Source: a virus (lineage: Duplodnaviria > Heunggongvirae > Uroviricota > Caudoviricetes). From it: a stretch of DNA of 64,000 bases. The notes beneath the pieces were generated by a model. That model searched no databases. It had not been told where the DNA came from and worked only from the letters and a program-made list of their open reading frames with translations. Below, piece after piece: positions 1 to 64,000 of the stretch. Each line of letters opens with the position of its first letter. Position 1 is the stretch's first letter. A program made the translations under genes and the position numbers. The stretch is taken from IMG/VR virus record IMGVR_UViG_3300029720_000461; one strand, 5' to 3'.

Positions 1-2456
1 TAAAAATGAAGACGAACAGATAGTTGAACTGGAACATAAAAAAAGAGATTATTATAATTATATTGCAAATGAAATTAAAGATATACAGACACAGGCAGCA
101 AGCCTTAAGAATCCTGAAGATAAATATAAAGTATTAAATACATTATTAAAAATAAAGGATATATGTTCAAGCATTCAGAAAGCATATTCCCAGCTTGATG
201 ATATAGAAGATGAAAGCATATTTTTACTTAATAATCAGGAAAAAGAAAATGAAAAAAATCAGTATTGTGACGGTATGCAGTTTTTTCAATAATTTTTAGC
301 CAAAGGACTATAGGTACTTATTGTATTTATAGTCCTTTTTCTTTTATTTTCTCTATATACTAATAATCTTATTTAAAGTTTATTCAAATATTTTCACAAA
401 AAAGCTTAATTATAAAAGTTGAGATTTTTACTTTTGCTAAACTGCCTACAATGCTTAGATTTACTTTGCATACCTAATTTGAAGAGCATAGGATTCACGA
501 TAAAAGCTATCGTTAGATGCGGACTAAGAATTAGTACGCAGTGGCAATATAAACATATTACAGGTTGCTGCAATTTATTACACCTAAAGCTTGTTTTAAA
601 GCAAGACATTTGGCTTGTAAAAGCAAGACAATTTTATAGTTTGTTTTATATTAAATTTATTTATAGGATGCGTAAGCAGCATCATAAATAAATTTGGATA
701 GCTTTGCTTTAGCAAAGATGAGCAGCTATGAAATAGATGCAGGTATCCATAAAGCAAATTTGTACATCTCTACTTTGCGGAGATGTTGAGTTCTACGAAG
801 TAGAGATGTTTCTCCTATGCTGATTAAAACAGTTCAGAGCGTGAAAGTTTGAGAAATTGAATTAACTATTAACCAAACACTCATAACTCCACATTGAAGC
901 ATCTACCTAAAGGTAGATGCTGAACTGTTTTAACGGTTGCCAGACCGGATTAGATTTAATAATAATTATTTTGATAAGTATTTATATTGAAATAGGTCAA
1001 AGTTATTAAAAATAATCTATAGAATAACTGGAAGGCGGTTAATTGGTACATACTATACTTCATTTTCACGCTATCCGAGAGGCACAGTCGGTATATAAGG
1101 GAAGCATCACACAACTTAACTAATGAATGTGTGCGGCGATATCCAGACCAGACTTAAGACAGTCGTATTAACCATGCTGGATATTTTCGTAAGGAGCTGA
1201 AAGGTGAGCGAATGGCTTCGGTATGCCTACACTTAATCAGGTTATAAAAAACTCAAGACTGGATTAAGCAGGGTTAAATTTACGCACCGGTGGAAACCTG
1301 TTATCCCTATGGTATTAAGATGAGGGAAGGAGAACACGCAGACTGGAATTGTCGGTTTAATATATAACAAGCATTATATATTGGATACGGATTCGTTACA
1401 TCCGAAAGGGTCGATTGAGTAGATGACAGTGGAACTCATAGAAAGCGTGCTGATATGTTATTTTACTTTATATAAAATAAGCATATAAGTATATCATGTT
1501 ATACTTATATAATTATATACTTAAAAAATATATAAAGAAAGATAACCAAAATTTATATAATAAGATATAGTCAGTGAAATACTGGAATAATATCATATAT
1601 ATGACATTACAGTAGATATGATATTATACCTGTTTTGAAGAGAAATCTAAAAAACACTTTGCTTGAAAAGCAGTTGGTTTATCTTTAGAGTAGTATATTT
1701 ATAAATACTCATTTGCGTTTATAAGTACAGTGCTGTGAAGATAAATTTAAGATAAACAGGATATATGTATAGATATAAATTTTAGTATCAGGAAGCACAT
1801 GGTTGACATAAAAGGGAACAGAAACTTCATTGTACGGACGTTTATGTTTATCTGATATTTTATCAGATTTTTATGATAGGACAGCTTCTTTCTATAATTT
1901 ATATAGGAGAAGTGCGTCCACAAGTTAAAACATATTCTTATTACCGGACGTTTCCATTAATCATTTCGCTTTAAGTTTTTTTAAGAATATGAAAAATCAA
2001 AATATGCAATTACAATTTTTATTCATTTTGTCGCACGAAAGGGCGACAATACATAAATGTTTCACACTTATATATATCTTCTTTCAAAAAATTTATTTCA
2101 TCAATTCTTTAAAAATCTCTAAAAAATCCAGTTTTGAAAATTAAAAAATCATTTATTTTTGAAAGCAGTATTATGCTTTTAATATGAATCAGATATCATT
2201 TTTACCATTATATTTTCTGATTTATTATTATTTTACCTAACTATATTGTATACAATATACAATAAAATAGTAATATCATAACATCAATCGGCAGCAATCG
2301 AAAACTTTCGTTTCCTTAAAAGCTAATTTTCTAAAAAGTATATGTTATTCTCTTAGATTCCTACTTTTGTTTCAAAAACCATAAAAAAGCTTTTTTATAA
2401 CTTTTATAGTTTTTTAATTCTTTATAATACATATAAAGACAGGAGGATGGTGTAGT

Positions 2457-4160
2457 ATGAAATTAAGAGTATCAAAGAAATTAAGCTGCAAGGAAGGTTT
2501 TTATACATATCTTTTTAGTGACGGATATAAAGGAGCAAAGACTTATGTATTATCAGGGCTGCTTCCTGAATTTCCTAATAATTTATGGCTTGACATCAGT
2601 TTTAATAAAAACAGGCTTGTAACTGATTTTGATATAGATTATGCTGCACCCGCTACTATAAAGGTATTTAAAAATAAGGATTTAGACGAATATAAGAAAA
2701 ATGTAGAATTTTTTAAAAGCATGAAAAATCTTACATGGGAACAGGTACTTGCCGTAGGTGAAGGCAGGGCAGATTTTTATAACATGTTTGATTTTAAAAA
2801 GGCTGATAAGGTACATAAGGAAAAGGTTAATAACCCGAAGGATACCAAACGTATTAATGCAATCTTGGATAAGTGCATTGAAAAAGAAAGGAAAAAACGT
2901 CTTGCAATGTATTCACTTGAAGAATTGCTTTCCACTTTTATATCAATCGAAGAAGAAGGTGCTTATGACCTTTTAAGATATCCTGATAAGATAAAAAGCC
3001 TTATAAACTGCAATAAACTTACTATGGAAAATCTTAAGCTGCATGATAAAGACATAAAAGCAGCTGAAGAATGGCTTAATGAAGAGATTGATAAACGTAA
3101 TAAATCATATTATCCACTTGTAAGAGAAGATGAAATAACTGAATATCTTGCTTCCCACAGTTTTAATTTATCGGATGAACAGGAAGATGCAGTATACAGT
3201 TTATGTGATAACAGACCGGTTATTATAACAGGTGGTGCAGGCTCAGGTAAAACTACTGTTATTAAAGCAATAGCAGGCTGTTATGCAAAATATTACGGTG
3301 ATGATAAGATTCTGCTATTAGCACCTACCGGAAAAGCAAGCAGACGTATTTATGAACAGACACGATTTGCTAATTGCGGAACAATACACAGTAAATTAAG
3401 AAAAAGTGACGGATTTATATATTATAACGAAAAGAAGAAGTTACCTTACAGGCTTATTATTGTTGATGAAAGTTCAATGATAGATACGCTTTTAATGTCT
3501 GATTTATTAAAGGCTGTGGATACAGATGCCAAGATTATATTTATAGGCGACCATAACCAGTTATATCCGGTAAGCTATGGTGAACCATTTTTTGATTTTT
3601 TACATGTATTACCGGTTTACAGACTTACAATTAATTTCAGACAGGGAGACAATGCCATTTCAGAAAATGCTGACAGGGTTCTTAAAGGTCTGCCTCTTAT
3701 TGAAGGTAAAGGTTTTACTATTAAACATATCAAATATGAGGATATACCAGAGTATATAGATAAAGATATCCAGAATATGTCACCATATAATGAATTAAAT
3801 GATGCCATCAATCAGATTTTAAAGAAAGGCAATAATAAGTTTAATGTAGGTGACAATATAGTTACCCTTACTAATAAAGAAGAATACAGCAATGGCGATA
3901 CTGGAAAAATCATTGCCCTTAATGGTGGCGGAGTAAGCATTCAGATTAACAATCATATTGTTGATATTAAAAAGAAAGATATGTCAGATATAGCATTAGC
4001 ATATAGTATGACAATCCATAAAATGCAGGGTTCTGAATGTTTAAAGGCAAAATTATTCTTACCTGAAGGAGATTCATTTGTAGATAAACGTATGCTCTAT
4101 ACAGCCATAACAAGAGCAAAAGAAGAAATGGAAGTATATTATTATACTTCCGAAAAATAA
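2457..4160 (+). CDS. SF1B RecD/Dda-like ATP-dependent DNA helicase
   Basis: Walker A ITGGAGSGKTT; Walker B LIIVDESSMID; C-terminal UvrD_C_2-like AYSMTIHKMQGSE; AGGAGG RBS 8 nt upstream. Confidence 0.8.
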   Translation: MKLRVSKKLSCKEGFYTYLFSDGYKGAKTYVLSGLLPEFPNNLWLDISFNKNRLVTDFDIDYAAPATIKVFKNKDLDEYKKNVEFFKSMKNLTWEQVLAVGEGRADFYNMFDFKKADKVHKEKVNNPKDTKRINAILDKCIEKERKKRLAMYSLEELLSTFISIEEEGAYDLLRYPDKIKSLINCNKLTMENLKLHDKDIKAAEEWLNEEIDKRNKSYYPLVREDEITEYLASHSFNLSDEQEDAVYSLCDNRPVIITGGAGSGKTTVIKAIAGCYAKYYGDDKILLLAPTGKASRRIYEQTRFANCGTIHSKLRKSDGFIYYNEKKKLPYRLIIVDESSMIDTLLMSDLLKAVDTDAKIIFIGDHNQLYPVSYGEPFFDFLHVLPVYRLTINFRQGDNAISENADRVLKGLPLIEGKGFTIKHIKYEDIPEYIDKDIQNMSPYNELNDAINQILKKGNNKFNVGDNIVTLTNKEEYSNGDTGKIIALNGGGVSIQINNHIVDIKKKDMSDIALAYSMTIHKMQGSECLKAKLFLPEGDSFVDKRMLYTAITRAKEEMEVYYYTSEK

Positions 4161-4176
4161 ACAGAAAGGAAATTTT

Positions 4177-4674
4177 ATGTGGGAATATTTAGATATAATA
4201 AATTATAACCTGTTATATGAATATGCAGATGCGGTAATAAATAACAATAAATATATAGGAACAGGTCTTTCAATACCTAATCCTTATGTTGAAACAGAAA
4301 GCAGACAGGATATATTAAGAAAAAACAGTTATTATCTTCTTAATTTTATATTCAGATATATAGCAGGATGTAAAACGCTTGATGAATGCCTTGATTTTAT
4401 AAAATGTGATGAATATGAAGATTTTAGCAATAAATATTTTACGGAAAAGCTTGCAGGATATATATATATAGGCACAGATGATTACTTTATTAAACCTGAT
4501 GCAGGAAATATCAGCTGCATAATGGAAATCATATATAAAAAAGCAGATTTTATGGAACAGTTGAAAATTTACAGTAGTAAAGGAATTATAACTGCATCAA
4601 AGAGAAATAAACTGGAAAAGCTTATAAAGGTTTGCAATGGTCTTATGGAAAGAGAAACGAAATATGAAAAATAA
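4177..4674 (+). CDS. hypothetical protein
   Basis: 165-aa ORF co-directional with neighbours. Confidence 0.45.
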   Translation: MWEYLDIINYNLLYEYADAVINNNKYIGTGLSIPNPYVETESRQDILRKNSYYLLNFIFRYIAGCKTLDECLDFIKCDEYEDFSNKYFTEKLAGYIYIGTDDYFIKPDAGNISCIMEIIYKKADFMEQLKIYSSKGIITASKRNKLEKLIKVCNGLMERETKYEK

Positions 4675-5716
4675 ATTTTTAACATTAATACTGGTAATGT
4701 TTTCTATGTTTTTTTTAAGCGGAACAGTATACGCAGAAGAGATATATGATGCCGACAAGGACAGCTCATACAGTGAATATGGCAGCTTTAAATATAAAAT
4801 GACAGGCGGAGGAATAAATACTTATGACGGCGATATCTTTTATGGCAGCAGCAAAGATATTGACCAGCTTGAAAATATTATACAGTCTATGGGATATATA
4901 CTTCTTAATACAGATGCTTCAGATGTTGATGAAAGTATAAGAAATGATATAAAAAATTCAGGAAGATTTTCATATTCGGATTATCTTGATAAAGACAAGC
5001 CTTTTTACTGGAATATGCCGCTATATATACCCGGTGACTGGTATACTACTTTTATTAATTGTAATGAAGATGATAAACCTTTTATACTGAATGATTTGTC
5101 ACTGCTTGCTGTCATAATTGACAGGCAGATGATTAAAGACAGGGAGTTAAGCGGTACGGAAGGTGCTATTGATGATGATATACCTGTAGATGCAGCTACA
5201 GCAGAAATTACATTTATAAGCCGTGAAGACTGCAATCTTTACTTCTGGGGCGGTATGCAGCTAAGGCAGTATCACATACATGTAAATGCAAATGAGCCTA
5301 AAACCGTTAAAGTAATACAGGATGTATATGTCCTTAAAGAAATAAATGGAAAAGCGTGTAAGGATAAAAGATTTCTTGTTCTTAATAAAGATAACAGTCT
5401 TGATGATTATGAAGCAGAAATAAATATTGATTTTGATGTGGATAAGACTATTGAAGAAATTGAAAAAGAAGACGGATATATAAAAGAAGAAATCAAAGAA
5501 AAAAATATATTTGTCAGGGCTACTGACAGCCTGATAAAAAAGGCAGAAAAAAATAAAACCCTTTCAAGGCTTATAACATGTTTATTGATACTTGTTATCT
5601 GTATAGTTCTTCTAATCTTAATATATGAACATAGGCTTGATGAAGAAGAAAAGAAACAGGATGAGAGGGATTTGGAAAACACTAAGGACAGTGAAGAAAA
5701 CAGATTCAGGGATTAA
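4664..5716 (+). CDS. secreted/membrane-anchored hypothetical protein
   Basis: Start moved to MKNKFLTLILVMFSMFFLSGTVYA (signal peptide) overlapping the upstream stop; C-terminal TM helix LITCLLILVICIVLLILIY then a charged tail. Confidence 0.55.
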   Translation: MKNKFLTLILVMFSMFFLSGTVYAEEIYDADKDSSYSEYGSFKYKMTGGGINTYDGDIFYGSSKDIDQLENIIQSMGYILLNTDASDVDESIRNDIKNSGRFSYSDYLDKDKPFYWNMPLYIPGDWYTTFINCNEDDKPFILNDLSLLAVIIDRQMIKDRELSGTEGAIDDDIPVDAATAEITFISREDCNLYFWGGMQLRQYHIHVNANEPKTVKVIQDVYVLKEINGKACKDKRFLVLNKDNSLDDYEAEINIDFDVDKTIEEIEKEDGYIKEEIKEKNIFVRATDSLIKKAEKNKTLSRLITCLLILVICIVLLILIYEHRLDEEEKKQDERDLENTKDSEENRFRD

Positions 5717-5832
5717 AGAAATGCAAAATGTAATAAAAAGTATTTTTTATATATTATTTTTATGAATTTTGTGTTATTCTTTAATTGTAAAATAAGATAA
5801 ATAAAATTATATGAAGGAATAAGGTGATAACT

Positions 5833-6270
5833 ATGAAAATATATGAATATATAGATTTTTTACTTGATAAGAATAATGTAAAAAGTCTTGTACAGATGAA
5901 AAAAAGAAATTATCCGGTGAAAAAAGCTTATGAGCTTGTAAAGCCATATGAGCAGAATGTTAAAGACCTTTCAGCTTTTAAGGCAGCATTTGAAACGGGA
6001 TATGAACTTATTAATGATGAGCCGGATTGCGTATTTGAGATAATGGCAGAGCTTTATGAAAAGTATGAAGAAGGCTCAGTTATGTATGGTTACACGGCAG
6101 TAAAAAAAGAAAAATACACAAGGAAAAAGAAAAATAAAGATAAAGAAAAAATATCTGAAACTTTGGTTGAAGTATATATAAATCCTGATGATGACAGCTT
6201 AAAAAATGTATTAAAAAAGCATTTTACTGTTGTTGAAGAAACAGAAGAAAAGCTGATGCTGAAAAAATAA
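5833..6270 (+). CDS. hypothetical protein
   Basis: The listed ORF begins at a GTG; the ATG at 5833 has an AAGGTGA RBS. Confidence 0.5.
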   Translation: MKIYEYIDFLLDKNNVKSLVQMKKRNYPVKKAYELVKPYEQNVKDLSAFKAAFETGYELINDEPDCVFEIMAELYEKYEEGSVMYGYTAVKKEKYTRKKKNKDKEKISETLVEVYINPDDDSLKNVLKKHFTVVEETEEKLMLKK

Positions 6271-6287
6271 TCAGAATATAACTATAA

Positions 6288-6329
6288 AAAGAACTGTATG
6301 CTGTATGTTAGTGTATGGTTCTTTTTTGT
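6288..6329 (+). terminator. putative rho-independent terminator
   Basis: aagaac...gttctttttt hairpin plus a T-run right after the 6270 stop. Confidence 0.35.
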
Positions 6330-6382
6330 TATATAAAATAATACAACATAACACAAAATAACAAAAAAATAATGTAAAATAG

Positions 6383-6411
6383 TTGACATTGAACAAATCT
6401 TATGATATTAT
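6383..6411 (+). promoter_or_regulatory. sigma70-type promoter (TTGACA-17-TATTAT), copy 1
   Basis: ttgaca, 17-bp spacer, tattat; the element gttgacattgaacaaa is near-identically repeated at 9190. Confidence 0.5.
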
Positions 6412-6476
6412 ATATACAGTTAAAGAAGTAAGAAAAAAGCCTTTTTAAAATATATTATTGATTAAGGAGTGTTATA

Positions 6477-6794
6477 ATGGCAGATACGAATGTTGTTAAA
6501 AACTGGGTACTTAAAGTAATGCAGCAAAAAATTACTGAAGGTAAAGGATGTATGCTTAACTGTGCGTTAAATGGCAGGAAGAACCCTGATGGTACATATC
6601 CAAAGAGTATGTACATAAATGTATGGATAGACGGTAAGTGCGAATGTGAACCGGATGATTATACAGGAAAGTACATAGAAGTAGATGGAAGATTTACAAC
6701 AGGTGATTATATATCGAAAAAAACCGGTGAAACAGTGCTTACATTTACAATATTTGCAACTGAAGTCAGAACACATATCTGGACTAATAATTAA
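6477..6794 (+). CDS. hypothetical protein
   Basis: 105-aa ORF with AAGGAG RBS. Confidence 0.5.
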   Translation: MADTNVVKNWVLKVMQQKITEGKGCMLNCALNGRKNPDGTYPKSMYINVWIDGKCECEPDDYTGKYIEVDGRFTTGDYISKKTGETVLTFTIFATEVRTHIWTNN

Positions 6795-6822
6795 GGTTAA
6801 GTTTTTTGAGAGGGAATATTTT

Positions 6823-7242
6823 ATGGGAAAGAACAAACATTTTTCAAACATTGATGTAGCTATATGTAAGGTAAGCGGAAACAAATATTACAGTTTATCA
6901 GACCTTGATGTTGCAGACGGAACAATTGATTTTGATGTAGAAGAACCTGTTGAATCAGATTATGTGATTATACTTAATCCTTGGACTGATAAAATTGTAC
7001 TTCCTATATCAATGGAACAGATAATTGAACTCAGTCTTGTTAATCAGAAATTTTTAACAACAATCGGCGGACTGGATGATGAAGAAGATTTAATATATCT
7101 TATAGCTGCTAAAAAGATATATGCAAACACTAATTTAATGATAATTGAGAATAGTAATGAAGACGGTACTGTTACATATAATTTTTACCGCAACAGATTT
7201 TTTATTAAGAATAATCAGCCGACTGTTTCAATCACAAAATAA
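6823..7242 (+). CDS. hypothetical protein
   Basis: ATG at 6823 (MGKNKHF...) preceded by a GAGAGGGAA RBS; the longer listed ORF has no RBS. Confidence 0.5.
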   Translation: MGKNKHFSNIDVAICKVSGNKYYSLSDLDVADGTIDFDVEEPVESDYVIILNPWTDKIVLPISMEQIIELSLVNQKFLTTIGGLDDEEDLIYLIAAKKIYANTNLMIIENSNEDGTVTYNFYRNRFFIKNNQPTVSITK

Positions 7243-7249
7243 ATAAATT

Positions 7250-7318
7250 ACATCCGTGGTGTAATAGTAACATGACAGTTTCCACTGTAAGCTGAAGGTT
7301 CAAGTCCTTCCGGGTGTG
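7250..7318 (+). tRNA. tRNA-like, probable pseudogene (aberrant anticodon arm)
   Basis: Acceptor acatccg/cgggtgt, D stem gtgt/acat, T arm gaagg-ttcaagt-ccttc; the only good anticodon-arm pairing acagt/actgt leaves a 4-nt loop (ttcc); total 69 nt. Confidence 0.4.
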
Positions 7319-7440
7319 CTTTAAGGATATAACACTTGATATATCTGACAGTACTTAAAGATATTAAAAAGTGTATCGTGAAAGCGAAAGGGAAAATGTG
7401 CAAATAAGACCCTTATACGATTGCAATATATCCTTAATAA

Positions 7441-7511
7441 TCTGACTTAGTTTAATGGCAAAACACTGGCTTTGTAACCCAGTAATGTGAGTTCGATTCT
7501 CTCAGTCAGAA
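7441..7511 (+). tRNA. tRNA-Thr(TGT)
   Basis: Acceptor tctgact/agtcaga; anticodon arm ctggc-tttgtaa-cccag (anticodon TGT); T loop ttcgatt; T stem has one mismatch. Confidence 0.6.
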
Positions 7512-7545
7512 TTATACATATTAAATATTTATAAGGAGCTTTGAT

Positions 7546-7638
7546 ATGCCACCAATTATAGAAAATAAAGACTATGCTGTGATAGGTATAGTTGCAGCAG
7601 TTATTATCAGTATTATTGTTATAATAAAGCTGATTTGA
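7546..7638 (+). CDS. small hydrophobic peptide (30 aa, single TM)
   Basis: MPPIIENKDYAVIGIVAAVIISIIVIIKLI with AAGGAG RBS; below the ORF-track cutoff. Confidence 0.3.
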   Translation: MPPIIENKDYAVIGIVAAVIISIIVIIKLI

Positions 7639-7814
7639 GTAAACTTAAAAAGCATTGTATAGGACATATATTAATGTCTTATATGATGCTTTTTATTATG
7701 CTGTTAAAACACAAATCTTTTTGTTTTAAATTATATAAAAAAGCTTTTTTATATAAATTGTGATTTCTGACATTGATACAATATACAAAAAGATAATTAA
7801 AGGAAGTTAAAAAT

Positions 7815-8225
7815 ATGGAAATAACAATCAGTTGTACTAAGAAGCAGGCATTGCTTATACAGGAAGCAATGGAAGAATATTTTAAAATAAGACTTAACCA
7901 GTTTGACACACTTGCCAATGCACTTGCGTTTGACGGATACGAAAAGTGTGAGCAGGGCTTTGGAAGGCGTGTGGAAGTAAGACAACAGTTAGATAAGGTA
8001 TTTAAGGAAGCCGGAGAACTTCATATGAAAGCAACCGGTGAAGATGCATGTCCTAAAGGCTCTGTAGCTGTGAAATCTGATAACTGCATGGATATGATTA
8101 ATATATATAATGCGTTAAGAATTGCTTTAATTAAAGCTTCTAAGCCTGTAGGAAAGCCGGAAGAAGCTGTAACACTTGAAGACCTTGGCATACCGGTTAT
8201 TTTAGTCAGGAGTGCTGAGTATTGA
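7815..8225 (+). CDS. hypothetical protein
   Basis: 136-aa ORF. Confidence 0.5.
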   Translation: MEITISCTKKQALLIQEAMEEYFKIRLNQFDTLANALAFDGYEKCEQGFGRRVEVRQQLDKVFKEAGELHMKATGEDACPKGSVAVKSDNCMDMINIYNALRIALIKASKPVGKPEEAVTLEDLGIPVILVRSAEY

Positions 8226-8246
8226 GTATCAAGTTAGGAGTTGTTT

Positions 8247-8819
8247 ATGAGCGATATAAATGGTGTAAGTATAAAAAAGCTTACCATAAGCAGGGAAACA
8301 AATGAAGAAAAGAACAAAACTTATTTAACTGTAGCAGCAAGCATATATCTGTCAGGTAAAAAGCTTGGAAACTGGGAATATAAAAGCATATCTACAGGCG
8401 TGGAAAGCAGCAATTTTGATTTCGACTATAAGCTTTTAGAAGAAGCCGCCATGTCACATAAGGTTAAATACAGACCTTTTAAATCGCATGAATTTGAAGA
8501 TTTTGAAGAGAAAGATGTAACGGAGCTTTTAAAACATGTAGCAGACCTTACAATACAGGAAAATAAGTTTAATGAATATATCAAAGCCGGATATAAGGGT
8601 ATGTTAGATTTTACAAATGACAAGTACCATTTTTATGAGCCTTTAATGTATGGAGATGCTAAAGAATTTATGCGGCTTAATCCGGGCAAAGTAGCTCATT
8701 GTAAAAAATATTGTGGAGATAATATGCGTGTAGATACATATACGGATGTAAAACAGTTCAGCCTGCATCTAAAAGAAAAAAGCAGACAGTACAGTTTATT
8801 TGATTATATGATTATTTAA
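8247..8819 (+). CDS. hypothetical protein
   Basis: The listed ORF begins at a TTG; ATG at 8247 (MSDINGV) with AGGAG RBS. Confidence 0.5.
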   Translation: MSDINGVSIKKLTISRETNEEKNKTYLTVAASIYLSGKKLGNWEYKSISTGVESSNFDFDYKLLEEAAMSHKVKYRPFKSHEFEDFEEKDVTELLKHVADLTIQENKFNEYIKAGYKGMLDFTNDKYHFYEPLMYGDAKEFMRLNPGKVAHCKKYCGDNMRVDTYTDVKQFSLHLKEKSRQYSLFDYMII

Positions 8820-8838
8820 AAAAAGGATGTGAAGCAGT

Positions 8839-9159
8839 ATGAGTATATTTAATAAAAAGAAGGATAAAAAAACTGAAACAAATGAACTTGAGAATATACT
8901 TATTGAAATGACTTCACAGCTTAAAAGCTTAAGAGAAGATGTGGGAAAATTACAAAGCTTTGAAAAACGTATAACAGAGCTGGAAGTAAAATATACGGAG
9001 CTTAATCAGGAAATGTTAGACCGGTATGATTCATTAACAGAAAACATTAAAAGAACAGACGGTAGAAGAAGAATACATTCATCAGAACAGGAAAATGACG
9101 GACTGTTTAACAGCTTTGATTATGAGCAGATGAGAGCAAGATTAAGGAATAAGAAATAA
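8839..9159 (+). CDS. hypothetical coiled-coil protein
   Basis: 106-aa ORF, heptad-like charged sequence. Confidence 0.45.
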   Translation: MSIFNKKKDKKTETNELENILIEMTSQLKSLREDVGKLQSFEKRITELEVKYTELNQEMLDRYDSLTENIKRTDGRRRIHSSEQENDGLFNSFDYEQMRARLRNKK

Positions 9160-9190
9160 CATAAAATAATAAATAAATAACATATAAATG

Positions 9191-9219
9191 TTGACATTGA
9201 ACAAAAAGTATGTTATTAT
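9191..9219 (+). promoter_or_regulatory. sigma70-type promoter (TTGACA-17-TATTAT), copy 2, ahead of tRNA island
   Basis: Near-identical to the 6383 element: ttgacattgaacaaa...tattat. Confidence 0.45.
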
Positions 9220-9339
9220 ATAAGAGAAGTAAGAGAGTACATAATTAAAACAATATGGACAAAATGAACCGAAACTCCCTCCACCGGTTCAGCTTCCAAA
9301 TTATTTATGGATAAAGTTAATTGCCAAATTTTATCCATA

Positions 9340-9447
9340 CGGGATAAAACTTAAATTTAATTTTCTTTCAGAAATTAAATCGGTAAGTATAAACACTGGA
9401 CAAATAGTATGCTGTCCTATGTACAGGTTCGATTCCTGATATCCCGT
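9340..9447 (+). other. tRNA-like element of aberrant length
   Basis: Perfect 7-bp acceptor-like pairing cgggata/tatcccg and T arm (a)cagg-ttcgatt-cctg(a), but about 107 nt and no canonical D arm. Confidence 0.2.
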
Positions 9448-9779
9448 TTAGCTGCTTTTGCAGCAAATATTTCTTATTAAGTATTTATAAGATTATTGGA
9501 TATATAAAAAAAGGATATTGGTTGAATATATATTCAGTTGTCTTACTAACCAAATAAAAATCTGGTAAGGCACTCCTTTTTAAGTTTAGCTATAGTAGGT
9601 AAAATTTGATGTAATTCTTATGGCTAGTGTGGTGTGGTTAAAGTACCGTTCGATTCGGTTGTCAAACATCAAGAGTTAAGTTAAACCACATTAATGACTT
9701 AACTGCTATAGCTAAATGTACATTCTGACTTAAGTAATATATCAAGTATATTATTATACTTTTGACCTGCCGCCCATTT

Positions 9780-9852
9780 GGTTCTTTAGCTCAGTTGGTA
9801 GAGCATCCGGCTCATAACCGGAAAGTCTTAGGTTCGAGTCCTAGAAGAACCA
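9780..9852 (+). tRNA. tRNA-Met/fMet/Ile2 (CAT)
   Basis: Acceptor ggttctt/aagaacc; D arm tagctcagttggtagagca; anticodon arm tccgg-ctcataa-ccgga; T arm ttagg-ttcgagt-cctag. Confidence 0.8.
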
Positions 9853-10010
9853 CTGCTATATAGCTTTGGCACGAATAAGTTATATGGCACTGTTGTTTGA
9901 CTTTTTTTGTCATGTTTGAAATACAGATATTAGAAAGAACATTTTGCTGGGTGTATCTGTATTATTCTACTAGCAAATGAAAGTGTTCGGTAGAATCTTC
10001 TTTCTTTTAT

Positions 10011-10084
10011 TGGAATGTGGTCTAATTTGGTAAGGCGCTTGATTTGGGTTCAAGAAATTGTCGGTTCAAATCTGGTCATTCCAA
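10011..10084 (+). tRNA. tRNA-Pro(TGG)
   Basis: Acceptor tggaatg/cattcca (perfect); anticodon arm cttga-tttgggt-tcaag; T stem relies on G-U pairs. Confidence 0.65.
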
Positions 10085-10185
10085 CTAAAGCTTGTCACTT
10101 ATTAAATGCAAATAATACCTTTAAAAGGGAGAATAAAACTATGAGTGATGGATATGGATTGCTATTTTAATTAAGGAGACATGTT

Positions 10186-10518
10186 ATGCAAAAATTATCA
10201 AGAAATTTAGAGCAATTAAAAAATTCAGTAAATAGTTCTAAAAACCGAAATATACGATTTGTTAATGTTAAAGCTGTTAGGCAGTGTAAATATTGTGGAA
10301 GTATAATTGGTGTAGGTGATACTTGTCTTACTGTAAATAAGAAGAAAGAAGGCAGAAGATGGGTTTGTTTATCTTGTGCAAATGCTATTTTAGGATATAA
10401 GGAAACTAAAGTACAAATGAACTGTGTTCCATTTGGAGATGAAGGTGCTTACATGGCTTTATGTGATTTTGCAGCCGAGCAAGAAGCAGAATTATATGAC
10501 AGAGGTATTTTGTATTGA
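10186..10518 (+). CDS. hypothetical zinc-ribbon protein
   Basis: CKYCGS...CLSC Cys pairs; 110 aa. Confidence 0.5.
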   Translation: MQKLSRNLEQLKNSVNSSKNRNIRFVNVKAVRQCKYCGSIIGVGDTCLTVNKKKEGRRWVCLSCANAILGYKETKVQMNCVPFGDEGAYMALCDFAAEQEAELYDRGILY

Positions 10519-10523
10519 AGATT

Positions 10524-10621
10524 TGGTTAGATGACATTAGACCAGCACCAGAAGATTATGTGCAGTGTAAATATCTTCTTTGTTAATCTGTGTGTTGTGG
10601 GTTCGAGTCCCACTTAGCCAG
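10524..10621 (+). other. tRNA-like element / tRNA 3'-end fragment (possible att core or pseudogene)
   Basis: T arm gtggg-ttcgagt-cccac followed by ttagcca, which pairs with tggttag 90 nt upstream; no canonical D or anticodon arm. Confidence 0.2.
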
Positions 10622-10698
10622 CTTGTTGTTCTTTTTAAGAATGATATTATTCATTATCGTATCAGTAATGAGCGTAGTAAAAATAACAAGAAGGAGTA

Positions 10699-11001
10699 AT
10701 GATTATGAGTAATTGTGGTCTTGTTGTAAATAAAAACGATATTAACACATACTTTCAAAGTTTTATTAAACCTAGAATTTTTGACGCTGAATGGCATATA
10801 AGCTTAGCGTCAGATTTTCTTAATATAATTGATAAAGATGAATTTAAGTTAGATGATTTATGTAATCCTAAATACATAAAAGATGTTCTTAATGATAATA
10901 AAGATAATGAATACACTAAAGCTGTCCTCTATAGAAAAAATCCTGAAATGTATATATCGGGAATATTTAGATTGTATGATTTATACTTAAAGAGCAAATA
11001 A
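10699..11001 (+). CDS. hypothetical protein (paralog of 12829..13131)
   Basis: Shared motif D..FHI.LA..FL..ID.DE ... PE.YIS..F with the 12829 ORF. Confidence 0.5.
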   Translation: MIMSNCGLVVNKNDINTYFQSFIKPRIFDAEWHISLASDFLNIIDKDEFKLDDLCNPKYIKDVLNDNKDNEYTKAVLYRKNPEMYISGIFRLYDLYLKSK

Positions 11002-11092
11002 TCAAGGATGACGGTTACGGATTAGTATTTTAATAATAAAGGAGAGTGGTTTGTATGTTTAGTGATTTTAGAAATTCAATAGGAGTATAAAA

Positions 11093-11165
11093 GGATTGTA
11101 AGCTAACTCGGTAGAAGCGTCTGTCTGAAGAACAGAAGGAATTGGTTCGACACCAATACAATCCA
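11093..11165 (+). tRNA. tRNA-Phe(GAA)
   Basis: Acceptor ggattgt/acaatcc; anticodon arm tctgt-ctgaaga-acaga; T arm attgg-ttcgaca-ccaat; overlaps and invalidates the minus ORF 11030..11224. Confidence 0.8.
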
Positions 11166-11284
11166 TTAGCACTGCTGAAGTGGTTGTAAATGTAATTGTC
11201 TGAGTTCTTTACAATCAGGTGCAAAACAAAATCAGATATATCAGACTATTTCTTCAGCAATATATATCTGATTATATTAAATAA

Positions 11285-11813
11285 TGCGGGATAGAGCAGT
11301 TGGAAGCTCGCAAATGTATTATTTAAGTAAAGGAGAGGTATGTTTCATGGATTCTCCAAAAAATATGGGAAACAAAGCAGAGATAGTTGTTATATCAGAA
11401 TTTATTAAAAATGATATACCTGTTTCAATTCCTTTTGGACAAAATGAACCATATGATTTAGTAATTGATACAAAATATGGATTTAAGTCTGTTCAAGTAA
11501 AACATGGAACTTATAGAAATGGTTGCGTTGTTGTAGATATAAGACATCGAATAGGATATTCTAAAATAGAATATAGTACATATGATGGCAAAGCTGATTA
11601 TATCGCAATATGGTGCGAAGAATTAAATACTTGCTATTTATTAGATATTAAAGAATGTAATGGAAAAACCAATCTTAGATTAAGAATTGATAATCCTAAA
11701 AATAATTCTTGCATTTCAACTATAGTTTGGGCTAAAGATTATGAATTTTCTAATAAAGTTCTTTTACTAAAATAATACATTTGAGGTCACAGGTTCAAGT
11801 CCTGTTCCCGCTA
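11285..11813 (+). tRNA. interrupted tRNA gene (5' half 11285-11315, 3' half 11779-11813) split in the anticodon loop by a 463-bp ORF-bearing insertion
   Basis: 5' half has canonical geometry: acceptor tgcggga, U8A9, D arm gagc-agttggaa-gctc, G26, anticodon-stem strand caaat. 3' half: atttg, variable aggtc, T arm acagg-ttcaagt-cctgt, acceptor tcccgct. The two anticodon-stem strands extend into a perfect 12-bp helix caaatgtattat/ataatacatttg. Confidence 0.5.
11347..11775 (+). CDS. PD-(D/E)XK-like nuclease (Hjc/endonuclease-like) encoded inside the tRNA insertion
   Basis: Motifs EPYDLVID ... KSVQVKHG (PD...(D/E)XK spacing); AGGAGAGG RBS 8 nt upstream; fills almost the whole insertion. Confidence 0.45.
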   Translation: MDSPKNMGNKAEIVVISEFIKNDIPVSIPFGQNEPYDLVIDTKYGFKSVQVKHGTYRNGCVVVDIRHRIGYSKIEYSTYDGKADYIAIWCEELNTCYLLDIKECNGKTNLRLRIDNPKNNSCISTIVWAKDYEFSNKVLLLK

Positions 11814-11859
11814 CTGGTTGTTCCCCGACAGCCTATTTAGATTAAATATAAACACTCGT

Positions 11860-11933
11860 TCTGATTTAGTTTAATGGTAAAACACCTGTAGTCAAATACG
11901 GGAGATTAAGGGTTCGATTCCTTTAAGTCAGAA
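11860..11933 (+). tRNA. tRNA (paralog of tRNA-Thr at 7441) with 8-nt anticodon loop; identity uncertain
   Basis: Acceptor tctgatt/agtcaga and D arm near-identical to 7441; the best anticodon arm cctgt-agtcaaat-acggg has an 8-nt loop; one extra nt between T stem and acceptor. Confidence 0.4.
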
Positions 11934-11939
11934 TCGGTG

Positions 11940-12830
11940 ATGTCGGTATTATTATTGAGAAGTTGCTTGCAATAGTCAGTAATAGTATTGGATAAGCCGT
12001 AATAAAAAAATAACAGATACCCTAGTGAAGAAGGGCTGTCACCCTGCTAGGACATTCTTAGAGTAGTCTGTATTAAGAAGGATACCTTTTAATATAGGAT
12101 TTAAGTGACATTATAATTGATAAGTCCACTACTTATTAAGAAGATGGAGCTTGAAGGTTACGGAAAGTACCAATAGTTAGGAATGGTGTATCTATACAGT
12201 TTAATATAATGCCGCAACAGTGTGGGGAGAGCAATAGACGCTTGAGAAGAGAAGAACCTTAAGTCTTAGTCTTGTGGTGGGATTGAGCAGCTTAAGGAAT
12301 ACCAAACAATCTCCTTCGCTATGATGTTGTAGAAATACAACTATAACACACAGCAGCGGACAAGTAGCCCATAGGCGTGAAATGAGAAATTGGATGAATT
12401 AAACCAATATAAAATTCTGAATGATGGGTGAAAGTTGCAGGTAGAAAATCCTGTCATAGCATTGGGGAGAAATCCTGTGGTAAGAAGTTTAGAGGTCGCT
12501 CCTTTAAGCTCAGACTTATCATCTATGTAGCATAATAATAGCGGACTGTATAGGATAAGGCGAAAGCCTATCTGTTTTTATAATATTAGTCCTTTTGATT
12601 TAGGTTCTAGTTCCGTAAGGAGTATGGGTTCGACTCCCATAGAGGGCATTCACCTTAGCTCAATTACAATAAGTCTTAATAAGTAGCTATGATGACGATT
12701 ATACTGAAAATTTAGAATAGTTGTATACCTTTTGGGTGATTGACTATAGCGGTATCCATTTGTAGAGCAACCCCTTGTTGCGGGGTAGTATTCGGTAGAA
12801 GTCCGAGGGTGATTTATAAGGAGAAAATAT
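11940..12830 (+). ncRNA. candidate large structured non-coding RNA (GC-enriched, ORF-free block beside tRNAs)
   Basis: About 890 nt with no ORF of 60 aa or more on the gene strand, visibly higher GC than flanks, many GNRA-like and paired segments, a tRNA-like T arm plus acceptor-like 3' end (atggg-ttcgact-cccat agagggc) at 12615-12647. Confidence 0.25.
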
Positions 12831-13131
12831 GAAACTAACAAAGAAACAAATAATTGAATATATGAATAAATATATTCGAGGGTATTTATATGATGCTGAT
12901 TTTCACATATGTTTAGCAACAGAGTTTTTGAAATTGATTGACTGTGATGAAGTTGATATTGTTGAATATCAGAATATACCGTTAATTTTGCAGGTTATAT
13001 CTGAGCATAGTGAGACAGAAACCGCAAAATCTATTCTATGTCGCAAAACGCCTGAGTTGTATATTTCAGCATTGTTTGCAACATTAGAAAGACGTATCAA
13101 TGAGTATATTAATATGACGAAAACAGTATGA
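12829..13131 (+). CDS. hypothetical protein (paralog of 10699..11001)
   Basis: AAGGAGAA RBS; shared motifs with the 10699 ORF. Confidence 0.5.
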   Translation: MKLTKKQIIEYMNKYIRGYLYDADFHICLATEFLKLIDCDEVDIVEYQNIPLILQVISEHSETETAKSILCRKTPELYISALFATLERRINEYINMTKTV

Positions 13132-13178
13132 GTAAATCCTATAAAAACCCGGATATACATTAGAATTAAGTATTATTT

Positions 13179-13251
13179 GTGTCACTAGCTCAGTTGGTAG
13201 AGCATACGACTTTTAATCGTAGGGTCACGGGTTCAAATCCCGTGTGACACA
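13179..13251 (+). tRNA. tRNA-Lys(TTT)
   Basis: Acceptor gtgtcac/gtgacac; D arm gctcagttggtagagc; anticodon arm tacga-cttttaa-tcgta; T arm acggg-ttcaaat-cccgt. Confidence 0.8.
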
Positions 13252-13494
13252 CTTAATCCGGTACAGGATGCAGATTATAAAAGCAGAATTGTATTGGATA
13301 TCAGTGGAAATCTGAATTATTAAGTGCAATATGTAATGGGACAACGTATTGTATGATAGCTGTGATAATCAGTATTTGCGAACAAAGAACGATGGGAAAA
13401 ACATGTCAGCAGGTGCAGGGTAAGTGTGCATAGCTTATCACAGAGGTTTCGATACCAAAGGGCATGTTTTCGTTCATTCCCGAAAGGAGAAGAT

Positions 13495-14073
13495 ATGTAT
13501 TATTTACTGGATTATGAAAATATTGGTTCGTTAGGGCTTAAAGGGATTGACAGCCTTACAGATAAAGATATTGTGTGTATATTTTATTCAGAAAATGCTC
13601 ATACAATTGATTTGGAAGCAATAGAAATGTTTAAGAGTACAAAGGCGGCAGTCAAATACATAAAAGTAAAGAAAACCGCACCGAATTATGCAGATTTTCA
13701 GATTGTTACCCTTACAGGCTTAATTTTAGGAAAAGACAGTAAAGAAAAGGTTGCAATTATAAGCAATGATAAAGGCTATGTAGCAGTTATTGATTATCTT
13801 AAGGAAGACTGTGTAACAGGAACAAACAGAATAATTGAGCTTGCATCTACAATTGCAGATGTTAAAGGAAGTAACAGAAAAATAGAAAACAATGATTTAA
13901 AACAGAATCATAATTTCTATGATATTAATGATAAGAGAGTGAAAAATGTCATAAAAAGAAGTACAAATAAAGGTATGCTGAAATTAAACCTTATTGAAAG
14001 CTTTGGACGAATAGACGGACTTGAGCTTTTTAACAGACTTGAAAAAGATTTCAGACCTAGAAAAAGAGTGTAA
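13495..14073 (+). CDS. NYN/PIN-like domain protein (putative RNase)
   Basis: ATG at 13495 with AAAGGAGAAG RBS; N-terminal YLLDYENIG and later ISNDKGY resemble the NYN (LabA-like) acidic motifs. Confidence 0.4.
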   Translation: MYYLLDYENIGSLGLKGIDSLTDKDIVCIFYSENAHTIDLEAIEMFKSTKAAVKYIKVKKTAPNYADFQIVTLTGLILGKDSKEKVAIISNDKGYVAVIDYLKEDCVTGTNRIIELASTIADVKGSNRKIENNDLKQNHNFYDINDKRVKNVIKRSTNKGMLKLNLIESFGRIDGLELFNRLEKDFRPRKRV

Positions 14074-14316
14074 ATGAAAGACCTGATATTAAGACTGACA
14101 GATAAAGGAGTGGCATCTATGACCGGAAATAACAACCATATATTTTTAAAAGAGCTTAAAGAAAGAGAAAAGATGTCATATGCAGAATTAAGTGAATTAA
14201 CAGGCATACCAAAGGATACACTTGCTAACTGGATACTTGGCAGGCGTGAACCGCCTGACTATGTTATAAAGCTGCTAAAAGAAAAACTTACAGTATCTAA
14301 AGGAGACACGTTATGA
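14074..14316 (+). CDS. XRE-family helix-turn-helix transcriptional regulator
   Basis: MSYAELSELTGIPKDTLANW HTH; C-terminal PDYVIKLL motif shared with the 53389 regulator. Confidence 0.6.
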   Translation: MKDLILRLTDKGVASMTGNNNHIFLKELKEREKMSYAELSELTGIPKDTLANWILGRREPPDYVIKLLKEKLTVSKGDTL

Positions 14317-14522
14317 GAGATTATGTAAAAACATTTATTAATGCTGATGCAGATAAGAAAAAAGACATGATGAATACAATGACAACAGCTGATGCAATAG
14401 AATTGAATAAGGCAGGATATTTTCTTACACTTGAAGATGGAAAAGTAACAGATGTTACAAAAGAGACAGTAGTGCGTTCAAAGCATGTAAAAAAAGCAGA
14501 TGAAATCGAAAAAGCAATCTGA
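14313..14522 (+). CDS. hypothetical small protein
   Basis: 69-aa ORF overlapping the upstream stop (ATGA). Confidence 0.4.
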   Translation: MRDYVKTFINADADKKKDMMNTMTTADAIELNKAGYFLTLEDGKVTDVTKETVVRSKHVKKADEIEKAI

Positions 14523-14574
14523 TATGAAAGAACATAAATAAATACAATTTAACATATTATAACACATATTTTCG

Positions 14575-14603
14575 TTGACAAAATGTAAAATATAGGTTTA
14601 TAT
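14575..14603 (+). promoter_or_regulatory. putative sigma70-type promoter
   Basis: ttgaca-17 bp-ttatat upstream of the 14685 gene. Confidence 0.35.
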
Positions 14604-14684
14604 TTATTTATAGGGAAGGACATCATGTGAAAGCATCTTGCCTTTCCCTTTTTGTATACTGATAAATAGAAAGGAGTGTTATAT

Positions 14685-15692
14685 ATGCGTAAAAAGAAAA
14701 AATCCAAGCTTATAAAATGTGAAAATAATAAATATATATATGTATATAATGATTGGGAAACTTTAGGAAGCGTAAAAAGGATTTTAAGTTCAAGTGAAAA
14801 AGAAGCAAACGATAAAAAAGAAGCAGATGATATAAAAAAATATGAATACCTTGAAAAATTGAGAAAAGAAGGAACTCTAACAAGTGCCGTAAAATATTAT
14901 ATTCTGGCTTATGTAATAGAAACTTATACATTAAGTGAAATCATTCCTTATAGAAACCGGTGTGAGAAGCGTATATGTGATAATATCGGTTATTTAAAGG
15001 CGGATTTAATTACATCAGCTCAGGTAAATGATTATTTGTCAGGTATCACACATCTGTATAATGATTCAGGTCTTAAAAGCATAGCAGCATGTATTAAAGA
15101 ATCTGTCAGATGCATGACAGGTAGGGAACTGGATATTACTGTTCCTAAAAGCAGGCTGAACAACAGATATATTCTTAGTAATGAAGAAAAGAAAGATTTT
15201 GAAAAATATTGTATCAGCATTAATAATATAGAAGAAAAAACATTGTTATTTTCACTGTATACAGGAATTAAAATTGCAGATATCATAAACCTTGCATGGA
15301 AAGATTATAAATGCAATTCTGTAACGGTTAATAAAAAAATAATTCAACTGGATAAAAAAAGCAGGGATTTAATCAGCCAATTAAAACAGGAAAATCAGGA
15401 GAAAATATTTGTAAGAGATGGTCTTCTTTCTGATTCTTATTATTACACACTTGGAAGACATTTAAGAAATATAATTAATTATACAGGTATACCTGATGCT
15501 GTTAATTTCTTAAGTCTTAGAAATACCAAAATAATAGAGATGTATAATGAAGGTTTACCTTTTGCACAGATAAATAATAGTATAGGTTTTAATTTTGACA
15601 GAGAAAGGCAGGAAATATATAAAGCAAAAAAATATATTGAAAATATTGTAGAAAGCAATAGAATATATGAAGAAAGAAAAAAAGATATTTAA
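14685..15692 (+). CDS. tyrosine-recombinase-like protein with degenerate catalytic residues
   Basis: C-terminal segments resemble integrase box I/II (LYTGIKIADIINLAW; LSLRNTKIIEMYNEGLPFAQINNSIGF) but R->K, H->L, H->F substitutions; ATG at 14685 (listed ORF starts at a GTG). Confidence 0.35.
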   Translation: MRKKKKSKLIKCENNKYIYVYNDWETLGSVKRILSSSEKEANDKKEADDIKKYEYLEKLRKEGTLTSAVKYYILAYVIETYTLSEIIPYRNRCEKRICDNIGYLKADLITSAQVNDYLSGITHLYNDSGLKSIAACIKESVRCMTGRELDITVPKSRLNNRYILSNEEKKDFEKYCISINNIEEKTLLFSLYTGIKIADIINLAWKDYKCNSVTVNKKIIQLDKKSRDLISQLKQENQEKIFVRDGLLSDSYYYTLGRHLRNIINYTGIPDAVNFLSLRNTKIIEMYNEGLPFAQINNSIGFNFDRERQEIYKAKKYIENIVESNRIYEERKKDI

Positions 15693-16032
15693 GAATGACC
15701 AGAAAGAGAAGAAAATGAATAACGGAACAATTACAGTAAATGACATTATTTTGAAATATATGAATGGTGAAGAGTATGAATTAAAAATAGTCAATATATA
15801 TAATGAAAATATGTTTAATTTCTGGGCTGAAATAATGCTTGAAGAGAAATGCGTATTAAAATTATGTACTGTGCATAATGCTGTATTTGCCAGCATATAT
15901 GATGATACTGATGTGTATATTTTAAAAAGCAAAATGAAACTAAAAAAAGAATGGTTTGATAAATATGATTTTGCTGTGCCGGATGTAATAGATATTGTAT
16001 ACAAAAAGCTTTTAAAAATCACTGAAATATAA
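15667..16032 (+). CDS. hypothetical protein
   Basis: 121-aa ORF overlapping the upstream gene's end. Confidence 0.4.
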   Translation: MKKEKKIFKNDQKEKKMNNGTITVNDIILKYMNGEEYELKIVNIYNENMFNFWAEIMLEEKCVLKLCTVHNAVFASIYDDTDVYILKSKMKLKKEWFDKYDFAVPDVIDIVYKKLLKITEI

Positions 16033-16084
16033 ATCATTTTTATTTTTTGTAATTAAGACAAGACATAAACAGTGAGGTAATAAT

Positions 16085-16570
16085 ATGAAAGTATATGACA
16101 GTTATATAACAATCAATATAGACAGTAAAGAAAAAGAAATGCTTAATAAAATTGCCATTAGAAAAGGAAAAAAATTAAGCAGAATGATATATGAAGAATA
16201 TATAAAAAAGCTGTTGGAAGATGAGAATAAAAGTAAAAAAAGGGAAGAATCGTATAACCAGTATCAGGAAGTGATAAAAAGACTGCGTGGATATAATTCA
16301 AAAAAAGAACATAAAGAAATGTATGGCATAGTTGTATTTTCACAGGATAATTTTGATAAACAGTATTCAAAAGAAAGCAGAACTTATGTATTCAGTAATA
16401 ATAATGAAGCATTTTTAAAAAACTCCGACAGTGAGACAATATATGGTTCAAATCTTGACGGAACAGATGTAAATGTAAGAATAGATAAATGCGTAAAAGA
16501 ATGGATTATTGAAGAAGCTTATATGGCAGAAAGTATTAAAAACGGTTATGATGCAAAGAAGTACATATAA
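16085..16570 (+). CDS. hypothetical protein
   Basis: 161-aa ORF. Confidence 0.5.
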   Translation: MKVYDSYITINIDSKEKEMLNKIAIRKGKKLSRMIYEEYIKKLLEDENKSKKREESYNQYQEVIKRLRGYNSKKEHKEMYGIVVFSQDNFDKQYSKESRTYVFSNNNEAFLKNSDSETIYGSNLDGTDVNVRIDKCVKEWIIEEAYMAESIKNGYDAKKYI

Positions 16571-16825
16571 GAATAATTAATATATAAAATTGAAGAATAA
16601 TTATAATTCTTATGAAAGGACAGCAGATTATTTTGCTGTTCTTTTTTATACAAGTATAAATGAATTACACTTATTTAAAGCATTAGAAAAATCTGAAAGA
16701 GCAGATTTTGACAGTGCTTTATTTTTTTGCTTGTTTTTGGAAATAAGCCTTATTAAAGCGTTTATAAAAAGTGATTTTAGTATCATTAAGTAAAGAAAAT
16801 AAATGCTGATAAGAGGGCAATAGAT

Positions 16826-18712
16826 ATGGATAAACAAAAATTTACTTATAAAGTATATGATGCTAAAACAAGAAGCTTCATATATGAAGAGGATTTCACA
16901 AGTGATAATCCTTTTAAAGATATAGCAGAACGGATGAGTAAAGAAGACATATCACATGGGAGTCTTTATATCGTGGCAGAAAATGAAAACGGACAGGAAG
17001 CTGCATATACGATTGTAAAGAAAAGTGGTACAAAATTCGTTAAGTATGAACATTGTGATTTTCCTTTATCATATATAGATTTTGATATTGAGCCAAGATA
17101 TCTTACATGTATTGATGAAGTGTATAACCACTATAAGTATTATGAGATAACCTTTGATAAGGATAATTTAAGGACAAATGTAAGATATGGACGTATAGGT
17201 GCTGATAAGAATGATACATTTGGTGAGCGTGAATATGATTATCCTTTATCTATGTACTGGGTTAAATATTATGAGAAATTGTCAAAAGGCTATGAAGATA
17301 AAAGTGAACTTAAGGATTTTGATAACAGGCAGAAAAAAGGAACTGAATATGAACCTGTTAAGGATAAATACTCAAAATCACTTATTGAGTTCCTTATAAG
17401 AAAGCAGAAAGACTATGTTGAAAGTAATTATTCAACCGGTGCAGCATTTTCAATGGAAGCTGTAAAAAAATCTGAAAAGATACTGGAAGAGTTAAAGGCA
17501 TATGCTGATTCATCATTTTCAAATAAACAGTTTAAAATAAGAGAACTCTTTAAGGAGCTTGTAACAATATTGCCAAGAAGAATTGCAGATGTATCAAACT
17601 ATCTTAATTATATAACAGGTTTAAGTTCTGAAGCTTTAATGGAACATATTGAACAGGAAGAAGACCTGCTTAATAACTTTAAGGACTTATATGTTAAAAA
17701 AGAAAATGAAGCTGAAGAGAAAGCTGATAATAAAGACATACTTGAAGCTAATAATTTAACAGCCACATGTACGGATTATAAAGACATACATATGATAGAA
17801 GATAAGCTTGATAAAGATATGGCGGCAATGAAGACAGTATTAGCTGTTAAAAATAAATATACTAATGACCGTTACATAGCATGTAAAAAAGAAAAAGGCA
17901 TTGAGAACAGGGGATGTCATTTATTATGGCACGGAAGCCGTACAGAAAACTGGTGGAGTATATTTAAGAATGGTTTAACACTTAATAATAACGCAATAGT
18001 AACAGGAAAGATGTTCGGACAGGGATTATACTTTGCTCCTAAAGCTGAAAAGAGTATGAATTATACATCAAGTTTAGGAAGCTATTGGACAGGCGGTAAT
18101 GATAAAACTGGCTTTATGGCGTTATATGCAGTTGCTATGGGTAAACCTTATGAAATTGACCATGCACTTAGTTCATATTTTACTGAAAAGGATTTAAAGC
18201 ATGGCTGTCATTCAGTATGGGGAAAAGCAGGAAGACATTTAAGAAATGATGAATGCATTATTTATGATGAAAGACAGTGTGACATTAAGTTTTTGCTTGA
18301 GGTTGACAGGGAAAGAGAAAAGTATCTTACACCTGAATTTATAAAAGCTGCAAGGAATATAAAACTCAATCAGTTAAAAGCAGATAAAAACGGATTAAGA
18401 GCTTATATGAGCTTAAGAACTCCTGACAGTACTTTTAGCAGACTGAATATGGATAAAAATAATAAAGTCGAATTTATTTATACTTATGATAACACACTTA
18501 CAATCAAGACATATGATAAGGAACTTAAATCAAGTGAAAAGGAACTTAAATTTAATTCATATCAGACTGATTATCTTAAAATGATGTTTAAAGAAAATTT
18601 CACTTCTAATGACAGGGAATTTGATATGTTACTTGAAGAAAAACAGAAGGAAGTACAAAAGCCAAAGACTAAAGTAAAAAAGAAAGAAATTGAAATGTCT
18701 CTGCTTGCATAA
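16826..18712 (+). CDS. WGR-like + PARP-catalytic-domain ADP-ribosyltransferase
   Basis: N-terminal YYEITFDKDNL...VRYGRIGAD (WGR-like); catalytic H-Y-E signature: LLWHGSRTENWWSIFKNGL, GQGLYFAPKAEKSMNYTS, NDECIIYDERQCDIKFLLEV (cf. PARP1 HGS / GIYFA / NEYIVYD). Confidence 0.75.
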   Translation: MDKQKFTYKVYDAKTRSFIYEEDFTSDNPFKDIAERMSKEDISHGSLYIVAENENGQEAAYTIVKKSGTKFVKYEHCDFPLSYIDFDIEPRYLTCIDEVYNHYKYYEITFDKDNLRTNVRYGRIGADKNDTFGEREYDYPLSMYWVKYYEKLSKGYEDKSELKDFDNRQKKGTEYEPVKDKYSKSLIEFLIRKQKDYVESNYSTGAAFSMEAVKKSEKILEELKAYADSSFSNKQFKIRELFKELVTILPRRIADVSNYLNYITGLSSEALMEHIEQEEDLLNNFKDLYVKKENEAEEKADNKDILEANNLTATCTDYKDIHMIEDKLDKDMAAMKTVLAVKNKYTNDRYIACKKEKGIENRGCHLLWHGSRTENWWSIFKNGLTLNNNAIVTGKMFGQGLYFAPKAEKSMNYTSSLGSYWTGGNDKTGFMALYAVAMGKPYEIDHALSSYFTEKDLKHGCHSVWGKAGRHLRNDECIIYDERQCDIKFLLEVDREREKYLTPEFIKAARNIKLNQLKADKNGLRAYMSLRTPDSTFSRLNMDKNNKVEFIYTYDNTLTIKTYDKELKSSEKELKFNSYQTDYLKMMFKENFTSNDREFDMLLEEKQKEVQKPKTKVKKKEIEMSLLA

Positions 18713-18735
18713 AAACATCTTTGCACGGCTTACTA

Positions 18736-18868
18736 ATGTCTTATTACATAAGCCATATCTTATTACATAAGCCATGTAAGACGTTGGTAAAGCTGTGCCA
18801 GTTTTGCTTATTAGAGTAATGCATACTTCGTAGACATTACTCTAATAAGCAAAACTTAGAATCACTAT
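18736..18868 (+). repeat. intergenic repeat block: 18-nt tandem direct repeat x2 and 16-bp inverted repeat around tacttcgtag motif
   Basis: tcttattacataagccat x2; gcttattagagtaatg / cattactctaataagc flanking catacttcgtagaca. Confidence 0.6.
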
Positions 18869-18955
18869 GATAATAAAATTGTTTTTTAAAAAGTAATGAG
18901 TTTATTTTTAATTCAATTCAAAAAATATTAACTATATCATAAAAAGGAGAAAGAT

Positions 18956-19711
18956 ATGAAGTATACAAATAAAGATTTTAAATGGGATTTTAGCAGTATT
19001 GACCCAGAATGTTTATACAGTGAATACAAGAAAGTAAGAATAGGTATTGAAGGAGTATATGCTAATGGAACAGGATATCTGGTTGATAAAACTGCATTTG
19101 AAAGAGAGTTATATCCAGAACTTGCAATAGCCGGATATCTGGTTAATTTTTCAAGAACTTATGGTGTCTGTGATGAATTAAGGCTTGTAAGTAAAGACAG
19201 TTTAAGAAATAATATACGTCTTAATCCTGAAGCATTATTTAATGTGTATATGCATCCAGAAGAATTTACAGGATATATGAAAGATAGTGATGTTGAAGAA
19301 ATCACTGAAATTTTAAAGAAAAACAGCTTTGTTAAAGATGTAGAAGTCACATATAAAAAGCCGGTACTTAATCTTACAAATAATGAATATGAAAAGGTCA
19401 TAAGAGATAATTTCACAAATATCTGTAAATATATAGCACATTTAAAGGAATTAAAATATTCAAATATAGATGCAGCATTTGAATTTGCAAGAAATTATGG
19501 CAATATAACATTGGAAGACCCTAAGACTGTTCTTAGCAGTGATACTGTAGAAATAAGGTATATAACAGACTTTTTGAAAAACTTAAAGAGTTTAAATGTA
19601 ACTATGGAAGATATTTTAAAAAGGTCAGAGGAAAACAGAAATCTGGCAATTTTAGATAGAAATTTACAGAAAGAATATGAAAAGAGAAGAAAAAATGAAA
19701 GGGAGAGATAG
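18956..19711 (+). CDS. hypothetical protein
   Basis: 251-aa ORF, AAGGAGAAAG RBS, ends ...KNERER. Confidence 0.5.
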   Translation: MKYTNKDFKWDFSSIDPECLYSEYKKVRIGIEGVYANGTGYLVDKTAFERELYPELAIAGYLVNFSRTYGVCDELRLVSKDSLRNNIRLNPEALFNVYMHPEEFTGYMKDSDVEEITEILKKNSFVKDVEVTYKKPVLNLTNNEYEKVIRDNFTNICKYIAHLKELKYSNIDAAFEFARNYGNITLEDPKTVLSSDTVEIRYITDFLKNLKSLNVTMEDILKRSEENRNLAILDRNLQKEYEKRRKNERER

Positions 19712-19713
19712 TT

Positions 19714-21057
19714 ATGTTAATTGATACAAAGAGATTTGATGATTTTTTAAGAAAGCATAGCTGCCACATAATAAACGAAGAGAAGACCTTGGAAGATAAG
19801 GTAACTTATCCGGATTTTACCACAAACAGATATGAGAGTGTATTTAAGCAGTTACAGACTGATATTGAAGTTGAAAAAGCTTATGATGCACTTGAGGATG
19901 TATTGTTTGCTGAAGATGAAGACGGAAGGCTTGTACTTAACAGCCCGTATGAATTTATTGCAGGCGGCAGGACATATTCATACGAAGCAGGTACACCGCA
20001 GGAAACAATCTGGGAAGACATGTTTAAGCTTCACAGCAAGGGAGCAGAGTTTACATATAGTACAGAATATGAAGATGTTAATTATGAAACAGCAGAGATA
20101 AATAACAATAAAGAAACTCCTAATATGAATATACTTGATAATCAGGATTTAAAGAAGAAATATGACAGTGGTGAAATAAAAATACCAGATAATATTATGA
20201 CAAAATATATGAATGGAAAAGCTGTATTTGTAATAGATAATGAGGAAGAAAGAGATATATTAGCTTATAATATAGCTAGATTCCCTTATCCCGGAATTAT
20301 TCCTGAATATAATTCAAATAATCCTTACTGGTTTAAAAATAATGATATAGCTTGCAGCAACTTTAAGACAATTCCATTTGAGTTTAAACTTATGCTTTAT
20401 ACAGATTTTTCAGTAATACTTGAACAAAGTAAATATGAGTCAATGTGTTTTGAGAATAAAAAAATAGCTGAATATGGTTATGAATTTAATGATGGCGACC
20501 AAATATGGAGTGATACAGCAGAAATTTATAAGACGGATAACGATAGCCTTTTTATAAAAAAATATGAAGCTGGATATACAAGTGAAGTTAAATATTCTAC
20601 AATAAGTCTCAACAACTTAATAGAAGAAATCCAACAGTATAAGGAAGATGAAGGCAAAAGTAAAAGAGGCGGTTGTTTCATTATAAAAGACCTTCCACAG
20701 GATATTATAAAACCGATACCGGATACAATGCTTGATAAATTTCTTAACAGCGAAGTTGCAATAAAAATATATAACGGAAAACAGCATGATGCGATTATGA
20801 GCCAGCTTAAGGAAACCGGCATTGATTTAAAGCTTGAAGAGTTTGGGGACTATGATAAAGACTATCCTTATTATCATATTGATAAGAATGTGAATAGCAG
20901 TAAAAGAAGTCTTAATGCCTCTATGGATATGCGTCATGTTATTGAAAGTAAAGGTATCAGATGGTGTGTTGATTTTGACAGCTTGGACAGAATCAGAAAA
21001 AACACAGAAGAGAAAGAAAAAACTGTTAAGAAAAATAAAGACCAGTACGAAAGATAA
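19714..21057 (+). CDS. hypothetical protein (QYER-tail family; C-terminal region paralogous to 21921..22614)
   Basis: Translationally coupled to the upstream gene; shared motif YDKDYPYYH/Y.DK; ends KNKDQYER. Confidence 0.5.
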   Translation: MLIDTKRFDDFLRKHSCHIINEEKTLEDKVTYPDFTTNRYESVFKQLQTDIEVEKAYDALEDVLFAEDEDGRLVLNSPYEFIAGGRTYSYEAGTPQETIWEDMFKLHSKGAEFTYSTEYEDVNYETAEINNNKETPNMNILDNQDLKKKYDSGEIKIPDNIMTKYMNGKAVFVIDNEEERDILAYNIARFPYPGIIPEYNSNNPYWFKNNDIACSNFKTIPFEFKLMLYTDFSVILEQSKYESMCFENKKIAEYGYEFNDGDQIWSDTAEIYKTDNDSLFIKKYEAGYTSEVKYSTISLNNLIEEIQQYKEDEGKSKRGGCFIIKDLPQDIIKPIPDTMLDKFLNSEVAIKIYNGKQHDAIMSQLKETGIDLKLEEFGDYDKDYPYYHIDKNVNSSKRSLNASMDMRHVIESKGIRWCVDFDSLDRIRKNTEEKEKTVKKNKDQYER

Positions 21058-21092
21058 TAAAAAATGAAATATTAAAAGGGGGGTAGAGGTTT

Positions 21093-21383
21093 ATGAATCT
21101 AAATAGGAACGAAAGGCAGGACGATACAATGGATTTTGAATGGAAAGTAGAAGACATGGCACTTATGAATGAAAAAGGCAATATATATATTTGCAATGAA
21201 AAAATTTATAAGGCTGAGAATGAATTAACAAGAGAAGAGAAGATTGAATTCCTTGACAGTATGAATGATGGGCTTACAAGCTATATACTTAATCTTGCTG
21301 ATAAACTTAAGGAAGATAAAGCAAATGGAGTTATCAAAAAAGATAAATATGGACAGATGAATACAATATCTTTCGCTGCATGA
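21093..21383 (+). CDS. hypothetical protein (N-terminal-module paralog of 23067..23828)
   Basis: NERQDDTMDFEWKVEDMALMNEKGNIYICNEKIYKAENELTREEKIEFLD close to the 23067 N-terminus. Confidence 0.45.
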   Translation: MNLNRNERQDDTMDFEWKVEDMALMNEKGNIYICNEKIYKAENELTREEKIEFLDSMNDGLTSYILNLADKLKEDKANGVIKKDKYGQMNTISFAA

Positions 21384-21488
21384 ATAAAGAAGAATGACAC
21401 AAGAAATTGTGTTGATAGTACATATGATAGGGGGGAAATTCGTTTTTCTCCATGTAGAAATATAAACAGACTTGATACAAATGTAAGC

Positions 21489-21908
21489 ATGTTTAGAAGC
21501 TCAATATATACAGATTATGTAGACGAAGCATTTCATATAAAGCTTAAAGACTTTGAGAAACAGGAAAGGCAGTATTTTAAGAGCCATGATGAATATGAAA
21601 TATTAAAGACTAAAGTATCTAAATATTCAGATAAATATGGAACTTTCGGACTTAATATCTGGAAAACAAGCAGAGGTTTATATTTCTATAAAAATGATGA
21701 TGCTAACAGTTTAGGAAGACAGATTACACTTGATGAACTTAAATTGTTTTATAGTAAATATGAAGAAATGGATAAGCTTTATGCAAAGATAACTAAAGAG
21801 CTTCCACGCATTGATTATGACCATGAATATATTGCAGAAAAGAGTGAAGAAACCCAGCCAGAAAAGAAGCCACTCCGTAAGAACAGAAATCAGTATGAAA
21901 GAGAATAG
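21489..21908 (+). CDS. hypothetical protein (C-terminal-module paralog of 23067..23828; QYER tail)
   Basis: FHIKLKDFEKQERQYF...NRNQYERE aligns with the 23067 C-terminal half. Confidence 0.45.
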   Translation: MFRSSIYTDYVDEAFHIKLKDFEKQERQYFKSHDEYEILKTKVSKYSDKYGTFGLNIWKTSRGLYFYKNDDANSLGRQITLDELKLFYSKYEEMDKLYAKITKELPRIDYDHEYIAEKSEETQPEKKPLRKNRNQYERE

Positions 21909-21920
21909 AGGTGAAAAGTA

Positions 21921-22614
21921 TATGAGAGAATTTAAAGATTTGACAGATGAAGAAATTAAATATTTTTGTAAGGATGTTTTTGGAGCTTTTAAGTTTGACA
22001 AGATAAAAAGGACTTTTAACGAACATATAGAATGTATTGATGTTAGTTTTTATGCTATAGAAAGTGAACCTAATATATCAGATAGAATTTGTTTACAGAT
22101 AAATGGTCTTAGTTCTAATGACTATAACATTGGAAAAGAAGATACATTATGGCAGCAGTTTCTATATGCAAGAGGAATCTGCTCTTTAGCAATAGATAAT
22201 CCTTATTTAGATATTGATATTAAAAAAGAAAAGAATACAGATAAATTAATACATAATGAAGATGAAAGGACATCTAAAATTATAGATGATTTTTGTAATG
22301 GATTAACTACAATCAGAATAGACTCTCAGAAAGAATTAAATAAATTTATAAAAATGGTAAACACAAAAGTTAATTGTCAGATAGAAGGAACTAATAGATA
22401 TGACAAAGACTATCCATATTATTATGTAGATAAAACCGATACATTAGATGCAGTATGTGATTTTAATTATCTTCTTGCTGGAGATTATCACTGTAATTTA
22501 AAGAATGAGAATATAACAAGATATGTAAAATTTAATACATTAAAAACAAAAGATATAAGTGCTATAAAAAATGAAAATAAGCTGGTGAAGAATAAAACCC
22601 AGTATGAAAGATAA
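21921..22614 (+). CDS. hypothetical protein (QYER-tail family)
   Basis: ATG at 21921 with GAGGTGAAAAG RBS; YDKDYPYYYVDK motif; ends NKTQYER. Confidence 0.5.
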
Positions 22615-22631
22615 CCACATTTACTGGCAGC

Positions 22632-22672
22632 TATGAAGTAACACTCATGGCTGCTTTTTTGTTTAAAGAATC
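22632..22672 (+). terminator. rho-independent terminator
   Basis: gcagctatga...tcatggctgc hairpin followed by TTTTTTG. Confidence 0.55.
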
Positions 22673-23066
22673 AGCTCATAAGGAACTCAGCCGTCTGGCT
22701 TTTATACTGCTTATGTTTACTGACCACTATAAGCTGTTTATCATTCAGAATATTTTTAGTACTTGAAATACTGAAATTAAGATACAGCCCGTGAAGGATA
22801 AAGGAAGAAAGAAAATGAAACGGATACACACCTTATAAGCCTGTTTTTTTAAAAAAAATATCAATGCCATAATAAGACCTTTTTGCAAAAATTTTAAAAC
22901 TATAAACAGATAAAATGATAATAGCTTATGAAGCAGAAAGGGATTACAAATTATGGCAAGTATAGAGGAAAAAGTAGAGAAATGTTATAAAAATAAACTT
23001 GATACACTTAATGTAAGACACTAGATAACAGACATAAAGAACAGGAATGAAAGGCAGGACAATACA

Positions 23067-23828
23067 ATGTTTGAATGGTATGTACAAGTCATGGAGCTGA
23101 TGAATGAGAAAAGCAATATCTATATTGGCAATGAAAAGATTTATAATGCTGAGAATAAATTATCAAGAGAAGAAAAGATTGAATTTCTTGATAAAATGAA
23201 TGATGATAAAATAAGTTATATGTTAAAGCTTGCTGATAAGTTTCAGGAAGACAAAGATAAGCTGTCAAAAGATGAATATGGATTCTATAAAGATGCATCA
23301 TTAAGAGCATGGTTAAAAAAGAATGATTACAGGGAAATTGTTGATACCAGTAAGCCATATATAGGAAGCATTACTCTTGTAGGCTATGATTCTTTTGGTT
23401 GTGGCAGAAGAAACATACAGAATATTAATTTACAGGCTAGAGATGATTGTCGTAAAGATTTTGTAGATGAATTATTTCACAGACAGTTAAAGGAATGTGA
23501 AAAGCAGGAAAAACAGTATTTTGCTGAATATGATGATTATAACATCTTATCAAGAAAAGTATCTAATTATATGTACAAATACAATATATCATTTGGTAAA
23601 GAAATCTGGCAAAGCGGAAACAGATTATTTTTTAAAGACCGTCAGACTGATGATGAAAGAGACCTTACAATGGATGAGCTTAAGGTACTGGAAGCTGCTT
23701 TTGAAAAAATAAAAGGTACTATGGATAAAATAATAAAGTCATTACCTGAAATGGATTATTATAATGAATATAAAGCAGATAAAAGTGATAAACAGATTAA
23801 AAGAAAGCAGCTAGAGCCTGAAAGGTAA
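23067..23828 (+). CDS. hypothetical protein (apparent fusion of the 21093 and 21489 modules)
   Basis: N-terminus matches the 21093 ORF and C-terminus matches the 21489 ORF; ends QLEPER. Confidence 0.5.
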   Translation: MFEWYVQVMELMNEKSNIYIGNEKIYNAENKLSREEKIEFLDKMNDDKISYMLKLADKFQEDKDKLSKDEYGFYKDASLRAWLKKNDYREIVDTSKPYIGSITLVGYDSFGCGRRNIQNINLQARDDCRKDFVDELFHRQLKECEKQEKQYFAEYDDYNILSRKVSNYMYKYNISFGKEIWQSGNRLFFKDRQTDDERDLTMDELKVLEAAFEKIKGTMDKIIKSLPEMDYYNEYKADKSDKQIKRKQLEPER

Positions 23829-23833
23829 CTAAT

Positions 23834-24361
23834 ATGGAAGATAATAAATTTACTGAACAACTATCAGGGCATGATACAACAATAACTGAAGATAAAATGG
23901 CACATTGTAAAGCTGTGGCAGAGCATATGAAGAAGGTTGCCAAGATACAGGGGAAAGATGACCTGACGGCTGATATATATTATGTAGTGGGGCTGCTGCA
24001 TGATATTGGATATCTAAGAGGCAGAAAAGAGCATGAAATAAATGGTGCGGTTATTTTAAAAGCAATGGGAATGAAAGATGAGTATGCACAGGCAATACTT
24101 AATCATGGAACTAATCCATATACTTTAAAGACAAATGAACAGACTGACATATTAATAGCATTGCAGGATGCTGATATGAGTGTAGATAAGTACGGTAGGG
24201 ATGCAGGCTTTAAGAAACGTCTTGAGGATATTAAATTAAGATACGGTGCTGATAGTGAAGCTTATGATACCGCCACCAAAACAGTTCAGTTCCTTAAAGA
24301 AAAATATAATGATGAACAGTCAAAGTCTATGAAAAGATATAGTAATTATGAAAGAATATAA
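23834..24361 (+). CDS. HD-domain phosphohydrolase
   Basis: H...HD motif: HCKAVAEHM ... GLLHDIGY ... NHG; ends YSNYERI. Confidence 0.6.
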   Translation: MEDNKFTEQLSGHDTTITEDKMAHCKAVAEHMKKVAKIQGKDDLTADIYYVVGLLHDIGYLRGRKEHEINGAVILKAMGMKDEYAQAILNHGTNPYTLKTNEQTDILIALQDADMSVDKYGRDAGFKKRLEDIKLRYGADSEAYDTATKTVQFLKEKYNDEQSKSMKRYSNYERI

Positions 24362-24491
24362 TTTTTAAGTGGTGTGATTAATTTCATGCCACTTTTTTAC
24401 TTTACAAATACAATAAAAAAGCTTTATTACAATATTTCCTGATTTTATACCTGTTAAAATTACATTATCAAGCAAATAAGGAGTCCTGATT

Positions 24492-24722
24492 ATGAGAAAT
24501 AATGTAATTGAAATATGGCAGCCAAAATATATGACAGATACATGTTTAATAGCAGCATATAAGGTTAAGGAAGATAATATCATTAAATTTACAAAGGCAA
24601 AGCATTTGGAAGGTATGAAATTTAAAATAAGCGGTAATGATATCCGAAGCTGTGAAATTGTTTCCAATGGTAAGATTGACTGCTATAACGTACCTATGAG
24701 TATGTTGAAGAGAGTGGATTAA
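24492..24722 (+). CDS. hypothetical small protein
   Basis: 76-aa ORF with AAGGAG RBS. Confidence 0.4.
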   Translation: MRNNVIEIWQPKYMTDTCLIAAYKVKEDNIIKFTKAKHLEGMKFKISGNDIRSCEIVSNGKIDCYNVPMSMLKRVD

Positions 24723-25525
24723 TGAGATGCGGAGTATGTGGCACAGTTATACCTTTTACTGATATCCTGTGCCTTAAATTTGGAAAAGTAAAAGACGGGT
24801 GCATCTGCAAATACTGTAAAGAAAAAACAGTAAAGATAATTCCCTTTAATACTTTAAGTTTATATGATGTCAAGCAGCTTATTATTTATAATTTAAGCCT
24901 TAATGAAGAACTAAGCAGAAAACCTTTTAATGCCACATCAGAACTTGGCATGTTAAAACTGGATGAGATTAACAGATATTTAAAAGTGGTTGAAAGCAGA
25001 CATAAAGAAATGGCTGTAAGAATGAAAGATATTACTGATTTAGCACTTGATTTATCAAAGCCAGTGATAAAAGGAAGAAATATATCAGGTGACATAATAT
25101 TTTCAATGAGGCTTAATAATGGTTTAAATATCACTAAAAGGATTAAAACAGGTGTAAGAATAGATTACAGTATCATAGGCAATAAAATCCAATATAATGA
25201 GCCGGGTGAACTTATAGTTATGAAATGTCTTATAAGTCAGGTTTATGAAAATATGTCATCAGAACTAAAGAAAAATATATATGAATATAATGCTTGTAAA
25301 GATATTGAAAATGATTCATTCACCACACAAGGCAGTATAGAACGGATAAAAGCATTAAGCCTTTTTGGACTGGATGATAAATATACCGGTGATGAACTTA
25401 AAAGCAGATACAGATTACTTATGAAAATGTTTCATCCGGACAGTCAGACAATTAATAACAGTATATTAACAGATTATACAGAAAGGATAAATGCAGCTTA
25501 TGAACTGCTGAAAAACAATTTATGA
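24722..25525 (+). CDS. zinc-ribbon + C-terminal J-domain (DnaJ-like) protein
   Basis: CGVCGT...CICKYCKEK; C-terminal LKSRYRLLMKMFHPD (J-domain HPD motif). Confidence 0.55.
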   Translation: MRCGVCGTVIPFTDILCLKFGKVKDGCICKYCKEKTVKIIPFNTLSLYDVKQLIIYNLSLNEELSRKPFNATSELGMLKLDEINRYLKVVESRHKEMAVRMKDITDLALDLSKPVIKGRNISGDIIFSMRLNNGLNITKRIKTGVRIDYSIIGNKIQYNEPGELIVMKCLISQVYENMSSELKKNIYEYNACKDIENDSFTTQGSIERIKALSLFGLDDKYTGDELKSRYRLLMKMFHPDSQTINNSILTDYTERINAAYELLKNNL

Positions 25526-25699
25526 AAAAATATATAACAGGTCTTATTTTAAATATCCTATTAATACTTTTTCCTATAGGTTTATTAACTGCCGGTGTAA
25601 TGACAGGGCAGAATATATTTTATAAATTAGGGATTGTTTCATGCGTGATAGCTTTTATGTTAATGAAACAAATTTATAAAATTGCAAACACACACTCGT

Positions 25700-27140
25700 G
25701 ATTTTAGCCATGACTAAGTGAGCATTTACAAAAAATCAGAATATGCTGAAATATGTATTTAGTGATAAATACATAAAATAAATATGTTTTATTGAATCTC
25801 GATTACATCTTCTATTTTACATTTAAGTTTACAGATGTTTTCAATAGTTTCAAGTGAAATTATTATATTTAAGAAGGAAATGATATTATGGCAGAAAAGG
25901 CTTATAAATATAGAATATATCCAAATAAAAATCAGAAAGAACTTATTGCTAAAACATTTGGATGTTGCAGATTTGTGTATAACTATTATCTTGATAAACG
26001 AATAGAAATGTATGAGAATGATAAGACCACATTTACATATTACATGTGTTCCAAAGATTTGACACAATTGAAGAAAGAATATGAATGGCTTAAAGAACCA
26101 GATAAAGATTCTTTACAAAAGTGTTTAAAAGATTTAGATATGGCATATCAGAAATTTTTTAAGGAACATACTGGTTATCCGAAATTTAAGTCAAAAAAGA
26201 ATAGGTATCAGTCTTATAGAACAAGTTACACAAAAACAACTGCTGGCGGGAATATAATGTTTTTAAATAAACATATAAAACTTCCAAAGTTAGGATTAGT
26301 TAAAATAAGAGATAAACAAGTTCCACAAGGAAGAATATTAAATGCCACAATATCACAAGAACCAAATGGACACTACTACTGTTCTCTATGTTGTACAGAT
26401 GTAGAATTTAAACAGTTGCCAAAAACCAATCAGAATATTGGAATAGATTTAGGGCTAGTGAATTTTGCAATATTATCTGATGGAAAAACAATTGATAACC
26501 TTCATTTTTTTGAAAAATCAGAAAAGAAACTTGCTAAATTACAACGTGAATTATCAAGAAAAGCAATTGGTAGTAATCGTTGGAATAAGGTGAGAATCAA
26601 GGTTGCAAATTTACAGAAACATATTTCTAATCAAAGAAATGATTTCTTACAGAAACTCACAACAGAAATTATAAGAATGTATGATGTAATTGCTATTGAA
26701 GATTTAGATATCAAATCTATGAAAGAAACAGATTCTATCATTCGCAATAAACGAATTGGAGATGTATCTTGGTCTGAATTTCGTAGAATGTTAGAATATA
26801 AGTCTCAATGGTATGGAAAGAAATTATCTGTAATAGACAGATATTATCCTTCTTCACAAATTTGTCATTGTTGTGGTTATAAAGATGGTAGAAAATCAGA
26901 AGATATTCGGTCTTGGGCTTGTCCTAAATGTAATTCAAAATTAGATAGAGACATTAATGCTGCTATAAATATTTTGAATGAAGGATTAAGAGTTATAAAT
27001 GTTTAAATAGTATATAAGAACCGTAGGAACTACGGGGATAGCTCGGTGATACTTAACTCAATAGAGTTATTGACCGAGAATCATGTGACTTTAATCATGT
27101 GAGGTTCAAAAGCATACATTAAATTATGCTGAAGAAAAAA
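25700..27140 (+). mobile_element. IS200/IS605-family element carrying solo tnpB (no tnpA); boundaries approximate
   Basis: tnpB with hairpin-rich flanks; no Y1 transposase ORF adjacent. Confidence 0.4.
25888..27006 (+). CDS. tnpB: TnpB (IS200/IS605-family OrfB, RuvC-like RNA-guided nuclease)
   Basis: OrfB N-terminus YKYRIYPNKNQ; RuvC-I GIDLGL; C-terminal zinc finger CHCCGY...CPKCNSKLDRDINAAINI. Confidence 0.85.
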   Translation: MAEKAYKYRIYPNKNQKELIAKTFGCCRFVYNYYLDKRIEMYENDKTTFTYYMCSKDLTQLKKEYEWLKEPDKDSLQKCLKDLDMAYQKFFKEHTGYPKFKSKKNRYQSYRTSYTKTTAGGNIMFLNKHIKLPKLGLVKIRDKQVPQGRILNATISQEPNGHYYCSLCCTDVEFKQLPKTNQNIGIDLGLVNFAILSDGKTIDNLHFFEKSEKKLAKLQRELSRKAIGSNRWNKVRIKVANLQKHISNQRNDFLQKLTTEIIRMYDVIAIEDLDIKSMKETDSIIRNKRIGDVSWSEFRRMLEYKSQWYGKKLSVIDRYYPSSQICHCCGYKDGRKSEDIRSWACPKCNSKLDRDINAAINILNEGLRVINV

Positions 27141-27149
27141 TATCAGAAG

Positions 27150-27420
27150 AAGATAAGTTTAAACTGCTTGGCATTGACATAAATGTCTCTATTTCATAGA
27201 GCCATGACAGTTTATTTTATGATACTAATATCTTTGTTAAAACAAAGCTATCCAAGTTTGCCTTATGATACTAACATTTCTACTTCGTAGAACTGTACAA
27301 GTTCATTTTATGATATTTGCCTTTGGCAAATCTAATAAAGTGAACTTAAAAATTCGGTAAATCTAATAAAACAAACTTCGCATCCTAATAAAATAAACTT
27401 AAAACCACTATAACTATAGA
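27150..27420 (+). repeat. hairpin and direct-repeat cluster 3' of tnpB (omega-RNA/right-end region, iteron-like repeats)
   Basis: ttttatgatactaa x3; short 5-6-bp-stem/3-nt-loop hairpins (ctctat-ttc-atagag, tctac-ttc-gtaga, ttgcc-ttt-ggcaa); direct repeats ctaataaaRNRAACTT x3. Confidence 0.5.
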
Positions 27421-27497
27421 ATCGTTTCTAAAAGGGTAAAAATTACATTTTATTTAATTTTAAAAAATTATAAAAATAAAAAGGAGAAAAAAGAGAT

Positions 27498-27749
27498 ATG
27501 AGAATTGCAAAGAGAGATGGAATTTCATTAGAAGAAATAAATAATATGTTTAAGTATGGTCAGGAAGTCAAGACAATAAGAGCAGATGTGACTTATAAAG
27601 GTATTATAAAGGAGATTTATCCGCATGTGCTTGTATGTGAATGTACAGTTGTTAATTCAGATATTGATGAAGTCAGAATTGGACTTAAACGTACATTAAC
27701 AATAAATAAAATAAGCTTTATCGGTGAAAAAGCAAATTCATATATTTAA
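27498..27749 (+). CDS. hypothetical protein
   Basis: 83-aa ORF with AAGGAGAAAAAAG RBS. Confidence 0.45.
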   Translation: MRIAKRDGISLEEINNMFKYGQEVKTIRADVTYKGIIKEIYPHVLVCECTVVNSDIDEVRIGLKRTLTINKISFIGEKANSYI

Positions 27750-27764
27750 AGGAAATAAAAAATT

Positions 27765-29600
27765 ATGGACTATATAGAACACGGGCTTGCAGTACTTGCA
27801 ATTATTATGTATTTTTTTAACGGACATAAAAAGCTTGGTACTTATTCAGAAAAATTATTTAATGCATATCTGGTTGTTAATATGCTGTATCTTTTATTGG
27901 ATGCAGCATTACTTTTATGTGCTAAAAAAGCATTTAATACAGATGTTTTATGCAGGATACATACAGCAGCACTTGTTGTACTGATATACTTTATGCTTTT
28001 ATATACACTAGCTGAGACAGGAAACTTAAAACAGAATGGAAAATTGTATATTATAAATGCAGGAGTATTGATTATAACTCTTACGCTTGTATTTGTTCTG
28101 CCTGTAAAAAATGCAAGAGGATTGTCAGTGACAGCAGGACTTTTAGTGTCTCTTTATTATGTGTGCTTTATTTTTATAACAGGTATAATAAGAAACAGTG
28201 TAATGACAAAGAAAAAGATTAAAACAATGATGTTCTGGATATTGCTGTGGTATTGTGCAATAATAACAGAACTTAAGTTTTCTAACACACATGTTACAGG
28301 ATTTGCAGGATTTATGGGAGCATTGGCAGTATTTTTTGAACTGGAAAATCCCCAGACAAGGCTTGACAGATGTGGTCTGTTTAATCTTGCAGCCTTTGAA
28401 GAATATTTTCTTTACCTGAAGGATAACGGTAAAAAATGTAATCTGATATTTTTAAAGATATATGATTTATCACATGACGAAAGCCTGAAAATATCAAAGC
28501 TGATAACGGATTATCTTCTAAGCCTTGAAATTGGTTTATGCTTTAAAAAAACAGAATGCAGTTATATTATAATTGTTCCATCAAACGTATCAGTCAAATC
28601 TGTTTATGAAGATGTAAGAAAACATACAAAAACGTATGTAAAAGAAATAATGAAGGAAAGGGCTGATGAGTTTTATCCTTCTTTTACCATTGTTAAGGAT
28701 GCTGAAATAATCAATGAAGCAGCCAGACTGTTAAAACTGGTAGATGAGCAAAAAGAAGGAAAATTAAAAAAGAATGATACATATTCAGTTATGGATAAAA
28801 ATGATTTTAAATTGCAGGCTGAATATGAAAATCTGAAGAGTAAAATAGAAAAAGCTGTTAATGATGACAGGATTACAATTTTTCTACAGCCTATATACAG
28901 TACAAAAGAAAAAAGAATAATTTCAGCAGAAGTCCTTATGAGGCTTATTAATGAAAATGGAGAAGTTCTGCCACCGTATAAGTTTATAACAGCAGCAGAA
29001 AAATCAGGGCTTATCATACAGCTTGAAAGCATTGTATTTAAAAAAGCATGTGAGTTTATTAAAACACATGATATGGATGCTCTTGGGCTTAAGTATCTTG
29101 AAATTAATCTGTCTGTAAAAAAGGGTGAAAGTAAAAAGCTTGTAAAAGAATATGAAGAAATTGTCAGGGAATACGGCATTGAACATGAAAAAATAAATCT
29201 TGAAATAACTGAATCTGCTTCACTTAATGAAAAACACAGCCTGTTGGATAATATGTCGAAATTTATTGAAAAAGGAATAAAATTTTCATTAGATGATTTT
29301 GGAAGCGGTGAAAGTAACTTGAATTATATAATTGATATGCCGGTATCCATTATAAAATTTGATAAAGATATGACAGATGCATATTTTAAATCGGAAAAAG
29401 CAAAAATAGTTATGGACAGTGCAATTAATATGATACATAAGCTTGGACTAAAAACAGTTGTTGAAGGTGTTGAAACAAAGGAACAGTTTGACGCAATGTT
29501 AAAAATACAGACTGATTATATACAGGGATATTATTTTAGCAAGCCTCTTGATGTTAATGATTTTGTAGAATATGTTTTAACATCTGAAACAAAAAAATAA
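27765..29600 (+). CDS. membrane-anchored EAL-domain c-di-GMP phosphodiesterase
   Basis: About 6 N-terminal TM helices; EAL-domain motifs FLQPIYS, EVLMRL, LEITES, FSLDDFGSGESNLNY, QGYYFSKP. Confidence 0.75.
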   Translation: MDYIEHGLAVLAIIMYFFNGHKKLGTYSEKLFNAYLVVNMLYLLLDAALLLCAKKAFNTDVLCRIHTAALVVLIYFMLLYTLAETGNLKQNGKLYIINAGVLIITLTLVFVLPVKNARGLSVTAGLLVSLYYVCFIFITGIIRNSVMTKKKIKTMMFWILLWYCAIITELKFSNTHVTGFAGFMGALAVFFELENPQTRLDRCGLFNLAAFEEYFLYLKDNGKKCNLIFLKIYDLSHDESLKISKLITDYLLSLEIGLCFKKTECSYIIIVPSNVSVKSVYEDVRKHTKTYVKEIMKERADEFYPSFTIVKDAEIINEAARLLKLVDEQKEGKLKKNDTYSVMDKNDFKLQAEYENLKSKIEKAVNDDRITIFLQPIYSTKEKRIISAEVLMRLINENGEVLPPYKFITAAEKSGLIIQLESIVFKKACEFIKTHDMDALGLKYLEINLSVKKGESKKLVKEYEEIVREYGIEHEKINLEITESASLNEKHSLLDNMSKFIEKGIKFSLDDFGSGESNLNYIIDMPVSIIKFDKDMTDAYFKSEKAKIVMDSAINMIHKLGLKTVVEGVETKEQFDAMLKIQTDYIQGYYFSKPLDVNDFVEYVLTSETKK

Positions 29601-29610
29601 AGCATATTAT

Positions 29611-29639
29611 TTGACATGTGTATTTACATGTGATATATT
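29611..29639 (+). promoter_or_regulatory. putative sigma70-type promoter
   Basis: ttgaca-17 bp-tatatt upstream of the 29693 gene. Confidence 0.4.
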
Positions 29640-29692
29640 AAAAATATATTATAACGCTGTATACAAATAACTTTGTTTAAGAGGAATTAATT

Positions 29693-30304
29693 ATGTTAAT
29701 GATTATAACAGGAAAAAGTGCAAGTGGAAAAGACACCATAAAGAAAGAATTAGTAAAAAAGGATTATGAGCCTGTATTAAGCCTGACTACAAGGCAGCCA
29801 AGAGAAGGTGAAAAGTACGGGTTAGATTATATATACACAGTAAACGAATATTTTGAAAGCTTATTAGAGCAGGATAAATTATATGAAAGCAGAAAAGCAG
29901 GAAATATATATTATGGTACATTAAAATCAGACCTTGATATGGTAAAGCATAATCCTGAAAAAAATTATATAATGATAAAAGACCTTGAAGGTGCTGAAGA
30001 TATAATTGACTATATAGGGCAGAAGAATGTATTTGTCGCATACATAGATGTATCAGATGATATAAGAAAGAAAAGAGCATCTATACGCAATGATTTTTCT
30101 GAAGAGAAATGGAATGAAAGGCTTGAATCGGATAATAAGCAGTTCACACATGAAAATATAGACAAAGTAGTTGATGTAATCTTTTATAACAATAAGGATA
30201 TGGACAATCTGGTAAAGGATATAGATGAAACTATGAGCAGGATAAAAGCTAATATATCAGTACCAAAAGGAAGATTCAGAGACACATTTGATAGAGAACT
30301 ATAA
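29693..30304 (+). CDS. guanylate-kinase-like nucleoside-monophosphate kinase
   Basis: P-loop ITGKSASGKDT; GMP-binding-like LTTRQPREGEKYGLDYIY. Confidence 0.6.
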   Translation: MLMIITGKSASGKDTIKKELVKKDYEPVLSLTTRQPREGEKYGLDYIYTVNEYFESLLEQDKLYESRKAGNIYYGTLKSDLDMVKHNPEKNYIMIKDLEGAEDIIDYIGQKNVFVAYIDVSDDIRKKRASIRNDFSEEKWNERLESDNKQFTHENIDKVVDVIFYNNKDMDNLVKDIDETMSRIKANISVPKGRFRDTFDREL

Positions 30305-30495
30305 AAATTAAATATATAACCTAAAAAAGCCTTTTTGCAATATTTTGTAGAAGGGCTTTTATTATAATGTAAGTACAAAAAATAATAGGAGTAATTATGA
30401 CCGTTTTAAAGCCGGTGTGATTAGGAATCCTAAATTATTAAAAAACAGAATGAAAAATATTGAAAGGTAAATGATTATAGCTAAAGGAGAGAAAT

Positions 30496-30792
30496 ATGTT
30501 AAATAAAGAAGTATTTGAAAAGTATGGAACAGAAAACTGGGTTATAGAAGAAAACTTATGTTATCTTTTACAAAAGTATGCGGAAAAGTTAGGAGTCTCA
30601 AATCCATATAATCCGGTAACATTTGTAAAGGATTTTATGAAAGAAGAGACTTATGTAAATACTGAATATGCTGAAATGAGTGCCATTGATACGGCAAAGA
30701 AGAATATTGTAGCTGATTATATAGAAGGGGAATATAAAGAATCAACAAATAAAAGCTTCAGGAGAGATTCTTATGCAGATAAATGTAGATAA
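30496..30792 (+). CDS. hypothetical protein
   Basis: 98-aa ORF with AAAGGAGAGAAAT RBS. Confidence 0.45.
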   Translation: MLNKEVFEKYGTENWVIEENLCYLLQKYAEKLGVSNPYNPVTFVKDFMKEETYVNTEYAEMSAIDTAKKNIVADYIEGEYKESTNKSFRRDSYADKCR

Positions 30793-31069
30793 AGAAGATA
30801 TAATTAATATGATAAAAGGCGGTGGAACTCATGGCAGTTATTTATGGCTTAACTGGCTCGAAAGTAATGGCTATGTACGCTACTATGACCAATACAGTAA
30901 AATGGACTGGAATGAGGAAAATCTTCGTAAGCTGAGTATAGAAGAATTATATGAATTATATATAGATATGAAAACTAAAGATAAGTGTGATAGACCATTT
31001 CCGGTAAAAGAAACTGATGGAACTGAAGGAATGGCGACAGCTGCACTTCTTCAATTTTTGAATAAATAA
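30773..31069 (+). CDS. hypothetical protein
   Basis: 98-aa ORF overlapping the upstream gene's end. Confidence 0.4.
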   Translation: MQINVDKEDIINMIKGGGTHGSYLWLNWLESNGYVRYYDQYSKMDWNEENLRKLSIEELYELYIDMKTKDKCDRPFPVKETDGTEGMATAALLQFLNK

Positions 31070-31238
31070 TATTATTTTTATTTCTAAATATTATAAAAAG
31101 ACTTTTTTATAATATAAAGAAAGCAAGCATATGATAAACTCCATATGTACTAATAAGTAAACATTAGTACAAACATTAATAAAACAAAAAAGGAAGGATT
31201 TTTAAAGATATCTCTTTAAAAAGCAAGGTAAAAGAAAC

Positions 31239-32798
31239 ATGGGAATTGGAATTACTATTGGAGTTGTAGCAGTTGTATTAATTGCGTTATTATTTGCAAG
31301 TTATATTAAAGCTCCGACAGACAAGGCACTTATTGTATCAGGACTTAGAAAGACACCTAAGTATGTAATTGGAAGGTCATCACTTAAGATACCATTTTTA
31401 CAGAGAGTTGATAAACTTGATTTAAAGATGATTTCCGTTGATGTTAAGACAAAGGAATCAGTACCAACAAATGAGTATATCAATGTTAATATTGATTCTG
31501 CTGTAAAGATTAAGGTTGGTTCATCACCTGAAATGCTTGGAAAGGCTGCAAGTAACTTCCTTAATAAGAACTCAGATTATATCAGAGAATCAGTTGTAGA
31601 TGTGCTTGAAGGTAATGTCCGTGAAATTATAGGACAGATGAAGCTTGAGGATATTGTACAGGACAGAAAGTTATTTGCTGAAAAGGTACAGGAGAATGCT
31701 GCTCCTGATATGGAAAGAATGGGTCTTGAAATTGTAAGCTTTAATGTTCAGAATGTTACTGATGAAGGTAATGTTATTGAAAACCTTGGTATTGACAGGG
31801 TTGTAAGTATCAGTAAGTCAGCACAGATATCAAGAGCAGAATCAGAAAGAGATATTGCAGTTGCAAAAGCTAATGCTGAAAAGCAGGCTAATGATGCAAG
31901 GATTGAAGCTGAGACAGCTATTGCAGAAAGAAATAACGAACTTGAGATTAAGAAGCAGGAATTAAAGAGAGCAGCAGATGTCAAGAAGGCTGAAGCTGAT
32001 GCGGCATATGAAATCCAGCAGCAGGAACAGAGAAAGACAATTGAAATCACTACTGCCAATGCTAATATTGCAAAGCAGGAGAAAGAGATTGAATTAAGAG
32101 AAAAGGAAATCACTGTTAAGGAAAAGACACTTGATGCTGATATCCGTAAGCAGGCTGAAGCTGAAAAGTATGCAGCACAGCAGAAGGCAGATGCAGAACT
32201 TTATCAGAGACAGAAGGAAGCAGAAGCAAAGCAGTTTGAAATTCAGAAGCAGGCTGAAGCCAAGAAATCACAGGCAGAAGCAGACAGATTTGCTAAGGAG
32301 CAGGAAGCTGAAGCAGTTAAGGCACAGGGCTTTGCTGAAGCAGAGAGTATTAAGGCTAAGGGTGTTGCTGATGCTGAAAGTATTAAAGCAAAGGGATTAG
32401 CTGAAGCTGAAGCTATGGAGAAGAAAGCAGATGCCATGTCTAAGTATGGTAAAGCTGCCATGACTGAAATGATTATCAAGGTACTTCCTGAGATGGCAGG
32501 AGCTATTGCAAAGCCATTAGAAGCTATTGATAAGGTAACAATTATTGACAGTGGTAATGGAGAAACCGGAGTAGGTTCATTCAGTGGTAATGTACCATCA
32601 GTACTTGCTAAGACAATTGAATCCGTTAAGGAAACAACCGGTTTTGACCTTACAGAAGTCATGAAGGCTAATACATATGATGCCAAGACTACTAAGAATG
32701 TGAATTTTACAGGACTTCCGGAAGATGCTGACCCGGAGATTAAGGTAACTGTAAAGAATATTCCTGAAAAGGTATCTAAAACAGAAAAGAATAAGTAA
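31239..32798 (+). CDS. flotillin / SPFH (band-7) family membrane protein
   Basis: N-terminal TM then SPFH-like region (KALIVSGLRK...VDVKT) and long EA-rich coiled coil typical of FloT/YuaG. Confidence 0.7.
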   Translation: MGIGITIGVVAVVLIALLFASYIKAPTDKALIVSGLRKTPKYVIGRSSLKIPFLQRVDKLDLKMISVDVKTKESVPTNEYINVNIDSAVKIKVGSSPEMLGKAASNFLNKNSDYIRESVVDVLEGNVREIIGQMKLEDIVQDRKLFAEKVQENAAPDMERMGLEIVSFNVQNVTDEGNVIENLGIDRVVSISKSAQISRAESERDIAVAKANAEKQANDARIEAETAIAERNNELEIKKQELKRAADVKKAEADAAYEIQQQEQRKTIEITTANANIAKQEKEIELREKEITVKEKTLDADIRKQAEAEKYAAQQKADAELYQRQKEAEAKQFEIQKQAEAKKSQAEADRFAKEQEAEAVKAQGFAEAESIKAKGVADAESIKAKGLAEAEAMEKKADAMSKYGKAAMTEMIIKVLPEMAGAIAKPLEAIDKVTIIDSGNGETGVGSFSGNVPSVLAKTIESVKETTGFDLTEVMKANTYDAKTTKNVNFTGLPEDADPEIKVTVKNIPEKVSKTEKNK

Positions 32799-32842
32799 AA
32801 ATAATATTGGTGTTCTGTGTTTTACAGAAACAAAAGGACAGG

Positions 32843-32873
32843 TTGAAAATAATCAGCCTGTCTTTTTTAAGCT
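32843..32873 (+). terminator. rho-independent terminator
   Basis: gacagg...cctgtc hairpin + TTTTTT. Confidence 0.5.
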
Positions 32874-32944
32874 TAATTATATAAATATGTTTTCTTGAAT
32901 TTTGTATAATGAAATAAATCAAATATATAAGGAGAGAAACGGAT

Positions 32945-33694
32945 ATGGTAGAAGTAATAAAAGAAGATTCATTTGCAAAAAGTGATATAAGATTATTAAT
33001 GAATGATAGAAACATAAAGATAACTGAATTATGCAATCCTACAGGCAACAGACTGGCAAGAGAAAAAGAATATAAGAATTATTATAATAAGCATATAAAA
33101 GGCAAAGATGATACAGTATTTCTTACAAGAGCTTATATATTAGAAGAAGAGTTTCCTAGAGATAAATGGTGCTTAGACTATGAAAAGCAGTATGAAAACA
33201 ATAAAGATAAGAATGTAATTAATGATGCAGAAATACTTGCTAGAGAAAGTGATATGCTAAAAAGAGCAGGCTTTGTGGATATTAATGAATTATCAGGCTT
33301 TGAATATAGCAGATTGTTTGTATATCCAAATGCAGCCGGTAAGGAAGTAATTGATAAGGTCTATGGTGATGATGAAAGAAAAAAGCTGTTTGCCATGATT
33401 GAAACGACAACCCAAAATGATATACAAAAGATAATAATGGATTTTGATAATGACATTATAGACATCAAAGAGCCGAGAGATGAGCATGGTGAGCCGGATT
33501 ATTATGGTGAGTTTGAGCTATCCCTTTCTAAAGGCTATAAAAAAACAGGACTTGAGATGCCTGTACTTATGTGGATGAATGATTATTGTGGCTTTGAAAC
33601 ACTTTTAGAAGAGTGTAAAGAATATGAAAACGACAGGAATGAATTATTAAAGAAAAAAACAGTTAAGAAAAATTTTGAAGATAAAGAGATGTAA
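32945..33694 (+). CDS. hypothetical protein
   Basis: 249-aa ORF with AAGGAGAGAAACGG RBS. Confidence 0.5.
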   Translation: MVEVIKEDSFAKSDIRLLMNDRNIKITELCNPTGNRLAREKEYKNYYNKHIKGKDDTVFLTRAYILEEEFPRDKWCLDYEKQYENNKDKNVINDAEILARESDMLKRAGFVDINELSGFEYSRLFVYPNAAGKEVIDKVYGDDERKKLFAMIETTTQNDIQKIIMDFDNDIIDIKEPRDEHGEPDYYGEFELSLSKGYKKTGLEMPVLMWMNDYCGFETLLEECKEYENDRNELLKKKTVKKNFEDKEM

Positions 33695-33969
33695 ATACAC
33701 ATGTGTAAGGATAGGTGTAAAAGCCTATCCTTTTTATTTTTTTTAGGGAAAGATTATGGTAAAGGATGTGATTATATGAGTAATGGAACATATTATTTAA
33801 TGCATAAAGATATTCCAGTTGCAAGATAAGAATAAGTTCAAATCAATAAAAAATAATTGAAGAAATTGTAATTTTTATCAAAATATATTAATTAGTCCTT
33901 TTTACAGCTTTTTATTAAAGTTGAAATGCTAATATAAGTTTAAGAAAAATACAGAAAGGACTAATAAAA

Positions 33970-34701
33970 ATGATTAAGAAAATATTAGCAGCAGCACTGG
34001 CAGCTGTATGTCTTATAGGTACAGGATGTGATTATTATAAACAGATGCCTATTGAAACAGGTGAAACGAAAGCACTTACATTACAGGATAAAATTAAAGG
34101 AACATGGTATTATAAAGAAGAGACAGAGTATAATGAAAATGTTCTTAATCTTGTTAAAATTACAGAAAATGAAGTATATCTTATTATAAGCGGGCAGATT
34201 TATACAAAATATAGTTATAAGCTTCAGGAAGATACCCTGATTATGTTTGCAGATAATCTGTTTGGTGGTACAAGTTCAACTGCAATGAAGGTTGAAGATG
34301 TAAGCAGCACTGTTATGACAGCTAAGACAGATGGCAAAACTGTAACGCTTTTCAAAGCTTCTGGAATGCCTGATGTATTAAACGGTTATTATATAGCATG
34401 TGAAGACAGTGGTTCAGACATGGGTGCATCTATACAGTTTTTATTTAATAATGATGCTAAGACCGGCTCAGTTAATGAACTTGGTAACAGTCTTTTATTT
34501 ACATATGAGGATACCGGCAGCACTTTAAAAATATCATTTGACAAAGGTGTATCAGATGATGCGGCTAAAAATATGGCAGAAATGCTTACAGGTATGCAGT
34601 ATGATGGAAACAGTATTACCCTGAATAAAAAAATAGCAGATAACCAGCTTATTCTTTCCAGTGAAACAGTAAGACTTATCTGTGATTATGTTCCTTATTA
34701 A
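33970..34701 (+). CDS. lipoprotein
   Basis: Signal peptide and lipobox MIKKILAAALAAVCLIGTGC. Confidence 0.6.
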   Translation: MIKKILAAALAAVCLIGTGCDYYKQMPIETGETKALTLQDKIKGTWYYKEETEYNENVLNLVKITENEVYLIISGQIYTKYSYKLQEDTLIMFADNLFGGTSSTAMKVEDVSSTVMTAKTDGKTVTLFKASGMPDVLNGYYIACEDSGSDMGASIQFLFNNDAKTGSVNELGNSLLFTYEDTGSTLKISFDKGVSDDAAKNMAEMLTGMQYDGNSITLNKKIADNQLILSSETVRLICDYVPY

Positions 34702-34707
34702 AATTAT

Positions 34708-34736
34708 AACAGCCTTCGGGCTGTTATTTTTTCATT
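34708..34736 (+). terminator. rho-independent terminator
   Basis: aacagcc-ttcg-ggctgtt + ATTTTTTC. Confidence 0.7.
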
Positions 34737-34966
34737 AAAAAGCTTTATTACAATATTTTAAAAAACGAAAAAAATTATAATAAAGAAAAATGTAGGAAAG
34801 GAATTTTAATTATAATGAAATTATCAGATATATTAAAGCTATATGATTTAAGTATAATGAAAGATACAACTATATATCCGGTTAAGAAACATGTAAAAAC
34901 ACAGGATATAGAAAGATAGTAAAACAACGTCCTTTTGAAACGAAGTGTAGAAAGAAAGGTAATATT

Positions 34967-35947
34967 ATGGATAAAATAAAATTGTCAGATATATTTAAAC
35001 GGAAATTTCTAAATATTATAAAGGATACAAACGGAGATTTCTATATAAAAGGCAAAATGTGTTTTCTTTATGATAATCTAAAAGATTGGACATATGCAGG
35101 TAATAATTTGCGTAGCGTTATAGATGCAATTAATGATACTGTGGTTAAACCAGAAATAGAAGATATACTTTACATAAATATGCCTGATGGAATAATTAAA
35201 ATGATAATTAAAGATAGAGGAATCCCTAAAACGGTAGAAGAAGCTGTGAATTTTCTTGAAACTGCTAAGAAATATGCTGGAAATTTAGCAAATAAATTAA
35301 ATCTGTATGGAAATGTAGAAGATGCATTAAGTCTATTAAGAGCATTTGCTGACCCAGAAAAGTATGTAGAAGATGATATTAAACCAGAGTTTATAACTAA
35401 AGATAAATATGTGAGACACCCTGATTTTAGATTTAATTTTACGGATATAGGACAGGGTGTTGGATATAAGGCAGACACATCAGGATATAACTGGAAAGAT
35501 ATACCTGATGATGCGATTCTTTATATACCGGAATGTTATGCCGGAACTTGGGGATGCAAAGCATCATATGTATATACAAAATCAGATTTAGAAAAATGCA
35601 TAAATGACAGGATAATGGATGATGAACATTTCATAGACACTGAAACAATGTATGATGAATTGTCATGGGAGATGCCGGAAGACTTCTTAGACGGACTTGA
35701 TTTTGATTACAAGAAAATAGCATATTGCATAGGAGATAAGCTGTATTACAACCTTAACGAATTTGATAGCCCGGCACATTCACTTTTAGTTACGGTTACT
35801 GAAGTAAATGAAGATAATATTGTCTGTAAGGACAGTACTGGAATATCATATATGTTTGATGAAGATATGCTTGATTGTCTTACGAATAACCCTATATATC
35901 CGGTTAAGAAAATTAAAATAAAAGATTCTTTTGAAAAAGATATCTAA
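34967..35947 (+). CDS. hypothetical protein
   Basis: 326-aa ORF. Confidence 0.5.
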   Translation: MDKIKLSDIFKRKFLNIIKDTNGDFYIKGKMCFLYDNLKDWTYAGNNLRSVIDAINDTVVKPEIEDILYINMPDGIIKMIIKDRGIPKTVEEAVNFLETAKKYAGNLANKLNLYGNVEDALSLLRAFADPEKYVEDDIKPEFITKDKYVRHPDFRFNFTDIGQGVGYKADTSGYNWKDIPDDAILYIPECYAGTWGCKASYVYTKSDLEKCINDRIMDDEHFIDTETMYDELSWEMPEDFLDGLDFDYKKIAYCIGDKLYYNLNEFDSPAHSLLVTVTEVNEDNIVCKDSTGISYMFDEDMLDCLTNNPIYPVKKIKIKDSFEKDI

Positions 35948-36104
35948 ATGATTAAGGCAGGGAATTTTCTCTGTCTTTTTTATATGTATTTTAAAATTTT
36001 TTAATGGTGCGTTAAAAAGGCTTTTTTAAAATAGTTGGAAACAAGAAAAATAGTAACATATTAACATAAAAGAATATAAAACAAAAAAGGAAGGAATTAA
36101 ATTT

Positions 36105-36527
36105 ATGTTAGAACCAATCACATTACACGAACTTGAAAATTTTTTAGGAGCATTAGCCGGTGTTGCAGAACCTTCTAAGATTATTATTGAAGAAATTCCA
36201 CTTGAAAAAGTAAAGCACTGCAATCACTGTAACAATTGTAAGACAGCTCCAAAGCAACAACCCGAAGCATTGTCACCTGTGAAGAATGTTATTTTTGATG
36301 CACCTTACACAACTGTTATATGGAAAGATGGTACAAGAACTATATCAAAGTGGCATGGTGAAGGCTTTAATAAGTATGCAGGTTTTACCGCATGTATTGC
36401 CAAGAAGTATCTTGGAACATCACTTTTTAAGCAGGAACTTTCAAGGTGGTGCAAAGACACAAAGGAAGATATGAATAAAGATGCATCCGGTTTTTCAGAG
36501 TATTTAAAGGCAATTGATATAAGATGA
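36105..36527 (+). CDS. hypothetical protein
   Basis: 140-aa ORF with AAAGGAAGGAA RBS. Confidence 0.5.
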   Translation: MLEPITLHELENFLGALAGVAEPSKIIIEEIPLEKVKHCNHCNNCKTAPKQQPEALSPVKNVIFDAPYTTVIWKDGTRTISKWHGEGFNKYAGFTACIAKKYLGTSLFKQELSRWCKDTKEDMNKDASGFSEYLKAIDIR

Positions 36528-37252
36528 AAAGAACCAATTATACAGTATTAAAAATAGTAGCAGTACTTACCATGATTGCAGGAGATATGGGATATCTGTT
36601 TATACATTATTTAAGTGATACATGGATAATGATTATGGCTGCGGTGGGAAATTTATCTTTCCCACTGTTTGCCTTTATGCTCACAGAAAGTTTTTTAAGA
36701 TGCAGGAATAAGAACAGATACAAGTATAAATTAATTACACTTATATTATTAGCGGTATTAAGTGAAATACCATTCAACATATTTGTATCAGGCATGTGGA
36801 AATATCCTTTTAAAAACAATGTGTGTTTCACACTTTTTTTAGGATTCCTTATGCTCATATTGCTTGATAAAGACTGGCTGCAAATATGCAGATATTTTAA
36901 AAAGCATAAGAAGCTAAAAAAAATATACAGTTTTTTAATTAAAACAGTAATAACAAGTACATTTATGCTTGTAAATTATTTGTTGTGCAATGATTATTCA
37001 TATACAGGAATACTTCTTATAGCACTTTTTTATTTGTTTAGAAATCATAAGCTGTTAAGGGCGGTACTGCCACTTTTAATACTTATTATATCTGAAGCAA
37101 ATATTCTTTATATACCGGTCATTATTGATATGATTCTAATAGCAATATATGACAGCAAAGATGTAAATATGCCAAAGCCTTTTAAATACGGATTAAGATG
37201 TATATATCCGGTGATGTTAAGCATTATGGCAGTCATAAGTAAAATAATTTAA
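36524..37252 (+). CDS. polytopic membrane protein, TraX-like
   Basis: About 7 TM helices; N-terminus LKIVAVLTMIAGDMGYLF resembles the TraX-family start (LK.IA...M..DH.G). Confidence 0.35.
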   Translation: MKRTNYTVLKIVAVLTMIAGDMGYLFIHYLSDTWIMIMAAVGNLSFPLFAFMLTESFLRCRNKNRYKYKLITLILLAVLSEIPFNIFVSGMWKYPFKNNVCFTLFLGFLMLILLDKDWLQICRYFKKHKKLKKIYSFLIKTVITSTFMLVNYLLCNDYSYTGILLIALFYLFRNHKLLRAVLPLLILIISEANILYIPVIIDMILIAIYDSKDVNMPKPFKYGLRCIYPVMLSIMAVISKII

Positions 37253-37275
37253 TTACAATGGAAGGATTAAATATT

Positions 37276-37455
37276 ATGGAAAAAGAATTTTATTCAATCA
37301 GAGAATTACAGACAATATTCGGATGCGGCAGAAATAAGATATATCAGATTGTGAGAACAGAAGAGTTTCCTAAAATTATGATAGGAAAGAAAATCTATAT
37401 ACCTATTAATGAATTTAATGAATGGAAGAAAAAGCATATAGGAGCAAAAGTATGA
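37276..37455 (+). CDS. excisionase-type (MerR-like HTH_17) DNA-binding protein
   Basis: YSIRELQTIFGCGRNKIYQIVRTEEFPKIMIGKKIYIPINEFNEWKK matches the Xis/AlpA-type HTH pattern; start set at the second ATG with GGAAGGA RBS. Confidence 0.55.
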   Translation: MEKEFYSIRELQTIFGCGRNKIYQIVRTEEFPKIMIGKKIYIPINEFNEWKKKHIGAKV

Positions 37456-37751
37456 TTTTAAAAGAATACTGTGATAGATTAAAAAACATATTGGAAGAAC
37501 ACGAACAGGTATACACAAGGATAGCACCTACTTTTATATGGCTGTATGACATTAATACAAAGCCTGTAGGAGCGATTGAAGTTACACCGTATGGAGCATG
37601 TAAGGGAATCAATTTTATTGACAAGGAAAAGGGCATTATGGCAGGTAAAAAAATGCCTGAAGAAAAAATAAAAGAAATACAGGAAAAAGAAATAATTTCA
37701 GTAAACGGTGGCAGCAGATATGGTTTTTTGGAAATGTATTTAAGGGAATGA
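37452..37751 (+). CDS. hypothetical protein
   Basis: ATGA overlap with the upstream stop. Confidence 0.4.
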   Translation: MILKEYCDRLKNILEEHEQVYTRIAPTFIWLYDINTKPVGAIEVTPYGACKGINFIDKEKGIMAGKKMPEEKIKEIQEKEIISVNGGSRYGFLEMYLRE

Positions 37752-37755
37752 TGAT

Positions 37756-38331
37756 ATGGGAAAAATGATAGCAATAGACGGAAGTACAACTAAAACCGGA
37801 ATAGCTGTTTTTAATTTGAACAGCAAAAAACTTTGTATGCATACTGTAATAGCACCTGATAATATCGTAAAGCCTCTTTCAAAAAAAGACAGAAAAGGAT
37901 TAACGAAAACTCAGCTAAAAATCAGGCAGAGACAGATAAAGAAAGAAAATATCGACTACCGTATATCTGAAATGATTAAAGAGCTGGATAAGGTGTTTAA
38001 TGACTATATGCCGGAAGTAATTGTTATGGAAGATACATATGCAAATAAAGATATGTATGCATATAAAAAATTATGTCATTTACAAGGGCTTGTCCTTAGT
38101 TATTGCATAACAAAAAAAGTAACATTTATATTAAAACCGCCTCAAAGCTGGCGGAAGGATTTAGACTTTGAAATTACTGAAAATGGGATGCAGCATACCA
38201 GAAAAGATTATAAACTTATGTCCGTTAAATACATTAAGGATAAGTATGGTATAGAAGTGACAGATGATGAAGCTGATGCGATATGCATAGGAGACAGTTA
38301 TTTTGCATCAGTGCAAAGAGACCAGCTTTAA
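37756..38331 (+). CDS. RuvC-like Holliday-junction resolvase
   Basis: MIAIDGSTTKTGIAVF (RuvC motif I), EVIVMEDTY, DEADAICIGDSYFA (RuvC C-terminal catalytic Asp). Confidence 0.65.
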   Translation: MGKMIAIDGSTTKTGIAVFNLNSKKLCMHTVIAPDNIVKPLSKKDRKGLTKTQLKIRQRQIKKENIDYRISEMIKELDKVFNDYMPEVIVMEDTYANKDMYAYKKLCHLQGLVLSYCITKKVTFILKPPQSWRKDLDFEITENGMQHTRKDYKLMSVKYIKDKYGIEVTDDEADAICIGDSYFASVQRDQL

Positions 38332-38466
38332 ATAAGTTTAATTCATTTATACTTGTTTATACTTGTATACTTATATACTTATTCATACTTATGTATTCAC
38401 ATATAAGTTTATGCCTTCAAACATTCTGAATGGTAAATATATTTTGATGCTATAAAGGAGCTACAT

Positions 38467-39645
38467 ATGTTTGATAAGAAAAATAAAACATCTGATACAA
38501 AAGAAAATTCAACAGACAAGGAATTTGCAGCATTAAAAGAAAAAGACAAAAACAATCAGCAGGATAAAATGTCTATTGAAGAATTAATTAACAACATAAA
38601 AGATACATTATTTATAGAACTTACAGAAGAGATGAATGATGATTCAATTACTGATATAGAATGGGATGGTGACTGTCTATGGCTTAAACAGATAGGCACA
38701 GGATGTTATTTATCGCCTAAAAAGTTGTCAAAAAATTATGTTGATAACTTGGCAATCCGTTTAAGTAATATCATGGGAAGAAATTTCAATCAGGCAAACC
38801 CTGTACTGGAAGCAGATACAAAAACACTCCGTATATCAATTACACATGAAAGCAGAAGTGGGAAAAAATCAATTACAATCAGAAAGCTGCCGGTTGTAAT
38901 GAGATACGGACATGAAGATTTGGTAAATGCAGGAACTATTCCTGAAAAGCTTCTGAATCTTTTAGAAAACTGTGTAATAGCACACTGCACCGTGCTGATA
39001 GGTGGTACACCACAGGCAGGAAAGACAGAACTGCTTAAATACCTTACCAACTTTATACCGGCAAATGAAAAGGTTATGACAATTGAAGATAATTCAGAGA
39101 TTCATTATAAGGAGCTTCATCCAAATAAAAACTGTACGCCGTTTATCGTTGATAAAAGGTTTGGATACTCAGAGGCTATCAAGATGTCTTTAAGGCATAA
39201 CACCGACTGGGTACTGATTTCAGAATCACGAGGCAAAGAAGTTAAGGAACTGATTAACGTACTCAATACAGGTCTGCATTGTATGACAACCCTTCATCTT
39301 GATGAAGTAAGTGATATACCTGACAGATTATTTAGTATGCTTGAAGACCAGAAGAACAGCAGATTTATTGATAACGTATATAAATACATTGATGTTGGAC
39401 TTGTAATTGCTGTTGATAAAAAGCAGGAAAGAAAAATTATTGATTTTGGCTTTTTTGAGCGTAATGAAACAGGCAATCATTACAGACCTTTTTATAACAT
39501 AGATGACGGAGTAATTCCTGAAAAGGACATGCTTCCTGAAAACATGAAGAAGATATTTAAAAGGGCGGGAATAGATAATCCATATGAAAGACCAAAAGCT
39601 TGTGCAGGAGCAATACCGGTAGAAAAGGAAAGGAGTGCTGAGTAA
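38467..39645 (+). CDS. CpaF/TadA/VirB11-family secretion ATPase
   Basis: Walker A GGTPQAGKTE; TIEDNSEI (Asp box); His-box-like region; family-typical N-terminal domain. Confidence 0.7.
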   Translation: MFDKKNKTSDTKENSTDKEFAALKEKDKNNQQDKMSIEELINNIKDTLFIELTEEMNDDSITDIEWDGDCLWLKQIGTGCYLSPKKLSKNYVDNLAIRLSNIMGRNFNQANPVLEADTKTLRISITHESRSGKKSITIRKLPVVMRYGHEDLVNAGTIPEKLLNLLENCVIAHCTVLIGGTPQAGKTELLKYLTNFIPANEKVMTIEDNSEIHYKELHPNKNCTPFIVDKRFGYSEAIKMSLRHNTDWVLISESRGKEVKELINVLNTGLHCMTTLHLDEVSDIPDRLFSMLEDQKNSRFIDNVYKYIDVGLVIAVDKKQERKIIDFGFFERNETGNHYRPFYNIDDGVIPEKDMLPENMKKIFKRAGIDNPYERPKACAGAIPVEKERSAE

Positions 39646-41201
39646 TGGAAGGAAATATAAAAACAACATATGATAATGATAAAAAGCCTAATCTGTTTGA
39701 AGAAAAACTGGTGCAGATATTACATTATTTTTCATTCAAGCAAATGAAGAAAGATATCTATGATTACGGATACAGCATTTCACCTTTTAAATATTTCCTT
39801 GGATTTGTGGTCGGAATAATTCTTGTTGCAGCATACTGTATATTCAGTAAGCTTGATTTTGTATACATAATATTTGAAATTGTACTTCTGATATGCCTTA
39901 TGCCATTTATAGTAAGAACGAAATTTAAAGGAATGTATCAGGAAAAAAGATTTAATGAAGTTGATATATACCTGCATCAGATGATTTTTTCATTTCAGAA
40001 GCAGCCTAAAATATTATCTTCATTGGAAGATACAGAGAAGGTAAGTACAGGAAAGTTAAAAAATGTAATAAGAAAAGCAATAATCTGTTTAAGACAGACA
40101 GAAGCAGCGGATGCATATGAAGAAGCTCTTGATATCATATACAAGGCATATCCAAATGACCGAATAAAAAACTTAAATAAGTTTATGATACAGATTGAAA
40201 GACAGGGCGGTAATTATGGAACTTCACTTGATATTCTGCTAGGGGATATTGATAACTGGGTAAACAGAACATATAAGGAACAGACAACTGTTAAAACAAT
40301 AAAGACCACGATTGTTATAGGAACAATAATAAGTTTTATCATTTCCAGTGCAAGTATGATATTTTCAATAATAATACATTACAATGATACCATGTCAATT
40401 ATGAGTTTAGGAAATCTTGAAGACATATTATTATATCAGGTAACTACTGCTATATTTATAGCCGCAAGTATGCTGTTTTTAATATATGCCTTTACAAAAT
40501 ATAATTATGACTGGATTACAAAATCGGTTGATGAAAAAAGCGTTCTAAGAAATTACAAAAACGCAACAGACTTTAATCCGACAGTTTTCAGAATAAAAAG
40601 CATTCCTGTATATCTTGTATTTGCGTCTGTGTCATTGTCAATGTTTTTTATTAATGCAGTACCGTACAACAAAGGAATATCTGTATTTTTAGGTATATTT
40701 ACATTTTATCTTATAATCAGTCCGTCATTTACCAAAAAGAGTGCTTATAAGATAACACAGAAAAATATACAGAACTCATTTTCAGAGTGGTTGAGAGATG
40801 TATCAATTAATCTTCAGAGAGAACCGTTATTATCAGCTGTAACAGACAGCTATGAAAACTGTCCTGTCGCAATAAAGCCGGAGCTTGAAATATTTATCAG
40901 ACGAATACAGGAAGAGCCTACGGCAGTTGAACCGTATTATGAGTTCTTGGCTAGATTTCATTTAACTGATGTATCAAGTGCCGTGCGAAATCTTTATTCA
41001 TTGTCAGATATGGATGATGAACGTAAGGAAGAAAACCTTGGACAGCTCACAAAGCGTAATTATGCAATAATTAATGACAATGAGATAAAATCAATGAATG
41101 ACACAACATCTGCAATGCGTTTTTCTGAATACATACCAGTGTTTATTGCATGTGGAAAGCTTGCATTTGATATTATGAATCTTTTGGAATGTATGATGTA
41201 A
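39645..41201 (+). CDS. TadB/TadC-like (T2SS-F family) polytopic membrane protein
   Basis: 518 aa, several TM-helix clusters, directly downstream of and coupled to the CpaF-like ATPase. Confidence 0.45.
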   Translation: MEGNIKTTYDNDKKPNLFEEKLVQILHYFSFKQMKKDIYDYGYSISPFKYFLGFVVGIILVAAYCIFSKLDFVYIIFEIVLLICLMPFIVRTKFKGMYQEKRFNEVDIYLHQMIFSFQKQPKILSSLEDTEKVSTGKLKNVIRKAIICLRQTEAADAYEEALDIIYKAYPNDRIKNLNKFMIQIERQGGNYGTSLDILLGDIDNWVNRTYKEQTTVKTIKTTIVIGTIISFIISSASMIFSIIIHYNDTMSIMSLGNLEDILLYQVTTAIFIAASMLFLIYAFTKYNYDWITKSVDEKSVLRNYKNATDFNPTVFRIKSIPVYLVFASVSLSMFFINAVPYNKGISVFLGIFTFYLIISPSFTKKSAYKITQKNIQNSFSEWLRDVSINLQREPLLSAVTDSYENCPVAIKPELEIFIRRIQEEPTAVEPYYEFLARFHLTDVSSAVRNLYSLSDMDDERKEENLGQLTKRNYAIINDNEIKSMNDTTSAMRFSEYIPVFIACGKLAFDIMNLLECMM

Positions 41202-41217
41202 AGGAGTGAACAGATTT

Positions 41218-41325
41218 ATGGATGAGATTATAGAGCTTTATGGAGATTTTATACTTGGAATTATGGGGCTTGTAACACCGATAACAATATTTTCATTTGC
41301 ATTATTTAAGGTGCTTATGGCATAG
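41218..41325 (+). CDS. mini-pilin-like hydrophobic peptide (35 aa)
   Basis: MDEIIELYGDFILGIMGLVTPITIFSFALFKVLMA; AAAGGAG RBS; Flp-pilin-like size and position. Confidence 0.4.
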   Translation: MDEIIELYGDFILGIMGLVTPITIFSFALFKVLMA

Positions 41326-41339
41326 GGGGAAGAAACAAT

Positions 41340-41477
41340 ATGGGTGAAATAATTGATGTATATGGTGATGCAATAAAAGTATTTTTTGGAGTAGCATTAG
41401 CAGGCGGTTTAATGGCTGCCTGCGGCTACCTTTATGGGCAGACAATTACAAATGTATTTACGGCATTACTAGGCTAA
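41340..41477 (+). CDS. mini-pilin-like hydrophobic peptide (45 aa), paralog of preceding
   Basis: MGEIIDVYGDAIKVFFGVALAGGLMAACGY...; shares the (D/G)EIIxxYGD N-terminus with the 41218 peptide. Confidence 0.4.
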   Translation: MGEIIDVYGDAIKVFFGVALAGGLMAACGYLYGQTITNVFTALLG

Positions 41478-41502
41478 TTAAGCGGAAAAAGGAAGAATAA
41501 TT

Positions 41503-42072
41503 ATGAAAATAGTATTAGAATCAAGCATATATGCCATATTTCTTGCAATCATATGTTTTATAAGCTGTGACCTTATAATGATGAATATGAAGGTATCAAA
41601 GGTAAATGAAGATGTACAGTATGTAGAAAATTATATTGAAGCATATGGAACAGCAGAAACAGAAAATGATAAAAAAATATATGTATGGTATAAAGCAGAT
41701 GAAAACGGAAATACAGTATATGAAACTGTAAAAAGTAACGGAAAAGATGTAACAAGACCGGCAGTATTATATAAAGGCATGGCTGCGGATTCATATGAGG
41801 CACAGTATAAGGCTTATATCAACAGCACTGTAAAAGCAGAATATAGAAACAACATAAATACCAAAGGTATTCCCATGCTTAAGGAAGACGCTCTTGCAGC
41901 TTTGCAGGAAGTATTAAAGAAAAACGGAATGGAGCTTAATATAAAGTATATAGACGAAACAAACTCATATGTGTATATGGAATATACGGTAAGCTACAGG
42001 CTGTCAAGTGGATTCATTAAATATAATAAAGTACATAATTATACAGGGATTGCAAGATTTTCAGCGGTATAG
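41503..42072 (+). CDS. TadE/TadG-like pseudopilin (N-terminal TM)
   Basis: N-terminal hydrophobic helix MKIVLESSIYAIFLAIICFISCDLIMM followed by a soluble domain. Confidence 0.4.
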   Translation: MKIVLESSIYAIFLAIICFISCDLIMMNMKVSKVNEDVQYVENYIEAYGTAETENDKKIYVWYKADENGNTVYETVKSNGKDVTRPAVLYKGMAADSYEAQYKAYINSTVKAEYRNNINTKGIPMLKEDALAALQEVLKKNGMELNIKYIDETNSYVYMEYTVSYRLSSGFIKYNKVHNYTGIARFSAV

Positions 42073-42101
42073 AATTAAGCGACCATTAAAAGGAGAAGAG
42101 T

Positions 42102-42596
42102 ATGAAACTTATTATGACATCAGGTGGGCTTATAGTGAGCATAATGCTGATAATTTTTATACATTTAACAGTAGTAAGTGACAATATTATTGAGCATGAA
42201 ACAAGCAGCTCACTTAATTCAAGTATGGATTATGCGTATGATAAAATGATGGATGATTATGAAGATATAAGCTTTGTAGAGTATTATAAATCACCATGTT
42301 TTGTATGGTTTGACAGTGATGGTTTTATTAAACATATATCTAAGGATAATACATATAATAATGCTACGGGTACATATTATGAAAAAGGTGAAGACGTTCT
42401 TACAGATGATTTAATGAAAAAATTCTGTGAAATACTACAGAGCCGTATAAAGAGTGAAAATTCAGAATTGACAGTACAGCTTGTGTATAGGGATTTTGAT
42501 ACCGGTACAATGCAGATAAGGGTAATTGAAAAATATACAACACCTGCACATGTAACTAAAAGCTGTTTTTTTGAAAAGACATATAGTTTGATATAA
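42102..42596 (+). CDS. TadE/TadG-like pseudopilin (N-terminal TM)
   Basis: N-terminal TM LIVSIMLIIFIHLTVV; size and position. Confidence 0.35.
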   Translation: MKLIMTSGGLIVSIMLIIFIHLTVVSDNIIEHETSSSLNSSMDYAYDKMMDDYEDISFVEYYKSPCFVWFDSDGFIKHISKDNTYNNATGTYYEKGEDVLTDDLMKKFCEILQSRIKSENSELTVQLVYRDFDTGTMQIRVIEKYTTPAHVTKSCFFEKTYSLI

Positions 42597-42607
42597 ATAA
42601 GAAGGCT

Positions 42608-42643
42608 GTCTGATTATTACAGACAGTCTTTTTTAAATTATCA
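42608..42643 (+). terminator. rho-independent terminator
   Basis: ctgtctg-attatta-cagacag + TCTTTTTT; shares ggctgtctgatta with the terminator at 45127. Confidence 0.6.
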
Positions 42644-42775
42644 ACAGAAAATCTGTTTTTAAATTATAAAGAGCTTTATTTTTATAGCTTGTAAAAGCTC
42701 ATAAAAAACTGTATGATTTAAAAGAAGAGATTGAAAACAAGAAATTAAATTAATTATAAAATTTTATTATTTTTG

Positions 42776-42804
42776 TTGACATGTACCGTAATAAGGTATA
42801 TAAT
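42776..42804 (+). promoter_or_regulatory. sigma70-type promoter (TTGACA-17-TATAAT)
   Basis: Perfect consensus hexamers; spacer contains ataaggta, also in the 53329 promoter. Confidence 0.6.
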
Positions 42805-42853
42805 ATAATCAAAGTTAAGGAAGAAACATTCATAAACAAGTGAGGTAATTGAT

Positions 42854-43954
42854 ATGAGAAAGAACATATTTAAAACAACAGTAATAGCAATGGCAGTACT
42901 TACAGTAGCCTTTGGAATGACAGCCTGTGGTAATAAAAAGGCAGGTAACACTGATGCTACACAGGTTAAACAGGAACAGCCAAGTGTAGCTGATAATAAT
43001 AATACAGCTAAGACAAAGACAGGCATTGTAACATTTACAGCAACAGATACAGACGGTAATACTGTAACACTTGAGGGTAAAGCAGTAGTACAGGCAGATG
43101 GAAGTGCTGAAATAGAAGTTACTGACAATGCAGGTAATAAGGTGACATTCACAGGTAAGGGGAATGTTAAAGATGATAAGATTACTGTAACAGATGTGAA
43201 GGTAAAGGATGCAGGAACACTTGTAAAGGCAGATGGTACTGAAATCAAGATTACAACAGATACTAAGACTGAGAAAGCAGAAGAAAGCACTGGTAGTTCA
43301 GAAACTTCAGATGTAAAGGTATCAGAAGATGTAATTAAAGAAGTAGAGACAGCTAAGGAAGAAGAAAGCAAGGCTGATAACAATGTAATTGTAGGAGATA
43401 ATACTTCAGACAATAAGACTGATGTACCTGAACAGTCAGATAATGGTAGTTCAGATAATGGTACAGTAGAACCTACACCTGAACCTACTCCAGAGCCACA
43501 GCCTACTCCTGAACCAACACCTACACCAGTTGAACCTGAACCACAGCCAGAACCTACTCCTGAGCCAACACCTGAGCCAGAAGAACCTGATGTGCAGACT
43601 AAAACACCAGTATATTGTATGATGAATTTCAGAACAAGTGACGGATATGAAGATACAGAAGGTGGAGTTGGTGAATATATTTTTAAGAAATATATTAACG
43701 GTGAAATCACTGAATCAGAAGCAGAAAGCCTTATGCTTAACGGAGCATTAATTAATATTAAGGTAAGATATGATGACGGTTCAGAAGAAATAATTGATGA
43801 AATTAAACCTAAGTCAGTGAAAATGTATATTATAGATGATGATGAGGATGAAGGGGTTGGAAGCTGGCATATACCCGGATACACATATGTAGATTATTCT
43901 CGTTGGAGTACTTTACATGCTGAATATTATATCCTTATCTATTATGATATCTGA
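42854..43954 (+). CDS. lipoprotein with Pro/Thr/Glu-rich linker
   Basis: Lipobox AFGMTAC; (PTPE)n linker; AGGTAATTGAT RBS. Confidence 0.6.
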   Translation: MRKNIFKTTVIAMAVLTVAFGMTACGNKKAGNTDATQVKQEQPSVADNNNTAKTKTGIVTFTATDTDGNTVTLEGKAVVQADGSAEIEVTDNAGNKVTFTGKGNVKDDKITVTDVKVKDAGTLVKADGTEIKITTDTKTEKAEESTGSSETSDVKVSEDVIKEVETAKEEESKADNNVIVGDNTSDNKTDVPEQSDNGSSDNGTVEPTPEPTPEPQPTPEPTPTPVEPEPQPEPTPEPTPEPEEPDVQTKTPVYCMMNFRTSDGYEDTEGGVGEYIFKKYINGEITESEAESLMLNGALINIKVRYDDGSEEIIDEIKPKSVKMYIIDDDEDEGVGSWHIPGYTYVDYSRWSTLHAEYYILIYYDI

Positions 43955-44319
43955 TGAATAAATAGAATAATAATGAAACAATGAGACTGTCATAAATGCA
44001 GATTGCATAAATGGCAGTCTCTTGATAAAAAGATAATAGCAAAGGAGAATAACATTATGAGAAAAGCATATGGGAATATTATTTTAGAAGAAAGAAATTG
44101 GTAACTATACAGAAGTAGCATTTACTTATCTCAGACCATGATAGGCAAAATATATAAAACAATAAGTAAGGGGTTGTGAATCATCATAGCCCTTTATTTT
44201 TATATATGAGGGAATAATATTGTATAAAAAAATAATAAATAACACAAAATAACAGTATCTATTATTTATAACGTATGATAATATAATAGTGAAAAGAAGT
44301 GCTTATGGAGGTGATTGAC

Positions 44320-44478
44320 ATGATTAAAAGAAATGTTTTACCTATTAGAGTAGAATTACCTGTTATATCAGCAGAAAAAAGTGATTCTTTTATAAGGTTA
44401 GCAAATAAAACAAAATTAAGTAAACAATCATTAAAAAAATGTGCAAATACTCTTAATAAGTTTAATCGTGTAAAATGA
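44320..44478 (+). CDS. small putative antitoxin (DUF1778/RHH-like)
   Basis: 52 aa; ...SAEKSDSFIRLANKTKLSKQSLKK...; overlaps the downstream GNAT-like gene by 4 nt. Confidence 0.3.
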   Translation: MIKRNVLPIRVELPVISAEKSDSFIRLANKTKLSKQSLKKCANTLNKFNRVK

Positions 44479-45110
44479 TGAAAAATAGAAAATATATAGA
44501 TGATTTTAATTTTAATATAAGGATTTTTTCTGAAAAAGATAGGATTCTTGCTCAATCGTTTAATACTGGAAAAGAATATCCAGAAAAAGGAATTGGCGAC
44601 TATCTTAAGTCTGATGAAATTTTTAAAGATATGGCAAGTAGTGATGCAATAACATACATTGTAACATGCATCAATAAGATTAATGACACAGAAGAAATAG
44701 TTGCATATTTTTCTATAACGTCTTCATCTTTACCATATTTTTATAGAGATATTGATGATTCAGGAAATTATGTTATAAGCGATATTTTATGTGGAATATC
44801 AGCAATAAAAATTAATATGTTTGGAGTTGATTGTAAATTTCAAAATGTATTTTATAAAGATAGTATTGAAGAAAAGCCTGTATCAGCATGGATTTTTGAA
44901 GCTATTATTGGTATGATTGATGAAATGGCAACAAATACATTGGGAATAAAAGCAATTTACCTTCATACATTGCCTAGTGCTAAAGATTTTTATTGTAAAA
45001 ATTATATGAAGCCCGCAGGAAGTTATTTTTATCCATTAAGTGATAATGATGATGAATTAGAAATTCTCTATACACTAATTAGAGAAGTAAAAGGATTAAA
45101 TGGTAAATAA
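44475..45110 (+). CDS. GNAT-family acetyltransferase-like protein (possible TacT-like toxin)
   Basis: GNAT-like segments VAYFSITSS, GISAIKINMFGVDCKFQN, AIYLHTLPSAKDFYCKNYMKPA. Confidence 0.35.
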   Translation: MMKNRKYIDDFNFNIRIFSEKDRILAQSFNTGKEYPEKGIGDYLKSDEIFKDMASSDAITYIVTCINKINDTEEIVAYFSITSSSLPYFYRDIDDSGNYVISDILCGISAIKINMFGVDCKFQNVFYKDSIEEKPVSAWIFEAIIGMIDEMATNTLGIKAIYLHTLPSAKDFYCKNYMKPAGSYFYPLSDNDDELEILYTLIREVKGLNGK

Positions 45111-45126
45111 TATAAATTTTAGGCTG

Positions 45127-45166
45127 TCTGATTAATTTCAGGCAGTCTTTTTTTATGCTCTGAACA
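45127..45166 (+). terminator. rho-independent terminator
   Basis: aggctgtctgattaatttcaggcagtc + TTTTTTTAT. Confidence 0.5.
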
Positions 45167-45425
45167 ATAAAAAAGCCTTAATGCAACACATAAAGATACT
45201 AAAAAATGTAACATAACTATTATAGGCAGATATTTTTACATAAAATTCATCAAAAATGATTATAGTGTCTGTCATATATAAGATGTAGTAGTTGTAGGAA
45301 GATATTTTTAAAATAGATATGTAAATTTATCCCTTAAAAAATAATATCTTACACTATTATAATACAGGCTTAATATAGCCAAGTCAGCTAAGAGAAAGAC
45401 TTAGCAGGAAGGAGAAAGAGAGATT

Positions 45426-48400
45426 ATGAAATTAAAGAGAACTTTTAAGACACTGTTAATGATAATCGCAACAGTAATGAGTGTTGTATCAGGCATACTT
45501 ATTGATTCAGGAACACTTGCATATGCAGCCACGACTTATACCTTAACGCTTAACTGGGATGATGGTGTTGAATGGGTTGCTACTGATAAAGATGGTATTT
45601 ACAGGTGGGAAAAAGGCGGTTCAAAGACATTTCAGGCAGGTTCTAAGGCTTATACTTATGTCAAGCTTAAAAATGGTGCAACAGTCAAATCATTCTTTTC
45701 AAGGCAGGAAAATAAAGACTGGACTGATTATACATATACGTCAGGAAGCATATGCTATGATACATGGACAATGTACAATAACAGAAACGTGGACATATAT
45801 ACATCTGTATCATCTTCAGCAGATGTGTCTTATGACTGGGATAACCTCGTAACAAGCTCAAAACATTATCATTCAAGCAATGGAAATGAAGCATCTTGGA
45901 GTAATTTAAGGGATGACCTTGGAAGGTCTCCTGCACCGATTTATTCAATTTACTATAAGCTACAGGAAAATAGGTACAGGGAAACCTGCTATGGAGATAA
46001 TCAGGAAGATAAAGACTTCGGCGGTTATGAAATAATGTTAAGGACAGAAGACAGCCATAACAGTTATTGGTATGGACAGTCCTCATATGCAAATGGAGAT
46101 AGATTTGACGACTGGTACAGGGATGAATTTGAAGGAATAAAGCTTTCAAATCTTGCAATTGTACCTGTCCAGATAAAGGGAGATAAGTTTTTACAGATTA
46201 ACATAAGCGTTAAGAACACCAATTCATATGCAAAAGAAATATCACTGGCAACATGCAGTGATATACAGGTTGCAGATGATGATAATGCAGCTACATTCTT
46301 TAATGGTAACGGCTTTACAATGACAAACATGTACTGCGAAACATCAGACAATTATCATGGTGGCACAATTCCTGCGGCAACACTTAATGTATATGCGAAG
46401 GATGTACCGGGATATGTAACTGATGCGGATGCAGTATATATAGGACATTTTGTATACAGAAAAGAGCATGTATGGTTAAACAATGTACTTGGTGATAAGG
46501 CAACGAATTATAACAAGTATAAGCATGGCGGAACATCAGGAGAAGGTGAATTGGATTCAGGTTTTTCAATTGCATGGAAGAACAGAACAATTGCAGCAGG
46601 TCAGACACAGACTTACAGCTACATCATAGGCATAGGAAAGTACAATTCAGATAATAAGATAACATTTAATGCAAATGGTGGAGAATTAAAGACTCCGGGA
46701 ACAAGCATCAATAACCCAAGCGGAAATTACAGTAATAAAGTTACGGTAACATATGGTACAGATACATATTCATCAATGAGTAATGATATACCAGAAAGAG
46801 CAGGTTATACATTTGACGGATGGTGGACAACACCTAATGACAGCAATGCAAGCGTAATGGTATATGATGCATCAGGAAAATGTAATAATGACTGTAATTA
46901 TTGGAAAAATAATCAGTGGCAGGGAACTAATGATTTAACCGTATATGCACACTGGAAAGCAAACACATATACAGTACGTCTTAACACAGGCGATATCCCG
47001 TCATCAGAATTGACAAAACTGACAGAAACAGCATCAACTGAAGGATGGACATGGAATGAGAACGGCAGATATTTTTCAAAGGCATTTGTACAGAATGAAA
47101 ATAATTACCTTCCGGGAGTAAATAAGTTCTTCAGTGCTAATAATTATGAATCAGTAGGCAGTAAAGTAACAGACAAGTATTTTGTACAGGATAAGACAAA
47201 GAATCCTACCAAGGTATTGTATAACTGGTGGACATCAGCATCAGGTGGTACTGATATAGGCAGGGGAAAAAAGATTTATAACAACTTGTATGAGATATCA
47301 AAGGACAACAGTGGAATTGTTAATCTTTATCCGCACTGGATGGGATATACAACAGTGTTTAATTACACAGACAATGCCCCTGCTAATACAGCCGGTCTAA
47401 CGGTAACAATCAACAACAGCATTAATGATGGCATGGATAACTGTCTGTATCAGGTATATGGAAGCTGTTTCTTTTATAAGGGAACAGACGGCGAGTATCA
47501 CGATTATGAAGGTACAAATCCTGACTTAAAGGTAACAGCAAGTATTCCAGACAGTAACGGATATAAATACATCTTTAATGGCTGGCATCATAAAAACTGG
47601 AATTACCTTACAGATGGATTAGGAAAGCTTACATATAAGAATAATTATAATATCGGACAGGGTAAAACTTCATACAGTTTATCACCACATTTTTCAAGAG
47701 TAGGAATTAATTATAACGTAAGACTTAACGCAAATGTACCTGATACAGAAAGTACATTACAGGTACTACATCAGAATGGAATATCATCATACATTTACAA
47801 CAGCACTAGCAGATACTTTTCAAGAGAACTTACATATGATGATTCGCAGGATATGTTATCACCTGACGTATATTCACTTAAGGGATATCATTTGGTAAGC
47901 AGAAGTAACTGGTATACGGAAAAAACAGGTGGTAATACAGTATTAGCACCATGCAATAATACGGAAGCAGAATATCCGGACTGGGCTGAAAACAACTGGA
48001 ATCTTACAACTGAAGATGGAGCAACAGTAGACCTGTATGCAAGATGGCAGGCAAATAATTATAAGATAGCATACAACTTAGATGGTGGTACATATGGTAC
48101 ATCACATCCGACAAGTGCAGACTATGATACAATGGTAACAATAGATAACCCGTCAAAGGCAGGTTATACATTTACAGGATGGACAATTACAGGGTATGAC
48201 AGTACTGCTTCAGGACACAATGCATCTGCATGGACAGAAGAGACTGGTACATCTTATAAGAATTTAACTGCAACAGACGGAGCAACAGTTACATTTACTG
48301 CTACATGGAAAAAGGAAGCTCCTAAGACAGCTAATTTACAGACAACAGGTGATGTGGGAATAAAAGCAACATCACATTCTGATAAGACTGTTGTAAATAT

Positions 48401-51400
48401 TGGAAGCCATGTACAGGTAAGTGCAGTTCTTAATACCGGTTATGTATTTAAGGGATGGTACAATGGAAATGTTAAGGTATCTGATGATTTAAGCTTTGTA
48501 TATACAATGCCTAATAAAGATACGATACTTACAGCTAAGACAGAGATTAAATGGTATACAATGACATTTGACCCAAATGGCGGTATATTAAAGAATCCCG
48601 GTAATAATCTTTATAATGCAGAGTGGAAGAATGGAAACACCGTGTCAGTTGGATGGAATATAAACGACTTCTGTTACATGAATGGTGATATACCAACACG
48701 AAAAGGCTACAGATTTACAGGCTGGTATCTGGGAAGTGAAAGCGTATATAATAAGTACGGAATAGCAATAAAAAATTCAAGCCTTTACAGTTATGATACA
48801 GATTATCATTGGAGATATGATGGAAATGTAACAGTAAAAGCAGGATGGGATGCTATAAATTACAAGATATCATACAAAGTAGTCACTGGTGCAGGAAGCA
48901 TACCTTCACAGACAGTACATTATGGTGATTCATTCACATTGGCAGATGGAAATGCATTTACATATACAGGACATACATTTAGCCACTGGTATGTAAGACG
49001 AAGCTCTGATAAGAAAGTATTCTGTTATGATGGTAACTGGCATACTACAGATGGAAGTGACTTGTATGGTTCAGATGTTTCAAACTGGTATCCGTATAAT
49101 AATAGTGGACTTACATTTGAAATGAATGATTCATGGATAAGAAGTGACATAGATGCAGATGAAGAATTTGTTTTCTGGGGATTCTGGGCAGCAGATGAAT
49201 ATAATATCATTTATAACTTAAATGGTGGTACATTAAATGGTAAGACTAATCCAGATACTTATAATATAGAAACACCTACATTTACACTTAATAATCCAAC
49301 AAGAACAGGATATATATTTGCAGGATGGTGTGAAAGTAAAGATACATCATATGTATATAACAGAAATGCTAATGAAGTTATTAAAAAAGATGAGTCAGAT
49401 TCAACATCCTGCTTTATCCCTGAATGTTATGCGTCTTTAGATTACGCACCAGTATTTGACCCTGCATATTATCTTGCAAAATATCCGGATTTAAAATCGG
49501 CATACGGAGATGATGCAAATAAAGCATTAAGCCATTTTGTAAAGTACGGAATGAAAGAAGGTCGTCAGGGTTCAGCAGAATTTGAAGTGAATGCATATAA
49601 AGCCAAGTATAAAGATTTAAAAGATGCGTTTGGTGATAATTTGCCGAAATATTATATACACTATATACTGGCAGGCAAATCAGAAGGAAGAACGATATCA
49701 CAAGCATCAATTAGTATATATCAGGGAAGCATAGGTAACAGAACTTATACTGCTACATGGACACCTATTAATTATACAATCAACTATGACCTTAATGGTG
49801 GAACAGTTGCGGTAAGTAATCCTACAAGTTACAATATTGAAACACCTACATTTGCTCTTAATAATCCTATCAGATTAGGATATGTGTTTGCCGGATGGAC
49901 AGGCAGCAATGGTACTACACCACAGAAAAATGTAAGTATATATAAAGGCAGTACAGGAAACAAGTTTTATAAAGCTAACTGGACAGCGGCAGATGTAGGA
50001 TATACCGTTAATCATTATGTAATGGATATAAATGGTAATTATCCAAGTACACCTACAAAGACAGAAAGACTGTCAGGATTTACGGATACTTCAGTTACAG
50101 CAAAAAGATTAAGCCTTGGAAACGGATTTACTTATCCTGATGTACAGACTGTAAAAATAAAAGCAGATGGAACTACGGTAGTAAAATATTACTATACAAG
50201 AAACAAATACACATTAGACCTTAACGGACTTATAAATGGAACACTAAGGGGAAATCTTGTAGACGTAGTAAAAAATCCGATAACAGGAGCAGAAGACAGA
50301 CATACAGCCGGTACAGCGGTTGTTACTGTAAATGGAACTGTTGTAGGAAATAAAGTCACTGATTACTGTAATGAAGTTTACTATGGAAGCAGTATAAGCA
50401 TTATCACAACAGCTGAAAGCGGATATAATATTATTGATAACAGTAATGTAAACTTTAAAATGCCGGCTGAAGGCAAAACTGTAACAGTTACAATAAATGC
50501 AAAAGATACCAAGTATCTTGTAAGGCACTGGAAGAAAAATGTTAATACTGACAGTAAGACTTATAATGAAAACAGTTTAAATGACAGCAATTATACAATG
50601 TATGATGCTGAATATTTAAACGGCAAGGCATACAGCTGGGTAAAACCTGTTGTAAGGACACTGGAAGGATTTACATATAAAGGAGTTCTTCCAAGTGAAG
50701 GAACGGCTTATGTGAAGCCTGACGGTACAACAGTAATTGATGTGTATTATGCAAGAAATACATATACAATAAATGGTGGTAACGTAAATGCCAATGTTGA
50801 ATATGGTAACGGAATAAGCAGTGTAAGCGGATTAAAGACATATGAATATGAGCAGAAGGTAACACTTACGGCTAATTTAAAAACAGGATATCACTGGCAT
50901 GGTACAGATAAATGTGCTTCATCAGGTAAGTATCCTACAGGCTGGTATAGCAGAAACAATTCAGGTGTTGACGGCATCTTAACAGACAATACAACATATA
51001 ATTCACAGACAATTAAGTTTAATATGCCTGCAAGAAATGTTTATCTTGGAGTTAAGGCTACAAACAACAGCTATACGGTTGTATATAATAAAAATCAGCC
51101 GGTAGAGCCTAAGTCAATAAGTAACGTAACAGGAAGCACTGAAAGCCAGACATTTATTTATGATGAGAGTCAGAATTTAAGGAATAACGGATTTACTCTT
51201 ACAGGTTATACAAGAAAGTCAGGCTGGATGACAAAGCCAAGTAAGAACGGTAATGGAACAGCAGATTTTTCTTACGGACAGTCTGTAAAGAACCTTACAA
51301 CTGTTAATCTTGGTACGGTTAATCTTTATGCAATATGGGAAGACAATGCACCGGAAGAGATTAATATAAGCAGTACAAATAATTTTGCAGCCGCACAAAC

Positions 51401-53267
51401 AGTTACACTTACAGCTAGGGATTACGGAAGCGGTATAGATTATATAAGCTTTGAAAAAGATGAAAAATATGAAAAGGTTACATGTAACGCTGATGGTTCA
51501 GTAACATTTACAAGAAAAGTAAATGCATCAGGTACTTATATATTTAGTGTTAAAGATAAGAACGGAAAGGTAAGCAAAAAGACCATTACGTTTTATCAGA
51601 CAACATTAAATACAAATAAGAATAACATTGTATCATCAGACGAAAAAAATGTAATTGAATCAGATTTCACATCAGTACCGGAGACCTTGAGTACATACAT
51701 TAGCATTAATGAAGCAGGAAAGAGTATTACACCTGTAACTAAAAGAGATGGTGTTGATTTCCTTGGATGGAGTACAGACAGAAAAGGAAAGACAGGCATC
51801 ATAAGTATTAAGGCTGATGATAATAAGACCTATTACGCCGTATGGAAAGATACAAAAAAGCCTGTAGCAGTGCTTGAAAATGTGACAAGTAATTTATCAG
51901 CATCACAGACCATTACGTTTAAACTGTATGACACAGCAGAAGGAAAAACTAATACAGGCTCGGATATTGCGGGATATTATATTGGAACAAATCCTGATGC
52001 AGAAAGCAATACAAAGAAAAATGTAACGGCTGATAAAAATGGTACATACAGCGGCAGTGAAACAATTACACTTAATGGAGAAACCACATATTATATTTTC
52101 CCTTATGATAAAGCAGGAAATATAGGTGATACCATTAAGCTTAAGAGTACAGGAAATAACAATACACCTGAAATAACACCGGGTATATTGTTCCACCGTG
52201 TTGATTTTAATGCTAATGGAAGTACTGACAGCCCTGCAACAGTGAATATACCATATGCGGTTATACCACATGGAAGTACAATAACAATGCCAACAGCATA
52301 CAGGCTTGGATACCATGATTATACAGGCAGTGATGAACAGACAGCCGATAATGACGGTAAGACATCTTACTGGGGTACAGACAGTAAGGCAGTAACCGGA
52401 TTTAATACGCTTAAAGTTACTAAATCACAGACATGTTTTGCATTATGGAAAGCCAATAAATATACCATTACATTAGTAAGCAATAAGCCAGACACTAAAA
52501 ATGGTTACAGGGTAAATTCAACTTATTCACCGGAAAACGATACAAAGATAACTGTTACATTTGATGAAGTAATACCTTTCAGCAAAGCAAAGAATCCTGA
52601 AATTACAGGATGGACATTTAAAGGTTATGCTTTTAATGAATTGAGTACTTCAGATAATAATAACAGCAAAACTGTAGTAAGCACTAATCAGAAATTCGGA
52701 TTACAGTTTGTAAAAGACTGGTATAAAGATGCCGGAAAGACATTTGAGAATGTAAGTGATATAACGCTTTATGCAGCATGGAGTGAAAACAGATATACAG
52801 TAAATTACAATACGACAGGTGGTACAGCACTTAAACTTAACCGTATAACATACTGGTATGAAGATGAATTTTCACTTCCTGATGCAACAGGAGATTATTA
52901 TAATACATTTATGAAGCTTGAAGACAACAAAAAAGCAGTCACAACATACCGTCCGGCACATCATTTTGTTATGTGGAAATGTGTATCAGATGAAAACAGC
53001 AACGGTGATGTATACAGTTCAGGCGGAAAAGCTGTAAGACTTGTATCAAAGAATAATGGTGAGTGTACTTTAAATGCGGTATGGAAACAGAAACAGATAG
53101 TTACACTTAACATTACAAGTGATACATTTAAAGAAAGCATGACTAATGATTATGCAGCACTTGCAGATGCAATGTGGGCTGAAAAAGGTACTGGATATAT
53201 AAAAGACCAGACAGCCATTAAGGAATACACATTTACAAAAACAAGTGATATAAAAGAAACCAAGTAA
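45426..53267 (+). CDS. giant secreted surface protein (2613 aa) with Listeria-Bacteroides-type repeats
   Basis: Signal peptide; many repeats of the AGYTFxGW(x)T motif (YTFDGWWTTPND, GYTFTGWTITGYD, GYRFTGWYLGSE, GYIFAGWCESKD, GYVFAGWTGSNG, DFLGWSTDRKG, FKGYAFNE); internal tandem 40-aa motif PVFDPAYYLAKYPDLKSAYGD...GRQG / FEVNAYKAKYKDLKDAFGD...EGR. Confidence 0.75.
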   Translation: MKLKRTFKTLLMIIATVMSVVSGILIDSGTLAYAATTYTLTLNWDDGVEWVATDKDGIYRWEKGGSKTFQAGSKAYTYVKLKNGATVKSFFSRQENKDWTDYTYTSGSICYDTWTMYNNRNVDIYTSVSSSADVSYDWDNLVTSSKHYHSSNGNEASWSNLRDDLGRSPAPIYSIYYKLQENRYRETCYGDNQEDKDFGGYEIMLRTEDSHNSYWYGQSSYANGDRFDDWYRDEFEGIKLSNLAIVPVQIKGDKFLQINISVKNTNSYAKEISLATCSDIQVADDDNAATFFNGNGFTMTNMYCETSDNYHGGTIPAATLNVYAKDVPGYVTDADAVYIGHFVYRKEHVWLNNVLGDKATNYNKYKHGGTSGEGELDSGFSIAWKNRTIAAGQTQTYSYIIGIGKYNSDNKITFNANGGELKTPGTSINNPSGNYSNKVTVTYGTDTYSSMSNDIPERAGYTFDGWWTTPNDSNASVMVYDASGKCNNDCNYWKNNQWQGTNDLTVYAHWKANTYTVRLNTGDIPSSELTKLTETASTEGWTWNENGRYFSKAFVQNENNYLPGVNKFFSANNYESVGSKVTDKYFVQDKTKNPTKVLYNWWTSASGGTDIGRGKKIYNNLYEISKDNSGIVNLYPHWMGYTTVFNYTDNAPANTAGLTVTINNSINDGMDNCLYQVYGSCFFYKGTDGEYHDYEGTNPDLKVTASIPDSNGYKYIFNGWHHKNWNYLTDGLGKLTYKNNYNIGQGKTSYSLSPHFSRVGINYNVRLNANVPDTESTLQVLHQNGISSYIYNSTSRYFSRELTYDDSQDMLSPDVYSLKGYHLVSRSNWYTEKTGGNTVLAPCNNTEAEYPDWAENNWNLTTEDGATVDLYARWQANNYKIAYNLDGGTYGTSHPTSADYDTMVTIDNPSKAGYTFTGWTITGYDSTASGHNASAWTEETGTSYKNLTATDGATVTFTATWKKEAPKTANLQTTGDVGIKATSHSDKTVVNIGSHVQVSAVLNTGYVFKGWYNGNVKVSDDLSFVYTMPNKDTILTAKTEIKWYTMTFDPNGGILKNPGNNLYNAEWKNGNTVSVGWNINDFCYMNGDIPTRKGYRFTGWYLGSESVYNKYGIAIKNSSLYSYDTDYHWRYDGNVTVKAGWDAINYKISYKVVTGAGSIPSQTVHYGDSFTLADGNAFTYTGHTFSHWYVRRSSDKKVFCYDGNWHTTDGSDLYGSDVSNWYPYNNSGLTFEMNDSWIRSDIDADEEFVFWGFWAADEYNIIYNLNGGTLNGKTNPDTYNIETPTFTLNNPTRTGYIFAGWCESKDTSYVYNRNANEVIKKDESDSTSCFIPECYASLDYAPVFDPAYYLAKYPDLKSAYGDDANKALSHFVKYGMKEGRQGSAEFEVNAYKAKYKDLKDAFGDNLPKYYIHYILAGKSEGRTISQASISIYQGSIGNRTYTATWTPINYTINYDLNGGTVAVSNPTSYNIETPTFALNNPIRLGYVFAGWTGSNGTTPQKNVSIYKGSTGNKFYKANWTAADVGYTVNHYVMDINGNYPSTPTKTERLSGFTDTSVTAKRLSLGNGFTYPDVQTVKIKADGTTVVKYYYTRNKYTLDLNGLINGTLRGNLVDVVKNPITGAEDRHTAGTAVVTVNGTVVGNKVTDYCNEVYYGSSISIITTAESGYNIIDNSNVNFKMPAEGKTVTVTINAKDTKYLVRHWKKNVNTDSKTYNENSLNDSNYTMYDAEYLNGKAYSWVKPVVRTLEGFTYKGVLPSEGTAYVKPDGTTVIDVYYARNTYTINGGNVNANVEYGNGISSVSGLKTYEYEQKVTLTANLKTGYHWHGTDKCASSGKYPTGWYSRNNSGVDGILTDNTTYNSQTIKFNMPARNVYLGVKATNNSYTVVYNKNQPVEPKSISNVTGSTESQTFIYDESQNLRNNGFTLTGYTRKSGWMTKPSKNGNGTADFSYGQSVKNLTTVNLGTVNLYAIWEDNAPEEINISSTNNFAAAQTVTLTARDYGSGIDYISFEKDEKYEKVTCNADGSVTFTRKVNASGTYIFSVKDKNGKVSKKTITFYQTTLNTNKNNIVSSDEKNVIESDFTSVPETLSTYISINEAGKSITPVTKRDGVDFLGWSTDRKGKTGIISIKADDNKTYYAVWKDTKKPVAVLENVTSNLSASQTITFKLYDTAEGKTNTGSDIAGYYIGTNPDAESNTKKNVTADKNGTYSGSETITLNGETTYYIFPYDKAGNIGDTIKLKSTGNNNTPEITPGILFHRVDFNANGSTDSPATVNIPYAVIPHGSTITMPTAYRLGYHDYTGSDEQTADNDGKTSYWGTDSKAVTGFNTLKVTKSQTCFALWKANKYTITLVSNKPDTKNGYRVNSTYSPENDTKITVTFDEVIPFSKAKNPEITGWTFKGYAFNELSTSDNNNSKTVVSTNQKFGLQFVKDWYKDAGKTFENVSDITLYAAWSENRYTVNYNTTGGTALKLNRITYWYEDEFSLPDATGDYYNTFMKLEDNKKAVTTYRPAHHFVMWKCVSDENSNGDVYSSGGKAVRLVSKNNGECTLNAVWKQKQIVTLNITSDTFKESMTNDYAALADAMWAEKGTGYIKDQTAIKEYTFTKTSDIKETK

Positions 53268-53273
53268 CACATG

Positions 53274-53322
53274 AAAAGGACTACCGTATCAAACTGGTGC
53301 GGTGTCCTTTTTTTATAAACAG
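53274..53322 (+). terminator. rho-independent terminator
   Basis: aaggac...gtcctt hairpin + TTTTTTT right after the giant gene. Confidence 0.5.
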
Positions 53323-53328
53323 CAATGA

Positions 53329-53357
53329 TTGACATATCCTTTAATAAGGTATACAAT
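53329..53357 (+). promoter_or_regulatory. sigma70-type promoter (TTGACA-17-TACAAT)
   Basis: Spacer contains ataaggta, as in the 42776 promoter. Confidence 0.5.
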
Positions 53358-53388
53358 ATATTAAAATAAACGCATGAGGTGAATAATA

Positions 53389-53625
53389 ATGAGTATAGAG
53401 ACAACAAAAATAGTAAAATCAAATATAAACAATTGTATACCTAAAAGCACAGGAGAAAAAATAAAAGAAATAAGGAGCATTACAGGGTTATCACAGGCAA
53501 AATTTTCTAATGAGTATCATATACCATTAAAAACTCTTACACAGTGGGAACAGAACTGTGCAAAATGCCCGGACTATGTAATAGAGCTTTTAGAGTTTAA
53601 AGTAAAGTATGATTATTCAAAATAG
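53389..53625 (+). CDS. XRE-family HTH transcriptional regulator
   Basis: IKEIRSITGLSQAKFSNEYHIPLKTLTQWE HTH; PDYVIELL tail shared with the 14074 regulator. Confidence 0.6.
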   Translation: MSIETTKIVKSNINNCIPKSTGEKIKEIRSITGLSQAKFSNEYHIPLKTLTQWEQNCAKCPDYVIELLEFKVKYDYSK

Positions 53626-53636
53626 GAGATTTTAAT

Positions 53637-53810
53637 ATGGACGAATTAAATGTAAAAGTAGGAGATAAGGTACTGGTGTCAAAGGGTAGTAGGTATTATA
53701 AGAATAATGACTTTATAGCGGAAGTAGAAAAGGTAACGCCTACAGGTAGAATACGATTTACAATCGTGATGCAAGAACCAATCCTAAATATTATGAAGAA
53801 TTATTATTAG
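53637..53810 (+). CDS. hypothetical small protein (57 aa)
   Basis: AATAGGAGA RBS; below the ORF-track cutoff. Confidence 0.3.
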   Translation: MDELNVKVGDKVLVSKGSRYYKNNDFIAEVEKVTPTGRIRFTIVMQEPILNIMKNYY

Positions 53811-54064
53811 GAGCGAAGCAATTAATAAAATATCATAAAGAACTGAAAATAAAAGAAGAAAGAAAAAAGAAATTTTGTTGGATTTAACATCTATTAAGCA
53901 TTGTATAAGGCTTGAAACCTTATATGATGCTTTTTTTATACTTAAAAATATTTCTAAAATCTATAAAAAGTCCTTTTTGCAACTTTTTAGAAGCATGTGA
54001 TTGTTACAATATATATGAATTAAAAATAAAAGTAGTCATAGGCTGCTTAGAATAGGAGAAATGT

Positions 54065-55003
54065 ATGAGAGACAATCTTTTAAAATTTACAGACAGTTTC
54101 AATGATATCAAATCAGAAGTAACAGCAATTGCAGATACAGAAAACTCATATGAAGTAAGAAATGCTACAGGCAGGCTTAACAGGGCAGCTAATTATTCAC
54201 CATATGGGCTTATAAGTATGGGAAGACTGGTTAAGTTTCCACCTGATTTTGTAAAGACATTAACAGACAGTGATGAAACACTATCAGAGCTTGTTATTGA
54301 GAACAGGATTAATAATTACTGTAAGAATGGCAGAAGTTTCACTGTAAGAGAATATAACGGTAAGATTTGCGGTGCGGTTACAGATAAGTATGCGTTTTTT
54401 GATGATAAGGAAGTAATTGATATTGTAGAAAACAGCAGATTATCTGAAATGAAGTATCAGGCACAGGTAAGTCCTGAAAGACTTCATATAAGAGCAATTG
54501 ATGATGAAGAGTTTTATATTCCTAATGATAAATCACCTTTAAGATTTATGTACTATATTGATAACAGCAATGTAGGCAGGAGTTCTTTTAAGATTAACTT
54601 AGGAATTTACAGACAGGTATGTACAAACGGTATGATTGTAAGTCAGAAGGATTTTGTAATCTGTAAGCATGTTCATAAGGGGACAAAGGGATTCAGTACA
54701 GATGTTGACATGACCTTAAAGGCAATGGATGACAGAAAAGAAACCATTAAGATGCTCGTTATTAATTCAGCACTTAAGGACAGTTCAATAAGTAAAATTA
54801 AAGAAGATTACAGACTTGAATATCTTTCAAAGAAGCTTAATCTTCCAAAGAAGGAAACTGGAAAGGTAATAAAGCTTTTTAATGAAACTTATGATGGAAA
54901 GACTAAGTGGGGGCTTACAAATGCCATAACAGAGTATGCGAGAGATTTATCAGATATTGATAAGCGTGAGTATCTTGAACGTCAGGCATTTATAGTGGCT
55001 TAA
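54065..55003 (+). CDS. hypothetical protein
   Basis: 312-aa ORF with AATAGGAGAAAT RBS. Confidence 0.5.
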   Translation: MRDNLLKFTDSFNDIKSEVTAIADTENSYEVRNATGRLNRAANYSPYGLISMGRLVKFPPDFVKTLTDSDETLSELVIENRINNYCKNGRSFTVREYNGKICGAVTDKYAFFDDKEVIDIVENSRLSEMKYQAQVSPERLHIRAIDDEEFYIPNDKSPLRFMYYIDNSNVGRSSFKINLGIYRQVCTNGMIVSQKDFVICKHVHKGTKGFSTDVDMTLKAMDDRKETIKMLVINSALKDSSISKIKEDYRLEYLSKKLNLPKKETGKVIKLFNETYDGKTKWGLTNAITEYARDLSDIDKREYLERQAFIVA

Positions 55004-55042
55004 GATTTGAAAGGCGGGCAATTAGTGAAAAATAAATGTTAT

Positions 55043-55666
55043 ATGCCAGTGGTTGTATTATTACTTGCACTGGCATATCCGACAACTAGACAACCTGATA
55101 AAGTAAATTGTATGGCAGCCGATTTGGATAATTTCACATCAGCAAAAATAAATGAAGAAGAGACCGTTTATGTGGCAGGTAATGAAAATCCTGAAATAAT
55201 CGAACCGGATGAAGATACGGAAAATGAAGAGAATACATCAGATTCCTTAGAGGCAGATGTAAGCAATGAAATATCATCCATAGATATTGATGAAGAAATA
55301 TATAAAGCAGTTGTAAAGTATTCAGCTGAGTATGAAATAGATGAAAAGCTTATATTAGCAGTAATAAGAACTGAGAGTGATTTTAACCAGTATGCTTTAA
55401 GCTATGCAGACTGTAAAGGGTTAATGCAGTTAAATGATGTATTTTTTAAAGAAGAAATGGAAGAATTTGGAATAACGGATGTATATGATATAGACAGTAA
55501 TATTCATCTTGGAACTTATTATTTAAGAGATTGTATAAATAAGAGTAATGGTGATATAAAACTTGCTCTTATGATGTATAACGAAGGTTATTCCGGTGCA
55601 TTACAAAGCTTTAAGAAATCCGGCTACAGCAGCTATGTACAAAAAGTATTAAGCAATATTTTATAA
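55043..55666 (+). CDS. secreted lytic transglycosylase (SLT domain)
   Basis: Signal peptide MPVVVLLLALAYP; SLT motifs AVIRTESDFNQYALSYADCKGLMQL ... YN.GY. Confidence 0.65.
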   Translation: MPVVVLLLALAYPTTRQPDKVNCMAADLDNFTSAKINEEETVYVAGNENPEIIEPDEDTENEENTSDSLEADVSNEISSIDIDEEIYKAVVKYSAEYEIDEKLILAVIRTESDFNQYALSYADCKGLMQLNDVFFKEEMEEFGITDVYDIDSNIHLGTYYLRDCINKSNGDIKLALMMYNEGYSGALQSFKKSGYSSYVQKVLSNIL

Positions 55667-55796
55667 AGGGGAAAACATGTTAAAAGAAAAAATATTAAAG
55701 GATATGCTTCCGGTGGCAGTAAGTGCAATTATTACTTCTGTATTAATGACAGTATATGCTTTATGCGTGAATATTTTATAAAGGATGGAAAGATAA

Positions 55797-55991
55797 ATGA
55801 AAATGGATATAACAAACGGACTTAATAATTGTAAGGTATATGCATATCTTCATGGAAGAAAAAAACTTGTATATACAAACAGTATGGAAAATTGTGAAAA
55901 ATATTGTGAAGAACGAAACTATGAATTTATGGACAATGACGGTAATTTATGGCAGTTACAGATTGATGACAGCGAGCTTTATGAGGAGTAA
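55797..55991 (+). CDS. hypothetical small protein
   Basis: 64-aa ORF. Confidence 0.4.
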   Translation: MKMDITNGLNNCKVYAYLHGRKKLVYTNSMENCEKYCEERNYEFMDNDGNLWQLQIDDSELYEE

Positions 55992-55993
55992 AA

Positions 55994-56497
55994 ATGAAAG
56001 AGACAAGCATATATGATATTTATGAACAGACAGCACAGAAAATTAAATATAAGTCACGTTTAACAGAAACCATATCATCTGTAATGGCATTAATTAATAC
56101 GGTAGCATTTAGCCTGATTCTTTATTTTGGAATACATAGAAAAAGCACTGTAATAATATTATGCATATTAACAGGATTTGCAGCAGTATTTTTTCTGTAT
56201 GATTTGTATTTGACAAAAGCATCAGATAATAAAACAATAAGCAGGCTGTTTTATTCAAAGCCTAAATTAAGAAGTGCCAAGATAGTAAGTTTTACGGATG
56301 ACAAGAAAATAAGAACGGTGATTATTAATGACGGCATTAATGATAATGATTACCCTGTTTATTTAAAAATTACTGATGCAGTTAAGATAAAAGAAATGAA
56401 GCCGGGAGATAAGGTAGAAGTTTTATCATATCAGGAGTATTTTGGAAGCACATCAAAAACCCGAAAGGTACTTGTAATAAACGGTACTGTATTATAG
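55994..56497 (+). CDS. hypothetical membrane protein (2 TM)
   Basis: TM segments VMALINTVAFSLILYFGI and VIILCILTGFAAVFFLY. Confidence 0.45.
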   Translation: MKETSIYDIYEQTAQKIKYKSRLTETISSVMALINTVAFSLILYFGIHRKSTVIILCILTGFAAVFFLYDLYLTKASDNKTISRLFYSKPKLRSAKIVSFTDDKKIRTVIINDGINDNDYPVYLKITDAVKIKEMKPGDKVEVLSYQEYFGSTSKTRKVLVINGTVL

Positions 56498-56505
56498 GAG
56501 AAATT

Positions 56506-56895
56506 ATGAAAAGTAATGTAAAATATTCAGATATACTTGCAATGTCTATGGAAAGCCTTTATGAATGGTACAGTGAAGACTTTATTATGGAAATCCCTGA
56601 TATAAAGGATTTAACTACTCAGGCAGACCTTATAAGCCATATGCTTACGCATTTTGCCAACAGCTTTGTGTATTTTGATTGTATGGCAAGTATGTTTGAA
56701 AGTGTGGTAAGGCAAAATAAATATGTAAAAGCAGAAACAGATACAAAAAAGAATGATGTGAAGCTTCTTATAAATAAAAGAGATGCACTCATACATTTTG
56801 CAGACCAGATGAAATTCTGTTATAACGCACTCAGCAGGCAGTGTACAGTAAAGATTGAAAGTAATAAAGAACTTAATATGTTAAACAAAGCGTGA
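56506..56895 (+). CDS. hypothetical protein
   Basis: 129-aa ORF. Confidence 0.45.
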   Translation: MKSNVKYSDILAMSMESLYEWYSEDFIMEIPDIKDLTTQADLISHMLTHFANSFVYFDCMASMFESVVRQNKYVKAETDTKKNDVKLLINKRDALIHFADQMKFCYNALSRQCTVKIESNKELNMLNKA

Positions 56896-56943
56896 TTAAA
56901 ATATTTTAAAATTATGTAAGAAAAAATAATATAAAAAGTGATA

Positions 56944-56978
56944 AAAAGGACTTTATATAACAAGTCCTTTTTTTATTT
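56944..56978 (+). terminator. rho-independent terminator
   Basis: aaggact...agtcctt hairpin + TTTTTTTAT. Confidence 0.55.
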
Positions 56979-57042
56979 ATTCTAAAATTAAACTGTAACG
57001 ATAAATGAATTTATTAAATAAGTTTAGTTAAGGAATAAAATT

Positions 57043-58821
57043 ATGCCAGATATAAAAACATTAATTCAGAATATAAAAATAAAAAATAATTTATCAAGAA
57101 ATGACTTGGCAAAAATACTTGGAGTTTCATCTGCTACAGTAAAAAGGTGGGAATATGGCACAATGCCATCATTTGATAATATAAAAAAGTTACAGAATAT
57201 GTCAGACAGTTGTAACAGCAGACATATTAAAGCCCCAAAAGCATATGCAGCTGATATTAAAAATGCGTATGGAGTAAAGCCAGCCGACAGTGTAGATTCA
57301 GCTTCCAAGGCAGTATTAAGTGAAAAAATAACAGCAGATACACTTAATGATGAACAGTCAGATATTTTTAAAGAACTTGTAAATGGGAAAAATATATTTC
57401 TTACCGGTAATGCAGGAACAGGCAAAAGTTATCTGGTAAAGGCATTTAGTGATTACTGTGATGAAAAGGAGATTAATCTTGTAAAAACAGCTCCAACCGG
57501 AATTGCTGCAAATGAGATAGGCGGTGCAACACTTCATTCACAGTTTAAACTTGATTTAGGCATACTGATAAATAAGCCCAGATGGAAAAGTATATATGAT
57601 TTTCTACTGGATACAGATGTACTTCTTATTGATGAGATAAGCATGGTACGTCTGGATACATTTGATTATCTTGCACAGATACTTATGCTTGCAGATAAAA
57701 AAAGACATGAAGACGGTAAGAAGGATATACAGCTTGTTTTTGTAGGAGACTTTTATCAGTTAGCACCGGTAATAAATAAAAAAGCAGAAGAGGATAAGAT
57801 TCTTGAGCAGCATTATGGCTGTGATATAGGTGACGGCTACGCTTTCCAGAGTAAATACTGGAAGATATTTAACATTAAATTAAGATGCCTGTTACAGATT
57901 ATGAGGCAGGATGATAAGGATTTCTGTAATGCACTTGATAAATGTAAAACAGGTGATAATACATGTATACGGTATTTTTCAGAAAATACATCAAGAGAAG
58001 AAAATGAAGGTATATGGGTATGTGGAAAGAATGATACAGCACGAAAGAAAAATGAAGACGAACTGGAAAAAATTAACAATGAACTTTTAGTATCTGAAGC
58101 TGAATACAGTGGAGATGTAACAAAGGCTGACGGACTTGTAGAAGATAAGTTTATATACAAGATTGGTGCAAGAGTAGTAATAACTGCTAATGACAGTGCA
58201 GGCGAGTATAATAACGGTTCACTTGGCACGATTACAGGCACTAATGGCATAGGCAGTGGATTATTTACCAGTGTCATTACCGTTAAGCTTGACAATGGAC
58301 ATACAGTAATGATTGAAAAGAAAGAATCAGACAAGTATAAGTATGAAGCTGTTGAAGAAGAAAAAGAGATTGAAGTAAAAAATAAAGATGGAACTGTAAC
58401 AAAGAAAAATGTAACTGAAATAAAGCTAAAAAAGAAAAAGACCGGAAGTGCAATGCAGTTTCCATTAAAGCTTGGATATGCAGTAACGATACATAAGTCG
58501 CAGGGTCAGACGTATGATGCTATGAATTTAAAGCCTGAGATATTTGCAAATGGACAATTATATGTAGCTTTAAGCAGATGTAAAAGTGTAAATGGTATAT
58601 ATGTAGAAGGATATTTAAGTAAACGTATGGTAATGGCTTCTATGGAAGTTGTTAAATATTACAGCAGCCCTGAAAGCTATAATTTCTTTGATAAGGGTGA
58701 AGAAATGACTGAAATTGTTATACCGCTTAAATATAAGGAAAAAATAGAACAGCTTATTAAAGAATGGAACGAAAAAGATAATGCAAACACCGCTATTAAA
58801 CCATTATGGAAGTTTTCATAA
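57043..58821 (+). CDS. HTH-domain + PIF1/RecD-like SF1B helicase
   Basis: N-terminal HTH LSRNDLAKILGVSSATVKRWE; Walker A LTGNAGTGKSY; Walker B LLIDEISMV; C-terminal YAVTIHKSQGQTYD. Confidence 0.75.
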   Translation: MPDIKTLIQNIKIKNNLSRNDLAKILGVSSATVKRWEYGTMPSFDNIKKLQNMSDSCNSRHIKAPKAYAADIKNAYGVKPADSVDSASKAVLSEKITADTLNDEQSDIFKELVNGKNIFLTGNAGTGKSYLVKAFSDYCDEKEINLVKTAPTGIAANEIGGATLHSQFKLDLGILINKPRWKSIYDFLLDTDVLLIDEISMVRLDTFDYLAQILMLADKKRHEDGKKDIQLVFVGDFYQLAPVINKKAEEDKILEQHYGCDIGDGYAFQSKYWKIFNIKLRCLLQIMRQDDKDFCNALDKCKTGDNTCIRYFSENTSREENEGIWVCGKNDTARKKNEDELEKINNELLVSEAEYSGDVTKADGLVEDKFIYKIGARVVITANDSAGEYNNGSLGTITGTNGIGSGLFTSVITVKLDNGHTVMIEKKESDKYKYEAVEEEKEIEVKNKDGTVTKKNVTEIKLKKKKTGSAMQFPLKLGYAVTIHKSQGQTYDAMNLKPEIFANGQLYVALSRCKSVNGIYVEGYLSKRMVMASMEVVKYYSSPESYNFFDKGEEMTEIVIPLKYKEKIEQLIKEWNEKDNANTAIKPLWKFS

Positions 58822-59008
58822 AATTACATATAAAAAATATTTTTTCTTCTTTTTACATAAAAAGGATTTTTTATAATAAATCTGATTTTAAAAAAATATA
58901 AAATGTAATCAGAAAAAAGAAAGGAAGCTTGTATGATAATAAGACAGAAGGAAAAACTCTATAACACAGGCTGGATAATCTAATTTATAAATATAGGAGA
59001 AAAAGATA

Positions 59009-59641
59009 ATGAGAAAAATCAAAAGAATAATTTCAGCTGTAATATTAACAGTAGGTATTTTATCGCTTACCGGATGTGAATTTATGAATAGTAAGGTACA
59101 GAGTATGAAAGGAAGTATATCAGGTAATGAATATATAGCATCCTTTTATTCAAACGATGGAGAGAAGTTTATGACAATGCATGGAGAACGCATTGATTTA
59201 AGTCCTAACACTGTAAGGGAATATGACTATGTTGACGGCGGATATAATAAGGTGCTTTCTTCAGTTGTAACAATAACTATTGACGGTAAGGAAGTTGAAA
59301 ACTGTGGTAGTACAGCAATCTTTGCAGAAGAAGGATTAAAGCCGGATGTAGACTTTACTATGAATAATATAAAGAACATCAACAGTAGTTCAGATGGCAG
59401 TGTAGGGAAAAGTACATTTGTCGCCGGTATTGTAAACAAGTATAAGAATATGTTTGGTAAATCAAGAGTTGTAGTAATCCAGTCACAGCTTGGAGACCCT
59501 ATATGTGCTTATTCAGGCGACAGCGTTTTCTATGAAGTATGTGAAGACCTTCCTAAGACAACCAAGTTATCAGTAGATGGCAAGGCATTGTACATTCATA
59601 GAGCTAATTTTCAGATTATAGATACATCACTGCTTAACTAA
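59009..59641 (+). CDS. lipoprotein
   Basis: Lipobox ILSLTGCE. Confidence 0.55.
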   Translation: MRKIKRIISAVILTVGILSLTGCEFMNSKVQSMKGSISGNEYIASFYSNDGEKFMTMHGERIDLSPNTVREYDYVDGGYNKVLSSVVTITIDGKEVENCGSTAIFAEEGLKPDVDFTMNNIKNINSSSDGSVGKSTFVAGIVNKYKNMFGKSRVVVIQSQLGDPICAYSGDSVFYEVCEDLPKTTKLSVDGKALYIHRANFQIIDTSLLN

Positions 59642-59658
59642 GAAAGGAGAAAATAAGC

Positions 59659-60081
59659 ATGAGTACAGAATTATACACTGTAATTATTCTAATAATGTTT
59701 TTTGGAGCAATGTTTCTAACTATGATTTTTTCAATACATTTTGAAGATGTATTAATATATTTAATGTCCGGTTTGATTTCTAGTGTTATTGCATTTATAG
59801 CAGTTATACCGGTAATGTCTTTTGATGAGTTTTCTCATACATCATCAACATCACAAATTTCAGTACAGGAAATAAATAAAATAAGTCCAAAGGATAACTC
59901 TGACACATTATTTAATGTCACATATACGGATACAGAAAATATTGACAGAAGGATAACTGTTAAAGAAATAGTTTACGATTCAGATACTACATATATTGAA
60001 AAGGCAAGAAAAACATTTCTATTTCTTTATGAAGATAGCTATGTGTTACATGAGCCACAGGAATTTATAAATAATAATTAA
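59659..60081 (+). CDS. small membrane protein, paralog family member 1
   Basis: 2 N-terminal TM helices; C-terminal conserved block ...RITVKEIVYDSDTTYIEKARKTFLFLYEDSYVLHE. Confidence 0.5.
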   Translation: MSTELYTVIILIMFFGAMFLTMIFSIHFEDVLIYLMSGLISSVIAFIAVIPVMSFDEFSHTSSTSQISVQEINKISPKDNSDTLFNVTYTDTENIDRRITVKEIVYDSDTTYIEKARKTFLFLYEDSYVLHEPQEFINNN

Positions 60082-60093
60082 AGGAGATATATT

Positions 60094-60543
60094 ATGGAAA
60101 CAATAATATTTTTATGTGCATTTTTAGCATGTATTTCAGCGGTACTTTTCGTAACCGGAATCATAATGCTAAAGAATGATTGTAGCTTTTATAAAAAAGA
60201 AATGCAGGAAACAGATAAAGATATTTTAAAGAAGGAAATAAAATTTGATTTTATTTTACTAGGTATAGGTCTGGTATCTTTTGTAATATTCCTGTCGGGC
60301 TATTTAATTCCTACAAGACACTATAAAAATATAATTAAGCCAGCTATAAAGGCTGAATATGGAAATGTATATGAGTATAAGTACAGTACCATGCTTAATG
60401 AAGGAAGCTTCTTATACAATAATGAAAAATACAGCATAGAGATTATTAAGGATATTGATAATAATAAATATATCAAGATAACAAAGACTGATGATAATAA
60501 TGATAGTGATGAAAGTTTGAATTTGCCATTAAAGAATAAGTAG
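60094..60543 (+). CDS. hypothetical membrane protein
   Basis: 2 TM helices. Confidence 0.45.
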   Translation: METIIFLCAFLACISAVLFVTGIIMLKNDCSFYKKEMQETDKDILKKEIKFDFILLGIGLVSFVIFLSGYLIPTRHYKNIIKPAIKAEYGNVYEYKYSTMLNEGSFLYNNEKYSIEIIKDIDNNKYIKITKTDDNNDSDESLNLPLKNK

Positions 60544-60554
60544 AAAGGAAAATT

Positions 60555-60911
60555 ATGATGACATTAATTGAGTATGAACAGTTTTTAAAGGATTTTGATA
60601 TTCATTATAAAGAAACTGATTTTGGAATAGATAATACATTTTCAGAATGTCTTTTAAAACAGACTTCAAAAAGCTGTATAAACGAATTTTATAATAAGCG
60701 TCACGATTTGATAAATCGTATAAATGAAAACACGGATAATACTGAAAAAATATATCAGTATAGAATTGCAGCATTATTAATATATCACATAAACGAACAT
60801 CCAAGCACATTATTGAAAATAGCAGAAGAATCAGATTTAGATTATTCCTCAATAATGAAACTTGGTGATGCTTATAGGGATATGGGAATATCATTTGATT
60901 CCTTATATTAA
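60555..60911 (+). CDS. hypothetical protein
   Basis: 118-aa ORF. Confidence 0.45.
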   Translation: MMTLIEYEQFLKDFDIHYKETDFGIDNTFSECLLKQTSKSCINEFYNKRHDLINRINENTDNTEKIYQYRIAALLIYHINEHPSTLLKIAEESDLDYSSIMKLGDAYRDMGISFDSLY

Positions 60912-60977
60912 ATGCTAGAAAAAATTATGATTAAGAATAAACAGAATAAAATAGAAAAAGATTAAGGAGAAAATATT

Positions 60978-61412
60978 ATGAGTGTTGATACACTATATGT
61001 AATGGTAGCTATTATTGATTTAATTATATGTATTACACTGGCTTATATTGGACTCAGTAGAGAAATGAGTACTGTTAAATTTTTTGGCTTATTGACTTTA
61101 GCTACATGTCTTAGCTTATTTATTGTTATAGTGTCTGCTGAAAACATTAAGCGGACTGACAATATTGATACATATAATGTTTCTGTGGCATCAATACAGA
61201 ATATAGAAAGACAAACAAGCGGAGACAGAGTTAAATATACAGATGATTCTGGTAATAAGAATAAAGTTGTAATTAGTGCTACAGCGTATGATTCTGATAA
61301 AACATATATAGAAATGAAAAGATATAAGTGGTGGTTCTTATACGAAGATAAGAATGTTTTACATATGGGATTAAACTATGAAGATATTCAGAAAAATATA
61401 GAAAAAGATTAG
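60978..61412 (+). CDS. small membrane protein, paralog family member 2
   Basis: ...VVISATAYDSDKTYIEMKRYKWWFLYEDKNVLHM. Confidence 0.5.
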   Translation: MSVDTLYVMVAIIDLIICITLAYIGLSREMSTVKFFGLLTLATCLSLFIVIVSAENIKRTDNIDTYNVSVASIQNIERQTSGDRVKYTDDSGNKNKVVISATAYDSDKTYIEMKRYKWWFLYEDKNVLHMGLNYEDIQKNIEKD

Positions 61413-61424
61413 AGGATAAAAAAT

Positions 61425-61820
61425 ATGGATATTTATACTTTTTCTTCAATTTTAGACGTTGTTTTTTTAATAAGTATTGCAATTATGATATTTCTTTCAA
61501 ATGAAAATCATAACAAAGCAGCTTTAATGGTATTTATTGCTGATATTATCATATTGATTTTTTCAGTAATAGCTTCAGGCAGAATTAAAAAAGGAAATAA
61601 CTTTGAAGCCTATACAATTCCGGTAACACATATACAGGAAACAGAAAAAAAAGAATGGAGCGATAAAGTAGTAAGGATTACTGATGATACAGGCAGTGAA
61701 AAAGAAGTTGCAATAAATGAGACAAAGTATGATGCAGATTCAACATATGTAGAAATGAAGAGATTCAAGTGTCTCTTTATCTATAAAGATAAAAATATAC
61801 TGCATATTAAAGCAAATTAA
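61425..61820 (+). CDS. small membrane protein, paralog family member 3
   Basis: ...VAINETKYDADSTYVEMKRFKCLFIYKDKNILHI. Confidence 0.5.
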   Translation: MDIYTFSSILDVVFLISIAIMIFLSNENHNKAALMVFIADIIILIFSVIASGRIKKGNNFEAYTIPVTHIQETEKKEWSDKVVRITDDTGSEKEVAINETKYDADSTYVEMKRFKCLFIYKDKNILHIKAN

Positions 61821-61830
61821 GGGGGGATAC

Positions 61831-62028
61831 ATGGAAGATAAAAAATACAGATACAATGTTTATTTAATGGCTGAAGAATATTCATCCGGATATGTAGAGC
61901 TTACTAAAAAGGAAGCTGAAATTGTCGAATATGCAACTAATACATCTAACTGGAAAGACAAAGAAATTGAGCCTTATAGTGGATTTTTTGGTATAGATAC
62001 AGAACATCCTGAAGAGATAGAAAAATAA
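61831..62028 (+). CDS. hypothetical small protein
   Basis: 65-aa ORF. Confidence 0.4.
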   Translation: MEDKKYRYNVYLMAEEYSSGYVELTKKEAEIVEYATNTSNWKDKEIEPYSGFFGIDTEHPEEIEK

Positions 62029-62046
62029 ATATTTTAGGAGATTATT

Positions 62047-62337
62047 ATGGAAGAGATTATTAATGAAGAGTATGAAATATTCTTAGAAGATATGGATAGA
62101 GGGATAACCTTTAATAGATTTCTTATGGTTGATGATTATGAAGATGAATACTCACATAATGAAATTGCTGAAGCAATGAATACCTTAGCATCCCGTATTA
62201 GACAATGGCTGCATGAAAATAAACCGGGGAAGTACATAGTATCAGTATCGCCTGACTACTGTATATTCGTTATGACTGTTAAGGAAGCACAGATGCGTAA
62301 TGTAAGTACTTATACGTTGCTTAGTATTGTTAAGTAA
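62047..62337 (+). CDS. hypothetical protein
   Basis: 96-aa ORF. Confidence 0.45.
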   Translation: MEEIINEEYEIFLEDMDRGITFNRFLMVDDYEDEYSHNEIAEAMNTLASRIRQWLHENKPGKYIVSVSPDYCIFVMTVKEAQMRNVSTYTLLSIVK

Positions 62338-62349
62338 AGGAGAAAGATT

Positions 62350-62874
62350 ATGAGTATAGAAGTGATAAGTTTTATATTATTAAGAATAATGCCTGTTATT
62401 TTTATAATTTGCTTTGCATCCTATCTGGTAAATGCATTTAGGTATCGTGAGATTGCATTCAGGTATCTGCTTAATGCAGACTGGATTCCTTATGAATGCA
62501 AGGCTGGCATATGTTTAGCCGGAGTAATTTTATTGATGTGTGTGGATTTATTAGAGATAAAGAATTTAGTTGTTCTTATAGTGATATTGGGTCTTACAAT
62601 TATATTACTTATATGGAATATATTTACCAATATTTTTCATAAGCAGGAAGAAAAGAACAGACTGTATAGAGAATTAATATATGTCTGGAATCAGGAAGAT
62701 TTAACAGACTTCCAAAAGCATATGAGCCGTGAAGAACAGATTGCATTCTTAAAATCCATTAAGAAGACTATTCACTTAAATGGAAAGGAAGAAGAGATAT
62801 ACGAAGAAATACATTTAATTGCTGATGATGCACAATTAAAACTTTTTGAACCAATTCTTAGGAAGGAGCAATAA
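62350..62874 (+). CDS. hypothetical membrane protein
   Basis: 3 TM helices. Confidence 0.45.
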   Translation: MSIEVISFILLRIMPVIFIICFASYLVNAFRYREIAFRYLLNADWIPYECKAGICLAGVILLMCVDLLEIKNLVVLIVILGLTIILLIWNIFTNIFHKQEEKNRLYRELIYVWNQEDLTDFQKHMSREEQIAFLKSIKKTIHLNGKEEEIYEEIHLIADDAQLKLFEPILRKEQ

Positions 62875-62878
62875 GGCA

Positions 62879-63154
62879 ATGAATATATTAGTTAAATTAA
62901 TGATATTAATGATGTGTGTTTCGTTTGTTTTATATATTTATTTTTCTATAAAGTCAATTAGATATCATTCTTTTAACAATGAAAACCCTTATTCAGATAA
63001 AGCAGGGATTTTATTTTCATGGCTTATGTTAGTATCAATTATAAGGGCTGCATTTGAAATAAATAATTCCTATATTATTATGATTTTTGTAATTGTAGGT
63101 ACAATAATCAATATATGGGTCACATTTACTAAGTTTTTTAGAAAAAGACAATAA
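62879..63154 (+). CDS. hypothetical membrane protein
   Basis: ATG at 62879 with AGGAAGGAG RBS; 2-3 TM helices. Confidence 0.4.
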   Translation: MNILVKLMILMMCVSFVLYIYFSIKSIRYHSFNNENPYSDKAGILFSWLMLVSIIRAAFEINNSYIIMIFVIVGTIINIWVTFTKFFRKRQ

Positions 63155-63191
63155 AGACTATTTTATATGATAACTAAGTATGGAGAACTTA

Positions 63192-63365
63192 TATGAAACT
63201 TACAGGAAGTAATGCTGTTGGTTTTCTTAAATCAATGCAGCATCCGGATGAAAAACAGCAGGAAATATTATCTAAGATTAAAAGCAATATAGCCTTAAGG
63301 GATATTCCTAATGGGTATGAAGCTGATATAAAGAATTTGGATATGTCTTTTTTAGAAGAAAAATA
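63192..63365 (+). CDS. hypothetical small protein (57 aa)
   Basis: AAGTATGGAGAA RBS. Confidence 0.3.
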
Positions 63366-63499
63366 ATGACATTTAAAGAAGCTAGAAAAGAAGCAAGAAA
63401 AATAGCACAGCGAACCGGATATTGGGGATATATTTTTAAGGATAAATAATCTTCCAATTAATTTTGGATAACATAGTGAATAAAAGTTAAGGAGAAATT

Positions 63500-64000
63500 A
63501 TGAGTATAAATATTGAATATAAAATTAAACCATATTTTACAAAAGATACTCTTATGTCATTTTTGTGCAAAGATATTAATTATATAGATACAGATAAGGC
63601 TAAAAACTATGTAGAAGGATATTTAAGTAAAATTCCAGTTCAGATATTAAAAGCGTTTGATAGTGAAAATTGGAAAATAATAATAACTAACGAAGAACTA
63701 AAAGAGAAGTTTGGATTCACTTATGATATATACGGAGTAACTGATTATGATACCAAAACAATCTATACATATGCGTCCGAAGATGCGATTCAGTATGGAT
63801 TAGGTCATGAAATAGGACACTTTGTAGATATGTATATGGGAGATTTATCTCAAACTTTAGAATGGAACAAATTAGTAAAAACAATTAACCCTCAATATAC
63901 TCCTGCATATTATTTTACTTTAGGAAATAATGAAAATAAAGGACTTGAATATTTTGCAGATAGCTTTTTGCTCTACATAAATGACAAATTGTTATTAACC
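63500..64000 (+). CDS. HExxH zinc-metallopeptidase-like protein (3' truncated by window end)
   Basis: AAGGAGAAAT RBS; HEIGH motif in ...AIQYGLGHEIGHFVDMY... Confidence 0.45.
   Translation, partial: MSINIEYKIKPYFTKDTLMSFLCKDINYIDTDKAKNYVEGYLSKIPVQILKAFDSENWKIIITNEELKEKFGFTYDIYGVTDYDTKTIYTYASEDAIQYGLGHEIGHFVDMYMGDLSQTLEWNKLVKTINPQYTPAYYFTLGNNENKGLEYFADSFLLYINDKLLLT

Follow-up and report, generated by a model that had tools for sequence, protein, structure and literature searches.

A predicted pilus-type assembly module of gut Lachnospiraceae on a probably conjugative, megaplasmid-like element

Introduction

Among the closest described systems are the Tad/Flp pili (type IVc), which involve TadA/CpaF, TadB, TadC, Flp, TadE/F, TadV and TadZ. 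Here, we analyse a six-gene module within a 64,000-nt stretch of IMG/VR record IMGVR_UViG_3300029720_000461; this whole stretch is hereafter called the window. The module resembles Tad/Flp systems in having an ATPase close to CpaF and archaeal-type enzymes, a platform of two homologous T2SSF-type units, and tiny single-helix subunits (35-65 aa) with an acidic residue, a Tyr and a Gly immediately preceding the hydrophobic helix. After the subunits come larger N-anchored accessory proteins, and an adhesive role is presumed for the window module as well. Unlike in Tad/Flp systems, a single chain holds both platform units, the subunits show neither a leader nor a G/XXXXEY site, and TadV, TadZ, RcpC and a TadE domain are absent.

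Among annotated plasmid genes, the nearest homologue of the ATPase (28% identity over 87%) belongs to the CpaF/VirB11 cluster of the pMG1/pHTβ T4SS operon in Enterococcus. The pHTβ layout resembles that of the window and comprises a giant surface protein, small TM proteins, CpaF/VirB11, two membrane proteins and mini-TM proteins, including one with a …LG end as in the window, and the VirD4 family (CD1115) is the same. However, the two pHTβ membrane proteins are separate chains of ~270 aa without significant homology to the fused platform (E-values of 0.009 and 0.024), and its small proteins lack the E-x-Y-G motif. The pHTβ cluster lies amid VirB2, VirD4 and VirB6-like genes, whereas the window module is ~44 kb from the VirD4 gene and also occurs in chromosomes.

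Conjugative plasmids with a separate type IV filament machine besides their T4SS are exemplified by the IncI thin pilus (R64, TP114 PilS/PilV), whose adhesin-bearing minor pilins stabilise mating pairs both in liquid and within the gut. The TP114 pilus (PMC9045228) is a functional precedent. The analogy is one of function: the IncI pilus belongs to the type IVb systems of diderms, includes a prepilin peptidase and a secretin as well as a shufflon-variable PilV, and has no sequence relationship to the window module past the superfamily. Among large elements, the Hodor conjugative megaplasmids (PMC12934698) likewise exceed 200 kb, reside in gut Bacillota and were originally binned with the huge phages; their genes include those of a T4SS and of a conserved surface module with giant secreted proteins. 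They differ in their GC content (44-47%, against ~30% for the window element) and in encoding sortases and Sec genes with no pilus module described (PMC12934698), whereas the window element has a Tad-like module and no sortase in the region examined.

Results and Discussion

Gene Content and Distribution of the Module

Judged by their predicted products, the six genes at positions 38467-42596 form a genuine pilus-type assembly machine of an uncharacterised family that is common in gut Lachnospiraceae. All ORFs named in a first-pass annotation of the window were found where it had placed them, on the + strand. The module and two genes downstream are as follows:

38467..39645, + strand, ATPase/motor of the hexameric secretion superfamily, TadA/VirB11/archaeal-type, 392 aa
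39645..41201, + strand, fused double-T2SSF inner-membrane platform protein, TadB+TadC-like in a single chain, 518 aa
41218..41325, + strand, mini-peptide 1, leaderless and pilin-like, putative minor pilin, 35 aa
41340..41477, + strand, mini-peptide 2, leaderless and pilin-like, possible filament subunit in the window lineage, 45 aa
41503..42072, + strand, N-anchored protein 1, putatively minor-pilin-like, 189 aa
42102..42596, + strand, N-anchored protein 2, putatively of a tip-type minor-pilin-like kind, 164 aa
42854..43954, + strand, accessory lipoprotein, loosely linked to the module, 366 aa
45426..53267, + strand, giant secreted surface protein, putative cognate adhesin or cargo, 2613 aa

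The six genes are closely packed as an operon, and the ATPase stop and the platform start share 1 nt. Most Lachnospira species carry the module in their chromosomes; it is found in other Lachnospiraceae as well (83 loci were examined) and on further plasmid-like contigs. Gene order is conserved across all three settings, including Lachnospira chromosomes where the module sits between housekeeping genes, and its retention in more than 80 independent loci is far beyond chance. The plasmid-borne ATPases form a clade sister to the chromosomal Lachnospira copies. The element had been thought to build a surface filament system of its own; the module is instead a lineage-wide chromosomal system of Lachnospira and not the element's invention. 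The TraX (7e-19), excisionase-type (HTH_17, 1e-9) and RuvC-like (PHROG, 4.7e-12) proteins noted near the module were all confirmed, and none of their genes lies beside any of the 83 chromosomal modules. By this distribution, they are assigned to the plasmid backbone, outside the system.

ATPase and Platform Protein

The ATPase carries the motifs GGTPQAGKTE and TIEDNSEI as first described, and residues of the Walker A, Asp, Walker B and His boxes are invariant among 17 homologues. Homologues are present in 83/83 related loci; compared with the chromosomal ones, the window protein has a K/E-rich N-terminal extension of ~45 aa. It matches Pfam T2SSE with an E-value of 7e-20 (71 bits, cut-off 24.9), and its best matches in the PDB are the archaeal GspE 2oap (2.9e-18), CpaF (1.5e-13), VirB11 (1.7e-11) and FlaI (3e-11). 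These nearest solved relatives bear out a Tad-like assembly locus of the type IV filament kind, not a packaging or generic AAA ATPase.

Its scores are far below every curated TadA/CpaF cut-off, and the NCBIfam models for VirB11 (2.1e-25) and TrbB (3.9e-19) match it nearly as strongly as the one for a TadA-family conjugal-transfer-associated ATPase (1.4e-26). The ATPase might be a VirB11-type part of the element's conjugative T4SS, with the adjoining membrane proteins as channel parts, as would fit the 'CpaF/VirB11 family' genes inside the pHTβ/pMG1 operon and the presence of VirD4 and PrgI on the same contig. We regard this as very unlikely, as all scores are also far below the VirB11 cut-offs, the partner of the ATPase is a T2SSF-type platform, and whole modules lie between chromosomal housekeeping genes with no T4SS genes nearby. 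The distance to VirD4 in the window element points the same way.

The platform protein matches Pfam T2SSF as a single domain at residues 116-234 (1e-5, 25.9 bits, cut-off 25.2). Its two halves are mutually homologous (hhalign probability 86%, E-value of 5e-6), reflecting an internal duplication, and the domains are GspF/PilC-like. The fused TadB/C-like polytopic protein of the first-pass annotation is thus a fused two-domain T2SSF protein, whose profile does not reach canonical TadB/TadC.

The order of ATPase, platform, small pilins and larger minor pilins mimics comG operons, and the ATPase has a weak match to ComGA (3.1e-13). In a monoderm host, this might suggest a DNA-uptake pseudopilus, like ComGA-GG or the Flp-dependent transformation pili of Micrococcus. 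Such a competence role seems highly improbable: ComEA, ComEC and ComC are not near any locus with precomputed Pfam annotation, and ComGA is a more distant relative of the ATPase than TadA, VirB11 and the archaeal types are. Moreover, association with giant adhesins does not characterise competence systems, and DNA uptake by the host is of little use to a conjugative plasmid.

Small Leaderless Proteins

The two mini-ORFs are real conserved genes by the similarity of their products to chromosomal counterparts. HMMs built only from positionally equivalent peptides of chromosomal loci gave mini-peptide 1 (m2, E-value of 2.5e-9) and mini-peptide 2 (3.1e-6) as top matches, and the m1 HMM also matched mini-peptide 1 (3.4e-4). 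Mini-peptide 1, whose gene is annotated in the ENA record, starts with MDEIIELYG, after which comes a single hydrophobic helix. Its start is preceded by an AAGGAG motif at 12 nt and by an in-frame stop at seven codons, and the sole alternative start is a GTG at 41206, inside the SD sequence. Mini-peptide 2 starts with MGEIIDVYG, continues into a hydrophobic helix and ends in …ALLG; its length and C-terminus are identical in relatives at 66% identity and in Lachnospira. It has an SD-like GGGGGAAG and no alternative start, and its reading frame is closed by a stop 10 codons upstream.

The small proteins thus begin directly with M-x-x-Φ-Φ-E-x-Y-G before the helix, with no leader. Of 45 distinct sequences in the 'major' peptide family, 43 have Glu at residue 6, and Tyr8 and Gly9 are invariant in a 17-sequence alignment. 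An SD motif precedes the proposed Met in 45/45, and 28/45 have no upstream in-frame start. The C-termini of these peptides are variable, and one locus has three tandem paralogues. When the 'major'-peptide profile was queried against 177,635 PDB sequences, the top two hits were the Tad pilins 8u1k PilA and 8u2b Flp, both marginal (E-values of 0.098 and 0.75), with x-Y-G aligned onto the mature E5-Y6-G7. Weak Pfam matches were confined to Arch_flagellin, Flp1_like and Flp_Fap, and no curated pilin, TadE or Flp model was reached at threshold. The conserved Glu is at residue 6 rather than 5, and the Lachnospira type shows a His-for-Glu shift relative to Flp. Pilins must lie N-in, and in our reading this topology gets no clear support from the flanking charges, with an acidic N-terminal end and a Lys-rich stretch behind the helix. 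On balance, we read the small peptides as putative leaderless Flp-like pilins.

These data bear on whether the locus, first described as Tad/Flp-pilus-like, belongs to the canonical Tad/Flp system. T2SSE and T2SSF score above their Pfam cut-offs, whereas Flp_Fap and TadE (PF07811) do not. The mini-pilins are real genes at the expected positions but carry no Flp G/XXXXEY processing site and no leader of any kind, the finding that the first-pass annotation had itself named as counting against its proposal. No Peptidase_A24 (TadV) was detected in the window or within ~10 kb of related modules, and TadZ was not found. Lacking the G/XXXXEY site, TadV, TadZ and a TadE domain, the module is not a canonical Tad system.

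A 'major'-type gene is absent from the window lineage, including its relatives at 66% identity, and present in other plasmid-like and chromosomal copies. The plasmid copy could consequently be a decaying or non-autonomous remnant that builds nothing, having lost its major pilin gene. We give this little credence, since its six ORFs are intact, closely packed and preceded by SD sites, the catalytic residues of the ATPase are conserved, and relatives at 66-78% identity retain all six genes in the same layout, implying purifying selection.

N-Anchored Proteins, Lipoprotein and Giant Surface Protein

Both proteins encoded after the mini-peptides have hydrophobic N-terminal anchors as described, but their earlier TadE/G-like label is backed by no family model. 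N-anchored protein 1 starts with MKIVLE…, placing a Glu at residue 6, has an in-frame stop seven codons upstream and no alternative start, and belongs to no Pfam, PHROG or NCBIfam family. Its homologues occur in 44 of the 83 related loci (E-values down to 3e-23), always just 3′ of the mini-peptides. N-anchored protein 2, with homologues in 55/83 loci (down to 1e-26), starts with MKLIMT…, lacks an acidic residue at position 6 and contains an insertion of ~30 aa specific to the window lineage.

The lipoprotein has the lipobox MTAC in its translation and a Pro/Thr/Glu-rich linker. A 12/12 match to TTGACA-17-TATAAT at 42776-42804, 5′ of the gene, is a candidate promoter, and the gene probably has a promoter of its own. 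Homologues lie just 3′ of the module in four chromosomal loci (e.g., L081, L044 and L047; E-values down to 1.5e-12).

The giant protein has a Sec signal peptide and Flg_new and Flg_new_2 repeats (precomputed Pfam), and no LPXTG-like motif. The giant protein noted earlier is confirmed by these repeats, and this putative adhesin is truly linked to the module, as homologues are found directly downstream in eight chromosomal loci. In the L. hominis homologue, the region in common with the window protein spans residues 150-575 (E-value of 1.8e-51). An ORF of at least 600 aa lies beside the module in 36 of 64 loci.

This recurrent neighbour, a large Sec-signal protein without LPXTG, might be cargo, with the module acting as a T2SS-pseudopilus-like piston that pushes the giant protein, perhaps along with the lipoprotein, through the peptidoglycan with no extended pilus. 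The gene order resembles pseudopilus operons, and the missing major pilin gene of the window lineage fits a short pseudopilus. We consider such a wall-crossing device unlikely. To our knowledge, monoderms have no described T2SS-like secretion, and 28 of the 64 modules lack a large neighbour. In other copies, the highly conserved and sometimes tandem-duplicated major peptide with its variable C-terminus is typical of exposed filament subunits.

Nature of the Carrier Element

Upstream of the window, at a distance of 2.7-7.5 kb, the same 294 kb contig encodes a CD1115-family VirD4 coupling protein (312 bits, cut-off 250) and a PrgI protein. Also in keeping with a conjugative context, the window itself contains DUF932 and the previously noted SLT lytic transglycosylase (1.9e-20); the flotillin noted earlier is confirmed as well (precomputed Pfam). 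In the ~82 kb accessible, comprising scanned window ORFs and the precomputed Pfam annotation of 18 kb of flanks, we saw no VirB4, relaxase or replication genes, and no phage hallmark genes.

A huge phage or phage-plasmid, using the locus for host takeover, superinfection control or virion release, would fit several features: seven tRNA genes scattered among small one-strand ORFs, contigs of 294-476 kb, PHROG matches including helicases, a PARP-like protein and the RuvC-like protein, and a distant relative deposited as 'Bacteriophage sp.'. We find this hardly credible given VirD4 and PrgI and the lack of any capsid, portal, terminase or tail family in the ~82 kb. No PHROG family covers the structural proteins of the module, and gut 'huge phages' without TerL have been shown to be megaplasmids (PMC12934698). 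With no evidence seen for a phage, the element is most likely megaplasmid-like and conjugative, with a host related to Lachnospira, in line with the conjugative option of the first-pass annotation.

Proposed Function

We hold, with moderate confidence, that the locus encodes a compact type IV filament machine of monoderms, in a Lachnospiraceae-specific family related to Tad and archaeal-type systems, that presents the giant adhesin. The hexameric ATPase would dock on the fused two-domain platform protein, and ATP-driven platform motion would pull small, single-helix, leaderless Flp-like subunits out of the membrane. These subunits (Met-x-x-Φ-Φ-Glu-x-Tyr-Gly plus a hydrophobic helix) could stack into a short pilus or pseudopilus, with minor or tip pilins supplied by the two larger N-anchored proteins. 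A prepilin peptidase would not be needed, given that the subunits lack a class III leader from the outset. Since its lineage lacks a 'major' pilin gene, the window module might polymerise mini-peptide 2 or borrow the host's chromosomal major pilin.

The filament would present or hold the giant Sec-exported, anchor-less adhesin beyond the thick wall. Chromosomal copies occur in non-mobile surroundings, so the family must primarily serve something other than conjugation. The role of the module is most likely the presentation of adhesins for attachment between cells or to substrates; on the plasmid, this display may stabilise mating pairs or promote substrate attachment, to the plasmid's benefit.

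A pilus-type module of six genes

Between positions 38467 and 42596, the + strand carries six ORFs with intergenic gaps of -1 to 29 nt, in the place and order read in the first-pass annotation: an ATPase, a polytopic platform protein, two mini-ORFs and two proteins anchored at their N-terminus. The GC content of the window is ~30%, nearly all of its genes lie on the + strand and its GC skew climbs steadily along its length. The neighbours named in the same annotation were also recovered with Pfam or PHROGs and are listed here with the module.

Module genes and named neighbours
From 38467, +, ATPase, 392 aa, Pfam T2SSE (7e-20); stop codon overlapped by 1 nt by the ATG of the platform gene
Next in order, +, platform, 518 aa, Pfam T2SSF (1e-5, barely over the cut-off; single domain at 116-234)
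41218-41325, +, mini1, ORF of 35 aa, no Pfam match
41340-41477, +, mini2, ORF of 45 aa, no Pfam match
41503-42072, +, anchored protein 1, 189 aa, hydrophobic anchor at the N-terminus, no Pfam match
42102-42596, +, anchored protein 2, 164 aa, hydrophobic anchor at the N-terminus, no Pfam match
36524-37252, TraX acyltransferase-family membrane protein, Pfam 7e-19
Neighbour, HTH_17 excisionase-type protein, Pfam 1e-9
Neighbour, RuvC-like resolvase, Pfam only 5e-4, PHROG 4.7e-12, no match in a PDB sequence search
Elsewhere, SLT transglycosylase, 1.9e-20
Within 27765-32798, flotillin, 519 aa, by precomputed Pfam
45426-53267, giant adhesin-like protein, 2613 aa, Flg_new by precomputed Pfam

When Pfam was consulted for the families expected of a Tad/Flp pilus, T2SSE and T2SSF were found, and Flp_Fap and TadE gave no match to threshold.

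The best PDB matches of the ATPase were an archaeal GspE-type protein (2oap, 2.9e-18) and Caulobacter CpaF (1.5e-13), followed by VirB11/Cagα (1.7e-11) and FlaI (3e-11). Its NCBIfam scores against the 'TadA family conjugal transfer-associated ATPase' (TIGR03819, 1.4e-26, 93 bits, cut-off 373) and VirB11 (2.1e-25, 89 bits, cut-off 250) were near-equal, and the ComGA model scored 49 bits against a cut-off of 300. Residues of the Walker A, Asp-box, Walker B and His-box motifs were invariant among 17 homologues. These PDB relatives and sub-cut-off scores place the protein, a predicted secretion-superfamily motor, in the TadA/VirB11/archaeal branch and outside every curated family. They also rule out a packaging or generic AAA ATPase, a grouping that the first-pass annotation had named as counting against its pilus reading. 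Membership of the VirB11/TrbB family itself is contradicted by a score below the family cut-off and by neighbours that are a T2SSF platform and pilin-like genes, not VirB genes. Plasmid-borne ATPases (392-420 aa; residues 1-45 at 38467-38600 in the window, and also at loci L010, L100 and L101) have a Lys/Glu/Asp-rich N-terminal extension that is missing from chromosomal Lachnospira ATPases of ~346 aa.

The N- and C-terminal halves of the platform align with one another (hhalign probability 86%, E 5e-6), and each consists of two TM helices followed by a helical domain. An AlphaFold2 model built with 39 homologues was confident (pLDDT 82, pTM 0.72), and a Foldseek search with this model returned nothing significant. 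The homology of the halves and the confident model support the proposed fused TadB/C-like platform, and the T2SSF domains expected of the Tad proteins TadB and TadC are present. In an exhaustive profile search, we collected 937 representatives of the family at 50% identity, 423 of them with E ≤ 1e-30. Nearly all are 450-530 aa long, and the family is always fused. Its profile does not reach canonical TadB/TadC, and a tblastn search of PLSDB with the platform gave no match.

Pilin-like peptides, leaders and prepilin peptidase

The small proteins of the module and its relatives open with M-x-x-Φ-Φ-(E/D)-x-Y-G, followed by ~20 hydrophobic residues. Lachnospira peptides begin MHDIIEHYGKVVVALAGVLAAVLL…, those of other genera MKAFLEEYGVVVVAAIVIMIIVV…LG…, and the two window peptides MDEIIELYG… and MGEIIDVYG…. 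Anchored protein 1 begins MKIVLE…, with Glu6, and anchored protein 2 begins MKLIMT…, without an acidic residue at that position. Besides mini1, mini2 and anchored protein 1, Glu or Asp occupies residue 6 in 44 of 45 distinct major peptides (pilin-like peptides encoded beside related modules), and in 43 of these it is Glu. In the manner of pilins, the major peptides have highly conserved N-termini and variable C-termini, and one locus (L008) carries three tandem paralogues.

All 45 distinct major peptides have a Shine-Dalgarno-like motif at -18 to -4, and 28 of them have no alternative in-frame start upstream. In the window, in-frame stops lie 10, 7 and 4 codons upstream of mini2, anchored protein 1 and anchored protein 2, respectively, none with an alternative start. 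The stop upstream of mini1 lies at 7 codons, and the sole alternative start is a GTG within its own SD sequence. The module peptides therefore start directly at Met, without a class III or Flp prepilin leader and without the G/XXXXEY processing site that the first-pass annotation had expected; as that annotation framed the matter, this absence formally counts against its Tad assignment.

Likeness to Flp pilins is confined to the mature N-terminus. Among 177,635 PDB sequences, the two best matches of the peptide-family profile were the Tad pilin of Caulobacter (8u1k) and a pilin of the Flp family (8u2b), both marginal at E 0.098 and 0.75, respectively. In these marginal alignments, the peptide x-Y-G falls over E5-Y6-G7 of the mature pilin, and the downstream …LG… is also aligned. 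Pfam matches were weak (Arch_flagellin, Flp1_like and, below threshold, Flp_Fap). Our best inference from the sequences is that the peptides are leaderless Flp-like pilins. Alternatively, they may be cut by another peptidase after the Tyr-Gly. Tyr8 and Gly9 are invariant in an alignment of 17 major peptides (A6).

A prepilin peptidase (TadV, Peptidase_A24), which the first-pass annotation had suggested looking for, was absent from the scanned window ORFs, from the precomputed Pfam annotation of the flanks and related loci, and from the polytopic ORFs within ~10 kb of modules (33 clusters, 15 representatives scanned). Such an enzyme could possibly be encoded elsewhere in the host genome, beyond ~10 kb of the modules. 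For leaderless pilins, which we continue to prefer, no such processing would be called for.

The description of the anchored proteins as TadE/G-like found no support from family models, as neither belongs to a Pfam, NCBIfam or PHROG family or contains a TadE domain. Anchored protein 2 has a predicted fold that is pilin-like in topology only, in a model from a shallow alignment; a homologue search returned only 3 close sequences. No TadZ (ParA/MinD-like) gene was found within or beside the module. Overall, the Tad pilus reading stands as regards a type IV filament machine and fails as regards a canonical Tad/Flp system, for want of leader, TadZ and TadE, and of TadV within ~10 kb of the modules.

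The module in Lachnospiraceae chromosomes

Homologues of the ATPase with 50-54% identity occur in Lachnospira eligens, L. multipara, L. pectinoschiza, L. hominis, L. rogosae and L. intestinalis, and at 38-45% they extend to further Lachnospiraceae, among them Faecalicatena, Lactonifactor and Lachnoclostridium. The L. multipara copy lies between, on one side, citrate synthase, D-Ala-D-Ala ligase and pectate lyase genes and, on the other, those for sugar kinases and a PAP2 phosphatase. These housekeeping neighbours indicate that the module lies there in the ordinary chromosome. No T4SS genes were found near the chromosomal copies, and our literature search found no paper describing the module. 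The PAP2-family phosphatase gene is a conserved downstream neighbour in Lachnospira chromosomes (L015-L049, ~13.6-14.3 kb; for example L019:13641-14231), in several clusters and dozens of loci, and is absent from the plasmid version.

Gene order is fixed across loci: usually a 53-65-aa peptide, then the ATPase, the fused platform, a 32-37-aa and a 41-57-aa mini-peptide, N-anchored proteins of ~115-130 aa and ~130-140 aa and, often, a large secreted protein. We searched the window proteins against the ORFs of 83 module loci.

Window proteins in the 83 module loci
ATPase: 83 of 83, best E 3e-124
Platform: 80 of 83, best E 1.8e-109
Anchored protein 1: 44 of 83, best E 3e-23
Anchored protein 2: 55 of 83, best E 1e-26
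HTH_17 protein: 1 of 83, not module-linked, E 0.005
TraX, 109-aa protein, RuvC-like protein, 211-aa protein: 0 of 83

ATPase and platform are thus conserved together in 80 of the 83 loci, the pairing general to type IV filament machines. The mini-peptides of the loci were collected by positional extraction and HMMs; when HMMs were built from the chromosomal mini-peptides alone, the window mini-ORFs were the top matches (2.5e-9 and 3.1e-6). Together, the locus counts and these matches define the six genes as the module core. TraX, the excisionase-like gene and RuvC belong to the backbone of the element and its 66% relatives.

A gene for a major-type peptide is missing only in the window lineage and these 66% relatives. 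More distant relatives (55-58% identity, one from a bovine metagenome) lie on plasmid-like contigs with a complete module, including an MHDIIEHYGK-type peptide. Their neighbours are DNA pol III α, the actin-like ALP_N protein for segregation, and giant proteins with SpaA or thioester domains. In a neighbour-joining tree of the ATPases, calculated with no bootstrap, the plasmid-borne proteins form one clade, sister to the chromosomal Lachnospira clade. From this comparison of gene content, the megaplasmid version appears to have dropped its major subunit gene.

A linked putative adhesin in a variable region

An ORF of ≥600 aa adjoins the module in 36 of the 64 loci with sufficient flanking sequence. 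Homologues of the giant protein lie directly 3' of anchored protein 2 in eight chromosomal loci; its residues 150-575 are shared with an L. hominis protein (E 1.8e-51). The giant carries a signal peptide of the Sec type and lacks an LPXTG motif. In some chromosomal loci, the module is also followed by homologues of a 366-aa lipoprotein, whose gene in the window has a perfect TTGACA-17-TATAAT match upstream. The suggestion that the element builds its own surface filament and adhesion system gains from the linkage of the giant to the module; TraX, the excisionase-like gene and RuvC, which the first-pass annotation named as neighbours, are bystanders.

An 89 kb scaffold carries an identical ATPase and the same module in a near-identical element. 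Downstream of the module (L002:14388-21179, compared with 42854-53267 of the window), the genes for the 52-aa, 211-aa and 2613-aa proteins are replaced by those for a DUF3800 protein and another large protein, truncated at 1390 aa by the end of the locus. As a different large protein occupies the same place on a near-identical element, the adhesin region is a variable cassette, seemingly an exchangeable one.

Large secreted proteins beside chromosomal modules (L039:13654-15771, L029:14936-18367 and L024:13763-16795) share a C-terminal segment, …IKIASS…W[YN]…C[VI]Q.W.I…, and no LPXTG. This segment may serve, specifically in this module, for anchoring or docking; in the window giant, loose similarity to it is limited to the final residues. 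Between the lipoprotein and the giant lies a 211-aa acetyltransferase-like protein (44475-45110, PHROG 1.6e-8); both this protein and TraX, located upstream of the module, do not accompany chromosomal modules, and they could modify surface components.

A probable conjugative-type element

The ATPase was found on two ENA contigs, one of 294 kb, ERZ28656368 scaffold_23, and one of 89 kb; the window corresponds to ~138.9-202.9 kb of the former. A helicase gene near the window start also occurs on a 328 kb contig, and a cluster with 99%-identical ATPases extends to 476 kb. The 294 kb contig encodes, 4.7-7.5 kb before the start of the window, a VirD4-type coupling protein (938 aa, L095:45-2861) that exceeds the cut-off of the CD1115 family (NF045973, 7e-93, 312 bits against 250). 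PrgI (PF12666, L095:4415-4852) follows at ~2.7 kb upstream of the window start. VirB4 is usually expected after PrgI; here, VirD4 and PrgI are followed by five uncharacterised genes and no VirB4. In the ~82 kb examined of at least 294 kb, we saw no VirB4, relaxase or replication genes, and PrgI and the SLT hydrolase were the only T4SS-type parts besides VirD4. The window further carries DUF932, SLT, TraX, an integrase-like gene, RecD- and PIF1-type helicases and TnpB.

Terminase, portal, capsid and tail genes were absent both from the ~60 ORFs scanned with Pfam or PHROGs and from the precomputed Pfam annotation of 18 kb of flanks, together ~82 kb of ≥294 kb. A scan of IMG/VR with the ATPase found no relative, and a megablast of 24 kb against GenBank phages gave a 683-bp match only. 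VirD4, PrgI, the plasmid-type genes and the lack of a phage hallmark in the ~82 kb are the signature of what is probably a conjugative megaplasmid or ICE-like element. The first-pass suggestion of a phage-plasmid or conjugative element is thereby supported as regards the latter.

Several other genes in the window deserve mention. Seven tRNA genes (7250-13252), for Thr, Met, Pro, Phe and Lys plus two whose anticodon loops are abnormal, are placed singly among small uncharacterised ORFs, a PD-(D/E)XK nuclease and a PIN-domain protein, which gives this part a phage-like look; scattered tRNA genes are the usual pattern in huge phages. A 628-aa protein (16826-18712) combines a PARP catalytic domain (1.7e-22) with WGR; this is the layout of a eukaryote-like poly(ADP-ribose) polymerase, seen here in a mobile element of bacteria. 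Some 6-10 kb upstream of the module, 27765-32798 encodes a membrane-anchored EAL protein (c-di-GMP phosphodiesterase, 3.9e-58) and a guanylate kinase along with the flotillin; control of adhesion by the element through c-di-GMP is conceivable. An HD-domain protein (23834-24361) and two superfamily-1 helicases (2457-4160, RecD-like; 57043-58821, PIF1-like with an N-terminal HTH) are also present. An HD-type MOBH-like relaxase with a separate helicase has been reported for the Hodors, conjugative megaplasmids of the human gut (PMC12934698), and by analogy these proteins could form the missing relaxase module.

A related ATPase (1.3e-66) and fused platform (1.5e-34) occur in MT835474.1 (L013:21006-23835), an 83 kb GenBank record from human faeces with 39% GC. 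Titled 'UNVERIFIED: Bacteriophage sp.', it is possibly a further plasmid-like element deposited under a phage label.

Comparison with known systems

Among annotated plasmid genes, the 'CpaF/VirB11 family' genes of the Enterococcus conjugative plasmids pMG1 and pHTβ are the closest homologues of the ATPase (28% identity). In pHTβ, a 1209-aa SpaA-type surface protein is followed by small TM proteins, the ATPase, two ~270-aa membrane proteins, mini-TM proteins, TrbC/VirB2, a CD1115-family VirD4 and a VirB6-like protein, an architecture strikingly parallel to that of the module. The two membrane proteins align collinearly with the platform profile at non-significant hhalign scores (E 0.009 and 0.024). 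Unlike the module peptides, those of pHTβ lack the E-x-Y-G motif, and its 120-aa protein did not match the anchored-protein profile.

Other systems could be set aside. The tad-like loci of Gram-positive bacteria that were described in 2011 as lacking prepilin motifs have tadV, tadZ and rcpC and are therefore distinct from the module. The Com pseudopilus differs in that ComC, ComEA and ComEC are all missing from the precomputed Pfam annotation of the loci and in that the ATPase scores far below the ComGA cut-off. The pELF tra system is unrelated. According to a 2026 preprint, TerL-less gut 'huge phages' can be conjugative megaplasmids, the Hodors (PMC12934698). Hodors have 44-47% GC and no described pilus module, so the present element, at ~30% GC, represents a different group. 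In function, the nearest precedent is the thin type IV pilus that IncI plasmids carry as an accessory and that is reported to present adhesins and enhance plasmid transfer within the gut (PMC9045228).

Implications

The first-pass annotation was partly right: the region encodes a pilus-type (type IV filament) machine and a linked adhesin on a conjugative-type element, and this machine is not a canonical Tad/Flp system. From the gene content, we infer filament formation, independence from a prepilin peptidase and a role in mating or adhesion. The megaplasmid would supply only its own motor, platform, minor or tip pilins and giant adhesin, its major pilin gene having been lost. It might then re-tip the pilus of its host or build a minimal one, in the service of mating or colonisation. 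Tentatively, and as a possibility we rate below even chances, the module may represent a new type IV filament branch in gut Lachnospiraceae and their megaplasmids, with leaderless, peptidase-free Flp-like pilins and a plasmid copy acting in one of these two ways.

Type IV filaments are held to share four universal components, namely an ATPase, a platform, a pilin and a peptidase, and leaderless, peptidase-free pilins would break this rule. The present case adds to the warnings that a gut-metagenome contig classed as a 'huge phage' but lacking TerL can be a conjugative megaplasmid. To our knowledge, conjugative adhesion in Gram-positive gut anaerobes is poorly understood, and a giant adhesin beside the module on a conjugative megaplasmid-like element offers a testable mechanism of mating-pair formation in these bacteria. 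Species of Lachnospira (L. eligens and its relatives) break down fibre in the human gut, where they are abundant and associated with health; as far as we know, the ways in which these bacteria and their plasmids adhere, whether to substrates or to one another, are essentially undescribed. Leader peptides, and a prepilin peptidase within ~10 kb of the modules, appear to be absent in a widespread gut-commensal family whose platform proteins alone form 937 clusters at 50% identity. If its subunits are indeed leaderless, the module would assemble type IV filaments in a new way and would offer a new target for colonisation studies.
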